In this document: piece after piece, positions 1-45,841 of the stretch
Layout: each line of letters starts with the position of its first letter
Numbering within the stretch: the stretch's first letter is position 1
Assembly (NCBI GenBank): GCA_030589165.1
Contig: JAUUWG010000003.1
Location: 1-45,841 of the forward strand
DNA: 45,841 nt
Reading direction: 5' to 3'
Source of the DNA: Desulfobacterales bacterium
GTDB lineage: Bacteria; Desulfobacterota; Desulfobacteria; Desulfobacterales; JAFDHS01
Made by a program: the position numbers and the translations under genes
Notes under the pieces: generated by a model
Told to the model about the DNA's origin: nothing
The model's input: the letters and a program-made list of their open reading frames with translations, nothing else
Databases searched by the model: none

Positions 1-993
1 CAATTACGAACGGATATGGTTAAACTTCATTCAGAACGACGGCAATACAGGCGATTTCGGAGATATCGTAAAACCCGTTATCGTAAACCCAGGTTTTTAA
101 ATCGAGGCAACAAGCAAAAAGGCTGGTTAGCCCCTTCCATTCAACATAAGCTCGATTCTCATATCAAAGTCGTTGAACGAGTTAAAAAAATTCTGCCGAT
201 TTCAAACATTGTCGTTGAAGTGGCGGGTTTTGATATCCAGAAAATCAAAAATCCTGATATCCAAAGCAAGCAATATCAACAAGGCGAACAATTGGGATTT
301 TGGAATGTCCGGCAATACATACTTCACCGAGACAATCATATTTGTCAGTAATGCAAGGGTAAATCCAAAGATCCGATTTTGAATATTCACCACATTATTT
401 CAAGACAAATCGGCAGAAATCGGCCGGATAATTTGATTACCTTTTGCGAAACTTGTCACAAGAAATACCATAAGGGTGAAATTAAACTGAAAGTTAAAGC
501 CACAAACGGCTTTAAGGCTGAAACCTTTATGTCAACGGTTCGTTGGAAACTGGTTAATCAACTTAAAGAGTCCGGCAATACGGTATCGCATACTTACGGA
601 TACATTACAAAGCATCACCGGATTAAGCAGAAATTGCAAAAATCTCACGTTCTTGATGCATATGTAATTGCAGGTGGAAACGGTCAAAGACGACTTTCCA
701 ATATGTTTTTCAGCAAACAGGTTCGTAAATGTAACCGAAAGCTGTTTAAAGGTATCCGAAGTCATATCAGGAATACCGCTCCACGTTTCATTCATGCTTT
801 TCAACGATTCGACAAAGTTCTATGGAATGGGATCGAGTGTTTTATTTTTGGCCGTCGAAAGACGGGGTATTTCGCCTTACGGAAGCTGGATGGAACGAAC
901 ATTCATACATCAGCAAAGGCAAAAGACTGCACATTGTTGGAATCAGCAAATACTTTATTAACAGAAAGGAGGGCGGTATCCCTCCCCGCCTGA
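1..993 (+). pseudogene. iscB: IscB RNA-guided endonuclease (IS200/IS605 OMEGA family), 5'-truncated by the window edge, with an in-frame TAA at 349-351
   Basis: ORFs 16..351 and 379..993 are in the same frame. Motifs: Arg-rich bridge helix RRQYRRFRRYRKTRYRKPRFLNR, GWLAPS, RuvC-II VEVAGFD, HRDNHICQ*CKG zinc knuckle, HNH (NIHHI...NLITFCETCHKKYH), RuvC-III SHVLDAYVIA. The frame is open from base 1. Confidence 0.9.
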
Positions 994-1027
994 ATCAAAG
1001 ATTCAGACGGGGTCTCTTGCCGCGTTT
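984..1027 (+). mobile_element. Subterminal hairpin and probable end of the IscB-encoding IS200/IS605-type element
   Basis: CCCCGCCTGAATC-AAA-GATTCAGACGGGG (984-1012; 13-bp stem, 1 mismatch) overlaps the iscB stop. Such hairpins are typical IS200/IS605 ends. The exact boundary is inferred. Confidence 0.7.
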
Positions 1028-3643
1028 ATGATGAAAAACATATACAAGCAAGAATCAAAGTTTCTGAAACAAAAAAGGGAGCAGCTGATTTCAAGTCTTT
1101 TAAAAGGGAAAGAGCCGGATTTTCTATATAAAAACGCCGGGCTTTTAGATGATTATTTTTGCAAGAGCTTTGAAAAAAGCATCATCGGTCCCAAGATGAA
1201 TTTCAGCAAGAATCCCTATGCCTTGATCGCTCTGGGTGGCTATGGACGAAAAGAACAGTGTATTTATTCCGATGTCGATCTTCTTTTACTTTTCAGCAAA
1301 AAACTCCCTGATGAGGCCGAGGAACTCGTTCGAGAGATTATTTATCCACTGTGGGATATCGGACTTGATGTGGGTTACGCCACCCGTTCCCTCAATGAAT
1401 CCATAAACCTGTCAAGAAAAGACTTTGAGGTTCTTACCTCTCTTTTGGATGCCCGTTTTATATGCGGAATGTCCCAGTTGTATACGGAAATCACGACCCT
1501 GCTCAGGAAAAAAATCGTTTCCGGCCGATCCGGAGAAATAATAAGATGGCTTGTGCAAAGAAACGAGGACCGACATCTGCGTTTCGGAGACTCTACATAC
1601 CTTCTTGAACCCAACCTGAAAGAGGGCCAGGGCGGTTTGAGAGACTACCACACCATGCTGTGGATCGCCCGGATAAAATCCGACCTCAAACGCCCCAGAG
1701 ATCTCGAATATAACGGCTACCTGTCATATGCAGACTTTAAAACCTTAACCAAAGCACTCTCATTTATATGGAACGTAAGAAACCGATTACATCATCTGAC
1801 CGGCAGAAAATGCGATCAGCTTAACTTTGAATACCAGATAAAGCTTGCCGATGCTTTGGGCTTCAAAAAAGAAAACGGCCAGGAACCCGTAGAAATTTTT
1901 TTAGGAGAGCTTCACGGCCGGATGGAATTCATCAAAGAGCATAACCTTATATTCCTTGCCGAACTGGGTTCTCCTAAAAAGTTAACCCTCAAAAACAAGC
2001 TGACCAAAATAAACGGGCTGGAAATCATAAAGGATATGTTGAACATTACTTCTTCCGAACAAGTACTCCATTCACCCGAACTTCTGATCAAAATTTTTGA
2101 AGAGAGTTCACGCTTAAAAATCCCCTTGAGTGCCGAGGCCAAGCGGGTTATAAAAGAATTCGGCTATCTTGTTGACGACAATTTCAGGTCTTGTGCTTCC
2201 TGCATCAAAACTTTTGAACGTATTTTAGCCGCTCCGCCCTCACCGTTTAATGTATTGAATGAAATGTTAAACACGGGCTTTTTGACAAAGTTCATACCCG
2301 AAATAGAACAAATCGTTAATCGTATTCAGTACGACGAATATCATCTCTATCCCGTAGACAAGCATTCTTTGCGGACGGTTCAAGCAGTAAAAAAATTCGG
2401 CGAGCCTGAAAAGACCGGTGAGGACCAATTATGCCATGACCTGTATAAGGAGCTTTCCAATCGAAAACCGCTCCTTTGGGCAGCTCTTCTTCATGACATC
2501 GGCAAGGGGGATTCAGGCGGAGGGCATTCAAAAAAAGGTGCTGTAATTGTTCGATCCATACTTTCAAGAGCGGGCTTACGGCCTGCCGATATTGAAACCG
2601 TATCCTTTTTGGTTTTAGAACATCTGCTTTTGATCAAAACCGCAACGAGAAGAGATGTCAATGAAGAGGAGACAGCTGTTTTTTGTGCAAGAAGAATAAA
2701 GGACCCCGAGCGATTAAAAATGCTTTACCTGCTAACCGTTGCCGATTCCATCTCCACAGGACCAAAAGCTTGGAATGACTGGACTTCAACTCTCTTAAGG
2801 GAACTTTTTTTCAAGGTCCTGAGTATTCTGGAAAAAGGGGAATTGGCCACTACAGAGGCGGTTGAAGCTGTTGAAGAGAAAAAAAATAAAATCTTAAGTT
2901 CAACCCTTACGCCCCAAGACAGAGATGATATAAAAGCGTGTTTGAACCTTATGTCCCCAAGATACCTTCTGTACACTTCCGCAGATGATATCCTTGAACA
3001 CATTAGATTGTACAAGCTTCTGTCAAATGCCGAATTTGTCTGGGAAGTGGCAAAGGACAGTGAATCAAACACAAGAACAGTAACGATTTGTGCTAAAGAC
3101 TCTCCCGGATTATCCTCTAAAATTGCAGGCGTATTCACCTTGAACAACATTGATATTATCGGCGCACAGGTTTACACATGGCGGAATAATATTGCCCTTG
3201 ACATTTTCAATGTCAAGCCTCCCCTGGATCAGATTTTTGAAGATGAAAAATGGGCGCGTGCCAAAGAGAATCTCCAATCCGCCTTATCAGGCGATCTGGA
3301 CCTGAAAGAAGCATTGCGCAAAAAAATTCCGGTTTATCGATCCGACCGGCCATATACATTAGAGAGACCCCATCGCGTAGAAGTTGACAATAAGACTTCC
3401 AGTTTTTTTACCATTATTGAAGTCTTCACTTACGATTTCCCCGGACTGCTTTTCAATATCACGGATGCCCTGTTCAGATGCGGACTCGATGTTTGGATCG
3501 CTAAAATTTCTACCAAAGTCGACCAGGTGGTGGATGTCTTTTATGTCAGAGATTTCGACGGACAAAAAGTTGATTCACCGGGCAATGTCAAGGCAATCAA
3601 GACAGCGATTGAAGAAGTGCTGCCAAAACCTGTTGACACATAA
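1028..3643 (+). CDS. glnD: Bifunctional [protein-PII] uridylyltransferase/uridylyl-removing enzyme
   Basis: NTase motif ALGGYGR..E...SDVDL, EPNLKEGQGGLRD, HD motif LLHDIGKG, two C-terminal ACT domains; adjacent to a PII gene. Confidence 0.96.
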   Translation: MMKNIYKQESKFLKQKREQLISSLLKGKEPDFLYKNAGLLDDYFCKSFEKSIIGPKMNFSKNPYALIALGGYGRKEQCIYSDVDLLLLFSKKLPDEAEELVREIIYPLWDIGLDVGYATRSLNESINLSRKDFEVLTSLLDARFICGMSQLYTEITTLLRKKIVSGRSGEIIRWLVQRNEDRHLRFGDSTYLLEPNLKEGQGGLRDYHTMLWIARIKSDLKRPRDLEYNGYLSYADFKTLTKALSFIWNVRNRLHHLTGRKCDQLNFEYQIKLADALGFKKENGQEPVEIFLGELHGRMEFIKEHNLIFLAELGSPKKLTLKNKLTKINGLEIIKDMLNITSSEQVLHSPELLIKIFEESSRLKIPLSAEAKRVIKEFGYLVDDNFRSCASCIKTFERILAAPPSPFNVLNEMLNTGFLTKFIPEIEQIVNRIQYDEYHLYPVDKHSLRTVQAVKKFGEPEKTGEDQLCHDLYKELSNRKPLLWAALLHDIGKGDSGGGHSKKGAVIVRSILSRAGLRPADIETVSFLVLEHLLLIKTATRRDVNEEETAVFCARRIKDPERLKMLYLLTVADSISTGPKAWNDWTSTLLRELFFKVLSILEKGELATTEAVEAVEEKKNKILSSTLTPQDRDDIKACLNLMSPRYLLYTSADDILEHIRLYKLLSNAEFVWEVAKDSESNTRTVTICAKDSPGLSSKIAGVFTLNNIDIIGAQVYTWRNNIALDIFNVKPPLDQIFEDEKWARAKENLQSALSGDLDLKEALRKKIPVYRSDRPYTLERPHRVEVDNKTSSFFTIIEVFTYDFPGLLFNITDALFRCGLDVWIAKISTKVDQVVDVFYVRDFDGQKVDSPGNVKAIKTAIEEVLPKPVDT

Positions 3644-3662
3644 CAAGTTGTTTGTATTTTAG

Positions 3663-4031
<369 letters not shown>

Positions 4032-4092
4032 GCCAATAAAACTTTAAAACATTTTGAAAAATTGTTCGACCATGGCATAACGTTTTAGTCCC

Positions 4093-4154
4093 AAGCTCAA
4101 AGCTGAAAGGTTGGTGAATGCATAAGCCCTTATTTTTCTTTGAGCTTTCAGCTT
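4093..4154. repeat. Heptamer-based inverted repeat (AGCTCAA/AGCTGAA units)
   Basis: AAGCTCAAAGCTGAAAG ... CTTTGAGCTTTCAGCTT in the intergenic region after glnB. Confidence 0.6.
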
Positions 4155-4235
4155 GAATGTAATTTTCATGGTAAAGTGTCTTTAATCCGCAACCATTTTA
4201 TTATGATGAACAACTTTTGATTAGGTACTTAGATT

Positions 4236-4739
4236 ATGATTATTGCGGTGATGAGCGATACCCACGACAACATATGGAATCTGCGCAAGGCATTGAAAAT
4301 TATCAAGCAAGAGAATGCGGGAATGATAATTCATTGCGGTGATTTTGTTGCCCCGTTTATGCTTACAGAACTTGAAGAAGGGGGAATTCCGGTTCACGGG
4401 GTCTTCGGGAATAATGACGGAGACCAGTACCAGTTGACAAAGGCCTCTCTCACTGTTTTAAAAAAGATTACACTTCACGGCATGATCGGTGAAATTGATA
4501 TGGAGGGTGTTAAAATCGGATTTACCCATTATAAAGATGTGGCAGAAGGTCTGGCAGCCGGTGGTAAGTATCAAATCGTCTGCTTCGGCCATTCCCACAA
4601 ATACCTGAAGAAACAAATCGGTCAAACCCTTCTTTTAAATCCGGGCGAAATAATGGGTAAAGACGGCTTGCCCGGATTCTGTTTTTTTGATACCCATACC
4701 TTTGAAATCAAACAAATTAAAATAAAGGATACGCCTTGA
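4236..4739 (+). CDS. Metallophosphoesterase (YfcE/MJ0936 family)
   Basis: Calcineurin-like motifs SDTHDN, HCGD, GNND, GHSH, NPG. Confidence 0.9.
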   Translation: MIIAVMSDTHDNIWNLRKALKIIKQENAGMIIHCGDFVAPFMLTELEEGGIPVHGVFGNNDGDQYQLTKASLTVLKKITLHGMIGEIDMEGVKIGFTHYKDVAEGLAAGGKYQIVCFGHSHKYLKKQIGQTLLLNPGEIMGKDGLPGFCFFDTHTFEIKQIKIKDTP

Positions 4740-4782
4740 CATTAAATAACGATGTTCTTAATTTTTTAAAGGAGTTTTCTTT

Positions 4783-5514
4783 ATGAAGTTTAAATTTTTT
4801 GTTGCTTTGTTTTTTGTATGCACTTTTTTTTACGCAACAGATTCCATAAGCGCAGAAAAAGAATCAATCAAATCACCTTCCACTTTTTTGTCCCGGGATA
4901 AATACGAATTTGCGCCGGTGCCGGAAGGTTTTGAGATAAAACATGATTTTATCATACAAAACAAAGGGGACGCCGTACTGGATATTAAAAAAGTCAGGAC
5001 CGGCTGAGGGTGTACGGCGGTCTCATATACGAGACAAATCCCTCCCGGCGGTGAGGGAAAGATCACTCTTAAGCTCAATACAAAGTACTATGGTGGGAAA
5101 AGACTCAAGAAAAACATCAGAGTAGAAACAAATGATAAGAATCGCCCGATAATTCATTTGACGATTTCGGGCATGGTCGAAAAATTTGCCTCCATTACCC
5201 CGAACAGAATAAGACTTGCCGGTTGTGTCGGCAAGGAGTTGAAAACTTCGGTAAGCATTATCCCTGAAAAAAAGTATCCGTTCAAAATTGTTAACGTCAC
5301 TGCAAAACAAGGGAAAAATATCCGTTACAAGATAGAGGAATTCAAAAAATCAAAAATATCGGAGTACGTATTGACCGTTGAAAACATAAAAAAAGAAATA
5401 GGCCGCTATTTCGATATTATTCATTTAAAAACAGACAGTAAAATCCAGCCGGAGATCAGCATCAGGGTAATGGGGAATATTTATGGCAGGCCCATCAATA
5501 AGACGGATAAATAG
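4783..5514 (+). CDS. Exported DUF1573-like (Ig-fold) protein, probable selenoprotein with UGA-Sec at 5005-5007 (243 aa by read-through)
   Basis: Signal peptide, then HDFIIQNKGDAVLDIKKVRTG-[TGA]-GCTAVSYTRQIPPGGEGKITL, matching the DUF1573 CGCT...IPPG motif. The frame is open after the TGA and joins ORF 5158..5514 in frame. AAGGAG RBS upstream of 4783. Confidence 0.8.
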
Positions 5515-5520
5515 GCTTTT

Positions 5521-6135
5521 ATGATGGATATTAAAGTGGTTGCTTTCGACTGCGACGGCGTCCTTTTTGATACGACACAGGCGAACACGATTTACTACAA
5601 CAGGCTCCTGGAACATTTCGGCAAACCGGAGATGACTCCTGAACAGTTCAAGTATGTCCACATGCACACCGTTGATAATGCCATTGCCCACCTCTTTGAT
5701 GATGAGAAGACACGCAAGGCGGCTAATGAATACCTTCGTAAAAATGTAAGTTATCTGCCGTTTATCAAATATATGAAGATAGAGCCGTATTTAAAGCCCT
5801 TGCTAAAAAAGCTCAAGCCCTCTTACCATACGGCCATTGCTACAAATCGCAAGGGCACGATGAACCGGATTCTTTCAGAACACGGCATTGAAAAATATTT
5901 TGACCTGGTTGTAACGGCCTTTGATGTGAAACGACCTAAACCCTGCCCGGATTCACTTGTCAATATATTGAAGCATTTTAAAGTAGAACCCCGGCAGGTA
6001 ATTTATATAGGAGATTCGGAGCTGGATGAAAAAGCGGCAAAAGCTGCCGGAATACCATTTGTAGCATACGGCGACCCCTCCCTTTCAGCGGATTTTCATA
6101 TAAAAAACCTCAAGGAGGTTGAAGAGATTCTTTAG
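5521..6135 (+). CDS. HAD-superfamily hydrolase (phosphoglycolate phosphatase-like)
   Basis: Motif I FDCDGVL, ATN, KPCP, YIGDSELD. Confidence 0.9.
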   Translation: MMDIKVVAFDCDGVLFDTTQANTIYYNRLLEHFGKPEMTPEQFKYVHMHTVDNAIAHLFDDEKTRKAANEYLRKNVSYLPFIKYMKIEPYLKPLLKKLKPSYHTAIATNRKGTMNRILSEHGIEKYFDLVVTAFDVKRPKPCPDSLVNILKHFKVEPRQVIYIGDSELDEKAAKAAGIPFVAYGDPSLSADFHIKNLKEVEEIL

Positions 6136-6274
6136 TCTCTTAATTAAAGTTTGAAGTGAGCTAAAGTGATCTAAAGTTGAGGAATTCTATCAATTTTAAA
6201 TATAAAAAAGACGGAGCGAAGCGATTCATTAACTTTAGCTCACTTCACACTTTAGCTCATTTTAGCTCACTTTT
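6136..6274. repeat. Modular palindromic repeat, copy A (AAAGTGA[G/T]CT arms around an ACGGAGCGAAGCGA core)
   Basis: Tandem 10-bp units face inverted CTTTAGCTCA units. It is close to the reverse complement of 21001-21113 and shares arms with 45125-45267. Confidence 0.8.
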
Positions 6275-6276
6275 CT

Positions 6277-6501
6277 TTATTGATTGCCGAATCCGTTTTG
6301 ATCTCCACAGTCCGGACACTGCCAGGTTATTCCGTTACAGGACATTCCCCACAAATTTTCATGCATGCAGTCCTGACAAATACTGAACCCGCATCTGCAT
6401 CTCCAGCAGAACGGAACTTTTTTACCACAGCAGTCACAATTTTTCTCTTTGGCCTTCCGGCGTTTTTCTCTGTATTTATTTTTATTGGCAGAGTATTTCA
6501 T
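6277..6501 (-). CDS. Small Cys-rich putative zinc-finger protein
   Basis: 74 aa with 11 Cys (CDCC, CWRCRC, CQDC, C, CPDC) after a basic N-terminus. Its start overlaps the end of the upstream CoA-binding gene. Confidence 0.7.
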   Translation of the reverse strand: MKYSANKNKYREKRRKAKEKNCDCCGKKVPFCWRCRCGFSICQDCMHENLWGMSCNGITWQCPDCGDQNGFGNQ

Positions 6502-6904
6502 ATTCTATCTTTATACACTTATTCATCACAACGTCTATACCGGCCGCTGTCAGGAAATTTGCAGCCTCCTGATTTTCGATACCCAACTGCATCCAGAAGA
6601 CCTTGGGCCTGAGACGAACCGCTTCCCGTGCATGGGGCATGATCCGGGATGGGCTTCTGAACAGGTTTATAATATCTATGGGTTCATTAATATCGTCAAG
6701 GGACGGATATGCGCGTTCTCCCAATATCTTCCCTTGTCCCGGGTAAACCGGAATAATCCTGTAGCCATGTCTTTTAAGATATACGGCAACCCAGTTGGAG
6801 TCTCTTTCCGGATTAGGGCTTAAACCTACAACAGCAATGGTTATGGATTTTTCCAAAAGATGCTTTAGCTTTTCATTGTCGGTAATTATCTCTCCCGGCT
6901 TCAT
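6482..6904 (-). CDS. CoA-binding protein (YccU-like)
   Basis: TIAVVGLSPNPERDS..V..YL...GY.IIPVYP, FWMQLGI, VVMNKC; GGAG RBS upstream. Confidence 0.92.
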   Translation of the reverse strand: MKPGEIITDNEKLKHLLEKSITIAVVGLSPNPERDSNWVAVYLKRHGYRIIPVYPGQGKILGERAYPSLDDINEPIDIINLFRSPSRIMPHAREAVRLRPKVFWMQLGIENQEAANFLTAAGIDVVMNKCIKIEYEILCQ

Positions 6905-7110
6905 TGGACGACTCCTTTGGCAGTATTGTTGTTTTGCCTCATTCGTGTTATAAAAATTGATTAAATCATGTGTCGTTACTCAGCCACGAAAGCACCAAGG
7001 CACAAGAGAAAATGAATATAAATGTCCCATTATCTAAAAAAGAAAAATTCATTGCAAGAAAAATACTTGATAAAAAACAGGGATTAATACGGATCAACCA
7101 CTAAACAATC

Positions 7111-9807
7111 ATGGAAAAAGAAAAAACATTATATCTGATCGACGGAAGCGCATATATTCACCGTGCCTACCACGCCATCCGCGGACTTTCCAATTCCAAG
7201 GGGCTCCCCACAAATGCCGTTTTCGGCTTTACCCGGATGCTTCTAAAGCTCCTTGAAGAAAAGACCCCGGAATATGCAGCCGTAGTATTTGATTCAAAAG
7301 GGCCGACTTTCAGACATGAAATATATGCCGAATATAAGTCGAATAGGCCTCCCATGCCCGATGATATGGCAGTTCAGATCCCATACATAAAACAAATAAC
7401 CAAGGGGTTGAACATATCCATGATTGAAATGCAGGGATTTGAAGCCGACGACCTTATCGGGACCCTTGCACGTAAGGCGGAAAAGGCGGGCTTTTCCGTT
7501 GTTATGGTTACCGGAGACAAGGATTTTATGCAACTGGTAACGGAAAAAAGCATCTTATGGGACCCCATGAAAGAGAAGACGACGGACATTCATGCAATAC
7601 GAGAATCTTTCGGGATTGAACCCCGCCAGATTATTGATCTCATGGGCCTTACCGGCGACAGTTCCGACAATATCCCCGGCGTGCCCGGCATCGGACCGAA
7701 GACCGGCCTGTGTCTGATCAAAACCTTTGGGAGCATGGAAAATTTATATGAAAAAGTTGATACGATAACAAAGAAAAAACAACACGATAATCTTGTCCAA
7801 TACAAGGATCAAGCCTTTTTGAGCCGAAAACTGGTTAAAATCGATACCAATGTTCCCTTATCCTTTGATCCTGAATCCTATAAATACAAACAACAAACCA
7901 CGGGTGAGAGCAAGCTTTACAACCTGTTTAAGGAGCTTGAATTCAGACAGCTGCAAAAGGAGTTTACCCGGCAGGCGGACCTTTCTGAAAAAAAATACCG
8001 GCCGATTTTCCATATGAAGGAACTTTCCGATCTTGTGGAACGCCTTGAAAACGCAGGGTTATTCGCCCTCGATACCGAGACCACTTCTGAAAACCCGATG
8101 TTGGCAAAGCTTGTGGGACTATCCTTTTGTGTTACTTCCGATGAAGCATTTTATATTCCCTGCGGCCATGATGATCCCGACGCACCCAAACAACTTGAAC
8201 TTTCAGAGGTTTTAAAGCTGCTGAAACCCGTACTTGAAAACAGAAACATCAAAAAGATCGGTCAGAACATTAAATATGACTGGATGGTCCTTGCACGCCA
8301 TGGCGTCCATCTTAAGGGTGTTGTCTTTGATACCATGATCGCCTCTTATCTCATCAACCCTTCAAAGCGGGCACACAATTTAGAGCAGATCGCTTTAGAT
8401 TTTCTCGATCACCAGATGATTACCTATAAAGAGGTCATAAAATCGGCTACCGGCAAAAATAAAAAAGCCGCGGGTTTTGCCGGGGTTCCCATAGAAAAGG
8501 CGTTTCCCTATGCATGTGAAGATGCGGATATCACCTTTAGTGCCTATCATGTTCTTTTATCCCACTTAAAAGAGATAGGACTTACGGAACTTTTTGAAAC
8601 CGTTGAAATGCCCCTTGTTCCTGTTTTGATGAAGATGGAAATGACGGGGATATGTGTAGACAAGAAAAGACTTCGCACCCTTTCAAAGTCCATCGAACAT
8701 GAACTGGAGCAAATTGAAAAAAATATATATTCACTTGCAGGGGAAGAATTCAACATAAGGTCGTCACAACAGATGGGGCGGATACTTTTTGAGAAACTCA
8801 AACTGCCCGTTCAGAAAAAAACAAAAAAAAAGACGGGATATTCAACGGATGTCGATGTTTTAACGACACTTTCAGCCAAACATGAACTCCCTGCCCTGAT
8901 TTTAAGGCACCGGACCCTGGCAAAACTCAAATCAACATATGCCGACGCCCTGCTTGAACTTATTCATCCGGAAACCAATCGTATTCATACCTCATACAAT
9001 CAAACGGTTACCGCAACGGGCCGTCTGAGCAGCTCGGACCCAAATCTTCAAAATATTCCCATCCGGACCGAAGAAGGAAGAGAAATTCGAAAAGCATTTA
9101 TTCCCCGAAAAGGATGGTCCCTGGTTTCAGCCGACTATTCTCAGATTGAACTTCGTATCCTGGCGCATTATTCGGATGACCGGATACTGATAGAGTCTTT
9201 CAAAAATGATGAAGATATTCACACCCGAACGGCAACAGAGGTATTTCAGGTATTTCCGTCTTTTATTACTCCCGAACTCAGGAGGCAGGCAAAGGTTATA
9301 AATTTCGGTATCATATACGGCATGAGCGCTTACCGACTGGCAAAAGAACTCGGTATCAGCAATAAGATGGCAAAAACCTATATAGAAAATTATTTTCAAA
9401 GATACAAAGGCGTTAAAGCTTTTATAGACCGGACAATCAAAGAGGCCGGAAAAACAAAAAAAACAAGCACCCTTCTTGACAGGATCCGTCTTCTGCCCGA
9501 TATTAACAGCTCCAGAACAAACCTGCGCCAGTTTGCCGAACGCATCGCAATCAATACACCTATTCAGGGGACGGCTGCAGACCTTATAAAGGTGGCCATG
9601 ATAAAAGTGGATGACGCATTAAACAAAGAAAAACTTCAAGCGGCAATGCTTCTTTCCGTACATGATGAAATCGTATTGGAAGCCCCTCCTGATGAACTGG
9701 AAACCGTAAAGTGTCTTGTCACGGATATCATGGAAGGGGTATGGGAACTCAAAGTGCCGCTTAAAGTAAACGTGGCATGGGGTAAAAATTGGGCTGATGC
9801 GCATTAG
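7111..9807 (+). CDS. polA: DNA polymerase I
   Basis: 5'-3' exonuclease (LIDGS..RAYHA, EADD, GDSSDNIPGVPGIG), 3'-5' exonuclease (DTETT), polymerase motifs ADYSQIELR, RQAKVINFGIIYG, VHDE. Confidence 0.98.
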   Translation: MEKEKTLYLIDGSAYIHRAYHAIRGLSNSKGLPTNAVFGFTRMLLKLLEEKTPEYAAVVFDSKGPTFRHEIYAEYKSNRPPMPDDMAVQIPYIKQITKGLNISMIEMQGFEADDLIGTLARKAEKAGFSVVMVTGDKDFMQLVTEKSILWDPMKEKTTDIHAIRESFGIEPRQIIDLMGLTGDSSDNIPGVPGIGPKTGLCLIKTFGSMENLYEKVDTITKKKQHDNLVQYKDQAFLSRKLVKIDTNVPLSFDPESYKYKQQTTGESKLYNLFKELEFRQLQKEFTRQADLSEKKYRPIFHMKELSDLVERLENAGLFALDTETTSENPMLAKLVGLSFCVTSDEAFYIPCGHDDPDAPKQLELSEVLKLLKPVLENRNIKKIGQNIKYDWMVLARHGVHLKGVVFDTMIASYLINPSKRAHNLEQIALDFLDHQMITYKEVIKSATGKNKKAAGFAGVPIEKAFPYACEDADITFSAYHVLLSHLKEIGLTELFETVEMPLVPVLMKMEMTGICVDKKRLRTLSKSIEHELEQIEKNIYSLAGEEFNIRSSQQMGRILFEKLKLPVQKKTKKKTGYSTDVDVLTTLSAKHELPALILRHRTLAKLKSTYADALLELIHPETNRIHTSYNQTVTATGRLSSSDPNLQNIPIRTEEGREIRKAFIPRKGWSLVSADYSQIELRILAHYSDDRILIESFKNDEDIHTRTATEVFQVFPSFITPELRRQAKVINFGIIYGMSAYRLAKELGISNKMAKTYIENYFQRYKGVKAFIDRTIKEAGKTKKTSTLLDRIRLLPDINSSRTNLRQFAERIAINTPIQGTAADLIKVAMIKVDDALNKEKLQAAMLLSVHDEIVLEAPPDELETVKCLVTDIMEGVWELKVPLKVNVAWGKNWADAH

Positions 9808-9846
9808 TCTCACTTCAGCTCACTTTTTCGGTTTATCCGGCTTAGG
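9808..9846. repeat. Half copy of the AAGTGAGCT/CCGGATAAACCG repeat, overlapping the 3' end of ORF 9820..10026
   Basis: Reverse complement CCTAAGCCGGATAAACCGAAAAAGTGAGCTGAAGTGAGA matches 20983-21016. Confidence 0.75.
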
Positions 9847-10026
9847 TTTTGTTTCCGTGCTTTCAGCCTCAAGCTTTTCTTTTTCGCCCTTAACGGATTT
9901 TTCGATTGTATTGTAAATCGTTTTGAATGATTCCTCAAAGCTAGTGGGAGAAACCCTTCCGACCTCAATGAATTTCACAACGATCTCTTTGGTCGCCCTG
10001 AGAATTTGTTCGTCGACAGAACCCAT
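9820..10026 (-). CDS. Small hypothetical protein
   Basis: 68 aa with a protein-like core EQILRATKEIVVKFIEVGRVSP and an AGGGGG RBS. The KPKPDKPKK tail is encoded by repeat DNA. Confidence 0.75.
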   Translation of the reverse strand: MGSVDEQILRATKEIVVKFIEVGRVSPTSFEESFKTIYNTIEKSVKGEKEKLEAESTETKPKPDKPKK

Positions 10027-10097
10027 TTACACCCCCTTTTTTAAAAAAAATTTATAATGATTCTGACTTGTTATCAAAAAGTCACAAAAGTGTCAAG

Positions 10098-13000
10098 ATG
10101 ACCGTTTTACAGGATACAAAATTGCCGGAAAATATAAATACCTTAAAAAAAATAAAGACCCTTTTACCCAAGGCCCTTCATACGGACAGAATTACCGCAC
10201 ACCGTGAAATCAGCCGGTTAAAGCGTAAACCAGGGTCCCTGTCCGATGAAAAACTAAACGTAAAACTCTCTGACCTTGAAAAACAGCTTAAAACTTCCGC
10301 CCAAAAAAAACTATGGCGGGAAAAGAACCGACCCGAGCCGACCTATAGCTCAAGCCTGCCGATTACGGACCGAAAAGACGAAATCATCGATGCGATTTCA
10401 AACAATCAGGTACTTATCATATCCGGTGAAACAGGGTCCGGAAAGACCACGCAGATACCCAAATTCTGTATTGCCGCAGGAAGGGGGATAGAAGGTAAAA
10501 TCGGCTGCACTCAGCCAAGAAGAATTGCCGCCATTACCGTTGCACAGCGCATCGCAGAGGAACTCGGCGAACAGGTCGGTAAATCCGTCGGCTATAAAAT
10601 CAGGTTTAAAGACAAGACCCGTCATGATTCCTTCATAAAGATCATGACCGACGGTATCCTGCTTGCCGAAACCCAGAACGACAAATATCTGAATAAATAC
10701 GACACCATAATCGTGGATGAAGCCCACGAAAGAAGCCTGAATATCGATTTTATCCTGGGGATCTTAAAGACCCTTCTAAAGAAAAGAAAAGATATCAAGC
10801 TTATCATAACGTCTGCAACCATTGATACGGAAAAATTTTCAAAGGCTTTTGACAACGCCCCTGTCATACAAGTCTCCGGTCGGACATACCCGATTGAGGT
10901 GCGTTATCTTCCCGTGCAGGAAGAAAAAACTCAAACCGAAGAAAATAACGAACAGACCCACGTAAAAATGGCTGTGAGTGCAGTTGAAAAATTGCATCGA
11001 GAGAGTCCCTTTGGCGATATTCTGATCTTCATGCCGACGGAACAGGATATCCGTGAAACCTTGGATCTTCTTGAAGGAAGATCTTTGCAGGGCACGTCCA
11101 TTCTTCCCTTGTATGCACGACTTGGGGCTTCCGAACAGTCAAAGATCTTTTCACGGACGTCGGGAAGAAAAATCATTGTTGCAACCAATGTTGCGGAGAC
11201 TTCAATAACCATACCGGGCATTAAATACGTAATAGACACCGGGCTTGCCCGCATATCCCGGTATACGCCGAGTTCAAGAACCACCTCCCTGCCTGTCGTC
11301 GCCATATCGAAAAGCAGCGCCGACCAGAGAAAAGGGAGATGCGGAAGAGTGGAAAACGGCATCTGTATCCGCCTTTATTCCGAAAAGGATTATGAAGACC
11401 GCCCGCTTTTTACGCCGCCTGAAATTTTAAGGGCCAACCTCGCGGACGTCATTTTGAAAATGACCGCATTGAAACTGGGTGACATATCCGATTTCCCCTT
11501 TATAGACAGACCTGCCTTGAAAAGCATCAAGGACGGATTTACCCTTCTTTCCGAACTCGGAGCCATCATCCCTGGATCCGACCACAAAAAATCAAAAGGC
11601 AGCAGGCATACGACAGGCAAAGCACAGCCCGGTTTTTCTCTGACTGAAAAAGGCAGGGTTATGGCCAAAATCCCCCTTGATCCCAGATTATCCCGGATGC
11701 TCATCGAAGCACAAGAACAAGGATGTATAAAAGAGACGACCGTCATCGCCTCTGCCCTGAGCATTCAGGACCCCCGGGAACGTCCCGCGGAAAAGGCACT
11801 GGAAGCCGACCGGATACACAGCATTTTCAAAGACCCTTTATCTGATTTTATCACGCTGCTCAACCTGTGGAATACCTTTCATGATAACGGTTCCGACAAT
11901 AAAAAAAGAACAACAGGCGATATGAAACGGTTTTGCAAAAAGCATTATCTTTCTTTTAAAAGGATGAAAGAATGGCGCGATATCCATACCCAGATTTGTG
12001 ATGTTTTAAAAGAGTCCGGCATATCGAACAAAAAGCAGCAGGCAAACGGTCCCATACCCGATTTAAAACCCGGTGAATTTAGTCCGCTTTATGCTTCAAT
12101 ACACAAATCGATTTTAAGCGGTTTTCTTTCCAATATCGCGGTAAAAAAGGAAAAAAATATTTTCAAGGCCGCAAAAGGCAAAGAGGTGATGATCTTTCCG
12201 GGATCAGCCCTGTTCAACCGTGCCGGAACATGGATCGTTGCCGCTGAAATGGTCGAAACATCACGACTCTTTGCCAGAACTGCAGCAACTATAGATAATC
12301 GGTGGCTGGAAGACTCAGGAAAACTTCAGTGCAAATATACCTATATGGATCCTCACTGGGAGAAAAACAGGGGCGAGGTCGTCGCTTTCGAGCAGGTAAG
12401 CCTTTACGGCCTTATCATCATCCCCAAGAGATCCGTCTCCTACGGCAGAATCGATCCTGACCATGCGTCTGAATTTTTTATCCGAAGCGCTCTTGTTGAA
12501 GGTGATGTAAAGCATCCGTTTTCATTTATGAAACATAATCAAAAACTCATCGATGATATAATAAAAATGGAAGACAAGATCAGAAGAAGGGATATTCTTG
12601 TCAGCGATGAGGATATGTTTGAGTTTTACAGGCAGAAGCTGGACTCGATTTACTACGATATCAGAACCCTTAGAAAGCTCTTGAAGGACAAAGGAAATGA
12701 CCGGTTCTTACGGATGGAACCAAAGGACCTGATACGATATTTCCCGGATAAAGAAGATCTCTCCTTGTTCCCCGATGAAATTAATCACGGAAATACAAGA
12801 TTTGAATATACCTACAATTTTGAACCCGGCAAAAAAAATGACGGCATAACCATTAAAGTCCCGGTGGGTGAGGCATCCATGGTTCCGTCGGCATCTTTAG
12901 ACTGGCTTGTACCCGGACTTTACGAGGAAAAAATAACCGCCCTTATAAAGGGGCTCCCCAAAAAATACAGAAAAGAGCTTGTTCCCGTGGCAAAAAGTGT

Positions 13001-14159
13001 CGCTATCATTACAAAAGAGATGCCCAAGACAAATACCGGTCTTCTTTCAGCGCTCGGAAAATTCATTTATAACCGATTTGGTTTGGACATACCCGCCTCA
13101 GCGTGGTCTGATCATCTTTTGCCGGACCACCTGAAAATGCGTATATCGATTACAGACCCCAAAGGCAAAGAACTGGTTTCCGGCAGAGACAAAACGATTT
13201 TAAAACAGAATATTTCAAACAAGGTCAACCTCAACGAATTGGAAGCCGCTAAAAAGAAATGGGAAAGAACCGGTTTAACCCGCTGGGACTTCCCGGATCT
13301 TCCGGAGGCGATCAACATCAGTGGAAGCAGCAGTGAAAAATGGACGGTTTATCCCGGCCTGGAAAAAGATGCCAGTGGTAACCCAAGCGTAAATCTGCGC
13401 CTTTTTGAAAACAGGGAGAAAGCAATAACTTCCCACAAAGACGGCATTTGTGAACTCTTTACCATCCATTTTTCAAAGGATTTAAAATTTTTAAAAAAGA
13501 ACCTGGTTCTACCCAAAACGATGGCGCATCACGCCGATTATTTCGGCAGTGCAAAGCGGTTTGAACAGAAGCTTTTCCAAAGTGTAATCAGCCGCCTTTT
13601 TTACAGCAACATAAGGTCGAAAAATGGTTTTTATACCCATGCCGAGTCCATGAAAACCGAAATTTTTAAAACCGGAGAGGAAAGATTAAGCAAGGCATGC
13701 GATCTTCTTAAGGCTTATCATAAAACAAGGTCTGCTTTTTACAAACTGGAAACCACAAACAGACACAACGGTACTCTCATACAATTTGTCAATACATTAA
13801 GACAAGAACTCTCAAGTCTTGTACCTGAAACTTTTATAACGCTTTACGATACAAACAAACTTATCCACCTGGTAAGATATATAAAAACAATCGGTCTGCG
13901 TGCACAAAGAGGTGTTGTAAACTTTGAAAAAGATCAGACAAAGGCAAGACAGATCAATGTCTTTAATGACAAATTGAATGAAATGCTCAAAGGACTTTCA
14001 GCTTCAGCATCAGAAGAAAAGCGTAAAGCGGTCGAAGAATTCTTCTGGCTGATTGAAGAATACAAGGTATCTCTTTTTGCCCAGGAGCTTAAAACCCCTT
14101 TTCGTGTTTCGTACAAAAGGCTTTATGAAAGATTAAGTGATATCGAAAGAATGGTATAA
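10098..14159 (+). CDS. hrpA: ATP-dependent RNA helicase HrpA
   Basis: GETGSGKTTQIP, TQPRRIAA, DEAH, SAT, ATNVAETSITIPG, QRKGRCGR, C-terminal EEYKVSLFAQEL. The start is uncertain (ATG at 10098 or TTG at 10068). Confidence 0.96.
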   Translation: MTVLQDTKLPENINTLKKIKTLLPKALHTDRITAHREISRLKRKPGSLSDEKLNVKLSDLEKQLKTSAQKKLWREKNRPEPTYSSSLPITDRKDEIIDAISNNQVLIISGETGSGKTTQIPKFCIAAGRGIEGKIGCTQPRRIAAITVAQRIAEELGEQVGKSVGYKIRFKDKTRHDSFIKIMTDGILLAETQNDKYLNKYDTIIVDEAHERSLNIDFILGILKTLLKKRKDIKLIITSATIDTEKFSKAFDNAPVIQVSGRTYPIEVRYLPVQEEKTQTEENNEQTHVKMAVSAVEKLHRESPFGDILIFMPTEQDIRETLDLLEGRSLQGTSILPLYARLGASEQSKIFSRTSGRKIIVATNVAETSITIPGIKYVIDTGLARISRYTPSSRTTSLPVVAISKSSADQRKGRCGRVENGICIRLYSEKDYEDRPLFTPPEILRANLADVILKMTALKLGDISDFPFIDRPALKSIKDGFTLLSELGAIIPGSDHKKSKGSRHTTGKAQPGFSLTEKGRVMAKIPLDPRLSRMLIEAQEQGCIKETTVIASALSIQDPRERPAEKALEADRIHSIFKDPLSDFITLLNLWNTFHDNGSDNKKRTTGDMKRFCKKHYLSFKRMKEWRDIHTQICDVLKESGISNKKQQANGPIPDLKPGEFSPLYASIHKSILSGFLSNIAVKKEKNIFKAAKGKEVMIFPGSALFNRAGTWIVAAEMVETSRLFARTAATIDNRWLEDSGKLQCKYTYMDPHWEKNRGEVVAFEQVSLYGLIIIPKRSVSYGRIDPDHASEFFIRSALVEGDVKHPFSFMKHNQKLIDDIIKMEDKIRRRDILVSDEDMFEFYRQKLDSIYYDIRTLRKLLKDKGNDRFLRMEPKDLIRYFPDKEDLSLFPDEINHGNTRFEYTYNFEPGKKNDGITIKVPVGEASMVPSASLDWLVPGLYEEKITALIKGLPKKYRKELVPVAKSVAIITKEMPKTNTGLLSALGKFIYNRFGLDIPASAWSDHLLPDHLKMRISITDPKGKELVSGRDKTILKQNISNKVNLNELEAAKKKWERTGLTRWDFPDLPEAINISGSSSEKWTVYPGLEKDASGNPSVNLRLFENREKAITSHKDGICELFTIHFSKDLKFLKKNLVLPKTMAHHADYFGSAKRFEQKLFQSVISRLFYSNIRSKNGFYTHAESMKTEIFKTGEERLSKACDLLKAYHKTRSAFYKLETTNRHNGTLIQFVNTLRQELSSLVPETFITLYDTNKLIHLVRYIKTIGLRAQRGVVNFEKDQTKARQINVFNDKLNEMLKGLSASASEEKRKAVEEFFWLIEEYKVSLFAQELKTPFRVSYKRLYERLSDIERMV

Positions 14160-14300
14160 AATATCCAAGTTGCAACAAGATAAAAAATTTGTTAGATTTT
14201 AAATAAATTCAAAAACAGTTTGCTTTCAGTTTCATTGTAAAAAATCCTGAAGACGATATTGACAATCTCGTCAAAAATCATCAATATTCGGAGGTTTATC

Positions 14301-16655
14301 ATGAACAAAGAGCAACCGTCCAAGGATTTAATCCCTGAAAAAATTTCAAAAATAGTTCCCATTCTTCCCTTGTTTGACATCATCCTTTTCCCGAAGATGG
14401 TTTTACCCCTTGTCGTCATGCAAGGCGAATCCATAAAGATGATCGACGAAGTCATGTCCAAAGATCGTGTTTTGGGATTCCTTGCAGCCAAGAATTTGGA
14501 ATCAAAAAAAAACTACAAACCTGAAGATTTATATACCGTCGGCACAACCGGAACGATCCTCAAAATGGCAAAGAACAAAGATGATGTAACACAGCTGATA
14601 GTACAAGGTTTAAAGCGATTCAAGATTAAGGATTTTATAGAGGAGAAGCCTTATCTCCGGGCACGAGTGGAAATTATCAAGGACAAAGGGGGGAAAGACA
14701 AAGAAACAGAAGCGCTGATGACCAACATTCTCGTCTTGTATAACAAGATCGTCAAATTTTCTCCTGATCTTCCCCAGACCATCGGCTCTGTGGCAAAATC
14801 GATTGAAGACCCCGGCATGCTGGCCGATATGATTGCCAGCACCATTAACTCCACGGTTGAAGAGAAACAAAAAATCCTGGAAATTCACGATGTAAAAGAA
14901 CGATTAAAAGAGGCCACCAGACTGGTAAACTATCAGATGGAAATCCTTGAAATCGGACATAAGATACAGGCCCAGGTCAAGGGAAAGATAGATAAAAAAC
15001 AGAGAGAATACTACCTCCGCCAGCAGTTGGAGGCGATCAAAAAAGAACTGGGGGAACAGGAAGAACCCGATCTTGAAGTAGAAGAATACAGAAAAGAAAT
15101 AGAAGCAAAAAAACTTCCTCAAGAAGCCCAAAAAGAGGCCGAGCGGGAACTGAATCGCCTTTCCCGCATGCATCCGGATACTTCGGAATACATGGTGGCA
15201 TCAACATATCTGGACTGGATAATATCCCTTCCCTGGAATAAAAGCACAAAAGATACACTTAATCTAAAAAAGGCGAGAAAAATTTTAAATGAAGACCATT
15301 TCGGGCTGGAAAAAGTAAAACAGCGTATCATCGAATACCTTGCGGTACGCAAGCTCAAACCGGATTCGAAGGGCCCTATCCTATGCTTTGCAGGCCCCCC
15401 GGGCACAGGGAAAACCTCCTTGGGACGCTCCATCGCCAAAGCTTTAGGACGCAAGTTTTTCCGTATTTCTTTGGGCGGTGTAAAGGATGAAGCTGAAATA
15501 AGAGGGCATCGCCGCACCTATGTCGGAGCGCTTCCCGGGCGAATTATTCAAGCCATCAGACGAGTCGAATCAAACAATCCGGTCTTTATGTTAGATGAAA
15601 TAGACAAGATTGGAAGCGATTTTCGCGGTGATCCATCAGCGGCACTGCTGGAAGTTCTTGATCCGGAGCAAAACCATTCGTTTTCAGATCATTATCTGGA
15701 TGTTCCCTTTGACCTCTCCAAAGTCATGTTTATCATGACGGCGAATATTCTCGATACCATACCTCCGGCGTTGCAGGACAGAATGGAAGTATTGAAACTT
15801 TTAGGGTATACGGAAGACGAAAAGATTAAAATTGCAACCCGCTATCTGATCCCTCGCCAACGAAAAGCCCACGGCCTGAAAAAAGATCAAATCTCTTTTA
15901 CAAAAGGCACCGTAAAGCGTATAATTTCCGGCTATACCAGAGAAGCCGGTCTTAGAAACCTGGAGCGGGAGATTGAAGCCATATGCCGGGGGGTTGCAAG
16001 CAAAATAGTGGAAGGGGAAATCGATTCCACAACAATCAAGGTAATAAACGTCTCCAAATATCTTGGACCCATACGCTTTGATACCCAGGTAAAAACAAGA
16101 GCTTTGACCCCGGGACTGGCCATAGGGCTTGCATGGACACAGACGGGAGGTGATATCCTGTTTGTTGAAGCAACAGCTATGAAAGGGAGAAAAGGCCTTA
16201 TCTTAACAGGTCAACTCGGTGATGTTATGAAAGAGTCCGCAACCGCAGCTTTAAGTTATATTCGGGCAAATGCCCCTTCCCTGGGAATCCCCGAAGATTT
16301 TTTCGAGTCGCACGATATACACATCCATGTTCCTGCAGGTGCCATACCCAAGGACGGACCTTCCGCCGGCGTAACCATGCTTACCTCCCTTGTCTCTCTT
16401 CTGACAAAGCAAACGCCCCAAAACGATCTTGCCATGACCGGTGAAATAACTTTAAGGGGAGACGTTCTTCCCGTTGGGGGCATAAAAGAAAAAGTTTTAG
16501 CTGCCCATCGCGCGGGAATAAAAACGATTATTCTACCCCAGTGGAACAAAAAGGATTTAGAGGGTATCCCCAAAAAAGTTCAAAAAACAATCAAATTCCA
16601 TTTCGTCAACAAAATGATGGATGTTTTAAAAATCGCACTTTTAAAAGCACCGTGA
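14301..16655 (+). CDS. lon: ATP-dependent Lon protease (LonA)
   Basis: LON N-domain, Walker A GPPGTGKT, Walker B MLDEIDK, catalytic KDGPSAG and GGIKEK. GGAGG RBS precedes the ATG at 14301. Confidence 0.97.
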   Translation: MNKEQPSKDLIPEKISKIVPILPLFDIILFPKMVLPLVVMQGESIKMIDEVMSKDRVLGFLAAKNLESKKNYKPEDLYTVGTTGTILKMAKNKDDVTQLIVQGLKRFKIKDFIEEKPYLRARVEIIKDKGGKDKETEALMTNILVLYNKIVKFSPDLPQTIGSVAKSIEDPGMLADMIASTINSTVEEKQKILEIHDVKERLKEATRLVNYQMEILEIGHKIQAQVKGKIDKKQREYYLRQQLEAIKKELGEQEEPDLEVEEYRKEIEAKKLPQEAQKEAERELNRLSRMHPDTSEYMVASTYLDWIISLPWNKSTKDTLNLKKARKILNEDHFGLEKVKQRIIEYLAVRKLKPDSKGPILCFAGPPGTGKTSLGRSIAKALGRKFFRISLGGVKDEAEIRGHRRTYVGALPGRIIQAIRRVESNNPVFMLDEIDKIGSDFRGDPSAALLEVLDPEQNHSFSDHYLDVPFDLSKVMFIMTANILDTIPPALQDRMEVLKLLGYTEDEKIKIATRYLIPRQRKAHGLKKDQISFTKGTVKRIISGYTREAGLRNLEREIEAICRGVASKIVEGEIDSTTIKVINVSKYLGPIRFDTQVKTRALTPGLAIGLAWTQTGGDILFVEATAMKGRKGLILTGQLGDVMKESATAALSYIRANAPSLGIPEDFFESHDIHIHVPAGAIPKDGPSAGVTMLTSLVSLLTKQTPQNDLAMTGEITLRGDVLPVGGIKEKVLAAHRAGIKTIILPQWNKKDLEGIPKKVQKTIKFHFVNKMMDVLKIALLKAP

Positions 16656-16665
16656 TCAATTATTT

Positions 16666-17433
16666 ATGAATCTCTGCCTGACTAAAAAAACCGCTCTTTT
16701 ATTTTTTAAAATTCATTTTATTTGCATCCTGTTGGCGGTTTTTAATTCCGGATGCTCAACATCCGAACCGCCTTACACCCCTCCTGGGCATCCCAAACCT
16801 TATAAAGTTATGGGGAAATATTACCAACCCCTAGCGCATGCAGGAGGCTTTCGTCAGCAAGGGAAAGCCTCCTGGTACGGTAAAAAATTCCACGGCAGAA
16901 AAACTGCAAACGGTGAAATTTATAACATGTATGCAATGACTGCCGCCCATAAAACATTGCCTCTCGGTACCCGTGTCAAAGTTCATAATATGAATAACAA
17001 TAAGGAGATCGTGGTCAGAATCAACGACCGGGGTCCTTTTGTTCGCGGAAGGATTATTGATCTTTCCTATACAGCGGCAAAAAAAATCGGAATCGTCGGT
17101 CCCGGCACCGCTCCGGTAAAAATTGTTGCCATAGATGACCCTTCAAAGTCTGAAACCCAAAATCGGAGCGGCCATAAATATGCATCTATAGACTATTATA
17201 CCGGCAATTTTACCTTTCAGGTCGGTGCCTTTGAAAATAGAAAAAATGCAGAAGAGCTTAAAACCAAGCTTGCCCTGAAATACAAAAATGTACACATAAA
17301 ACCCTATAAAAACGGATACAATATTTTGTACCGGGTACGCATAGGCAAATGTTCAACGCTGAAGGATGCCATCCGGTATGAAAAAATGCTGGCTCAGGAC
17401 GGAATTCACAATGCCTTTATCGTTGCGGAATAG
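16666..17433 (+). CDS. rlpA: Septal ring lytic transglycosylase RlpA family lipoprotein with SPOR domain
   Basis: Lipobox-like NSGC, ASWYG..FHGRKTANGE, TAAHKTLP, RINDRGPF, C-terminal QVGAF SPOR motif. Confidence 0.94.
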   Translation: MNLCLTKKTALLFFKIHFICILLAVFNSGCSTSEPPYTPPGHPKPYKVMGKYYQPLAHAGGFRQQGKASWYGKKFHGRKTANGEIYNMYAMTAAHKTLPLGTRVKVHNMNNNKEIVVRINDRGPFVRGRIIDLSYTAAKKIGIVGPGTAPVKIVAIDDPSKSETQNRSGHKYASIDYYTGNFTFQVGAFENRKNAEELKTKLALKYKNVHIKPYKNGYNILYRVRIGKCSTLKDAIRYEKMLAQDGIHNAFIVAE

Positions 17434-17447
17434 AAAGTAAACCAAAC

Positions 17448-18005
17448 ATGCCGAAAAAAGTTGTTTTCCTGGACAGAGATGGCGTTATAAACAAAGATTC
17501 TCCAAATTATATTAAGACTTGGGCCGAATTTGAGTTTATTTCCGGAAGTATCGATGCGATTCAAAATCTTACGTCAAACGGATTTGACACCATCGTAATT
17601 ACCAATCAATCGGTTATCAACCGAAAAATGACAGCTTTGTTCGAGCTTGAATATATTTTTTCCATGTTGAAAAAATCAATCCAATCCAAAGGAGGGCGGA
17701 TAAAGGATATTTTTTACTGCCCCCATACCCCTGAAGATAATTGCGACTGCCGTAAACCAAAACCAGGACTGATTTATCAGGCGCAAAAAAGATATAATAT
17801 TGACCTTTCAGCCTCTTGCATGGTAGGCGACAGTGCAAAAGACATTGAATGCGCCCAAAATGCCGGATGCGGATATGCCGTACTGGTCAAAACCGGAAAC
17901 AGAATAGAGGCCGAAAAAATACTGGCTGCAAAAAACCTCTTTCCCGACCATGTGGCTGAAAATCTTTATGAAGCAGTCAACTGGATTATTAAACAGAAAA
18001 AGTGA
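17448..18005 (+). CDS. gmhB: D-glycero-D-manno-heptose 1,7-bisphosphate phosphatase
   Basis: FLDRDGVIN, TNQS, YCPH....CDCRKPKPG, VGD. Confidence 0.93.
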   Translation: MPKKVVFLDRDGVINKDSPNYIKTWAEFEFISGSIDAIQNLTSNGFDTIVITNQSVINRKMTALFELEYIFSMLKKSIQSKGGRIKDIFYCPHTPEDNCDCRKPKPGLIYQAQKRYNIDLSASCMVGDSAKDIECAQNAGCGYAVLVKTGNRIEAEKILAAKNLFPDHVAENLYEAVNWIIKQKK

Positions 18006-18026
18006 GCTAAAGTCTTGTCATTGAGT

Positions 18027-20195
18027 ATGATAACCCTTAAAGGACACCTGGAAAGCATCACCTATTACAACGAAGAAAACCATTATACCATCGCAAAATT
18101 AAGGATGCGAAATACGAAGACGCCTGTGACCGTTGTTGGTTACATGGCCGAAGCCATGCCGGGCGAAACCCTTAAAATCCAAGGTTCATGGGAAACTCAC
18201 TCCAAATACGGCCGGCAATTTAAAATCGATTCCTTTGAAATCACCCTGCCTTCAACGGTTGACGGTATAAAAAAATACTTGAAATCCGGAATTATCAAGG
18301 GCATCGGCCCTAAAACGGCCGATAGAATGGTCACCCGCTTTAAAGAAAAGACCCTTGAAATTATAGAAGACGATCCCAAAAGACTCCTTGAAATAGAAGG
18401 CATCGGTAAGGCAACGGCGACCCGAATATCCAAAGCATGGAAAGGACATCATGCAGTAAAAAATCTCATGCAGTTCTTGCAGGAATACGGGCTCAATGCC
18501 TCATACAGCGCAAAAATATTCCAGGAATATGGCCGGAACGCCGTCAACATCATCAGCAGCGATCCTTTCCGCCTGGCCAACGACATTCCCGGAGCAGGTT
18601 TTTATATTGCCGATACCATCGCACTAAAGTCGGGAACCCCTAAAAACGAACCTCAAAGGGTCAAGGCCTGCCTTATACATCTGACACAGCAATCTTCCAA
18701 TGACGGTCACATCTTTATTTATGAACAAGAACTTTTAAAGCGTTGCACAAATCTTTTCCAGGTTGATCCGAATACAGCCAAAGATGCATTGAATGCGCTT
18801 GCCGGTTCAGGGCAGATCGTCATTGAAACACTCACATCGGATCAGGGTGCCCGTGTTGTTTACCCCAAAATTCTTCATGAAGCAGAAACCGGTGTTGCAA
18901 ACAGGCTTAAAGCGCTTTTATCGGTTCCGGTTACCTCTCCTGGTATCGATCCTGAACATATTACCGCGGAAGTTCTGAAAAAACTTGCCATCAAGCTTTC
19001 TTCCGAACAACTCAAAGTACTCGACAAAATTCTTTCCCACCGGGTTGCCATCATCACCGGAGGCCCCGGAACAGGAAAAACAACCCTTATAAGATCCGTA
19101 AATGCCGTTTTTGAAGCCTTTGGAAAAGATATTCTTTTGGCCGCCCCAACCGGCCGGGCCGCCAGACGTCTTTCAGAGGTTACCCTTAGAAAGGCGGCGA
19201 CCATTCACAAACTTTTGGGATACAATCTGACAACCGAAGCCTTTGAGAAGAATCAGGACAACCCCCTTGATGCGGATGCGGTGATCATCGATGAGGCATC
19301 CATGGTGGATACCTCTTTAATGTTTCATCTGCTTAAAGCCGTTCCCATGACTTCGGTGCTGATCATCGTCGGTGATGCCTTCCAGCTTCCTTCCGTGGGT
19401 CCCGGCAACGTTCTTTCCGACATGATCGAATCGGGTGTAATTCCCGTCTTTTATCTTAAAAAAATATACCGGCAGGCCCAGGAAAGCCCCATTGTCGTCA
19501 ATGCACATATGGTCCGCAGGGGTGAATTCCCCATGTTGGAGAGGCCTGATAAGCACAAAGGCCTGTCTGAATTTTACTTTATCGAACAAAGCAATCCCCA
19601 TCAGGTTGTTGAAACCATCGTCGAATTATGCACCAATAGAATCCCGAAAAGATTCAACCTTGATCCGGTAAAGGAAATTCAGGTCTTAACGCCCATGCAC
19701 AAGGGAGAGGTCGGCGTCATCAACCTGAACCAGGTCCTTCAAAAGGTTTTGAATACCAGCCCGGTTTTAATGGAAAGTATGGGCAACACCTTCAAACAAG
19801 GCGACAAGGTCATGCACTTGAAAAACAACTATCAAAAAGAGGTTTTCAACGGCGATATCGGAACCATCCGTTCCATAGACAAAGCAGAAAGTCAGCTTTC
19901 GGTAGACTATTACGGACGGACGGTAAAGTATAATTTTGATGAATTAAATGAAATCTCACCGGCATACGCCATATCGGTCCACAAATCACAGGGATCGGAA
20001 TATCCGGCCGTAATTGTTCCCATAATGACCCAGCATTTCGTGCTCCTCCAACGAAACCTGCTATACACGGCAATGACGCGGGGCAAAGAGCTGGTGATCC
20101 TCATCGGTACCCGAAAAGCGCTCAACATCGCTCTGAAAAATGATAAGCCCCGGCAACGTCTCTCCAGCCTGGCAGACAGGCTTAAGGCAAGGTAA
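18027..20195 (+). CDS. recD2: ATP-dependent RecD-like DNA helicase (RecD2)
   Basis: N-terminal OB/HhH region (KGIGPKTA), GGPGTGKTT, APTGRAA, DEASM, QLPSVGPG, HKSQGSEY, YTAMTR. Start is ATG 18027 or TTG 18015. Confidence 0.94.
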   Translation: MITLKGHLESITYYNEENHYTIAKLRMRNTKTPVTVVGYMAEAMPGETLKIQGSWETHSKYGRQFKIDSFEITLPSTVDGIKKYLKSGIIKGIGPKTADRMVTRFKEKTLEIIEDDPKRLLEIEGIGKATATRISKAWKGHHAVKNLMQFLQEYGLNASYSAKIFQEYGRNAVNIISSDPFRLANDIPGAGFYIADTIALKSGTPKNEPQRVKACLIHLTQQSSNDGHIFIYEQELLKRCTNLFQVDPNTAKDALNALAGSGQIVIETLTSDQGARVVYPKILHEAETGVANRLKALLSVPVTSPGIDPEHITAEVLKKLAIKLSSEQLKVLDKILSHRVAIITGGPGTGKTTLIRSVNAVFEAFGKDILLAAPTGRAARRLSEVTLRKAATIHKLLGYNLTTEAFEKNQDNPLDADAVIIDEASMVDTSLMFHLLKAVPMTSVLIIVGDAFQLPSVGPGNVLSDMIESGVIPVFYLKKIYRQAQESPIVVNAHMVRRGEFPMLERPDKHKGLSEFYFIEQSNPHQVVETIVELCTNRIPKRFNLDPVKEIQVLTPMHKGEVGVINLNQVLQKVLNTSPVLMESMGNTFKQGDKVMHLKNNYQKEVFNGDIGTIRSIDKAESQLSVDYYGRTVKYNFDELNEISPAYAISVHKSQGSEYPAVIVPIMTQHFVLLQRNLLYTAMTRGKELVILIGTRKALNIALKNDKPRQRLSSLADRLKAR

Positions 20196-20254
20196 CAGAA
20201 ATTGGTTTTTAATAACGGCCTGACATAGAAACATTTCCTATCCGACATTCCACC

Positions 20255-20923
20255 CTACGATCTGCATCTGATTTTTTGGATTATCTCGTATATTATTTCT
20301 GCGGTGATACCCCAAACAGGCGTCTCCCGGGTCCTGTAAACCAATATCCGGTGATGCCTGAAACCCCAGGATTCAGCATACCTTTCAGGTAAATTCAGCG
20401 CTTCGGTCGGCAGCAAAACCACTTTTTCGCCGTTTTGATCCGTATATGAAGATTGGATTTCCGATCTCACCTGATATCGTTCCGGTTCATTGCGTTCAAA
20501 ATAAGATACCGGTAAAACAAAAAGCTTTTCAACCTCATTTTTTTGGGGGATTAATTCATCCGGACTTTCGATTTCAAGCGTCGCGATAAATGCGTCTACC
20601 GTTGTTCCGATCAAAGCGATGAGCGTATCGAGATGACCGTGAATTTTTATTTTTTCTCTTTTAATCCCGATTTCTTCAACAGTTTCCCGAATAGCGGTCT
20701 CTTTATAGGTCAAATCACATTTGGGGTCATGCCGGCCTCCCGGAAAACAGATTTCTCCTCCCTGTCGGATATGGGCGGCTCTTTTCTGAAATAAAAAATG
20801 GTATTCACCATCTATCAGAACCAGAGGCACCAATACTACGGAATTAAAGTATTTTTCCTTTCCCTGAATGCCGGGAAATTCAGGTAATTTTTTCTTTAAT
20901 ATATTAAAATCGCCTTGTTTCAT
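20255..20923 (-). CDS. Nudix hydrolase, CoA pyrophosphatase type
   Basis: QGGEICFPGG...ETAIRETVEEIG Nudix box, VWGITA. Confidence 0.9.
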   Translation of the reverse strand: MKQGDFNILKKKLPEFPGIQGKEKYFNSVVLVPLVLIDGEYHFLFQKRAAHIRQGGEICFPGGRHDPKCDLTYKETAIRETVEEIGIKREKIKIHGHLDTLIALIGTTVDAFIATLEIESPDELIPQKNEVEKLFVLPVSYFERNEPERYQVRSEIQSSYTDQNGEKVVLLPTEALNLPERYAESWGFRHHRILVYRTRETPVWGITAEIIYEIIQKIRCRS

Positions 20924-20982
20924 GATTTGATGTTTAATTTATAACTCAATAGACCGGATTGAGTGATCTTTTATAGTTTATT

Positions 20983-21163
20983 CCTAAGCCGGATAAACCG
21001 GAAAAGTGAGCTAAAGTTAATGAGTCGCTTCGCTCCGTCTTTTTTATATAAAATTGATAGAATACCTCACCTTTAGGCACTTTAGCTCACTTTAGATCAC
21101 TTCACACTTTTTTAAATTCAGATTTTTTTGACATAAAAAACACAAAATTCAGAATTAAGAGAC
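20983..21163. repeat. Modular palindromic repeat, copy B, with CCGGATAAACCG and CAGAATTAAGAGAC modules
   Basis: 21001-21113 is close to the reverse complement of copy A (6150-6274). 21132-21166 matches 39709-39743. Confidence 0.8.
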
Positions 21164-21349
21164 TAAGGGACTCGGCACAAATAAATTATCCCATTTAGCA
21201 TCTCCTATTCAGGCCATCTTTATTCGATACTCAATCAAATCGTCCTCGAAATAGTACGACTATTCCTGTGGCGATTAGATTTCGGATCGAATAAATCTGA
21301 CCTGAACATGAGCACTATCTGGGACACTTTATTCGTGCCGAGTCCCTTA
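21164..21349. mobile_element. 186-bp MITE-like element forming a full-length imperfect palindrome
   Basis: 22-bp terminal inverted repeats TAAGGGACTCGGCACAAATAAA / TTTATTCGTGCCGAGTCCCTTA (1 mismatch), with nested internal inverted repeats. A second highly similar copy starts at 45688. Confidence 0.85.
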
Positions 21350-23829
21350 CAGGAATGACACCCGGATTTTTTTGATTCTTTCTTTTTTCCCTCTTCTTCT
21401 TCTTTTTCGCCAAACTTCTTCAGTCCTTCAGCCAATTCCCTTAATCTTTCATCGACCAGATAATTAATTGTCCCTTCGAGGTAGGTCCCGTCAGGCTGCT
21501 TTTCTCCGGCCTTTTTATCGGTCAGGATTTCGACACCCTCATCAATGGTTTTTACCGCATAAATATGGAACTTCCCATTTTCCACCGCTTTGACCACATC
21601 CTTACGAAGCATAAGATCTTTGACATTACTTTCCGGTATCATCACCCCTTGGCGACCGGTGAATTTGATTTTAGAGCAGCAGTCGTAGAATCCTTCTATT
21701 TTTTGATTGACACCGCCGATGGCCTGTATTTCTCCTTTCTGATTGACGGAACCGGTAACCGCTATATCCTGTCTTAAGGCAAGACCGGAAAGGCTGGAAA
21801 GCAGGGCATAGACTTCGGTTGAAGAGGCGCTGTCCCCCTCCACACCGCTGTAAGACTGCTCAAAGGCAATGCTGGCGCTCATACTCAACGGTTTATCCTG
21901 AGCATACTTCTCTCTCAGGTAGCCGCTTACAATCAGGAGCCCCTTATTATAGGTATTACCCGACAAGTCGGCTTCTCTTTCAATATTGATAATGCCAGAG
22001 CGGCCCATGGAGGTGGAAGCGGTAATACGGGAAGGCTTTCCGAATGAATAATCCCCTACCTGATAAACGGCAAGGCCGTTAACCTGGCCGACCACCTTTC
22101 CGTCAACATCGATCATCAAAGTTCCACGATCGATCATTTCCTGAATATGCTCTTCAATCATGTTGGATCGGTATACCCTGGCTTCAATGGTCTTATCCAC
22201 ATGGCTTTCCCGGACCATCGCCTCATTTTCTTGGCCGGCCCAGTAATCCGCCTCCCGGATGAGATCTGTTATGGCAGGAAAACGCGTAGCGATTTTTTCC
22301 TGACGCCCTGCCATGCGAACCGCATGTTCGACCAGTGCAGCTATGGCTGTTCTGTCAAAGGGCTTCAAATCCTCGTCATCTTTTTTCCTTTTGATAAACT
22401 CTGCAAACTGGCGGATGTTCTCTTCGTTTTTGTTCATGGAGGTATCAAAATCCGCTCTTACTTTAAAAATCTTTTTAATATCCGGGTCATAGGCCATAAG
22501 CAGAGGATACCACCGCTCATCCGAGATAATAACCACCTTAATATCCATATCAATGGGTTCCGGTTTTAAAGCCGTGGTGGTGAACAAATAAAAGGGATCG
22601 TACGTCTGAATCTCCATTTTTTTTGTTTTCAGTGATCGTTTGAGTGACGGCCATACCCCAGGTTCTGCAATGACATCAAGCAAATTCAGAACCAGATACC
22701 CCCCGTTAGCCTTAACAAAAGACCCGGCCGTAATTTTGCTGAAATCCGTCTTCCATACGCCGCTTCGATCAACAACCCTTTCTATACTGCCGAAAAGATT
22801 CCGGTATGTGGGATAGGATTCGACAATCACGGGGGCTGACTTCTGATCAGCGTTATCCACCAGAAGATTGACCTGATAAGGTTGAAAAAGATCGGCGGCA
22901 GGAGGCAAAAAGGGTATTCCAGGTACAAGTTGCTGAGCCTGGGGCATGAAAATCTGTAAATTCTCAGTCATATCCTCAAGCATGTCATTAAAATACGTAT
23001 CAATCTCTTTAATTTTATATTTATCCCTTATGGGCACAACCAGTTGCGTTGCCGCTTTCATAAACATGAAGCGATCCATTTCCTCAATATTTTCCTGAAT
23101 CTCCTTTTGCAGATCTCTGAGTTCAAGGAAAATTTTGTCTATCTGATCTCTGAGTTTTTCCTGCTTTTTTTTCAACTCCTCAAACTCTTCCTTTGGGAAC
23201 CTTCCCCTTTCCTCCATATCTTCAACCTGATCGATATGCATGGGTTTTTCATCAACCAAAGGCATGAGTTCAGGCCGCTTAACCTGTCCTACCTGTATAT
23301 CCACAAGAGCAAACCCCTGCTCTCGGACTTCCTTGTCAAGCTCCTTGAAAAAATTTTTAGCCTTTTTCTCATATTCTTCTGCAATCTCTTTTTTTCGGCT
23401 CAGATAATCCTGACCGGTAAAAAGTTGCGGGATTTGCTTTTTAAGGGCTTCTATAAAATTATGAATTTCCTTTTTGAATTTCTGCCCTGTTCCTGCCTTG
23501 AGCCGGAGGAGGATGGGTGCCTCAGGATTCTTGAAGTTATTCACATAACAAAGGTCGTCCGGTACCATACCCTTTTTCCGGGATATCTCATCGAGTAATT
23601 TTCGAACTGTGGACATTTTCCCCGTACCCAAGGCCCCTGTTACGAAAACATTGTATCCCTCTTTATTAATATCCATGCCAAAGCGGAAGGCCTCTACGCC
23701 TCTTTTCTGGCCGATAATCTTTTCCAGCGGTTTAACGTCTTCAGTACTTTCAAACGGCAGGGTGACCGGATCAAGGCGCCATCTGAGTTTATCAACGCTC
23801 ACTGTTTTATCTGATTTATTCTCGGGCAT
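21235..23829 (-). CDS. Lon-like S16 protease (LonB/LonC-type); the last ~38 codons derive from the MITE
   Basis: IIGQKRG, Walker A-like GALGTGKMS, GSFVKANGGYL, GQVNGLAV, catalytic EGDSASS and GGVNQKIEGF. Confidence 0.9.
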   Translation of the reverse strand: MPENKSDKTVSVDKLRWRLDPVTLPFESTEDVKPLEKIIGQKRGVEAFRFGMDINKEGYNVFVTGALGTGKMSTVRKLLDEISRKKGMVPDDLCYVNNFKNPEAPILLRLKAGTGQKFKKEIHNFIEALKKQIPQLFTGQDYLSRKKEIAEEYEKKAKNFFKELDKEVREQGFALVDIQVGQVKRPELMPLVDEKPMHIDQVEDMEERGRFPKEEFEELKKKQEKLRDQIDKIFLELRDLQKEIQENIEEMDRFMFMKAATQLVVPIRDKYKIKEIDTYFNDMLEDMTENLQIFMPQAQQLVPGIPFLPPAADLFQPYQVNLLVDNADQKSAPVIVESYPTYRNLFGSIERVVDRSGVWKTDFSKITAGSFVKANGGYLVLNLLDVIAEPGVWPSLKRSLKTKKMEIQTYDPFYLFTTTALKPEPIDMDIKVVIISDERWYPLLMAYDPDIKKIFKVRADFDTSMNKNEENIRQFAEFIKRKKDDEDLKPFDRTAIAALVEHAVRMAGRQEKIATRFPAITDLIREADYWAGQENEAMVRESHVDKTIEARVYRSNMIEEHIQEMIDRGTLMIDVDGKVVGQVNGLAVYQVGDYSFGKPSRITASTSMGRSGIINIEREADLSGNTYNKGLLIVSGYLREKYAQDKPLSMSASIAFEQSYSGVEGDSASSTEVYALLSSLSGLALRQDIAVTGSVNQKGEIQAIGGVNQKIEGFYDCCSKIKFTGRQGVMIPESNVKDLMLRKDVVKAVENGKFHIYAVKTIDEGVEILTDKKAGEKQPDGTYLEGTINYLVDERLRELAEGLKKFGEKEEEEGKKKESKKSGCHSCKGLGTNKVSQIVLMFRSDLFDPKSNRHRNSRTISRTI

Positions 23830-23991
23830 TTATGGACTCCTCATTTTTAGTTATTTTAGATAGCTTTAAAGTCTTTCAGGATAGCTTGGAAATTCAGATG
23901 AAATAAATTTTGATCTAAAGACAGGATAATAAGTCTTCCAAGGGCCAAAAAGGGCTTCTGAAATAATGTATCTGAGGCAATTGATAATAAA

Positions 23992-24429
23992 TTACTCTAC
24001 TCTGATTTTAACTTCCCGGACTCTTTCCGGTTTGTATTTAGGAATAAATATTTTTAATATGCCGTTTGTATAGGTTGCCTCAACATTGTCGAGCATTACC
24101 CGACAAGGGAGTGGAATGGTCCGGAAAAAAGACTCTTGTCTTACCTCAATTTTTCCACCTTTCTTAACGACTTCTTGTTTCATCTCCCCTTTAATGGTCA
24201 GGACACCATCGTTGATCGAGATGTCCAAATTCTCCGGATTAAAACCAGGTATCTCAGCATTGACAACCAAATGGTCCTTTGTTTGTAATAAATTTATAAA
24301 GGGAACCTTACTGACGACCCTTGGCAAAAGAGGCATATCAAAATCATTGCAAAACCTGTACATGAGGCGGTCCATATCTCTTTTCAATTTCCTCATTTCC
24401 TGATCTATCCATATGGTCAGCTCGGGCAT
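23992..24429 (-). CDS. Small heat-shock protein Hsp20/alpha-crystallin family
   Basis: AEIPG...LDISINDGVLTIKGE, FFRTIPLP, ATYTNGILKIFIPK, C-terminal V-x-I-x-V; GGAGG RBS. Confidence 0.92.
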   Translation of the reverse strand: MPELTIWIDQEMRKLKRDMDRLMYRFCNDFDMPLLPRVVSKVPFINLLQTKDHLVVNAEIPGFNPENLDISINDGVLTIKGEMKQEVVKKGGKIEVRQESFFRTIPLPCRVMLDNVEATYTNGILKIFIPKYKPERVREVKIRVE

Positions 24430-24662
24430 GGTTAAACCTCCTTTCTATTTTCCGGATGGTTTATTTATGATTATAAAAATTTTAAGATACTATTTCGGCT
24501 CGTTCTGTGAAACATTAATTATGGCAGAACATATTACGAATAAAATACGCAAAAAAAATTATATCACAGTCAGTACGGTAAAAACACAAAAAATAATTTT
24601 CCGGAATGGACATTTTAAAAACTCATCAAAGGTTATGGAATAAAGTACACAGTTTTATGTAA

Positions 24663-24714
24663 TTATGATGTAATTTTCATAACCATAAATCCGGATTTCT
24701 ATGACTCGCCATAA
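24663..24714. promoter_or_regulatory. Candidate upstream activator sites for a sigma-54 enhancer-binding protein
   Basis: TTATGA-N8-TCATAA (24663-24682) and a related TATGA-N5-CATAA (24700-24714), about 80-130 bp upstream of the sigma-54 site. Confidence 0.4.
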
Positions 24715-24789
24715 AACCCGCCTGCCAATATTTTTATAACAATTTGATATTTAAACATAAAATTACTCGACTAAATATCTGCAGGTTAC

Positions 24790-24805
24790 TGGCACCTAAA
24801 TTGCA
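24790..24805 (+). promoter_or_regulatory. Sigma-54 (-24/-12) promoter of cooS
   Basis: TGGCAC-CTAAA-TTGCA matches the TGGCAC-N5-TTGCW consensus and points toward cooS. Confidence 0.8.
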
Positions 24806-24891
24806 ATGATTTACTATACTCCAAATTTTACGTTTTTATTTGGCAAACCGGTTTAAGATTTAATAATGCCTTTTGACTCAAATTTAACATC

Positions 24892-24921
24892 GGGTTTAAC
24901 CTCCATGGGTTTAACCTCCAT
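24892..24921 (+). repeat. Perfect 15-bp tandem duplication in the cooS leader
   Basis: GGGTTTAACCTCCAT occurs twice in tandem. Confidence 0.85.
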
Positions 24922-24997
24922 GGGGAAAAATTCCAAATTCGGTTTTTAAATTCCATGAAGGAAAAAACTAAATTCCAAGAAGGAAGGAGGATTAGAC

Positions 24998-26962
24998 ATG
25001 GCGGAAAAGATAACAGGGCCGGAAATCAAACCACTCGATATGGAAAAGACGACCACTTGTGAAGCCACAGCCCAGATGCTCACAAAAGCGGAAAAAGACG
25101 GCGTGGAAACTGCTTTTCATCGGGCAGCCGCAATGAAGGCCTGTCCCATCGGTGCGGATTCGGCATGCTGCAAACACTGTTCCATGGGACCCTGCCGCTT
25201 GGTTTCCAAGGATCCCTATTCCAAGGTGGGCGTGTGCGGAGCCACGATCGACACCATTATGGCCCGAAACTTTGCCCGTATGGTAGCAAGCGGTGCTGCA
25301 GCCCATACCGACCATGGTATGAGCATGCTGGATGTATTCAGAGAAGTGGTCAAGGGCGACCTTAAAGATTATCAAATCAAGGATACCAAAAAGCTAAAAG
25401 AGGTTGCCGCATCTATCGGCATCGAAGTGGAAGACCGGAAAGTCGATGAAATCGCCACAGACCTTTACGAGGAGCTGGAACGGACCTACACCCAGGTCGA
25501 AGGCGAAATCCCCTTTGCCCAAAGGGTGCCTGAAAAGACCTTGGAAACCTGGAGAAAGAACGGTATCGTTCCGCGCGGTGCCATGCGGGAAATCATGGAA
25601 CTTATGCATCGAACCCACATGGGTGTGGACCAACACTATGAAAATATCACCAAGCAGTGCAGCCGTACAGCGTTGGCTGATGGATGGGGTGGATCCATGG
25701 TGGCCACGGAAATCTCGGATATTCTCTTTGGCACACCTACCCCTGTGGCTGCCGAAGTCAATATGGGATGTCTGAAAGAAAACGAAGGCAACATCATTAT
25801 CCACGGCCATGAACCCAACCTCTTTGAGTCCATGTTGGCTTCGGTCAATAATCCTGACAAGATCCAGGCGGCCAAAGATGCCGGTGCGGAAGGAATCAAT
25901 CTGGTCGGCATGTGTTGTTCCGGGGCTGAGATGCTTTCCCGGCACGGAATCCCCCATGCGGGTAACTTCATGTCCACGGAAGCGATTCTGGTCACCGGCG
26001 CTGTAGACGCCATGGGTGTGGATGTTCAGTGCATCAAGCAGGGTCTGGCCAAGGTGGCTGAGTGCTACGGAACCCATCTTTTTACCACCAACCCCAGGTG
26101 TAAGATTGAAGGGGCTGAACATATTGAACTGGACGAGCATCATCCCAGTCAATGTACGGATGCAATCGTTGATAAGGCCATTACGCGATTCAAAAACCGG
26201 ACACGGCCCGTGGAGATTCCCAATATCAGCAACATGGGTATTCACGGTTTCTCTGCCGAATCCATCAAGTACATGCTGGGTGGGACCTTCAGGGGCTCTT
26301 ATGTCCCCCTGAATGACAATATCATTAACGGCAGAATCCGGGGGGTGGCCGGCGTCGTGGGGTGCACAAACCCGAGGGTCAAACATGACTATGTTCATGT
26401 AGAGATGGTCAAGGAATTGATTAAGCACGACGTCCTCGTGGTCCAGACCGGATGTTCCCAGATAGCCCTTGCCAAAGCAGGGCTTTATAGACCTGAAGCC
26501 GCCTATCTGGCAGGTCACGGCTTGAGAGAGGTCTGCGAGACGGTCGGTATGCCGCCGGTTCTGGGTTTGGGATCATGTGTAGATAACAGCCGCATCCTCA
26601 TTGCATGCTCTGAAATGGTTAAAACGGGCGGACTTGGCGACAGCATCGCTGATTTGCCGGTTGCAGGAGCGGCTCCTGAGTGGATGAGCGAAAAGGCGAT
26701 CTCCATTGGTCATTATTTCGTCGCATCCGGCGTTTATACCGTATTCGGAGTTACGTTCCCCATTATCGAAAATACCAAATTCAAAAAACTTCTTTTTGAC
26801 GGTCTGGAAGATGATGGACTCGGGAAATGGGGCTTTGCCAGAGATCCCTATGAAATGGCACATCTGATGATCGACCATATCGACAAGAAACGTAAGGCCT
26901 TGGGCATCGACAAGGCCAGGGAAAGAGTTCTTATGGATATGGAAGCTCGCATGGCCCTCTAA
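24998..26962 (+). CDS. cooS: Anaerobic Ni,Fe carbon-monoxide dehydrogenase catalytic subunit
   Basis: D/B-cluster CPIG....CCKHCSMGPC, VCGA, AAHTDH; C-cluster ligands HGHEP, GMCCSG, DVQC, GCTN, TGCS, GSCVD; MSEKA; GGAGG RBS. Confidence 0.96.
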   Translation: MAEKITGPEIKPLDMEKTTTCEATAQMLTKAEKDGVETAFHRAAAMKACPIGADSACCKHCSMGPCRLVSKDPYSKVGVCGATIDTIMARNFARMVASGAAAHTDHGMSMLDVFREVVKGDLKDYQIKDTKKLKEVAASIGIEVEDRKVDEIATDLYEELERTYTQVEGEIPFAQRVPEKTLETWRKNGIVPRGAMREIMELMHRTHMGVDQHYENITKQCSRTALADGWGGSMVATEISDILFGTPTPVAAEVNMGCLKENEGNIIIHGHEPNLFESMLASVNNPDKIQAAKDAGAEGINLVGMCCSGAEMLSRHGIPHAGNFMSTEAILVTGAVDAMGVDVQCIKQGLAKVAECYGTHLFTTNPRCKIEGAEHIELDEHHPSQCTDAIVDKAITRFKNRTRPVEIPNISNMGIHGFSAESIKYMLGGTFRGSYVPLNDNIINGRIRGVAGVVGCTNPRVKHDYVHVEMVKELIKHDVLVVQTGCSQIALAKAGLYRPEAAYLAGHGLREVCETVGMPPVLGLGSCVDNSRILIACSEMVKTGGLGDSIADLPVAGAAPEWMSEKAISIGHYFVASGVYTVFGVTFPIIENTKFKKLLFDGLEDDGLGKWGFARDPYEMAHLMIDHIDKKRKALGIDKARERVLMDMEARMAL

Positions 26963-26969
26963 GGCTGAA

Positions 26970-27149
26970 ACTCGATCATCGAGGGGCTTGGTCATAATTT
27001 CGGCCATATAATAATTAGTAGGTTGGGTTGAGCTTTCGCTGTTAATGTTGGGTTTCGCACCTCAACCCAACCTACATTTGATAATCGGCTCGAATATCCG
27101 GGTGCGAAACCCAACAATAGCCGAAAATATGATTATCCCCTCATCGAGT
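26970..27149. repeat. Nested palindromic element containing GTAG-type REP sequences
   Basis: Outer imperfect inverted repeat (GAGGGG..TCATAATTTCGGC / GCCGAAAATATGATTATCCCCTC). Inner perfect 15-bp pairs GTAGGTTGGGTTGAG/CTCAACCCAACCTAC and GTTGGGTTTCGCACC/GGTGCGAAACCCAAC. Confidence 0.8.
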
Positions 27150-27178
27150 AAAAGATTCGGAAGGGGACTTCCAGGGGC

Positions 27179-29122
27179 CTAAGACTCACACTCAGCCGAA
27201 TTATTTATTTTTTTAAGATACCTTGTTCTGTATTTTTCCAATTCATCAGCCACCTGCGGCAAGTCATATTCCTTTAATATTTCAGCCTTGGGAAACCCTG
27301 TTTCATTATCCCATCCACGTACCTGGTAATAGAGCGGAATAAGCTCATCTTCAGGGAAGAGGACACCTTTGTTGGGTCCATCGGGCATCGGTTCTTCTGT
27401 AAAACGACGGGGACTTTTGTCCTCTAATCGCCCCACCAATAAACGGTTCCAGTAAGCTCTTTCCAGATGAACGATGCGTCCACCTATTTTCAACAATTCA
27501 TCTGCCGAAAAGTCTATTCCGGTAGCCGATGAAACCATCTTAGCCATATCCTCGGGAAGGACGGCAAAGGACCATGAATGGGTAAATGAACACTGAGTAA
27601 GGCAATCGCCCACTGCTTTAACGTCCTCTGAGTACTTTTCCATTTCCGGTTTCTTTACTTTTGAGAGACGATCTTCAGCCTCACTGGTTCCTAAAATCTT
27701 TTTCACCAGACCGGGGTAAAAGCCACCGGTCAACTCCAGACAGGGCAACCCCTGGAGGTGATCACCGCCGCGCCTCCCCGTAGCAAAGCCTATACCAAAG
27801 GCAAATCCCAGCCCCCGGGGATCGTCCTGGGACATATCATGCCCCTTGATTGTCATTGTATAATACTGCCCACGATTAAAATGCTTTGCTGCATAATGAG
27901 CCCCTTCAGCCAAAACATCTCCAAAACCCCGGCGTGAAGCAATCATTTTTATTAATTTATCAATCAACTCCTGATCACCCCATTTCAGAACCAGGCCGTC
28001 TGTATCTTCTTGGGTCAACAGACCCTTTTCGTAACACTCCATGGCCCAGGCAATGGCGGCACCGCAGGAACATGAATCCATCCCCAATTCATTTACCAGT
28101 TTATTGTTGTGAATAATCGATGCCGGATCCAACAGACCGATCCGGGGACCGATACCGGCCAGAGTTTCGTATTCCGGTCCTCCTGTAATTTCTCCGGCAT
28201 ATTTCCCCTTGGAAATTTTGCTGAACCTTCCGCAGGATATCGAACAAGCAAAACACCCCTCCCGGTGTGCCAAAAAATTATCCCGGTGGTTCTCACCGCT
28301 AAGCAATCTTCCATCCGGGTGATGTCCCTTTTGAAAATTTCTCCAGCACAACCATCCCTGCTCATAGTTTGCCGGCATGGTCAGAAGCAAGGTACCTTGG
28401 TCATACAACATCTGAGCCATCAGGTCCTGCTTGAGTTTTTCCCTTGCCTGAGCACAGATTTTAAAAAATTCCTTCGGTCGTGCTATTTCTACGGGAGTTG
28501 TACCCCGAAGTGCTACCGCTTTAAGATTTTTGGAGCCCATAACAGCCCCCATGCCGCACCGGCCTGCAGCGCGGTAAACATCGCTCATCATACAGGCATA
28601 GCGAACCCTGTTTTCACCAGCAGGACCGATAATGGCTATATGTATGTCATAATTATTCAATTCTTCTTTAATCATGGCATCAGTCTGAGGTATATTTTTA
28701 CCCCAGAGATGCTCGGCATCCCGGATCTCTACCTGATCATTATGAATGTAAAGATATACCGGGCTTTCAGCTTTACCTTGTATAATTAGTTGGTCATGTC
28801 CTGTATATTTCAGTTCCGCACCCCAGTGGCCACCCATATTTGAATCCCCAAAACCCGGAGGATCCTGAATAGGAGATTTTGTCGTAACCGTACACCTCCC
28901 ACTGGAAGGAGCAAAAGTTCCCGTGAGTGGACCGACACCGAAAACAAGGCGATTTTCAGGTGAAAATGGTTCTACCTCCGGTCCCACTTCCCGATATAAA
29001 AGCTCCGAGTTCAGTCCCCGTCCGCCTAACCATTTTTTTAAATGCCCGACGGGAATTTCTTCAACTGTTACCTTTTTGCTGCTTAAATCTACACGCAGCC
29101 TTTTTCCTCTATAACCGTACAT
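27179..29122 (-). CDS. Tungsten-dependent aldehyde:ferredoxin oxidoreductase family protein
   Basis: LRVDLS, LGGRGL, SNMGGHWGAELK, IGPAGEN, RAAGRCGMGAVMGSKNLKA, CFACSISC, PEYET, DPRG, RGGDH. Confidence 0.94.
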   Translation of the reverse strand: MYGYRGKRLRVDLSSKKVTVEEIPVGHLKKWLGGRGLNSELLYREVGPEVEPFSPENRLVFGVGPLTGTFAPSSGRCTVTTKSPIQDPPGFGDSNMGGHWGAELKYTGHDQLIIQGKAESPVYLYIHNDQVEIRDAEHLWGKNIPQTDAMIKEELNNYDIHIAIIGPAGENRVRYACMMSDVYRAAGRCGMGAVMGSKNLKAVALRGTTPVEIARPKEFFKICAQAREKLKQDLMAQMLYDQGTLLLTMPANYEQGWLCWRNFQKGHHPDGRLLSGENHRDNFLAHREGCFACSISCGRFSKISKGKYAGEITGGPEYETLAGIGPRIGLLDPASIIHNNKLVNELGMDSCSCGAAIAWAMECYEKGLLTQEDTDGLVLKWGDQELIDKLIKMIASRRGFGDVLAEGAHYAAKHFNRGQYYTMTIKGHDMSQDDPRGLGFAFGIGFATGRRGGDHLQGLPCLELTGGFYPGLVKKILGTSEAEDRLSKVKKPEMEKYSEDVKAVGDCLTQCSFTHSWSFAVLPEDMAKMVSSATGIDFSADELLKIGGRIVHLERAYWNRLLVGRLEDKSPRRFTEEPMPDGPNKGVLFPEDELIPLYYQVRGWDNETGFPKAEILKEYDLPQVADELEKYRTRYLKKINNSAECES

Positions 29123-29127
29123 AATAA

Positions 29128-29616
29128 TTATCCCTCCATCACGGTGAATTTCATGTTCAGCTCCCGACGTTTGGACATCATATATTCATCAGCAAAAACA
29201 TATGTCAGTGCCCCGGAAGGACAGTATTTTACGCAGACAGGATCCCCGCCGCATAAATGGCACTTAAAGGCCGCCTCTTTTTCAGGGTGAAAATTAATCT
29301 GCCCAAAAGGACAGGATTGGAGGCATTTGTGACATCCAATGCAATCCGTTTCATTGATAATCACAGCTCCTGTAACTTTGTCATGGACAATAGCACCGGC
29401 TGGACAGGCCGACATACATTGAGGCTTGCTGCAATGGGAACACACCGTGGGAAAATTCATGCCCTTTGCTTCAAACTTAATTATCCTTATTCCTGAGAGT
29501 ACCGGACTGCATTTCTGCTCATTGTATAACGAGCAGGCCATTTCACAGGTCCTGCATCCTGTGCACTTTGACGGGTCAACCATCAAAACCTTTTGAGCCA
29601 CGTTTTTTACCTCCAT
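29128..29616 (-). CDS. 4Fe-4S multicluster electron-transfer subunit of the AOR
   Basis: Four Cys clusters (CTGCRTCEMAC, CSHCSKPQCMSACP, CIGCHKCLQSCP, KCHLC...CVKYCP); 5 bp upstream of the AOR gene. Confidence 0.93.
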   Translation of the reverse strand: MEVKNVAQKVLMVDPSKCTGCRTCEMACSLYNEQKCSPVLSGIRIIKFEAKGMNFPTVCSHCSKPQCMSACPAGAIVHDKVTGAVIINETDCIGCHKCLQSCPFGQINFHPEKEAAFKCHLCGGDPVCVKYCPSGALTYVFADEYMMSKRRELNMKFTVMEG

Positions 29617-30059
29617 CTATAAGTACCCGATCATATATTTTTTAACACTTTTAAAGAGTCTATGCTCTTTTTATTTTGAGGCTTACATCGAAGAAAAGTT
29701 AAAACCTTTTGTACGGGTACTTACGAAAATATTTAATTTTCATTTTTGTAACCGCTTGTTAATATATCGATTATTTTTCCCCCAAAAACAATTACGATTT
29801 TAATGTCAAGATCAGCAAAAAAAGAAAGAAAGATACATGTATCCCGAATTGAGCCATTACCTTTATAAAAATGAATCGCCTGCTTCAAGTTAAATTTGAG
29901 TACAATGATAAAAAATCAGTACACTGCGCGATCTTCTTGAATACAGCTATTGACAATAACACTTATGTATGACATCGACCGTAAAACTAAAACCCAATAA
30001 ACAAAAATCATTATAGGAAAACCTTTTTGGTTATAGCTTGTCCAGATTAGGAGATTAAG

Positions 30060-31322
30060 ATGAATCAAGAAAGAAAATGGGTTATGATCGCGGCGGTTTT
30101 ATTGGCATTCTCTAGTTTGTGTGCCGCCTCAACTGCATATGGTTCGGGATTCGGTATTTTTACGCAAGGGGCATCAGCCCTTGGCCAGGCAGATGCCGTT
30201 GTCGCTCACACCGATGAACCCTCGGCCATTTTTTTTAATCCCGCACTGATCAATGACCTTCCGGGCACACAGATGGAAATCGGGACGACATTGATATTTC
30301 CCTCCCGGGAATTCAAAAGCGATTTGACCGGAAGTACCTCCGAAGGGGAAGATACGATGTATTACCCTAGTACCTTTTTTCTTAGTCATTCATTTAATGA
30401 CAAGGTCAGCGCAGGACTTGGCGTCTTTAATCCTTTCGGCCTGGGAACCGAATGGGATGACGACTGGGAAGGACGGTATATAGCAACCAAATCGGAAATT
30501 ACAACCTACACTGTCAACCCCATTCTTTCATACCGGATAACCCCTCGTGTCTCATTTGCCGCCGGAGTTGATTTTCTTTGGTTTGATACAACACTGAAAA
30601 AACGAATAAGTTTGGCCGATTATGGTCTTCCTGATGCAGGACAAAAATTTTCAGGCGATGGTAACGGCATCGGATATAATCTCGGCATTCTTATAAACAT
30701 CAGCGATAACATTTCCCTGGGGGCTTCATACCGCAGTGAAATTGATGTCGATGTCGACGGGGATGCCTCTTTTAAACTCCCCTCCCCCCTGCTCAGCGGT
30801 GTATTCCCCAATACCGGAGGCGAAACGGATATCACGCTTCCACAGCAGGTTTTTGCCGGCATATCATACATAGCTTCCGATCAACTGACATTGGAAGCGG
30901 GCTTAAGATGGGAAGACTGGTCGTCGTTCAAAGAGCTTACAATAGATCTTGATCAGCCGATTGCAGGCCAAACATCTATTACGGAACCCAAAAACTGGGA
31001 TTCTACGTATGCTGTGAATATAGGGGCCAAATACAAATTAAATAAAGTTGTTTCACTTCTGGCCGGCTATCTGTATAGTGAAAACCCGGTACCTGATACG
31101 ACATTCGAACCCTCCGTCCCGGATTCCGATACTCATCTTTTCTGTGTTGGAACGGATATGAAATTCAAAAAATTCAAAATTGCCATGAGCTACGCGTACC
31201 AGCGACAGGAAGATAGGAATAAAAACAATTTCGTTGGAGGTAAAGACCCTTCACGTTCTGCTAACGGCAGATATGAAACGGAACTCCATCTGCTCGGTAT
31301 CAGTCTGGCTTACAGATTCTAA
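30060..31322 (+). CDS. OmpP1/FadL-family outer-membrane channel for hydrophobic molecules
   Basis: Signal peptide, hatch motif GF...QGASALGQA...AIFFNPA, PFGLGTEW, SYRS, PSVPDSD, C-terminal Phe. Confidence 0.92.
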   Translation: MNQERKWVMIAAVLLAFSSLCAASTAYGSGFGIFTQGASALGQADAVVAHTDEPSAIFFNPALINDLPGTQMEIGTTLIFPSREFKSDLTGSTSEGEDTMYYPSTFFLSHSFNDKVSAGLGVFNPFGLGTEWDDDWEGRYIATKSEITTYTVNPILSYRITPRVSFAAGVDFLWFDTTLKKRISLADYGLPDAGQKFSGDGNGIGYNLGILINISDNISLGASYRSEIDVDVDGDASFKLPSPLLSGVFPNTGGETDITLPQQVFAGISYIASDQLTLEAGLRWEDWSSFKELTIDLDQPIAGQTSITEPKNWDSTYAVNIGAKYKLNKVVSLLAGYLYSENPVPDTTFEPSVPDSDTHLFCVGTDMKFKKFKIAMSYAYQRQEDRNKNNFVGGKDPSRSANGRYETELHLLGISLAYRF

Positions 31323-31344
31323 GAGTCTGTTTGAAAAACAGGGG

Positions 31345-31403
31345 ATCGAAGCGACTCATTAACTTTCACTCATTTCTAACTTTTCCGGTTTATCCGGGTT
31401 AAG
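31345..31403. repeat. Half copy of the modular repeat
   Basis: CGAAGCGACTCATTAACTTT...CTTTTCCGGTTTATCCGGGTTAAG is similar to the reverse complement of 20983-21032. Confidence 0.65.
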
Positions 31404-31414
31404 AGATTTAGAAT

Positions 31415-32224
31415 ATGCACCATCAGGAATACTTAATGGAAAGTGACGAAGAAGCGCTTCGTCTTGACCTCAAAACAGACGGTAAAGTTGTCGAAAAACA
31501 GGCACTGTGGGCGGGCATAAAACCGGGGATGCGCGTAGCTGATATAGGCTGTGGTTCAGGGATAACCACTTTTTACCTGAACAAACTGGTCCAACCGAAC
31601 GGAAAGGCCGTCGGAGTGGATATCTCCAAAGAGAGAATCAGGCACGCAAAAAAAAATTACAGTGACACAGGAATAGAATTTACTTGTAAGAATTTTTATG
31701 ACCCTCTGGATAATATTGGAATGTTTGATTTTATATGGGTTCGTTTTGTTCTTGAGTACCATCATTCAAAAAGTTTTGATATCGTCAAAAACCTATCCAA
31801 TATTCTGAAACCCGGTGGAATTCTCTGTCTTATAGATTTGGACTATAACTGCCTGACCCATTACAACCTCTCTCAGAGACTTGAAAAAACTATTTATAAA
31901 ATAATAAACACTTTGGAAAAGAAGTTTGACTTTGATCCTTATACAGGAAGAAAACTCTACTCGTACCTTTATGATCTTGGCTACCGGAATATTGACGTAG
32001 ACCTTTCCCCGCATCATCTGATTTTTGGAGAATTAAAAGAAACCGACGCCTTCAACTGGACGAAGAAAGTGGAAATTGCGGCAAAAAATTCAGGATATCG
32101 GTTTGACGAATACGAAGGTAGCTATGAAGATTTTTTTGAAGAGTTTAAGCGCTTTTTTGCAGATCCAAGGCGATTTACCTATACGCCTGTCATCTCCTGC
32201 CGGGGGTGCAAGCCTGTAACGTAA
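31415..32224 (+). CDS. Class I SAM-dependent methyltransferase
   Basis: RVADIGCGSG, VGVDIS, FDFIWVRFVLEY, LKPGGILCLID. Confidence 0.9.
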   Translation: MHHQEYLMESDEEALRLDLKTDGKVVEKQALWAGIKPGMRVADIGCGSGITTFYLNKLVQPNGKAVGVDISKERIRHAKKNYSDTGIEFTCKNFYDPLDNIGMFDFIWVRFVLEYHHSKSFDIVKNLSNILKPGGILCLIDLDYNCLTHYNLSQRLEKTIYKIINTLEKKFDFDPYTGRKLYSYLYDLGYRNIDVDLSPHHLIFGELKETDAFNWTKKVEIAAKNSGYRFDEYEGSYEDFFEEFKRFFADPRRFTYTPVISCRGCKPVT

Positions 32225-34210
32225 TTACATTGACGAAACCATTTCCAGAGGCAGTTTATCTGCATGTGCCTTGGTATAGTAGTTGTAAAAAGCTTCAACA
32301 ATCTTTTCATCAAAGTGGATGCCGCTTTGCTTCCATATCAGCTCAAATGCTGCTTCAAGGGGCATCGGATCCCGATAGTGACGCTTGGCGGTGATGGCTT
32401 CAAAAACATCTGCCACGGCAATTATCCTGGCACCCAATGGTATCTCTTTACCCTTGAGGCCTTTCGGGTAACCGCTTCCGTCAATTTTTTCGTGGTGCGC
32501 ACCGGCAATTTCAGGAACCTGGCTGAAAATCCCTTCAAAATTGATCTGTTCCAGAATTTTCCTGGTTTTTTCGGCATGGGTTTTTACGATTTCGTACTCT
32601 TCTTCCGTCAGTTTTCCCGGTTTTTTCAAAATTGCATCCGGAACCCCTATTTTACCATAATCGTGGAGCAATGCCGCCACCCGGATCATTTCACTCTCAT
32701 CCTCGGGAAGCCCCAATTCATTACATATTCCTAAGGTGTATTCAGTGACCTTTTGAGAATGGCCTGCTGTCAGAGGATCCCTGGCATCGATACTGGCGGC
32801 CAGAACTTCTAAAATTGATCTGAATTGCCGCTCCCTGGCTTCCAGGAGTTCTCCATTGCGGATACTGATCCCTATAGTAGGCGCTATCCCCATCAATAAA
32901 CTCAAGTCGCTCTGGAGTAGTGGTCTTTTTGATTTCAGATTGTCTACCACAAGAACCCCAATCGACTCTCCATCACAGATAATTGGACAACAGACAAACG
33001 ATTGAGTTCCCAGTTTCTTTGCAAACACCAGACTCCGCAGTGAAAGATCATTTTCTATCTCTTCAATGTTATTTATCAAAAACGGCTTCTGTTCCCGAAA
33101 TGAAACAACAAAAACCCCTTTTGATTCCGGCCTGTCCAAATGGAAAGCCATCTTTTTGAGAAACCTGAGCTGATCGTCCGTATAGCCGTACCCCACCCGG
33201 AACATCAGCTTGGTTTTTTCCGAATTTGCCAAAAGAATCATGCCCCGGTCATAATCGAGCCGATTCCGTGAAATCTGAATAACATTTGCTAAAATATCTT
33301 CGATACTTGTTTGCCTGCTGATAGCCTGTCCTATCTCATTGGTCATAAGAGCATTATTATAGTTAATTTTGATGTGTTCAAGCAGCTCGTCAGATGCCCC
33401 CATGAGGTTGTCCAGACTGGCTTTCAACTCCTTGTTTTCCATGCTTACGCCAATTAAGATCAATCCAAGAACAATAATGATTGAAACCGGCAAAAAGATC
33501 TTCAGTATAACAAATGGAGAGATAAAGATGGAAATCAGGCAAGTCAAAAAAAGAAACAACGCAGTGTAATTTGTTATTTTCTTCCATAAAAAAGAAAACG
33601 GGTTTTCCCAGGAAATTATGTAACGGCAGATATTTCCGCCTTTGAACATGCATTCCGGATGTTCAATTCGTGGCGGAGTGTTGGTAAAAATCATTGAAGC
33701 AGCATCAAAAAATCCCATTCTGTTTTCACATTGAAAAAGTCTTTCAATAACTCCCTCATTCGGTGTAACGGTAATCTCAACCTTATTGGAAGTTATTTTC
33801 CTTGATTTACAAATTGATGATTTAGTGAAATTAGAAGTTGCTTTTCCTATTGTTTCATATACATTCGCCGGGCTCATCATACCCAGAATGTACTGCCTCA
33901 TTACCCCTATAGCTTCGGGGGAAGCCGCGTATCGGCCTGCCTCCCGGGCAATGTTCTTATTACCGGTTACCTGTACAAGCCTTTCGTAAAACAGATTTAT
34001 CTGTTCCTGGGTAAACCAGTGCCCCTGATCGGCAACCTCGTATGGCTTCATTTTGGCGGAACTTAATAATTCGGTTATGTTTACATGGCTGTATTTTCTT
34101 TTAATAAGCTTAATATACGTATCTATTATTCTGCTGCTATACAGGGGGATGTTTTCTTTATCAGACAGTATCTTCACGGCAGTACCTGAAAAAATTACAA
34201 AAAAATTCAA
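32225..34210 (-). CDS. Membrane-anchored HD-GYP cyclic-dinucleotide phosphodiesterase with V4R-like N-terminal and GAF domains
   Basis: DARDPLTAGHS, LLHDYGKIG, HHEKIDGSGYP, ARIIAVADVF; GAF segment (CCPII...IGVLVVDN); two hydrophobic helices; N-terminal CENRMG...IEHPECMFKGGNICRY. The start codon is uncertain. Confidence 0.88.
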   Translation of the reverse strand: MNFFVIFSGTAVKILSDKENIPLYSSRIIDTYIKLIKRKYSHVNITELLSSAKMKPYEVADQGHWFTQEQINLFYERLVQVTGNKNIAREAGRYAASPEAIGVMRQYILGMMSPANVYETIGKATSNFTKSSICKSRKITSNKVEITVTPNEGVIERLFQCENRMGFFDAASMIFTNTPPRIEHPECMFKGGNICRYIISWENPFSFLWKKITNYTALFLFLTCLISIFISPFVILKIFLPVSIIIVLGLILIGVSMENKELKASLDNLMGASDELLEHIKINYNNALMTNEIGQAISRQTSIEDILANVIQISRNRLDYDRGMILLANSEKTKLMFRVGYGYTDDQLRFLKKMAFHLDRPESKGVFVVSFREQKPFLINNIEEIENDLSLRSLVFAKKLGTQSFVCCPIICDGESIGVLVVDNLKSKRPLLQSDLSLLMGIAPTIGISIRNGELLEARERQFRSILEVLAASIDARDPLTAGHSQKVTEYTLGICNELGLPEDESEMIRVAALLHDYGKIGVPDAILKKPGKLTEEEYEIVKTHAEKTRKILEQINFEGIFSQVPEIAGAHHEKIDGSGYPKGLKGKEIPLGARIIAVADVFEAITAKRHYRDPMPLEAAFELIWKQSGIHFDEKIVEAFYNYYTKAHADKLPLEMVSSM

Positions 34211-34235
34211 GGTTGAATTGAATTAAAAAAAATCT

Positions 34236-36302
34236 TTAAAAGTCAAGTTCCATTTTCCGAAAACCCGAGAATTTAATCATATGTTTAAGGCATCTGAAAT
34301 AATGATCCGTATACTGCATATCCAAAACCCACAGGTTATATATTTTTTCATGAGATAGTGACAGATTCTCTGCATAAGTTGCAGGATATAAAAGCACGGG
34401 CATTTCATCCTCCTCGATTTTTTCAGAAACGGCTGAGAGTATCAACTGAAGGGTATCACCGGAAAGCTCCTCCGGATTCAGGACAAAAACATTGATGCAA
34501 TTGGTCAGATCAGACATGTTCAAGCCGATATCCGAGATATTTACCATGATGATGGCCTTAAGACTGCCGTTCTCTTTCAATGAGAAAAGATGTCTTTCCC
34601 GTTTAAAACCCAACCGTTGATATTCCTTTGAGATTTCATCCAGGTCAAGCATGTCCGGCTCCAGATTGAGGGCCCGAATCATAAGCCCTCCCGAATGATG
34701 CTCGTAAAAACTTTCCAGTTCCTGGAGGTCTTCGGACCGGGTTTCAGTCAATCTCCACAGCCCTGGCATATCCGCTTTACTACGAAGTATTCTTCGAAAA
34801 TTAAAATAGACAAAGGTATCAATAGAAGATCCCTTTGCATTTTTTATATTTTGGGTAACCGTTCCAAAAACACGGCTGGGGAATTTATTATCAGGCCTGA
34901 AAAAACAGAAAACAAAATCCATATGCATGGAAAAAAGACGATGGGAATCATTTATAAACCCTCCCATCTGGTTCAACACAACCAGTCCGGCCTTGTGGCA
35001 GACGGAGCTTCTGGCGGCATGGTGATGAAGAAGCCATGAATTTTGATAAAAACGTACCATTGCCATATGTCCCAAAATACAACCTTTATCCTGATATATG
35101 AAATGTCTGGCGATGTTCGGATTCTGGGTGTAAAGTTTTTCATAGGTTTTTTTGATTTCCTCTTTGTTTTTCTGAATATACGAATATTTTTCCGGATAAA
35201 TAAAACCTGTTTCAAAAAAGAAATTCCACAGATCGTCCAGATCCACCTTGTTGCAGATGTAAGAATTCCTGTTTTTTACCTGATCCAGAAGACTTAGAAG
35301 CCTGACATGATCCTGAATGTCCATATCAAGAATAAACAGACCGCATTTTACCAAATTGTTTTCTTCCCCTTCACCGCAACTCCGACAAACAACCTGAGCC
35401 TTGCATTTGATCTCGAAGCTGTTCGCAAAGCTCAGCGCCAACTCGGGTATGATCATGCCCGCTAAAAGAACGGCGTTGTTCTCGTCTTCTTCTACCGAAA
35501 AACCAGAACCAGACAGCTCGAGAACCTTCAGGTTAACCATCTTTATAGTAAAAGGGTGTACAAAAATAATATTTGGCGAAGGGATCAGTTTATGTCGTGT
35601 ACTGCGGAATTGCTTGGGTTTAAACCTTTGTATCTCATGACATAAAGGTTCCAGTACATAGTCTCGCGTTTTCTGTGAAGAAGTTTGCCTGACTATCCTG
35701 CATTCTCCGGAATAAAGCGTCTCAGAGCCATCAGAAAAAACGAGGTTTACCGGGAATTCAGGATTAATCCACTGAAATGTCTGGGGGGGAGCTGTCGATA
35801 GTTCGATACGGAAGGAAACGGCGCTAAAATCTATGAGAACGCCATAAAACGACACGCTGTTTTGAAACAAAGATACATTTATGCCTTTGCATAAATGCCT
35901 TTTCACTTTTCGGGAACTGATTTCGTAGCATTTTTCCGGGAGATTGAGGCTGATGCCCTTCGCGCTTATGCTTTTCATTTCAGCCTTCACCAAAAGAAGA
36001 TTTTGGCCGTCGTTGACGAGAAGATTTTGGAATTCATACGATTTCAGTTTCTGATCAAGCCCGTCGGTTTCTATCCAGACACATTCCAAGCAGTCGTCGT
36101 GACAGGGCTGCAATTCGGCATGGAGAGAAATTGTGTTGTTATATTTTTTGTGTTTGAGGTTTATGAGGACAGTGCCGTCCTGGAAATTAATGTAGTTTAG
36201 TTTATTGATTAAATTTTTTTTACTGACCGACTTCCTTGTTTCCTGTTCACTCTCTTTGTTGATTGTGCTGATAACTTGAGGAATTCCCTGCCTGTCCCAC
36301 AT
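34236..36302 (-). CDS. Tandem-PilZ-domain protein with a C-terminal acyltransferase (GNAT)-like region
   Basis: RKVKR...DFSAVSF and RSTRH...ELSGSGF PilZ-type motifs. C-terminal LWNFFFETGFIYP...ILGHMAMVRFYQNSWLLHHHAA region; the GNAT assignment is tentative. AGAGG RBS. Confidence 0.72.
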   Translation of the reverse strand: MWDRQGIPQVISTINKESEQETRKSVSKKNLINKLNYINFQDGTVLINLKHKKYNNTISLHAELQPCHDDCLECVWIETDGLDQKLKSYEFQNLLVNDGQNLLLVKAEMKSISAKGISLNLPEKCYEISSRKVKRHLCKGINVSLFQNSVSFYGVLIDFSAVSFRIELSTAPPQTFQWINPEFPVNLVFSDGSETLYSGECRIVRQTSSQKTRDYVLEPLCHEIQRFKPKQFRSTRHKLIPSPNIIFVHPFTIKMVNLKVLELSGSGFSVEEDENNAVLLAGMIIPELALSFANSFEIKCKAQVVCRSCGEGEENNLVKCGLFILDMDIQDHVRLLSLLDQVKNRNSYICNKVDLDDLWNFFFETGFIYPEKYSYIQKNKEEIKKTYEKLYTQNPNIARHFIYQDKGCILGHMAMVRFYQNSWLLHHHAARSSVCHKAGLVVLNQMGGFINDSHRLFSMHMDFVFCFFRPDNKFPSRVFGTVTQNIKNAKGSSIDTFVYFNFRRILRSKADMPGLWRLTETRSEDLQELESFYEHHSGGLMIRALNLEPDMLDLDEISKEYQRLGFKRERHLFSLKENGSLKAIIMVNISDIGLNMSDLTNCINVFVLNPEELSGDTLQLILSAVSEKIEEDEMPVLLYPATYAENLSLSHEKIYNLWVLDMQYTDHYFRCLKHMIKFSGFRKMELDF

Positions 36303-36744
36303 CTTTTTACCTCTTTAGTTAAAGAATATCGACTTGCTTTTGGCTTGTGCGTTTTGATTTTGGACATTTGCTGAGGAGTTGTTGAAAAATGCCTAACATT
36401 CTGGTTGCAATGGATTTGAATTGATCCCAGCGCAATAGTAAATATTTTATCTCTGGAAAAAGCCGCAACTGTTTTTAGTCCCTTATATGAAAGCCCATAA
36501 AGTGCATAGGTAAGGTATTAAGTCATTTTAACCAGACTATGAGCGACTTCTCAATAAGTCCGGGCGGCTCAAATTAAAGGAGTAGAATGAAAAACAATTA
36601 CTCGAATACAGTTGAGATAGTTAAAAATTTAATAAAATGCAACTCCAAATCGAAGACAAAGAAAAAAAGTCGGCATTCATCACATGTTAGAATTAAATTG
36701 CCCGAGATTATTAAAAACTTGTCTGCGCGCCTTACTTATTTCGT

Positions 36745-36773
36745 TTGACACCCAACATGCTATTACTTATATT
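36745..36773 (+). promoter_or_regulatory. Sigma-70-type promoter for the TAXI-fusion/DUF2491/pspA-like cluster
   Basis: TTGACA-N17-TATATT, about 110 bp upstream of the 36882 start. Confidence 0.65.
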
Positions 36774-36881
36774 TATTCAAACAATCGGCTTTTCGGCGCC
36801 TTAACATAATAAAATTTTGCGTTCGGTAAAAACATCAAAGCAAACAGAAAGGAGAACACCTTTCATCATTAAGGAAATATA

Positions 36882-38630
36882 ATGAAAAAAAAGATCGTTA
36901 TTTGTCTTGCCGTCTTACTGAGTTCAGCTCTTTTAGTTAGTGATTATATTTTGACAACTGAAGATGCCTGGGCCGGCCGTTCCCGGTCAAGTTTCAGTAG
37001 ATCCGGCTCATCCTTCAGCCGATTGAGTCCCAGCAGAAGCGTCTGGGGCAGCAGGAGTGGAGGAGGAATATTCAAAAAAACATCCAGCTCGTCAGGATAC
37101 GCAAAGCCCTCATCTTCAAAAAAATCCTATAAATACGCCAAGCCCAAGTCTGCCGTTCCAGGTTCCACCTCGTCCAAGAAATACAAAAAACCCGATAAAG
37201 CCGCATCTTCTGGTTCAGGCGGTTACGCAAAACCGAAAAAATCTTACACGGCATCGTCGTTTTCTGGAACAAAATACGACCGAAAAAAAATAAAAAAAAT
37301 CCGGAAGACCAAATCCGCTCAATCTTTAAAGGCCTATAAGGCGGAAAAGGCTAAATATAAAAAATCCGCATCCAAACCGGATCCGAAACAGTTCAGATCG
37401 AGTCCCATATACAATAAAACCCAAAGATACGGGTCCTTTGATTACAACGATCACTATACCCGACGAAACGGTTATTACCATGGTATGGGCTGGTCCATGC
37501 CTTCCTACGGCTATCTTTCCAGACCCGGTTTCGGTATGTGGGACGTTATGTTCTGGTGGATGATTCTGGATCATGTCGGAAACCGCAATTATGCCGCGAC
37601 CGCATATCACCATTCAAATGATCCGGGCTATAAGGAATGGCGGGCCGAAGCCGAAAGACTTGCCGAAGATAATGCTCAGATCAGGGAGAAACTGAAAAAA
37701 CTCGATCAGGAAACCGCATCCATGCGAACTCCCCGTGATCCGGGTTATCTACCTTCAGGCGTTCCAGCCGAAGTCGCCCTTGCGGCCGATGTCATGGCCT
37801 CAAAAAAATCCGAACGTCCCCTACTCCGTATGGCAACCGCTTCAAAAACCGGAAATTATAATTATTTCGGAACGAAACTGGCCGGGTATGCCGAAGGCGT
37901 AAACGTTGAACTCCGCAACAGCAACGGCTCCATGGAAAATCTGCGGCTTCTGATGAATGATGAAGTAGACGCAGCCCTGATCCAATCCGACGCCTTTGCC
38001 GTATATCAAAAAAAGTTTCCGAATTCACACCTTATATCCGAACAAACCGTTTTGTACAAGGAAGCCGTACAGATGATTGCAAACAAAAAATCAGGTATCA
38101 AGTACGTCGATGATATCGATCCGGACAGACATTTCCTTATTGTGGGTCCCAAAGGCTCAGGGACGGCATTGACATGGGAAGCATTTTGCATGGAGGACTC
38201 CGGTTATCGAAAAATAAGAACCATGAACATGGCCTACCCAAAAGCCTTAAAAGAGGTCGAAAAAAATCCTGACGCGGTTATGATGTTTGTTTCCGGGCTA
38301 AACAGTCCGCTCCTCAAAGAGGCCGAAAAAATGGCCGGTGAAACGAGTAACCTTCGTCTGGTTGCAGTGGACGACTGGGATTTCAACGATACATTGGATC
38401 AAAATGGAAACAGGGTCTATACATTCACCACTATCCCCACATCGATTTATCCGAATTTGCAAAAAGGATTTATTTTCGACAGAGATATTGAAACTCTTGC
38501 CGTCGATTCGGTACTTGTGGTCCGTACCGACTGGGTCGAAAAATACGGTGTCGAAGCAATGGACGCCTTGTCTTTTGCCGTTATGGAAACCCAGCCTCAT
38601 GTGGCTCGCCGGGTCCAGGGGCTGGAATAA
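36882..38630 (+). CDS. Secreted fusion: Ser/Lys-rich low-complexity region, aromatic/hydrophobic segment, coiled coil and TAXI-type solute-binding domain
   Basis: Signal peptide ending AWA; YAKP-type repeats; FGMWDVMFWWMILDH. From about residue 311, TAXI motifs LRMATASKTGNY, SNGSMENLRLL, DAALIQSD, LYKEAVQMIA, VGPKGSGT. Confidence 0.8.
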   Translation: MKKKIVICLAVLLSSALLVSDYILTTEDAWAGRSRSSFSRSGSSFSRLSPSRSVWGSRSGGGIFKKTSSSSGYAKPSSSKKSYKYAKPKSAVPGSTSSKKYKKPDKAASSGSGGYAKPKKSYTASSFSGTKYDRKKIKKIRKTKSAQSLKAYKAEKAKYKKSASKPDPKQFRSSPIYNKTQRYGSFDYNDHYTRRNGYYHGMGWSMPSYGYLSRPGFGMWDVMFWWMILDHVGNRNYAATAYHHSNDPGYKEWRAEAERLAEDNAQIREKLKKLDQETASMRTPRDPGYLPSGVPAEVALAADVMASKKSERPLLRMATASKTGNYNYFGTKLAGYAEGVNVELRNSNGSMENLRLLMNDEVDAALIQSDAFAVYQKKFPNSHLISEQTVLYKEAVQMIANKKSGIKYVDDIDPDRHFLIVGPKGSGTALTWEAFCMEDSGYRKIRTMNMAYPKALKEVEKNPDAVMMFVSGLNSPLLKEAEKMAGETSNLRLVAVDDWDFNDTLDQNGNRVYTFTTIPTSIYPNLQKGFIFDRDIETLAVDSVLVVRTDWVEKYGVEAMDALSFAVMETQPHVARRVQGLE

Positions 38631-38730
38631 TTAATTAATGCCCGCCCGGAAAGGGAATGGGCATCATTGATGACAAAAGATACAAGGGCACTCAATGTAA
38701 CAACATAATTATAATAATCGGAGTAGATGA

Positions 38731-39450
38731 ATGAATAGCTCGTGGCGGATATTCAAGGCAGTAGCCGCTAAAAAAGCCGAAGGTGTCAAGGATCTTTTTA
38801 AGCGGGAAAAAACAGCAAAACCTGTTGATCGGGATCTTCCCTTAGGCCTTCACATCAACGGGAAAATACTTTTGGATCAAACACCTTTTCTCCTCTGGGA
38901 AGATAAGATGACCGTGGTGTTTCCGGGCAAAGCGCAGCAGGTTGCGGCTTACGGAAAGGCAACGATCGGGGATTCGTATCTGCACAGATTTTACCTTGTC
39001 TCAGATGATGGTCGAAACGAAGAGTCCATGCTCCAGATTACCTGTGATATGAAAAACGATATCCGGGAATGCCGGCTCTTTCGATCCATGGATGAAGTTG
39101 TGCCGGAAAGCCAAGAGGATTGGGATTTCTGGTTGAGCGAAGAAGACGGATCTATAGGCTGGCAGGCCTTCGAGAGCAAAGAAGGGGTTTTATACGATCG
39201 AGCCTGGGATGACAGCGCGGATGACCATGTTCTTCCGATTGGGTTTGAAGAAACAGTCTATGCGGACAGCGCGGGCGAAGATAATCTCAAAATCTCCCAC
39301 GACGCCATGCTTTACGGCAGGTGGATCAACAAAGACGATGAAACTGCAGAATATATCCTCCTTTCGGCAGAAGACCATGGTGATACTGCCTTTGTTCATA
39401 TAATGGCCGGAATCGATATTAATCCCGCATCGATAAAGACGGTCTACTAA
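38731..39450 (+). CDS. DUF2491 (YjfK-like) family protein
   Basis: LPLGLHING, AYG...IGDSYLHRFY, LQI, LF....EVVP...W..WL....IG, YDRAW, H.AMLY.R, EYILLSAE, GIDI.P motifs recognised by eye; GGAG RBS. Confidence 0.75.
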   Translation: MNSSWRIFKAVAAKKAEGVKDLFKREKTAKPVDRDLPLGLHINGKILLDQTPFLLWEDKMTVVFPGKAQQVAAYGKATIGDSYLHRFYLVSDDGRNEESMLQITCDMKNDIRECRLFRSMDEVVPESQEDWDFWLSEEDGSIGWQAFESKEGVLYDRAWDDSADDHVLPIGFEETVYADSAGEDNLKISHDAMLYGRWINKDDETAEYILLSAEDHGDTAFVHIMAGIDINPASIKTVY

Positions 39451-39619
39451 ATTCCTTGATTTATAACGTATTCGATCAGTAAAAAACATCTCTTGGATGT
39501 TTGTATTGTCTTTAATGTTGCGTTTAGATATTCAAATTTTATAAATCAGCCTGTTCGGTTCCGACTTGTCCGGTCGGGATATGACTTGAAATGATCAAAT
39601 AACAATATTAAAGTTGTTT

Positions 39620-39743
39620 GCCACAAAGTCACTAAAGCACAAAGTAATTCTTTTCTTTTTTTCTCTTCGTGTCTTAGGGTCTTAGTGGCGGAAAGAATTA
39701 TTTTTTACCATAGAAAGCACAAATTTCAGAATTAAGATACTAA
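39620..39743. repeat. GCCAC...GTGGC inverted repeat plus CAGAATTAAGATACTAA module
   Basis: GCCACAAAGTCACTAAAGCACAAAG pairs with CTTCGTGTCTTAGGGTCTTAGTGGC; a half copy lies at about 6983-7008; the 3' module matches 21132-21166. Confidence 0.7.
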
Positions 39744-39755
39744 GGAGTTATAACA

Positions 39756-40523
39756 ATGGCATTTTTTGGTTTTATCAAGAATTTCGGCAAACAGAAAGTA
39801 CAGCAGACAGGACAGAGCATCGTTCAGATATTGGCAACCTGGGACCCGGATACCTCATCGGCGGCAGAGATCCAACAGATGGAAGAAAGACTCGACAAAC
39901 TGACCCAACAGGTTGCTCAGGCCAAACAAACCTATCAGAAAGAACAGAAAGAAGCCGACGCCATAGAAGCTTTATACGAGCAGCGTTTAAAGGCGGCTGA
40001 AATCCTTCAGGCCAGGCTTTCGGAAGGGGGAGAAAACAGTGCGCAGGTGGAAAAAGCCCTGACAGATCTTGTCAAGGGACTGGAATCCATGCAGCCCGAT
40101 ATCGAGCGGGAGATGGAAGAGGCCGGGGAAGCCAAAGCATTTATGGAGGAGTTGGAAGAGGTGGCCGGGGTTGCCGCTGAAAAACTCAGAAACGGCCGTA
40201 AAACCCTTGAAGCGGCAAAACGGGATATGGCTCGGGCAAAGATACGTGAAGAAAGAGCAGAAGATAAGACGGAACACACAGCAATGCTTGCCGGACTGCG
40301 CAATGAAACCGATCAACTCGGAAGTGCCCTTGCTGCAATGCGCAAGGAGACTGAAAAATCCAATGTCAAGGCCGAGGCCATGAACCTGAAAACCAGGTTA
40401 CTTGCTCCCACAAAAGAAGAAAAGGGTGATACTCTGATTGCCGAAGCCATGGCCCAGGCTTCAGGCGGATCGGCAAAACCTGCAAATATCGCCGATCGTC
40501 TGGCCGCTTTAAAGAAAAAATAA
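39756..40523 (+). CDS. PspA/IM30 (Vipp1/ESCRT-III-like) family coiled-coil protein, YjfJ-like
   Basis: Amphipathic N-terminus MAFFGFIKNF, WDP motif, long Ala/Glu/Lys coiled coil, C-terminal ADRLAALKKK; AAGGAG RBS; follows the DUF2491 gene. Confidence 0.75.
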   Translation: MAFFGFIKNFGKQKVQQTGQSIVQILATWDPDTSSAAEIQQMEERLDKLTQQVAQAKQTYQKEQKEADAIEALYEQRLKAAEILQARLSEGGENSAQVEKALTDLVKGLESMQPDIEREMEEAGEAKAFMEELEEVAGVAAEKLRNGRKTLEAAKRDMARAKIREERAEDKTEHTAMLAGLRNETDQLGSALAAMRKETEKSNVKAEAMNLKTRLLAPTKEEKGDTLIAEAMAQASGGSAKPANIADRLAALKKK

Positions 40524-40564
40524 TATCGCCTTACGTTCGTTTTCCTTTTCATTGGAAACTTCCG

Positions 40565-40598
40565 GGACAGCATCTTGATTATCAGGATGCTGTCCTTT
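40565..40598 (+). terminator. Probable intrinsic terminator of the pspA-like cluster
   Basis: GGACAGCATCTTGAT-T-ATCAGGATGCTGTCC hairpin followed by TTT. Confidence 0.7.
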
Positions 40599-40799
40599 CA
40601 TTGATTTCCAACCCATTGAACTCCTTTTTCTTTTTCAAACACGTCCAATGTCTTTTTCAATGTAATTTTGATGGCTTAGTAAAAACTCAAAAAGCCAGTC
40701 CCAAATCGGATCGACAGAATGTGTGGCACGATCACCTTGATTCAGAAACCTATATATTGCGGTAACGATTCAAGAGCAGAACCAATAGGAAACCCTGGA

Positions 40800-41216
40800 A
40801 TGAAACCATGGCTGCTTTATTCAATTGTTTCGATGTGTATCTGGGGGGTCTGGGGATTTATTGGAAAGCTGGCGTCCCGCTCCGTAACCTCTTTTAACCT
40901 GCTTCTACTGGCTTTTCTGGGCAGCCTTATGGTGTTGCCCATCTCCTTTGCAATCTTTTCCAAACATTTCAAGTTTTTGTGGCAAAACACCGATTATTAC
41001 CTTGCGCTGATCACCGGAATTTTGGGGACAACCGGAGTATTGTTTTTTTATCTTGCCTTATCAAAAGGAGAGGCTTCACGGGTCGTGGTGATAACTGCAA
41101 CATATCCGGTCATTACCGTAATCCTGAGCCGCCTTTTTCTTCACGAGTGCCTCACAATCCCAAAATTTTTTGGTGTTTTGTTTGTCCTGTTAGGTATCTA
41201 TTTATTGTCACGTTAA
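40800..41216 (+). CDS. EamA/DMT-family small membrane transporter
   Basis: WLLYSIVSMCIWGVWGFIGK, FYLALSKGEASRVV.I.A.YP, FLHE.LT; the ATG at 40800 is preferred over 40719. Confidence 0.88.
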   Translation: MKPWLLYSIVSMCIWGVWGFIGKLASRSVTSFNLLLLAFLGSLMVLPISFAIFSKHFKFLWQNTDYYLALITGILGTTGVLFFYLALSKGEASRVVVITATYPVITVILSRLFLHECLTIPKFFGVLFVLLGIYLLSR

Positions 41217-41325
41217 GAGCCTGTTTAAAAGCACCTTGAATCAGAACGAAAATGCTTATTGATCATGAGAATTTTTTTCAGTAGTCTTTGTCCGATAATA
41301 AAAATCCTAAACCCTGAAAGAGGAG

Positions 41326-41682
41326 ATGGAGATGGATATGGATATAAAAGTCGTTCTTCATGTAGACTCGGATATGGAAGAGAGGCTTGCCATGGCGTTG
41401 AACAATATAACCAACTTATTAAAAGAGGTAAGCCACGAACAAGCATCCGTTTATTTGCTGATTAACGGGCCTGCCGTAAAATTGCTCCGTAACAACCGGA
41501 TTTATGCCGACAAGTTCAACAAACTATCAGATATCGGCGTACGCTTCCTGGTTTGTAACAACTCTTTGACCAAAACCGGGATTGATAAAGACGAGCTGCC
41601 TGATTCCTGTGAGGTTGTACCTGCCGGAATTTTAGAACTCATTCGGCTGCAGAACAAAGGATGCGCCTATGTTAAACCTTGA
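41326..41682 (+). CDS. DsrE/DsrF-like family protein
   Basis: KVVLHV, ALNNITNL, NGPAV, FLVCNNSL, VPAGILELIRLQNKGCAYVKP. The start could be 41332 or 41338. Confidence 0.88.
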   Translation: MEMDMDIKVVLHVDSDMEERLAMALNNITNLLKEVSHEQASVYLLINGPAVKLLRNNRIYADKFNKLSDIGVRFLVCNNSLTKTGIDKDELPDSCEVVPAGILELIRLQNKGCAYVKP

Positions 41683-41720
41683 TGACCTCTCAAAATCAAA
41701 AAAAGCGCTGAAGGTGATTT

Positions 41721-42470
41721 ATGAAATGCCCCAAGTGCGGTTTTGAGCAAGCAGATCAACATACCGAATGTATAAGATGTGGTATTGTTTTTGAAAAATA
41801 CCGAAGATTTCAAAATTCCACATCAAATTCAAATATATTGCCGTTAAAGGATAATAAAAAAGCAGTAACCGTTGAAAATCCCCTGAAGAAGTTTCTTCTT
41901 TATGTAGAACCGGCAGTCGACCCGATTTATTTTGGCGTCAGGATATTGATTTTTCTTTTGTTTCTTATATGGGGATGGAAATTTATTCTCACCCCTATGG
42001 AGAGTAATTATACCGGCAACAGTTTTTGGTACCTTGTCAACCTTCCTTTCCATGAAGCAGGTCATATCGTTTTTCGACCTTTTGGGGAATTTATCACCTC
42101 CCTGGGAGGAAGTCTCGGCCAATTGTTGATGCCTTTGATATGTTTTTTCGTTTTTATTCTAAAGTCCAAAGATACATTTGCCGCTTCAATTGCCTTGTGG
42201 TGGTTTGGAGAAAATTTTATGGACCTTGCGCCCTACATTAACGACGCCAGGGAACTGGAATTGATGCTTTTAGGCGGCAATACAGGACGTACTTCACCCT
42301 ATGGCTTCCATGACTGGGAATATATTCTGACTGAATCAGGATGGCTGCATTACGACCATGCTCTGGCCCATTTTGCCTACAACCTTGGAACAGTCCTGAT
42401 GTTAATCTCTTTTATTTGGGGAGGCTGTTTACTTTTGAAACAATACCGGAATCTCGATCTGAAAAATTAA
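41721..42470 (+). CDS. Zinc-ribbon membrane protein with an HExxH (M50-like peptidase) motif
   Basis: CPKCG...CIRCG N-terminus, several TM helices, NLPFHEAGH, YINDAR, HDW. Confidence 0.8.
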   Translation: MKCPKCGFEQADQHTECIRCGIVFEKYRRFQNSTSNSNILPLKDNKKAVTVENPLKKFLLYVEPAVDPIYFGVRILIFLLFLIWGWKFILTPMESNYTGNSFWYLVNLPFHEAGHIVFRPFGEFITSLGGSLGQLLMPLICFFVFILKSKDTFAASIALWWFGENFMDLAPYINDARELELMLLGGNTGRTSPYGFHDWEYILTESGWLHYDHALAHFAYNLGTVLMLISFIWGGCLLLKQYRNLDLKN

Positions 42471-42578
42471 AAATGGATACCTCAAAAAAAATAAAGTATG
42501 TTAAGATAATTTTTTAATTAGAAAAATATATTAAATTCAGACACGATTAAGAAAAAGACAAGAAGGGATTCTTTGAAT

Positions 42579-44282
42579 ATGACCACAAGCGATTCTACCC
42601 CCAAAACCGACTTTATTCGCAATATCATCGCCGAAGACGTGAAGGCAAACAAGAACCAAGGCCGGGTGGTGACCCGGTTCCCGCCGGAACCGAACGGCTA
42701 TCTGCATATCGGACATGCCAAGTCCATCTGCCTGAACTTCGGTATCGCCGCTGAGAACAAAGGCGGTATTTGCCACCTGCGGTTTGATGATACCAATCCG
42801 AGCAAGGAGGAAGTCGAATATGTGGAATCGATCAAAGCAGACGTTAAATGGCTTGGATTCGACTGGGGGGACCATCTTTACTATTCATCCGACTACTTTG
42901 AACAATTATATCAATACGCCGTACAGTTAATCAAAGACGGCAAGGCATATGTTTGCAGCCTGAGTCCGGATGAAATCAGGGCGTACCGGGGCACCCTGAC
43001 CGAACCCGGCAAGGACAGCCCGTATCGCACACGTTCAGTCGAAGAAAATCTGGACTTGTTTGAGCGCATGCGGGCAGGAGAGTTTGACGACGGCTCTCAT
43101 GTGCTTCGAGCAAAAATCGACATGGCATCTCCAAATCTGATTCTGCGAGACCCAACGCTCTACCGTATTCGACGGGTGGCACATCACAGAACCGGCAACA
43201 AGTGGTGCATTTATCCGATGTATGATTTTGCCCATTGTCTGTCGGATTCCATAGAAGGAATCACACATTCCGTTTGTACACTGGAATTTGCAAATAATCG
43301 TGCCTTGTACGACTGGGTGCTTGACGAATTAAAGGTTGATTGTCATCCACAACAAATTGAGTTTGCCCGCCTTAATCTGAACTACACGGTATTGAGCAAG
43401 CGAAAGCTTGTAAAACTGGTGGAACAAAAGGATGTCACCGGATGGGACGATCCACGGATGCCGACAATATCCGGTTTGCGAAGACGCGGCTACACACCGG
43501 AATCCATCAGAAACTTCTGTGACCGCATCGGTGTAGCCAAAAGGGACAGTATCGTCGATATTGCACTGCTCGAACACGGCATCCGCGAAGATTTGAATGA
43601 ACGCGCTCCGCGTGTTATGGCCGTGCTGCGTCCGCTTCGGGTGGTCATTGACAACTATCCGGAAGATCAAACAGAAGAGCTGGACTTCCCCTACCATCCA
43701 ACAGATCCGGCTATGGGATCAAGAAAGGTTCCCTTTTCACGTGTACTATACATCGAACAAGAGGATTTTATGGAGGAACCGCCCAAAAAATTCTTCCGTT
43801 TAGCCCCCGGCCGTGAAGTAAGGCTTCGATATGCTTATTATATCAAATGCGTGGATGTGGTCAAAGATGAAGCAACCGGCGAAGTGGTCGAACTCCACTG
43901 TACCTATGATCCGGAGACGCGGGGCGGTTCAGCTCCGGACGGACGTAAGGTCAAGGCAACGCTGCACTGGGTTTCGGCTCCCCACTCGATCGGGGCTGAA
44001 GTTCGTTTGTATAATAATCTTTTTGTAAAAGAGAATCCAAGCGATGAAAAGGAAGGGAATGATTTCAGAACGTGTTTAAATCCGAACTCGTTGGAAACGT
44101 TGACAACGTGCCGTGTTGAACCGAGTCTGGCGGATGCGGCACCGGAAAGTCGATACCAATTCGAAAGACTGGGCTACTTTTGCGTCGATTCGGTTGATTC
44201 TTCCCATGAATCATTGGTGTTCAATCGAACGGTAACCTTACGCGATACATGGGCCAAAATCAAGAAGGCGCAAAAGAAGTAA
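42579..44282 (+). CDS. glnS: Glutamine--tRNA ligase
   Basis: [59 protein letters not shown]. Confidence 0.97.
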
Positions 44283-44315
44283 AAAAAGTATAAATAAAAC
44301 ATAAGGGGAACCAAA

Positions 44316-45122
44316 ATGTTTAATATTGGAAAAGCGATCAGAATGGAAAGACTGATGAACAGAACTACCGGTAAAACGGTTATTGTTCCCATGGACCATG
44401 GCGTGACCGTAGGGCCGATTTACGGATTGATCGACCTGTCACAAGCGGTAGATACCGTTGCGGAAGGCGGAGCAAATGCCGTGATCGGCCATGTAGGTCT
44501 TCCAAGATACGGGCACAGACACGGCGGCAAAGATATCGGACTTATCCTTCATCTTTCCGCATCAACCACCCTTTCACCCAGGCCGAACAGGAAAGTACTC
44601 GTTAATACGGTTGAAAATGCATTGCGAATGGGCGCTGACGGTGTTTCCATACATATAAATATCGGTGATGCTGATGAAGCACAAATGCTGAAAGATTTTG
44701 GGAAAATTGCCGTCGAATGCAATTACTGGGGAATGCCTCTGATAGCCATGATGTATCCAAGAGGTCAAAATATCGAGGATGAAAAAGATATGGAAGTTGT
44801 AAGACTTGCAGCAAGAGTCGGCGCCGAACTGGGAGCCGATTTTGTAAAAACAAACTATACCGGAGACCCGGATTCTTTTGCAAAAGTTGTTGAAGGCTGC
44901 CCCGCACCGATTTTAATTGCCGGCGGAAGCAAGTTAAACGAAGAAGAGATGTTTAACACCATAGAAGGCGCCATGCAGGCAGGGGCCAAAGGATTATCCA
45001 TAGGAAGAAATGTATTTCAAAGTAAAAATCCCTCCTTGTTTTTAAAAGCGGCATGTTCCATTGTACATGATAATTTGACTGCCAAAGAAGCCATGGAAAT
45101 GTTTAATCAGGGCAAACAATAA
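44316..45122 (+). CDS. DhnA-type class I aldolase, probable 2-amino-3,7-dideoxy-D-threo-hept-6-ulosonate (ADH) synthase
   Basis: IVPMDHGVTVGP, LILHLSAST, PLIAMMYPRG, ELGADFVKTNYTGD, AGG, SIGRNVFQ. Confidence 0.85.
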   Translation: MFNIGKAIRMERLMNRTTGKTVIVPMDHGVTVGPIYGLIDLSQAVDTVAEGGANAVIGHVGLPRYGHRHGGKDIGLILHLSASTTLSPRPNRKVLVNTVENALRMGADGVSIHINIGDADEAQMLKDFGKIAVECNYWGMPLIAMMYPRGQNIEDEKDMEVVRLAARVGAELGADFVKTNYTGDPDSFAKVVEGCPAPILIAGGSKLNEEEMFNTIEGAMQAGAKGLSIGRNVFQSKNPSLFLKAACSIVHDNLTAKEAMEMFNQGKQ

Positions 45123-45124
45123 CA

Positions 45125-45267
45125 AAAAGTGTAAAGTGACTAAAGTGATCTAAAGTGATCTAAAGTTGAGGAATTTTATTGATTTTATATGGACGTTGTC
45201 AGTTGTTCGTTGTTTTTTTTGCAACAGACAACGGACATTTAAAACTTTAGCTCACTTTGAACTTTTT
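45125..45267. repeat. Modular palindromic repeat, copy C, with a different (heptamer) core
   Basis: AAAGTGA(T)CT tandem arm and CTTTAGCTCACTT arm as in copy A. The core is CGTTGTCAGTTGTTCGTTG / CAACAGACAACGGAC. Confidence 0.75.
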
Positions 45268-45319
45268 CAGTTTATTTTGTTTATAAAACCCTTATGTTCA
45301 GAAGGAGAATTCAGAAAAA

Positions 45320-45643
45320 ATGAATAAACCCGAAGAATATTGCGTTGTTCTCACCACCTGTGGGGATAAGCAAGAAGCTAAGAATCTGGCTTGTTCACTG
45401 GTTGAAAGCCATCTTGCGGCCTGTGTCCAGATGACGGAGGTAACGAGCTTTTATGAATGGGAAAACAAAGTCAACAAAGATGATGAAGTGCTCTTGTTGA
45501 TAAAAGCAAAAGCCGAACTGTTTGAAGAGATTAAAACCTTTATTTCCGAGAACCACAGTTATGAAGTTCCGGAGATAATAGAGCTGCCCATACGCGGCGG
45601 TCTTGAAAATTACTTCAAATGGATTGATGAAGTTAGCCGGTAG
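45320..45643 (+). CDS. cutA: Divalent-cation tolerance protein CutA
   Basis: VVLTT, LVESHLAACVQ, SFYEWE, E.LLLIK, HSYEVPEII, Y.KW; AAGGAG RBS. Confidence 0.95.
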   Translation: MNKPEEYCVVLTTCGDKQEAKNLACSLVESHLAACVQMTEVTSFYEWENKVNKDDEVLLLIKAKAELFEEIKTFISENHSYEVPEIIELPIRGGLENYFKWIDEVSR

Positions 45644-45655
45644 ACGGAAAAATTT

Positions 45656-45685
45656 CAAGGCAGCACCGATCGCAGTGCTGCCTTG
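45656..45685 (+). terminator. Hairpin downstream of cutA, possible terminator
   Basis: CAAGGCAGCAC-N8-GTGCTGCCTTG, an 11-bp perfect stem; the U-tract is weak. Confidence 0.55.
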
Positions 45686-45687
45686 TA

Positions 45688-45841
45688 TTAGGAACTCAGT
45701 AAAAATAAACTATCCCATTTAGCCTCTCCTCTTCAGGCCATCTTTATCCGATCCTCAATCAAATCGTCCTCGAAATAGAACGACTATTCCTGTGGCGATT
45801 AGATTTCAGATCGAATAAATCTGACCTGAACATGAGCGCTA
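45688..45841. mobile_element. Second copy of the palindromic MITE-like element, truncated by the window end
   Basis: Aligns by eye with 21164-21317, including the shared core AATCAAATCGTCCTCGAAATAG.ACGACTATTCCTGTGGCGATTAGATTTC.GATCGAATAAATCTGACCTGAACATGAGC. Confidence 0.85.

Follow-up and report, generated by a model that had tools for sequence, protein, structure and literature searches.

A predicted c-di-GMP-gated tandem-GNAT protein and its linked methyltransferase as the conserved core of a widespread bacterial cassette

What might a FadL-type channel, a methyltransferase, a PilZ protein, and a membrane HD-GYP protein do together when two convergent gene pairs encode them on a Desulfobacterales contig (JAUUWG010000003.1, positions 1 to 45,841; this 45,841-nt stretch is referred to as the window)? 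An earlier note, made from the DNA letters alone, proposed a self-contained module that makes or modifies, transports, and senses a lipid-like signal. It named neighbourhood conservation and structure prediction as checks, and held that a failure of the four genes to co-occur elsewhere would speak against the module. All four ORFs of the two convergent units were found (Table 1), and the stop codons of the methyltransferase and sensor genes indeed abut with zero gap, reading TAA/TTA. The fadL-type gene lies 93 nt upstream of the methyltransferase gene and is co-directional with it, and the sensor gene lies 25 to 58 nt downstream of the effector gene, which encodes a 688-aa protein, on the same strand. 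As the note had claimed, beta-oxidation genes were absent from the Pfam matches of the 34 window ORFs scanned, and neither aromatic-degradation nor beta-oxidation genes stand alongside the fadL-type gene. The wider window presents an ordinary housekeeping context.

Table 1. Coordinates of the genes, domains, and stop codons of the locus within the window
Feature	Position	Strand	Remarks
FadL/TodX-family outer-membrane channel gene	30060..31322	+	420 aa, signal peptide; accessory, not core, cassette member
Class I SAM-dependent methyltransferase gene, dedicated	31415..32224	+	269 aa
Abutting convergent stop codons	32222..32227	.	TAA of methyltransferase; TTA (= TAA) of sensor gene; read from the sequence
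Membrane-anchored sensor phosphodiesterase gene	32225..34210	-	661 aa from TTG; H-NOX/V4R-fold domain, TM hairpin, GAF, HD-GYP (predicted)
HD-GYP phosphodiesterase domain	32300..32806	-	residues 469-637; Pfam HD_5 (PF13487) E 3.6e-47
GAF domain	32861..33310	-	residues 301-450; Pfam GAF E 3.6e-14
Membrane hairpin, two hydrophobic helices	33446..33598	-	residues about 205-255
N-terminal ligand-sensor domain (predicted), H-NOX/V4R superfold	33602..34147	-	residues about 22-203
PilZ-gated (predicted) tandem-GNAT protein gene	34236..36302	-	688 aa; uncharacterised family
Tandem (double) GNAT-fold half	34263..35279	-	residues about 342-680; invariant polar core
PilZ-2	35280..35615	-	residues about 230-341; R233-x-x-R236, then canonical D/E262-x-S264-x-x-G267
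PilZ-1	35646..35912	-	residues about 131-219; R131-x-x-x-R135 in linker; degenerate second motif D158-x-N/S160-x-x-S163
Barrel 1, YcgR-N-like	35913..36173	-	residues about 44-130; model 22-254 compared with VCA0042/PlzD

To describe the neighbourhood, we used 80 loci related to the 688-aa protein locus, 69 of which had enough flank to judge the methyltransferase. The methyltransferase gene adjoins the PilZ-GNAT gene in 63 of the 80 loci (63 of the 69 assessable) and is convergent with it in 61 of those 63; 11 of the 17 loci without an adjacent methyltransferase end less than 3.2 kb downstream. Among 200 genomes of the phylum, 17 carry a full-length PilZ-GNAT gene, and these 17 include 13 of the 15 methyltransferase-positive genomes, while all 11 methyltransferase-positive relatives in the order sample (E ≤ 1e-102) carry the PilZ-GNAT gene. 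The effector occurs without the methyltransferase in 6 of the 69 assessable loci and 4 of the 17 phylum genomes. The pair stays together in at least four gene orders, including P688>sensor>MT<, P688>MT<kinase-sensor<, M48<P688>MT<, and, in 4 more distant genomes, MT>P688>. The sensor gene adjoins the PilZ-GNAT gene in 32 of the 80 loci, and its sensor module is fused either to HD-GYP (24 of the 80) or to a PAS-HisKA-HATPase-REC hybrid histidine kinase; in 4 of 5 genomes whose cassette has no adjacent sensor, it is encoded elsewhere.

What is conserved is a core of PilZ-GNAT protein and methyltransferase, not the four-gene set. Effector, methyltransferase, and sensor are widely linked, as the neighbourhood check had called for, but a FadL orthologue is present in 7 of the 80 loci only. 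Since FadL recurs with the set at these 7 loci, the four genes do co-occur elsewhere. A fortuitous adjacency of four unrelated genes would fit the housekeeping surroundings and the co-directional FadL-to-methyltransferase order, which was seen in this window only among the loci examined, but it is very improbable in view of the linkage of effector, methyltransferase, and sensor across hundreds of genomes in several gene orders. For the three-gene core, chance adjacency is contradicted by this conserved linkage. A full-text literature search found no description of the cassette, which is widespread but unstudied.

The 688-aa protein was analysed with an AlphaFold model (pLDDT 83.9) compared by Foldseek and VIA, and residue conservation was counted over 85 full-length family members from every arrangement class. 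In the model, a YcgR-N-like barrel is followed by two PilZ barrels and then by a tandem GNAT. Residues 22-254 match VCA0042/PlzD (2rde_B; VIA Z 11.8, rmsd 4.2, 190 aligned), and residues 230-346, predicted to form a six-stranded PilZ β-barrel, superpose on the c-di-GMP-bound PilZ 4xrn (VIA Z 12.9, rmsd 2.0, 100 aligned, 22% identity) and match the Alg44 PilZ (VIA Z 12.5). The Pfam PilZ model PF07238, the only Pfam match of the protein, scored under its gathering cut-off at residues 141-213 (22.0 versus 22.5 bits); some homologues have a precomputed PF07238 match. RxxxR and D/NxSxxG are named as c-di-GMP-binding motifs in the part of the PixB paper drawn on here (PMC8316039). In the 688-aa protein this canonical signature is split, with PilZ-1 carrying RxxxR without a good D/NxSxxG (R131 in 83/85, R135 in 84/85; position 160 is N in 53/85 and S in 27/85), whereas PilZ-2 carries RxxR, not RxxxR, with a perfect DxSxxG (R233 in 84/85; R236, S264, and G267 each in 85/85; D262 in 77/85). 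Barrels 1 and 2 correspond in superposition to the YcgR-N and PilZ domains of the two-domain receptors YcgR, PlzD (VCA0042), and MrkH, and, as in these, RxxxR lies in the inter-domain linker; unlike these stand-alone adaptors or transcription factors, the 688-aa protein adds a third barrel and an enzyme half.

For that half, residues 342-666 were modeled as a two-lobed GNAT fold. Foldseek gave a probability of 1.0 against 5kgh, VipF, and tandem GNATs, and the VIA Z-scores were 13.6 for 9emd (HisAT/NAT16; 264 aligned), 12.5 for 3c26, and 10.4 to 11.2 for 2wpx, 7q3a, and N-myristoyltransferases (about 10.5 for the last), with no separation of small-molecule from protein acyltransferases. The two-lobed GNAT is shared with HisAT/NAT16, the Clostridium acetobutylicum glucosamine N-acetyltransferase (5kgh), VipF, and N-myristoyltransferases (about 260 aligned, Z 10 to 13.6), but sequence identity to these is 6-14%, and the HHH strand and polar core are specific to the 688-aa family. 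No Pfam Acetyltransf_* or NCBIfam GNAT model matched the protein at E ≤ 0.01, and the family profile, run with hmmsearch on PDB sequences, had no match at E ≤ 1. The canonical acyl-CoA pyrophosphate loop of GNAT enzymes is Q/RxxGxG/A after β4. By inspection only, such a loop is not discernible in the GNAT half, where the strand WLxHHHAA is followed by (R)-x7-G439 (R431 in 45/85, G439 in 83/85). Because there is neither a model match nor a discernible loop, the donor may be other than acyl-CoA, or the domain may lack catalytic activity; the polar core invariant over the 85 members (H412, H426-H428, N472, S493, D495, Y533, and N595), on the other hand, argues for an active enzyme. The earlier description of a tandem-PilZ/acyltransferase-like protein agrees with the matches of the model to 4xrn, Alg44, VCA0042, and double-GNAT enzymes, and we regard the protein as a probable c-di-GMP-controlled acyltransferase.

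By published description, the closest characterised protein appears to be PixB (MXAN_2604) of Myxococcus xanthus. In the part of its paper drawn on here, PixB has two PilZ domains and a GNAT domain recognised by sequence, with RxxxR motifs at R121 and R331; it binds c-di-GMP and needs its acetyltransferase domain, which is proposed to be activated by c-di-GMP binding (PMC8316039). Judged from that part, both proteins have c-di-GMP receptor domains fused N-terminally to a GNAT-fold acyltransferase, but in the 688-aa protein the motifs lie at R131/R233, a YcgR-N-like barrel is added, and the double GNAT escapes Pfam. The same part describes for PixB no counterpart of the partner methyltransferase or of the V4R/H-NOX-GAF sensor.

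The gene product that the earlier note had called a SAM methyltransferase matched class I models, with Pfam Methyltransf_31/25/11 above their cut-offs (1e-16 to 2e-15). No NCBIfam model reached its cut-off, and a model specific for PhcB, the Ralstonia signal methyltransferase that the note had cited alongside RpfG of Xanthomonas, was absent among the best 25 of 54 NCBIfam models matched. An alignment of the family (69% mean identity) showed as invariant the GxGxG region, D69, D105, C138, D141, D143, N145, C146, H200, and C262; of the class I residues, G45, G47, G49, and D69 vary little or not at all. The best solved relative is 3mgg (E 2.6e-16); other PDB matches are phosphoethanolamine N-methyltransferase (2e-9), juvenile hormone acid O-methyltransferase (9e-9), and, as a protein-modifying enzyme, Rickettsia protein lysine methyltransferase (3e-8).

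These matches bear on the possibility that the cassette is a protein-modifying regulator, in which the tandem GNAT would acylate or acetylate proteins in the manner of PixB, Pat-type lysine acetyltransferases, or N-myristoyltransferases, the methyltransferase would methylate a protein, possibly the sensor or effector, and FadL would be unrelated. PixB, as described in the part of its paper used here, would be a precedent, and the structural matches of the GNAT half include the protein acyltransferases VipF, N-myristoyltransferases, and Eis. At least two of the 150 representatives listed for the GNAT half (P0136 and P0170) carry NERD and a Ser/Thr protein kinase as fusion partners, which places them in a signalling context, and in four kinase-type loci (L021, L046, L065, and L109) the methyltransferase gene is directly downstream of the sensor kinase gene on the same strand. 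However, no target is identifiable, the PDB matches of the methyltransferase are no better for protein than for small-molecule methyltransferases, and the recurrence of FadL in HD-GYP-type loci would be unexplained. We consider this explanation unlikely.

The sensor gene probably starts at GTG 34177 rather than at TTG 34210, because an AGG lies upstream of the former. Its product is a predicted HD-GYP phosphodiesterase, with a full-length HD_5 match (profile positions 2-170 of 170) and intact HD and HHExxDGxGYP motifs ('HDYGK' and 'HHEKIDGSGYP' in the translation). An NCBIfam NosR-family response-regulator PDE model matches this part (E 2e-40), but far under its cut-off (139 versus 400 bits). 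RpfG is a receiver-HD-GYP protein; the input of the present protein, unlike that of the RpfG type, is an H-NOX/V4R-fold domain, membrane hairpin, and GAF. The model of the sensor N-terminus (pLDDT 84.4) has helices at 205-228 and 232-299, whose hydrophobic stretches are residues 205-228 and 232-255. It is predicted to adopt an H-NOX fold, with H-NOX proteins the best Foldseek matches (E about 1e-6, TM (target) 0.69-0.77, rmsd 3.2-4.4, about 190 columns), followed by the VirS N-terminus (2.4e-4), Bet3 (1e-3), and the MopR V4R domain (1e-3; TM 0.32/0.44). The domain calls of the earlier note were borne out by the models of both the 688-aa and HD-GYP proteins, with the V4R-like sensor holding at the level of the fold; H-NOX was its best match, and the match to MopR V4R was weak.

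The sensor domain shares its superfold with H-NOX and apparently with the V4R domains of DmpR, MopR, and XylR, but it differs from V4R in having no Pfam match and in being placed by Foldseek far closer to H-NOX than to MopR. Neither Pfam V4R (PF02830) nor HNOB matched it even at E ≤ 10; the sole Pfam matches of the N-terminal region at this threshold were Arabinose_bd (E 0.019) and DUF7442 (E 0.33, on the membrane helices). C161, H184, C187, and C195 are invariant in the sensor alignment, and the three cysteines are spaced C-x25-C-x7-C, just as the zinc ligands Cys151, Cys177, and Cys185 are in DmpR (PMC7264223). H184 is a possible candidate for a fourth zinc ligand in place of Glu. Haem in H-NOX proteins is contacted by a proximal His and a Y-x-S-x-R motif. 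By inspection, this motif is missing from sensor residues 1-210, and the only invariant His residues of the domain are H64 and H184, neither of them in the helical stretch that supplies the haem ligand in H-NOX, suggesting that the domain is probably haem-free. The fold class and membrane anchoring of the sensor, together with FadL as an accessory, make a hydrophobic ligand plausible.

The porin of the earlier note is a full-length match to Pfam Toluene_X/FadL (PF03349; E 1.2e-65, 222 bits versus a 29.7 cut-off, profile positions 2-421 of 421) and has a signal peptide, as in FadL/TodX channels; it falls far under the cut-off of NF007988, the NCBIfam equivalog for the E. coli long-chain fatty acid transporter FadL (103 versus 585 bits, E 1.2e-29). 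Orthologues with 47-60% identity stand beside the cassette in the 7 loci mentioned above, all HD-GYP-type, which amounts to 7 of the 18 HD-GYP-type loci with at least 1.8 kb of flank beyond the last cassette gene; no orthologue stands at any of the 56 loci that lack an HD-GYP sensor, whether kinase-type or sensor-less. A further HD-GYP locus (L108) has a 34%-identical paralogue. The 7 loci belong to Geobacteraceae and Geomonas, Desulfuromonadales, Desulfurivibrio, and Planctomycetota/Brocadia MAGs, with FadL in varying positions and orientations. FadL is therefore a recurrent, lineage-variable accessory, not core.

This distribution weighs on the cell-cell signalling reading, in which GNAT and methyltransferase would make an acylated, methylated, lipid-like autoinducer that FadL lets through the outer membrane, and the membrane-anchored V4R-type sensor would detect it and regulate its synthesis in feedback by way of HD-GYP and PilZ. 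The four families come together in 7 other loci of several lineages, and the varied placement of FadL argues for selection over inherited synteny. The sensor domain is at the membrane, its fold class includes binders of hydrophobic ligands (the phenol sensors MopR/DmpR and palmitoylated Bet3), and among structures the GNAT half comes closest to an amino-acid N-acyltransferase solved with N-myristoyl-histidine (9emd/9emp; in the part of PMC12219266 drawn on here). On the other hand, 73 of the 80 loci have no FadL orthologue, among them 11 of the 18 HD-GYP-type loci with at least 1.8 kb of flank, and only 1 of 40 order relatives has one, at a contig end. No exporter and no sign of secretion or density dependence were seen, the sensor domain is cytoplasmic, so that an external signal is not required, and the Z-scores do not tell acyltransferases of small molecules from those of proteins. 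Such a lipid-signal circuit is possible, though quite improbable: of the module first proposed, three genes stand as a conserved set, and FadL joins it only occasionally.

We favor, at slightly better than even chances, a c-di-GMP-gated acyltransferase that works with a methyltransferase of its own and that, in this window, is tuned by a phosphodiesterase sensing a ligand. Judged by motifs and fold, the arginine-rich linkers of the two PilZ barrels would be the sites at which the 688-aa protein binds c-di-GMP. Binding would switch the C-terminal double-GNAT domain, which may acylate or acetylate an amine substrate. The linkage of the methyltransferase suggests that it may belong to this pathway and share the substrate or product of the acyltransferase. 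The cytoplasmic H-NOX/V4R-fold domain and GAF would control the intact HD-GYP phosphodiesterase, so that local c-di-GMP would fall, and the acyltransferase be reset, in response to a ligand that is probably hydrophobic or carried in the membrane. The FadL-type channel may let a hydrophobic compound related to the module pass the outer membrane. Because a kinase output or an unlinked sensor excludes HD-GYP feedback, such feedback would apply only to a subset of loci, including this window. In favor of this reading, at least five GGDEF genes are present in the genome. Counting against it, the methyltransferase gene is mostly convergent, not operonic, with the effector gene.

An ORF check recovered the four genes exactly where the earlier note had placed them: genes for a FadL-type channel and a SAM methyltransferase (MT) facing those for a membrane HD-GYP protein (the sensor) and a 688-aa PilZ and tandem-GNAT protein (P688, the effector). 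The convergent stop codons of the MT and HD-GYP genes were read as abutting (TAA/TTA, 32222-32227), and none of the 34 window ORFs scanned was a β-oxidation gene, both as the earlier note had claimed. The remaining window is housekeeping, encoding GlnD, PII, PolA, an HrpA-like helicase, Lon, RecD2, a CO dehydrogenase/prismane protein, an aldehyde:ferredoxin oxidoreductase (AOR), and a GlnRS-type synthetase. Rfam at gathering thresholds gave 0 matches over the whole window, with no c-di-GMP or other riboswitch detected, and a promoter/terminator scan of 29000-37500 gave counts inside the shuffle range (23 versus 18.7 ± 4.4; 11 versus 7.7 ± 3.0) and nothing resembling a terminator where the MT and HD-GYP genes converge.

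Coordinates of the features described in the window and in related loci (L numbers)
Feature	Sequence	Coordinates	Strand	Remarks
FadL/TodX-family channel, full-length	window	30060-31322	+	Pfam Toluene_X, E 1.2e-65; signal peptide
Class I SAM methyltransferase	window	31415-32224	+	generic models alone match
GAF + complete HD-GYP protein (sensor)	window	32225-34210	-	HD_5, E 3.6e-47; HD and HHExxDGxGYP motifs
Effector, 688 aa	window	34236-36302	-	PilZ match sub-threshold (Pfam); 0 NCBIfam families
NMT1_3 protein, 582 aa	window	36882-38630	+	divergent from effector gene
DUF2491 protein	window	38731-39450	+	Pfam
AOR and 4Fe-4S ferredoxin	window	27179-29616	-	5 nt apart; divergent from FadL
Prismane/CO-dehydrogenase family	window	24998-26962	+	E 1.3e-165
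ORF, 374 aa	window	25394-26518	-	0 Pfam matches
LonC/LonB-like protease	window	21235-23829	-	
Hsp20	window	23992-24429	-	
Canonical Lon	window	14259-16655		
B12-binding radical SAM enzyme	L026	10106-11482	-	within cassette
B12-binding radical SAM enzyme	L030	6604-8031	+	within cassette
B12-binding radical SAM enzyme	L059	10097-11485	-	within cassette
Second radical SAM type, ~530 aa	L027	12839-14434	-	adjoins MT
Second radical SAM type, ~530 aa	L058	10192-11784	-	adjoins MT
Second radical SAM type, ~530 aa	L104	13087-14799	+	adjoins MT
Cell-envelope run with kinase-type sensor	L120	4718-12393		
Cell-envelope run with kinase-type sensor	L121	1447-9255		
Second, paralogous sensor	L067	2947-5040	-	Geomonas
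Second, paralogous sensor	L075	2950-5430	-	Geomonas

To follow the neighbourhood, we used two locus samples from the same genome collection, 17 loci of order-level relatives (sample 1) and the 80 best loci of a species-representative search (sample 2); their counts are not summed, since at least one contig is shared (L021 is L041). The MT gene adjoined the effector gene at 9 of the 17 loci in sample 1, with an HD-GYP sensor at 5, a kinase-type sensor (the same sensory module on a histidine kinase) at 4, and FadL at 0. In sample 2, MT was present at 63/80 loci, or 63/69 of those assessable, because the sequence stops within 3.2 kb downstream in 11 of the 17 MT-less loci; MT was convergent with the effector gene in 61 of the 63. 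The sensor N-domain was found at 32/80 loci and HD-GYP at 24/80, the alternative output being a PAS-HisKA-HATPase-REC protein of ~960 aa (Pfam). The gene orders were P688>sensor>MT<, with FadL present or absent; P688>MT<kinase-sensor<; M48<P688>MT<S1>, without an adjacent sensor; P688>...MT>sensor<, at 2 loci; and MT>P688>, in 4 more distant phylum members. Four of five genomes whose cassette had no adjacent sensor encoded the sensor family elsewhere. Thus, of the four-gene neighbourhood proposed in the earlier note, the linkage of effector, MT, and often sensor is conserved, but FadL occurs at few loci (8/80 in sample 2).

The FadL genes comprised seven orthologues at 47-60% identity and one 34% paralogue. 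The orthologues are carried by Geobacteraceae, two Geomonas species, a Desulfuromonadales MAG, Desulfurivibrio, and two Planctomycetota/Brocadia MAGs. All seven orthologues lay in HD-GYP-type loci (7/18 of those whose flank past the final cassette gene reaches 1.8 kb or more), against 0/56 loci without HD-GYP. FadL was directly divergent from MT in five of the seven, separated from it by an ORF at L090, and upstream of the effector gene at L083; among the loci examined, the window alone has it co-directional with MT, 93 nt upstream. One of 40 order relatives (G018) had a close orthologue (63%), at a contig start, and its contigs ending in FadL and in MT do not overlap, so that linkage there cannot be told. 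From this limited and varied distribution, FadL is an accessory that recurs with one type of cassette and is not part of the core.

The phyletic pattern is given as counts and not as tests, as related genomes are non-independent. Within the order (41 genomes, genome G000 included; MT orthologue at E ≤ 1e-102), the effector was present in 11/11 genomes with an MT orthologue. G007 had a partial MT match at a contig end, with no effector found there; seven genomes had a strong effector match without MT, and G025 a weak effector match (E 2.8e-7). Among 200 phylum genomes of ≥90% completeness (MT cut-off E ≤ 1e-40), 17 had a full-length effector, 15 had MT, and 13 had both, within 5 kb on one contig in 9 of the 13.

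Several other neighbours were considered. The M48 peptidase, S1 protein, ABC, and AsmA genes were judged to be synteny of the M48<P688>MT< subgroup, because they are absent from the loci shown for the two sensor-adjacent arrangements, except L071. A B12-binding radical SAM enzyme is encoded within the cassette at three loci and fills the MT slot at two, in genomes without an MT orthologue (G026, G012); we rejected it as a strict MT replacement, since L059 carries both side by side. A second radical SAM type was seen at three further loci. At L120 and L121, the kinase-type sensor gene comes after genes for FtsX, an M23 peptidase, an S41 protease, and a divergent polysaccharide deacetylase, a cell-envelope run seen in genomes whose cassette has no adjacent sensor. 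Two Geomonas loci have a paralogous sensor ~3 kb upstream of the effector gene, its N-domain 48% identical to that of the window's sensor.

An AlphaFold model of the effector, built from a 22-sequence alignment (mean pLDDT 83.9), has three β-barrels (residues ~44-130, 142-219, and 244-327) followed by an α/β half (347-680). By Foldseek and VIA-align, residues 22-254 resemble the YcgR-N and PilZ unit of VCA0042 (Z 11.8), and residues 230-346 resemble c-di-GMP-bound PilZ domains (4xrn, Z 12.9, rmsd 2.0; Alg44, Z 12.5). Residues 342-666 resemble double-GNAT enzymes (HisAT/NAT16 9emd, Z 13.6, 264 aligned; 3c26, Z 12.5), with glucosamine N-acetyltransferase, VipF, tandem GNATs, and N-myristoyltransferases at Z ~10.4-11.2. 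These double-GNAT Z-scores all lie too near one another to show whether the substrate is a small molecule or a protein. Among 85 full-length family members, the linker arginines were near-invariant (R131 83/85, R135 84/85, R233 84/85, R236 85/85), as were S264 and G267 of the PilZ-2 second motif (85/85 each); PilZ-1 carries a degenerate second motif, and in PilZ-2 RxxR stands in place of RxxxR. Kinase-type and sensor-less loci retain this PilZ signature to the same degree, and c-di-GMP control therefore looks intrinsic to the effector. The GNAT half has an invariant polar core (H412, H426-428, N472, S493, D495, Y533, and N595); inspection by eye recognised no canonical acyl-CoA loop in this half. 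A family profile matched 0 PDB sequences, and a protein atlas search with the GNAT half returned mostly members of the family itself; weak clusters labelled GNAT, at 0.83-0.85, are leads only. Complex prediction for effector and MT scored 0.00 in both runs and carries no weight either way.

A model of the first 300 residues of the sensor (pLDDT 84.4) gave an H-NOX-type fold in a structure search (TM 0.69-0.77 to H-NOX structures), with weaker matches to the VirS N-terminus, Bet3, and the MopR V4R domain; two long hydrophobic helices follow (205-228 and 232-255). Y-x-S-x-R is the H-NOX haem-contact motif; neither it nor an invariant His at the haem-ligation site was seen in the N-domain. C161, H184, C187, and C195 are invariant in the family, with the cysteines 26 and then 8 residues apart, the same intervals as separate the zinc ligands Cys151, Cys177, and Cys185 in the V4R domain of DmpR (PMC7264223). 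The sensor is predicted to hold zinc but no haem. Calling it V4R-like is fair at superfold level; Pfam detected neither V4R nor HNOB in the N-domain. Its listed TTG start, 34210(-), adds ~11 residues missing from homologues; the GTG at 34177(-), with AGG ahead of it, better fits the conserved N-terminus.

The evidence best supports a c-di-GMP-gated acyltransferase that works with a dedicated MT. The effector, a predicted PilZ-controlled acyltransferase, would be gated by c-di-GMP, which the at least five GGDEF genes of the genome could supply, and the MT would act alongside. In the window, the gene for the sensor phosphodiesterase lies 25-58 nt beyond the effector gene, downstream on the same strand; its product would set local c-di-GMP according to a ligand bound at the membrane-proximal H-NOX/V4R-fold or GAF domain. 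HD-GYP feedback looks like a feature of only a subset of cassettes.

The earlier note proposed a self-contained module for making or modifying, transporting, and sensing a lipid-like signal, with c-di-GMP feedback. A bolder reading is that the four genes form a new, quorum-sensing-like hydrophobic-signal circuit of anaerobes with c-di-GMP feedback on its own synthesis. Here, the double GNAT would N-acylate an amino acid or amine under c-di-GMP control and the MT would cap the product. The resulting molecule would be neutral and able to permeate membranes, similar in design to N-acyl amino acid methyl esters, which have been reported from marine bacteria. FadL would move it across the outer membrane, and the membrane-tethered sensor would read it and hydrolyse c-di-GMP, closing the loop; the hosts would be Desulfobacterota, Geobacterales, and anammox planctomycetes. 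We consider this full proposal improbable. The earlier note's lipid-signal circuit is compatible with the sensor's fold class, its membrane anchoring, and the accessory FadL, and is required by none of the results. About as likely as a lipid-signal circuit is a protein-modifying role like that of Myxococcus PixB: two of the 150 GNAT-half representatives listed (P0136 and P0170, ~1210 aa) carry NERD and Ser/Thr protein kinase domains ahead of the PilZ and tandem-GNAT unit (Pfam), a rare fusion that gives the family a protein-signalling context.

PixB is the closest characterised protein to the effector: this M. xanthus protein joins a pair of PilZ domains to a GNAT domain, binds c-di-GMP, and needs its acetyltransferase domain (PMC8316039). 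The effector family differs from it in domain count, a cryptic double GNAT, and conserved partners. Full-text searches, which do not cover subscription journals, retrieved no paper describing the cassette, and the PixB paper was the sole relevant one on PilZ-GNAT proteins.

Few c-di-GMP effectors have an enzyme reaction, rather than binding, as output, and PixB, the sole PilZ-GNAT protein studied, still awaits a substrate. The effector family is large: a word-filtered search gave 2594 clusters of relatives at 90% identity, named 'hypothetical' or 'PilZ domain-containing' and nothing else. A relative was encoded in 541/600 matched stretches of species-representative genomes, and the GNAT half alone had 1211 representatives at 50% identity (410 at E ≤ 1e-30). 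With its dedicated MT, and often its own ligand-sensing phosphodiesterase or kinase, the cassette is a compact system in which to ask what chemistry is activated by c-di-GMP in sulfate reducers, metal reducers, and anammox bacteria. This question is directly testable, as all four genes occur together in strains that have been cultured (Geomonas silvestris Red330, G. limicola Red745, and Desulfurivibrio sp. C05AmB). Its wide distribution and small size, and the chance to test it in Geomonas cultures, give the cassette moderate interest.

The genes flanking the cassette in the window were also inspected. Only the C-terminal half of the 582-aa protein is NMT1_3 (periplasmic-binding-like), its first ~300 residues matching nothing in Pfam; the DUF2491 gene comes after it, and tblastn found neither gene in related loci. 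The same-strand AOR and ferredoxin genes were rejected as cassette members, each occurring at 1/80 loci at 28-34% identity (AOR 28%). The prismane-family gene occupies the window's most GC-rich kilobases (0.51-0.53), and the 374-aa ORF inside it on the opposite strand is probably spurious. The LonC/LonB-like protease gene adjoins the Hsp20 gene, and a canonical Lon is also encoded in the window.

Follow-up and report, generated by a model that had tools for sequence, protein, structure and literature searches.

What do three adjacent genes accomplish when they place a secreted, TAXI-type solute-binding protein beside a DUF2491 protein and a PspA/IM30-like protein? The question is raised by a contig of a Desulfobacterales bacterium, of which positions 1 to 45,841 (hereafter "the window") were analyzed. 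A preliminary description had proposed that the solute-binding domain is a sensor that signals through DUF2491 to a PspA polymer, in a response to envelope stress, toxins, or phages rather than in transport. We consider, with a probability of roughly 0.55, that these three genes form a self-contained module for envelope maintenance, with a divergent protein of the PspA/IM30 (bacterial ESCRT-III) superfamily at its center and an extracytoplasmic sensor. Its features are given below in window positions; the 80 related loci used for comparison were selected by similarity to gene 3.

36745..36773, plus strand: sigma-70-like promoter site (TTGACA-17-TATATT), 109 nt 5' of the gene 1 start codon; an 11/12 consensus match and a consensus match only
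36882..36974, plus strand: gene 1 signal peptide, aa 1-31, ending in AWA before G (hydrophobic segment aa 1-26; cleavage site placed by eye)
36975..37388, plus strand: gene 1 low-complexity Ser/Lys/Gly/Tyr/Pro-rich region, aa 32-169, with repeated GGY(S/A)KP-like motifs in the translation
37389..37781, plus strand: core of g1N, aa ~170-300, a helical extracytoplasmic domain of gene 1 of no known family, conserved in 68/80 loci
37782..38630, plus strand: gene 1 TAXI solute-binding domain, aa 301-582 (TIGR02122, NMT1_3, Foldseek)
38731..39450, plus strand: gene 2, DUF2491 (YjfK family; PF10679, 127.8 bits, E 4.2e-37)
39524..39578, plus strand: conserved spacer block between genes 2 and 3, with 2 differences and diverged flanks in a pairwise DNA alignment with locus L005 of a same-genus relative
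39610..39745, no strand assigned: spacer insertion of ~130 nt, one copy of an intergenic repeat dispersed in the genome, missing in L005 and in one DNA contig of run X3
39756..40523, plus strand: gene 3, divergent PspA/IM30-like protein (ESCRT-III superfamily) of an unannotated family (hhalign, AF2, Foldseek)
40564..40596, plus strand: hairpin with a 15-bp stem and a 3-nt loop, followed by TTCATTGATTT (-30.2 kcal/mol, z = -6.65)

The three plus-strand ORFs (36882-38630, 582 aa; 38731-39450, 239 aa; 39756-40523, 255 aa) each have a purine-rich ribosome-binding sequence, identified by reading, about 8 nt 5' of the ATG. Promoter-like sites as a class were not enriched in the region (15 seen versus 12.0 +/- 3.1 expected); the window holds two sites with 17-nt spacing and a match of at least 11/12, where 0.28 would be expected, a count that 3 of 100 shuffles reached. 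The hairpin downstream of gene 3, which none of 200 shuffles equaled in folding stability, is likely a terminator; a terminator scan of the region passed it over on account of its short, interrupted T tail. The co-oriented genes, the near-consensus promoter, and the strong hairpin of the preliminary description were thus all recovered. Contigs of RNA libraries from two studies partly covered each of the three genes at 90-99% identity, which hints at expression, and one of 847 nt covered 39751-40597; these contigs may contain DNA, derive from relatives and not from this strain, and are no proof of a 3' end. The gap between genes 2 and 3 (305 nt) is long compared with the median of 30 nt across 53 related loci, because the dispersed-repeat copy adds extra length. 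This repeat has 41 further matches in the same genome (74-97% identity) and probably lies outside the system. The conserved block upstream of it, which had no match in Rfam, is a possible regulatory site.

Gene 3 was matched by no Pfam or NCBIfam model, and PF04012 had no match to it and none in a six-frame search of the genome; PF04012 was also outside the 25 families most frequently matched by 30 members of the gene 3 family, which has 675 representatives at E ≤ 0.001. Because these collections do not recognize the protein, its PspA/IM30-like label needed a profile-profile test. When a 208-sequence alignment of the gene 3 family was compared by hhalign with an alignment of E. coli YjfJ and 16 ORFs positive for PF04012, the two were matched with 97.0% probability (E 7.9e-11) along 222 columns, which extend across both proteins, and the invariant D30-P31 of the family was aligned with the "DP" of PspA. 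Reversed alignments gave 3.8% and 3.9%, eight column shuffles at most 0.2%, and eight block shuffles at most 6.3%; comparison with the single YjfJ sequence gave 0.4%. At E ≤ 10, an HMM of the 17 PspA sequences listed 36 of the 208 family members, the best of them at 6.6e-8 in a small search space, and a profile of the gene 3 family searched against PDB sequences did not find PspA or Vipp1 chains (best E 0.36). The AF2 model (mean pLDDT 72.3; block means of 83-93 for residues 41-170) has helices at 7-27, 36-90, 95-185, and 191-215, with a hairpin formed by 36-185, and fits the PspA layout, so that an alpha0-alpha5 arrangement is predicted. The best five Foldseek matches in the PDB were all Vipp1 (249-258 columns), with weak E-values of 0.015-0.034, none ≤0.001, and long coiled coils readily match one another. 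Taken together, the alignment profiles and the predicted fold indicate full-length homology between gene 3 and PspA; the family assignment of the preliminary description stands here on profile-profile and fold evidence, curated HMMs being silent.

Gene 2 belongs to DUF2491 (the YjfK family), as previously assigned, and shares 25% identity with E. coli YjfK (E 5e-11). Its N-terminal helix is basic and carries the motif WxLxKxIGxKK, conserved in the alignment, and hydropathy analysis found no hydrophobic or transmembrane segment. Among DUF2491 sequences, the polar residues R157, E174, R197, and E207 are invariant and R86 and D121 nearly so, a pattern that would suit an enzyme, and the text of PMC11237479 predicts DUF2491 to be one. 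The module might then modify an envelope or polyamine-linked substrate captured by the TAXI domain, the PspA-like protein being an accessory. However, no ATP-grasp or GSP-synthase gene had a match in the genome's own assembly (64.6% complete), in agreement with the earlier remark that the window has no glutathionylspermidine-synthase-like gene; BLAST with E. coli YjfC found none in the 80 loci; and the TAXI domain is extracellular while DUF2491 is intracellular. We therefore regard an enzymatic module as very unlikely.

Gene 1 is an exported protein composed of the low-complexity region, the novel helical domain g1N, and the TAXI domain. Its sole hydrophobic segment is aa 1-26 (Kyte-Doolittle 2.32), and after the signal peptide the window's form has no membrane anchor by hydropathy. 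As gene 2 also has no transmembrane segment, the route of a signal across the membrane is not visible in this form. The g1N domain was modeled by AF2 with block-mean pLDDT values of 83-97 (model residues 1-150) and had no match in Pfam, the PDB, or Atlas. The TAXI assignment of the preliminary description was confirmed by TIGR02122 TRAP_TAXI (88.3 bits; cut-off 84.35) and Pfam NMT1_3 (E 1.9e-17, aa 301-554), and the best seven Foldseek matches of the model in the PDB were, without exception, binding proteins of the TAXI type (E 4.6e-15 to 1.5e-13; target-normalized TM-score 0.62-0.66). The domain thus shares its fold with VcGluP (VC0430) and TtGluBP, and its residues Y326, S350, Q368, and E394, equivalent to Y45, S75, Q93, and E125, which in VcGluP touch glutamate at its amino and alpha-carboxyl groups, were kept in 38, 34, 38, and 38 of 38 proteins, respectively. 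This conservation argues for selection on ligand binding wherever the domain is present, and the ligand is probably amino-acid-like. Unlike VcGluP and TtGluBP, the gene 1 domain is the last part of a fusion that starts with a signal peptide and continues with a low-complexity region and g1N, has no fused QM permease adjacent to it, and scores about 90 bits versus >290 bits for canonical TAXI proteins of the same genomes.

The neighborhood survey showed that the trio is conserved, with the complete set in unchanged order at 52 of the 80 loci, plus one copy cut by a contig end, across several phyla. Sixteen alphaproteobacterial loci had a fused form accompanied by DUF350. In 14 of these, where the fusion gene was in view, g1N, a transmembrane segment, and DUF2491 formed one polypeptide followed by gene 3, with a DUF350 match between them in 13 of the 14; the other two were cut before the fusion gene and showed DUF2491, DUF350, and gene 3. 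At two Wolfebacteria loci, g1N with a C-terminal transmembrane helix but no TAXI domain was followed by DUF2491 and gene 3. A signal-type segment preceded g1N in every form, a similar low-complexity region was aligned in all three architectures, and in the fused form the transmembrane segment is followed by RRR ahead of DUF2491. Antisense ORFs over the trio aside, no further gene family was common to more than 17 of the 80 loci. These natural fusions tie the extracytoplasmic part to DUF2491. Because fused and g1N-alone loci do without TAXI, the comparison of loci points to g1N, DUF2491, and the PspA-like protein as the core and to TAXI as a lineage-specific input. TAXI is therefore not the universal sensor, since 18 loci do without it (the 16 with the fused form, two of them cut as above, and the two with g1N alone); the conserved partner is the helical domain N-terminal to it.

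The same comparison bears on a two-sided structural repair system without any ligand signal, in which gene 1 would act directly on the wall or on the cytoplasmic membrane from outside, the PspA-like protein would act on the inner face, and DUF2491 would couple the two mechanically. Conservation of g1N and the basic low-complexity region outside, the dispensability of TAXI, and the fusion of outside and inside parts in one polypeptide would all fit, as would the E. coli-type operons, in which PspA and DUF2491 are accompanied by the lipoprotein DUF1190 and the membrane protein DUF350 (PMC11237479, text). The conserved TAXI pocket, with its sign of selection on ligand binding, speaks against such a system, and we hold this explanation to be tentative and rather unlikely.

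No TRAP permease was found in the window, as the preliminary description had stated, and the genome's four matches all lie on other contigs; none was linked to the trio in any of the 80 loci. Since contigs C5 (561.6 bits) and C163 (445.2 bits) of the genome carry fused permeases of the TAXI type, gene 1 could be a decorated substrate-binding protein for a distant permease, its neighbors being co-regulated to combine uptake, for example of glutamate for osmoadaptation, with membrane protection. A TIGR02123 permease above the cut-off in three of five trio-bearing genomes and the retained ligand-contact residues agree with this. However, the C163 permease is adjoined by its own canonical TAXI protein (332.3 bits versus 89.6 for gene 1), the partner of the C5 permease being out of view at a contig edge; the other two trio-bearing genomes, both Desulfoluna, had no TIGR02123 match above the cut-off; and TAXI was always joined to g1N, which elsewhere was fused to DUF2491 or stood alone. 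We thus judge service to a distant permease improbable. The earlier claim of a role other than transport holds in part: it is favored by the missing linkage and the Desulfoluna genomes and weakened by the permeases elsewhere in the window's own genome.

Among the closest known systems are E. coli yjfIJKLMC and the "third group" CesT/Tir-PspA operons, in which, as here, a PspA-superfamily gene adjoins a DUF2491 gene (Ravi et al. 2024, PMC11237479); the text of that paper names PspA (YjfJ), DUF2491, and DUF350 as operon partners, and the DUF350 membrane protein is likewise present at the alphaproteobacterial loci studied here, although DUF350 had no match in the window's own assembly. In contrast to yjfIJKLMC, the genes here stand in reverse order, and the PspA-like protein is of a separate family invisible to PF04012. 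YjfI/CesT (DUF2170), the DUF1190 lipoprotein, and the ATP-grasp ligase are missing: BLAST with the E. coli proteins found none of them in the 80 loci, and the own assembly had no match to DUF2170 or GSP-synthase. A new extracytoplasmic domain, g1N, is added, fused to TAXI or DUF2491. The text of PMC11237479 mentions DUF2491 and contains no "TAXI" (its supplementary tables, which possibly list the family, were outside this scope), in line with the earlier impression that the architecture had not been described.

An anti-phage or toxin-response defense role had also been suggested. The "phage shock" name and a patchy distribution, with the gene 3 family in one of 40 relatives' genomes (a same-genus genome; 2/41 with the window's own), would be compatible with it. 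However, PADLOC models did not match genes 1 and 2, and their two matches to gene 3, both to JetC, were weak and of coiled-coil type (E 0.004-0.006), no gene 3 homologue occurred in 50,697 phage records, no conserved defense genes lay next to the trio in the 80 loci, and in the window the trio is flanked by housekeeping or signaling genes. Defense is therefore very unlikely, and this part of the proposal found no support.

In the PspA-PspBC-PspF and LiaI-LiaH systems, an ESCRT-III-like effector is paired with membrane-associated partners, which detect envelope stress and in response recruit the effector or let it go; here, by comparison, DUF2491 is proposed as the membrane partner and a secreted multidomain protein as the sensor. 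LuxP-LuxQ and TorT-TorS use periplasmic binding proteins as sensor inputs to histidine kinases, and the proposed role of TAXI would likewise turn a solute-binding fold to signaling, not uptake, the downstream partners being DUF2491 and the PspA-like protein instead of histidine kinases. The pairing of PspA and DUF2491 of the yjfJK type was already known; the g1N domain and the separate PspA-like family are new. In the envelope-maintenance module that we favor, g1N, with TAXI where present, would report an envelope or solute cue from outside the cytoplasmic membrane. DUF2491 would act at the cytoplasmic face as a membrane-proximal adaptor or regulator, kept in place in this organism by the basic helix at its N terminus and in the fused form by a genuine transmembrane helix, and may pass the signal to the PspA polymer. 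The PspA-like protein would reach the membrane by recruitment or release, bind it via its N-terminal helix, and polymerize, stabilizing or remodeling the damaged bilayer as PspA, LiaH, and Vipp1 do. The trio probably guards the cell membrane.

The stretch belongs to a 2.17-Mb metagenome-assembled genome of 247 contigs that is 64.6% complete, in which it is contig C230. The genes concerned encode a secreted TAXI fusion (gene 1), a DUF2491 protein of the YjfK family (gene 2), and a PspA-like protein (gene 3), together called the trio, and they lie between a promoter-like site and a hairpin.

Features of the trio locus
36745–36773, sigma-70-like site TTGACA-17-TATATT, matching 11 of 12 consensus positions
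36882–38630, + strand, gene 1, ORF of 582 aa
38731–39450, + strand, gene 2, ORF of 239 aa
39756–40523, + strand, gene 3, ORF of 255 aa
40564–40596, after gene 3, hairpin with a 15-bp stem and a 3-nt loop, −30.2 kcal/mol

Each of the three ATG codons is preceded, about 8 nt upstream, by a purine-rich ribosome-binding sequence. The near-consensus sigma-70 promoter claimed in the preliminary description was recovered upstream of gene 1; matches as good as this one with the 17-nt spacing number 2 in the window against 0.28 expected, and the region shows no general excess of promoter-like sites (15 found against 12.0 ± 3.1 expected). The strong hairpin reported after the trio likewise held up (z = −6.65, with 0 of 200 shuffles folding equally well), and it was absent from a consensus terminator scan because its T tail is short and interrupted. 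The trio is flanked upstream by two divergently oriented genes, which encode proteins of 688 aa (34236–36302, − strand) and 661 aa (32225–34210, − strand), the latter with an HHExxDGSGYP motif and of the HD-GYP type as read by eye. Downstream lie a short EamA-type gene (40719–41216), encoding a half-size EamA-family membrane protein of 165 aa with one EamA domain, and a gene for a DsrE/DsrF-like protein of 118 aa (41326–41682). Neither upstream gene recurs beside the trio elsewhere, and the downstream genes (EamA, DsrE-like, and one for a 249-aa protein) do not recur among 80 loci fetched for comparison.

The spacer between genes 2 and 3 is 305 nt long in the window, against a median of 30 nt across 53 loci (≤33 nt in 35 of them), because a copy of a dispersed repeat sits within it. 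This intergenic repeat of about 130 nt, which contains an imperfect long inverted repeat, has 41 other matches in the 2.17-Mb assembly at 74–97% identity, and occurs in the window at 39579–39745 and at 21124–21168. The copy between genes 2 and 3 is missing in the same-genus relative; at this point the window is about 160 nt longer than that relative and than a DNA contig of run X3. The spacer repeat is not notably structured on folding (z = −0.38), and an Rfam search of the trio region including it (36200–40800) returned nothing at E ≤ 1. 5′ of the repeat, a 55-nt block (39524–39578) differs from the same-genus relative at only 2 positions, its flanks being divergent; gene 3 might have an internal promoter or a regulatory site in this block.

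The stretch was found in sequencing runs from sediment, estuary, mangrove, and wetland, runs with small word shares having been left out when the habitats were named. Contigs covering parts of all three genes at 90–99% identity came from two metatranscriptome libraries, both of wetland origin and each from a separate study. One RNA-library contig spans the end of gene 1 into gene 2, and another, of 847 nt, covers 39751–40597, beginning just ahead of gene 3 and taking in the whole hairpin; the gaps between contigs, such as 39461–39601, carry no information. Since RNA libraries can hold DNA and contigs cannot fix transcript ends, this is only a hint that the trio is expressed.

PspA, Vipp1, and their relatives form the bacterial branch of the ESCRT-III membrane-remodeling superfamily. 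The family calls of the preliminary description stood by HMM for TAXI and DUF2491, whereas for the PspA-like protein they failed with curated models and were recovered by profile–profile and fold comparison. The curated PspA/IM30 model PF04012 gave nothing at E ≤ 0.01 against gene 3 and nothing at E ≤ 0.001 in a six-frame search of the 64.6%-complete genome, and it did not rank among the 25 families with the most matches to 30 gene 3-family members (E ≤ 1). NCBIfam gave gene 3 weak SMC/Rad50 coiled-coil matches only, and the family profile found no PspA or Vipp1 among PDB sequences (best E 0.36). With hhalign, the family scored 0.4% against E. coli YjfJ alone; because a single-sequence template is too weak, an alignment of PspA proteins (16 ORFs above the PF04012 cut-off from genomes of the same phylum, plus E. 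coli YjfJ) was used in its place. Against this alignment, the 208-sequence gene 3 family gave a probability of 97.0% (E 7.9e−11, 222 columns), the match covering the full length, N-terminal helix and C-terminus included, with the invariant D30-P31 of the family aligned to the “DP” of PspA. The gene 3 family also has a conserved C-terminal DRLAALK. Controls scored 3.8% and 3.9% (reversed), at most 0.2% (seven valid column shuffles), and at most 6.3% (eight block shuffles). An HMM built from the 17 PspA sequences listed 36 of the 208 family members at E ≤ 10, the best at 6.6e−8, in a small search space.

The AlphaFold2 model of gene 3 (mean pLDDT 72.3; block means of 83–93 over residues 41–170, low at both ends) contains helices at residues 7–27, 36–90, 95–185, 191–215, 226–235, and 245–253, with residues 36–185 forming a hairpin. 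The predicted order reproduces the PspA layout of α0, the α1–α2/3 hairpin, and α4/5. In a Foldseek search of the PDB, the five best matches were all Vipp1 assemblies over 249–258 columns, with E values of only 0.015–0.034; none of the best 500 matches reached 0.001. On the profiles and modeled fold, we conclude that gene 3 is a member of the PspA/IM30 superfamily, representing a separate family beyond the reach of the curated model. A word-indexed search returned 69 homologs of about 250–280 aa (two shorter), which carry the name “hypothetical protein” or, in JGI annotation, “chromosome segregation ATPase,” and an exhaustive profile search returned 675 representatives at E ≤ 0.001, 266 of them at E ≤ 1e−30. 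The family is patchy, occurring in 2 of 41 genomes of the order (this one and the same-genus relative; 40 relatives searched), and at least one complete genome contains nothing else that the Pfam model for PspA matches (E ≤ 0.001). Separately, ORFs of 248 and 229 aa from other genomes of the phylum (L099, 1435–2181, − strand; L103, 1477–2166, + strand) had weak PF04012 matches of 21–25 bits, one nearly full-length. They were rejected as gene 3-family members, having no match to the family HMM, and other divergent PspA-like families may therefore exist.

Gene 2 matched DUF2491 (PF10679) over the whole domain (profile positions 4–210 of 210) with 127.8 bits, above the gathering score of 25 (E 4.2e−37), and shares 25% identity with E. 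coli YjfK. It has no hydrophobic segment by hydropathy, and an N-terminal basic motif, WxLxKxIGxKK, is conserved in the alignment, as are residues R86, D121, R157, E174, R197, and E207. The TAXI domain of gene 1 was recognized over aa 301–554, where the protein scored 88.3 bits against TIGR02122 (TRAP_TAXI; cut-off 84.35) and 1.9e−17 against Pfam NMT1_3. [quoted passage not shown] In a HMMER alignment of the family profile with the VcGluP chain (offset 28, set by the landmarks V44-Y45-Y46 and H123/E125), residues Y45, S75, Q93, and E125 correspond to Y326, S350, Q368, and E394 of gene 1, which are kept in 38, 34, 38, and 38 of 38 TAXI-bearing proteins, respectively; the domain-2 contacts Y200 and M201 fall outside the alignment. 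The TAXI pocket, with its four contacts conserved in 34–38 of 38 proteins, is thus subject to selection and compatible with an amino-acid-like ligand.

The N-terminal signal-type sequence of gene 1 is its sole hydrophobic segment. It is followed by a low-complexity stretch rich in Ser, Lys, Gly, Tyr, and Pro with GGY(S/A)KP-like repeats, and then by a conserved, helical domain some 130 residues long (block-mean pLDDT 83–97), here called g1N, which lies N-terminal to TAXI. g1N matched no Pfam family, its profile found only designed coiled coils in the PDB, its best score against Atlas was 0.83, below the meaningful level, and a word-based search gave only five close homologs. When gene 1 was compared by BLAST with E. 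coli YjfM (DUF1190), the matches were confined to low-complexity sequence. In two gene 1 proteins from Saccharibacteria and Verrucomicrobiota (L080, 5318–7123; L059, 632–2476), a C-terminal hydrophobic segment follows TAXI, unlike in the window's version.

The 80 loci were fetched from species-representative genomes with two gene 3-family peptide patterns derived from a 12-sequence alignment, and were sorted by BLAST with the window's proteins and E. coli YjfI–YjfC. The conservation of the trio asserted in the preliminary description was borne out, its order being unchanged in the 52 complete copies.

Gene arrangements at the 80 loci
g1N+TAXI, DUF2491, gene 3, in the window's order: 52 loci
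the window's architecture cut by a contig end: 1 locus
g1N then DUF2491 in a single protein, then gene 3: 14 loci, with a DUF350 match between them in 13
DUF2491, DUF350, gene 3 in cut loci: 2 loci
g1N alone, DUF2491, gene 3: 2 loci (Wolfebacteria)
DUF2491 and gene 3, gene 1 absent although 8 kb of upstream sequence is present: 1 locus
DUF2491 and gene 3, upstream lost at a contig end: 1 locus
gene 3 alone: 7 loci

Five of the seven lone gene 3 copies are additional ones, from assemblies in which DUF2491 with gene 3 is present as well, four of these having the full trio. The single-protein arrangement, hereafter the fused form, occurs in Azospirillum, Acetobacteraceae, Rhizobium-like metagenome-assembled genomes, and related genomes. 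By Pfam, three fused proteins carry DUF2491 in their C-terminal halves, and the gene following one of them encodes DUF350; DUF350 is confined to this alphaproteobacterial form (15 loci by BLAST, one Pfam-confirmed). In RefSeq, A. lipoferum 4B is annotated with this arrangement, gene 3 being a “hypothetical protein.” When all ORFs of at least 90 aa from the 80 loci were clustered, no further family occurred in more than 17 loci save antisense ORFs over the trio. One fused form with DUF350 and gene 3 (L057, CAZTNV010000065.1) is labeled Mycobacteriaceae, which may reflect a binning or labeling error or gene transfer. Four lone gene 3 copies lie in Desulfomonile-like assemblies (L039, 7046–7699; L051, 3456–4112; L055, 7031–7687; L066, 6804–7460), where a conserved 218-aa ORF with several hydrophobic segments and no Pfam match lies about 300–520 nt upstream. 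This ORF was rejected as a DUF2491 protein (hhalign 0.3%), and by analogy with LiaI and LiaH, it may encode a membrane partner of the lone PspA-like protein.

Hydropathy and alignment of the N-terminal parts were used to consider topology. In all forms, a signal-type segment comes first, then the low-complexity region and g1N. Between g1N and DUF2491, the fused form has a strong hydrophobic segment (score 2.2–2.9) with RRR or a comparable basic stretch behind it, and in Wolfebacteria, a hydrophobic segment lies at the C-terminal end of g1N. From this arrangement, g1N and TAXI are assigned to the outside and DUF2491 to the inside; the g1N–DUF2491 fusion is a natural “Rosetta stone” joining the outside and inside parts. 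The window's form has no membrane span in gene 1 (past the signal peptide) or in gene 2, so a physical link across the membrane is not visible here; we infer, from its position at the site of the fused form's transmembrane segment, that the basic N-terminal helix of DUF2491 may be a peripheral membrane anchor. The main rival explanation, a structural two-sided repair complex operating with no ligand signaling, shares this outside–inside layout and dispenses with the TAXI pocket as a sensor; we regard it as rather doubtful.

In an unlikely alternative, gene 1 would serve a distant permease, in transport that is co-regulated with the other two genes. The window indeed contains no TRAP membrane gene, as had been observed, and no TRAP permease, including an adjacent cognate QM permease, is conserved beside the trio in the 80 loci. 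The genome itself encodes two TAXI-type fused permeases, both on other contigs: one adjoins a canonical TAXI protein scoring 332.3 bits, compared with 89.6 for gene 1, and the other lies at a contig edge. Across five trio-bearing genomes, all with canonical TAXI proteins, a fused permease scored above the cut-off in three and none did in the two Desulfoluna genomes. In general, then, gene 1 is unlikely to serve transport by way of a distant permease, although it may do so in this genome. In D. spongiiphila (L118, G161:C13:203000–214500), where TIGR02123 had no match above the cut-off in the genome, a canonical TAXI protein (ORF 4860–5876; NMT1_3, 271.8 bits) is encoded at a distance of 11 kb from the trio. 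Its gene lies between those for an aminotransferase and a DegV protein and adjoins no TRAP permease gene, making the protein an orphan TAXI protein of another kind.

Among described systems, the nearest is the E. coli cluster yjfJ (PspA)–yjfK (DUF2491)–yjfL (DUF350)–yjfM (DUF1190)–yjfC (ATP-grasp), which falls within the “third group” of CesT/Tir–PspA operons in the text of PMC11237479; yjfIJKL is treated as uncharacterized, and as up-regulated in heat-evolved E. coli, in the text of PMC12492005. The two systems share the pair of a PspA-superfamily protein and DUF2491, and one form of the trio also has DUF350. In contrast, the trio has another PspA-like family, no YjfI, DUF1190, or ligase, and g1N with or without TAXI; the window's trio has neither the YjfI pairing nor the set of DUF350, DUF1190, and ATP-grasp ligase of the yjfIJKLMC-type operon. 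DUF2170 (PF09938), DUF350, and GSP_synth had no match in the 64.6%-complete genome, and BLAST with E. coli YjfI (a weak test), YjfM, and YjfC had none in the 80 loci, in line with the earlier remark that a glutathionylspermidine-synthase-like gene is missing. The idea that the trio is an enzyme system built on DUF2491 appears improbable. A full-text literature search for DUF2491 returned PMC11237479 only, the main text of which does not contain “TAXI,” and a search joining TAXI, PspA, and TRAP transporter returned nothing related. The PspA-like gene 3 family and its extracytoplasmic partner domain g1N are newly recognized here.

To our knowledge, how PspA/Vipp1-type proteins are directed to their site of action is known for few systems only. 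The observation in the preliminary description was confirmed overall, and its interpretation, in which a TAXI sensor signals through DUF2491 to a PspA polymer, was partly supported. In the reading that we favor, with a probability of roughly 55%, the exported g1N(+TAXI) protein would read an envelope or solute cue, DUF2491 at the inner membrane face would pass it on, and the PspA-like gene 3 protein would bind the membrane and stabilize it as a polymer. A more specific version, which we put forward tentatively, is ligand-gated remodeling, in which TAXI and g1N would sense an amino-acid-like solute or the envelope state and DUF2491 would control the place and time of ESCRT-III-like assembly. 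Complex prediction from the DUF2491 and gene 3 alignments gave a score of 0.00, which, obtained without controls, has no bearing either way. The phage response that had also been proposed fared poorly: PADLOC matched neither gene 1 nor gene 2, gene 3 drew only weak coiled-coil hits to JetC, and no gene 3 homolog was present in 50,697 phage records, so that a phage defense system is highly improbable. Matches in a plasmid collection were confined to replicons of 0.5–2 Mb from Azospirillum, Bosea, and Indioceanicola.

If these assignments are upheld, a sizeable PspA-like family (675 representative clusters at E ≤ 0.001) has been identified behind “hypothetical” labels, and its fixed partners DUF2491 and g1N would provide a concrete wiring diagram for the uncharacterized DUF2491 family and thereby also for E. 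coli yjfJK. Its predictions are open to test, since non-pathogenic bacteria that can be cultivated (Azospirillum, Desulfoluna, and Maridesulfovibrio) possess the system. Should ligand-gated remodeling prove true, this would be the first known ESCRT-III/PspA-type machine to take input from a solute-binding protein, and DUF2491 would be an adaptor from the cell outside to PspA-family proteins, including E. coli YjfJ and YjfK.
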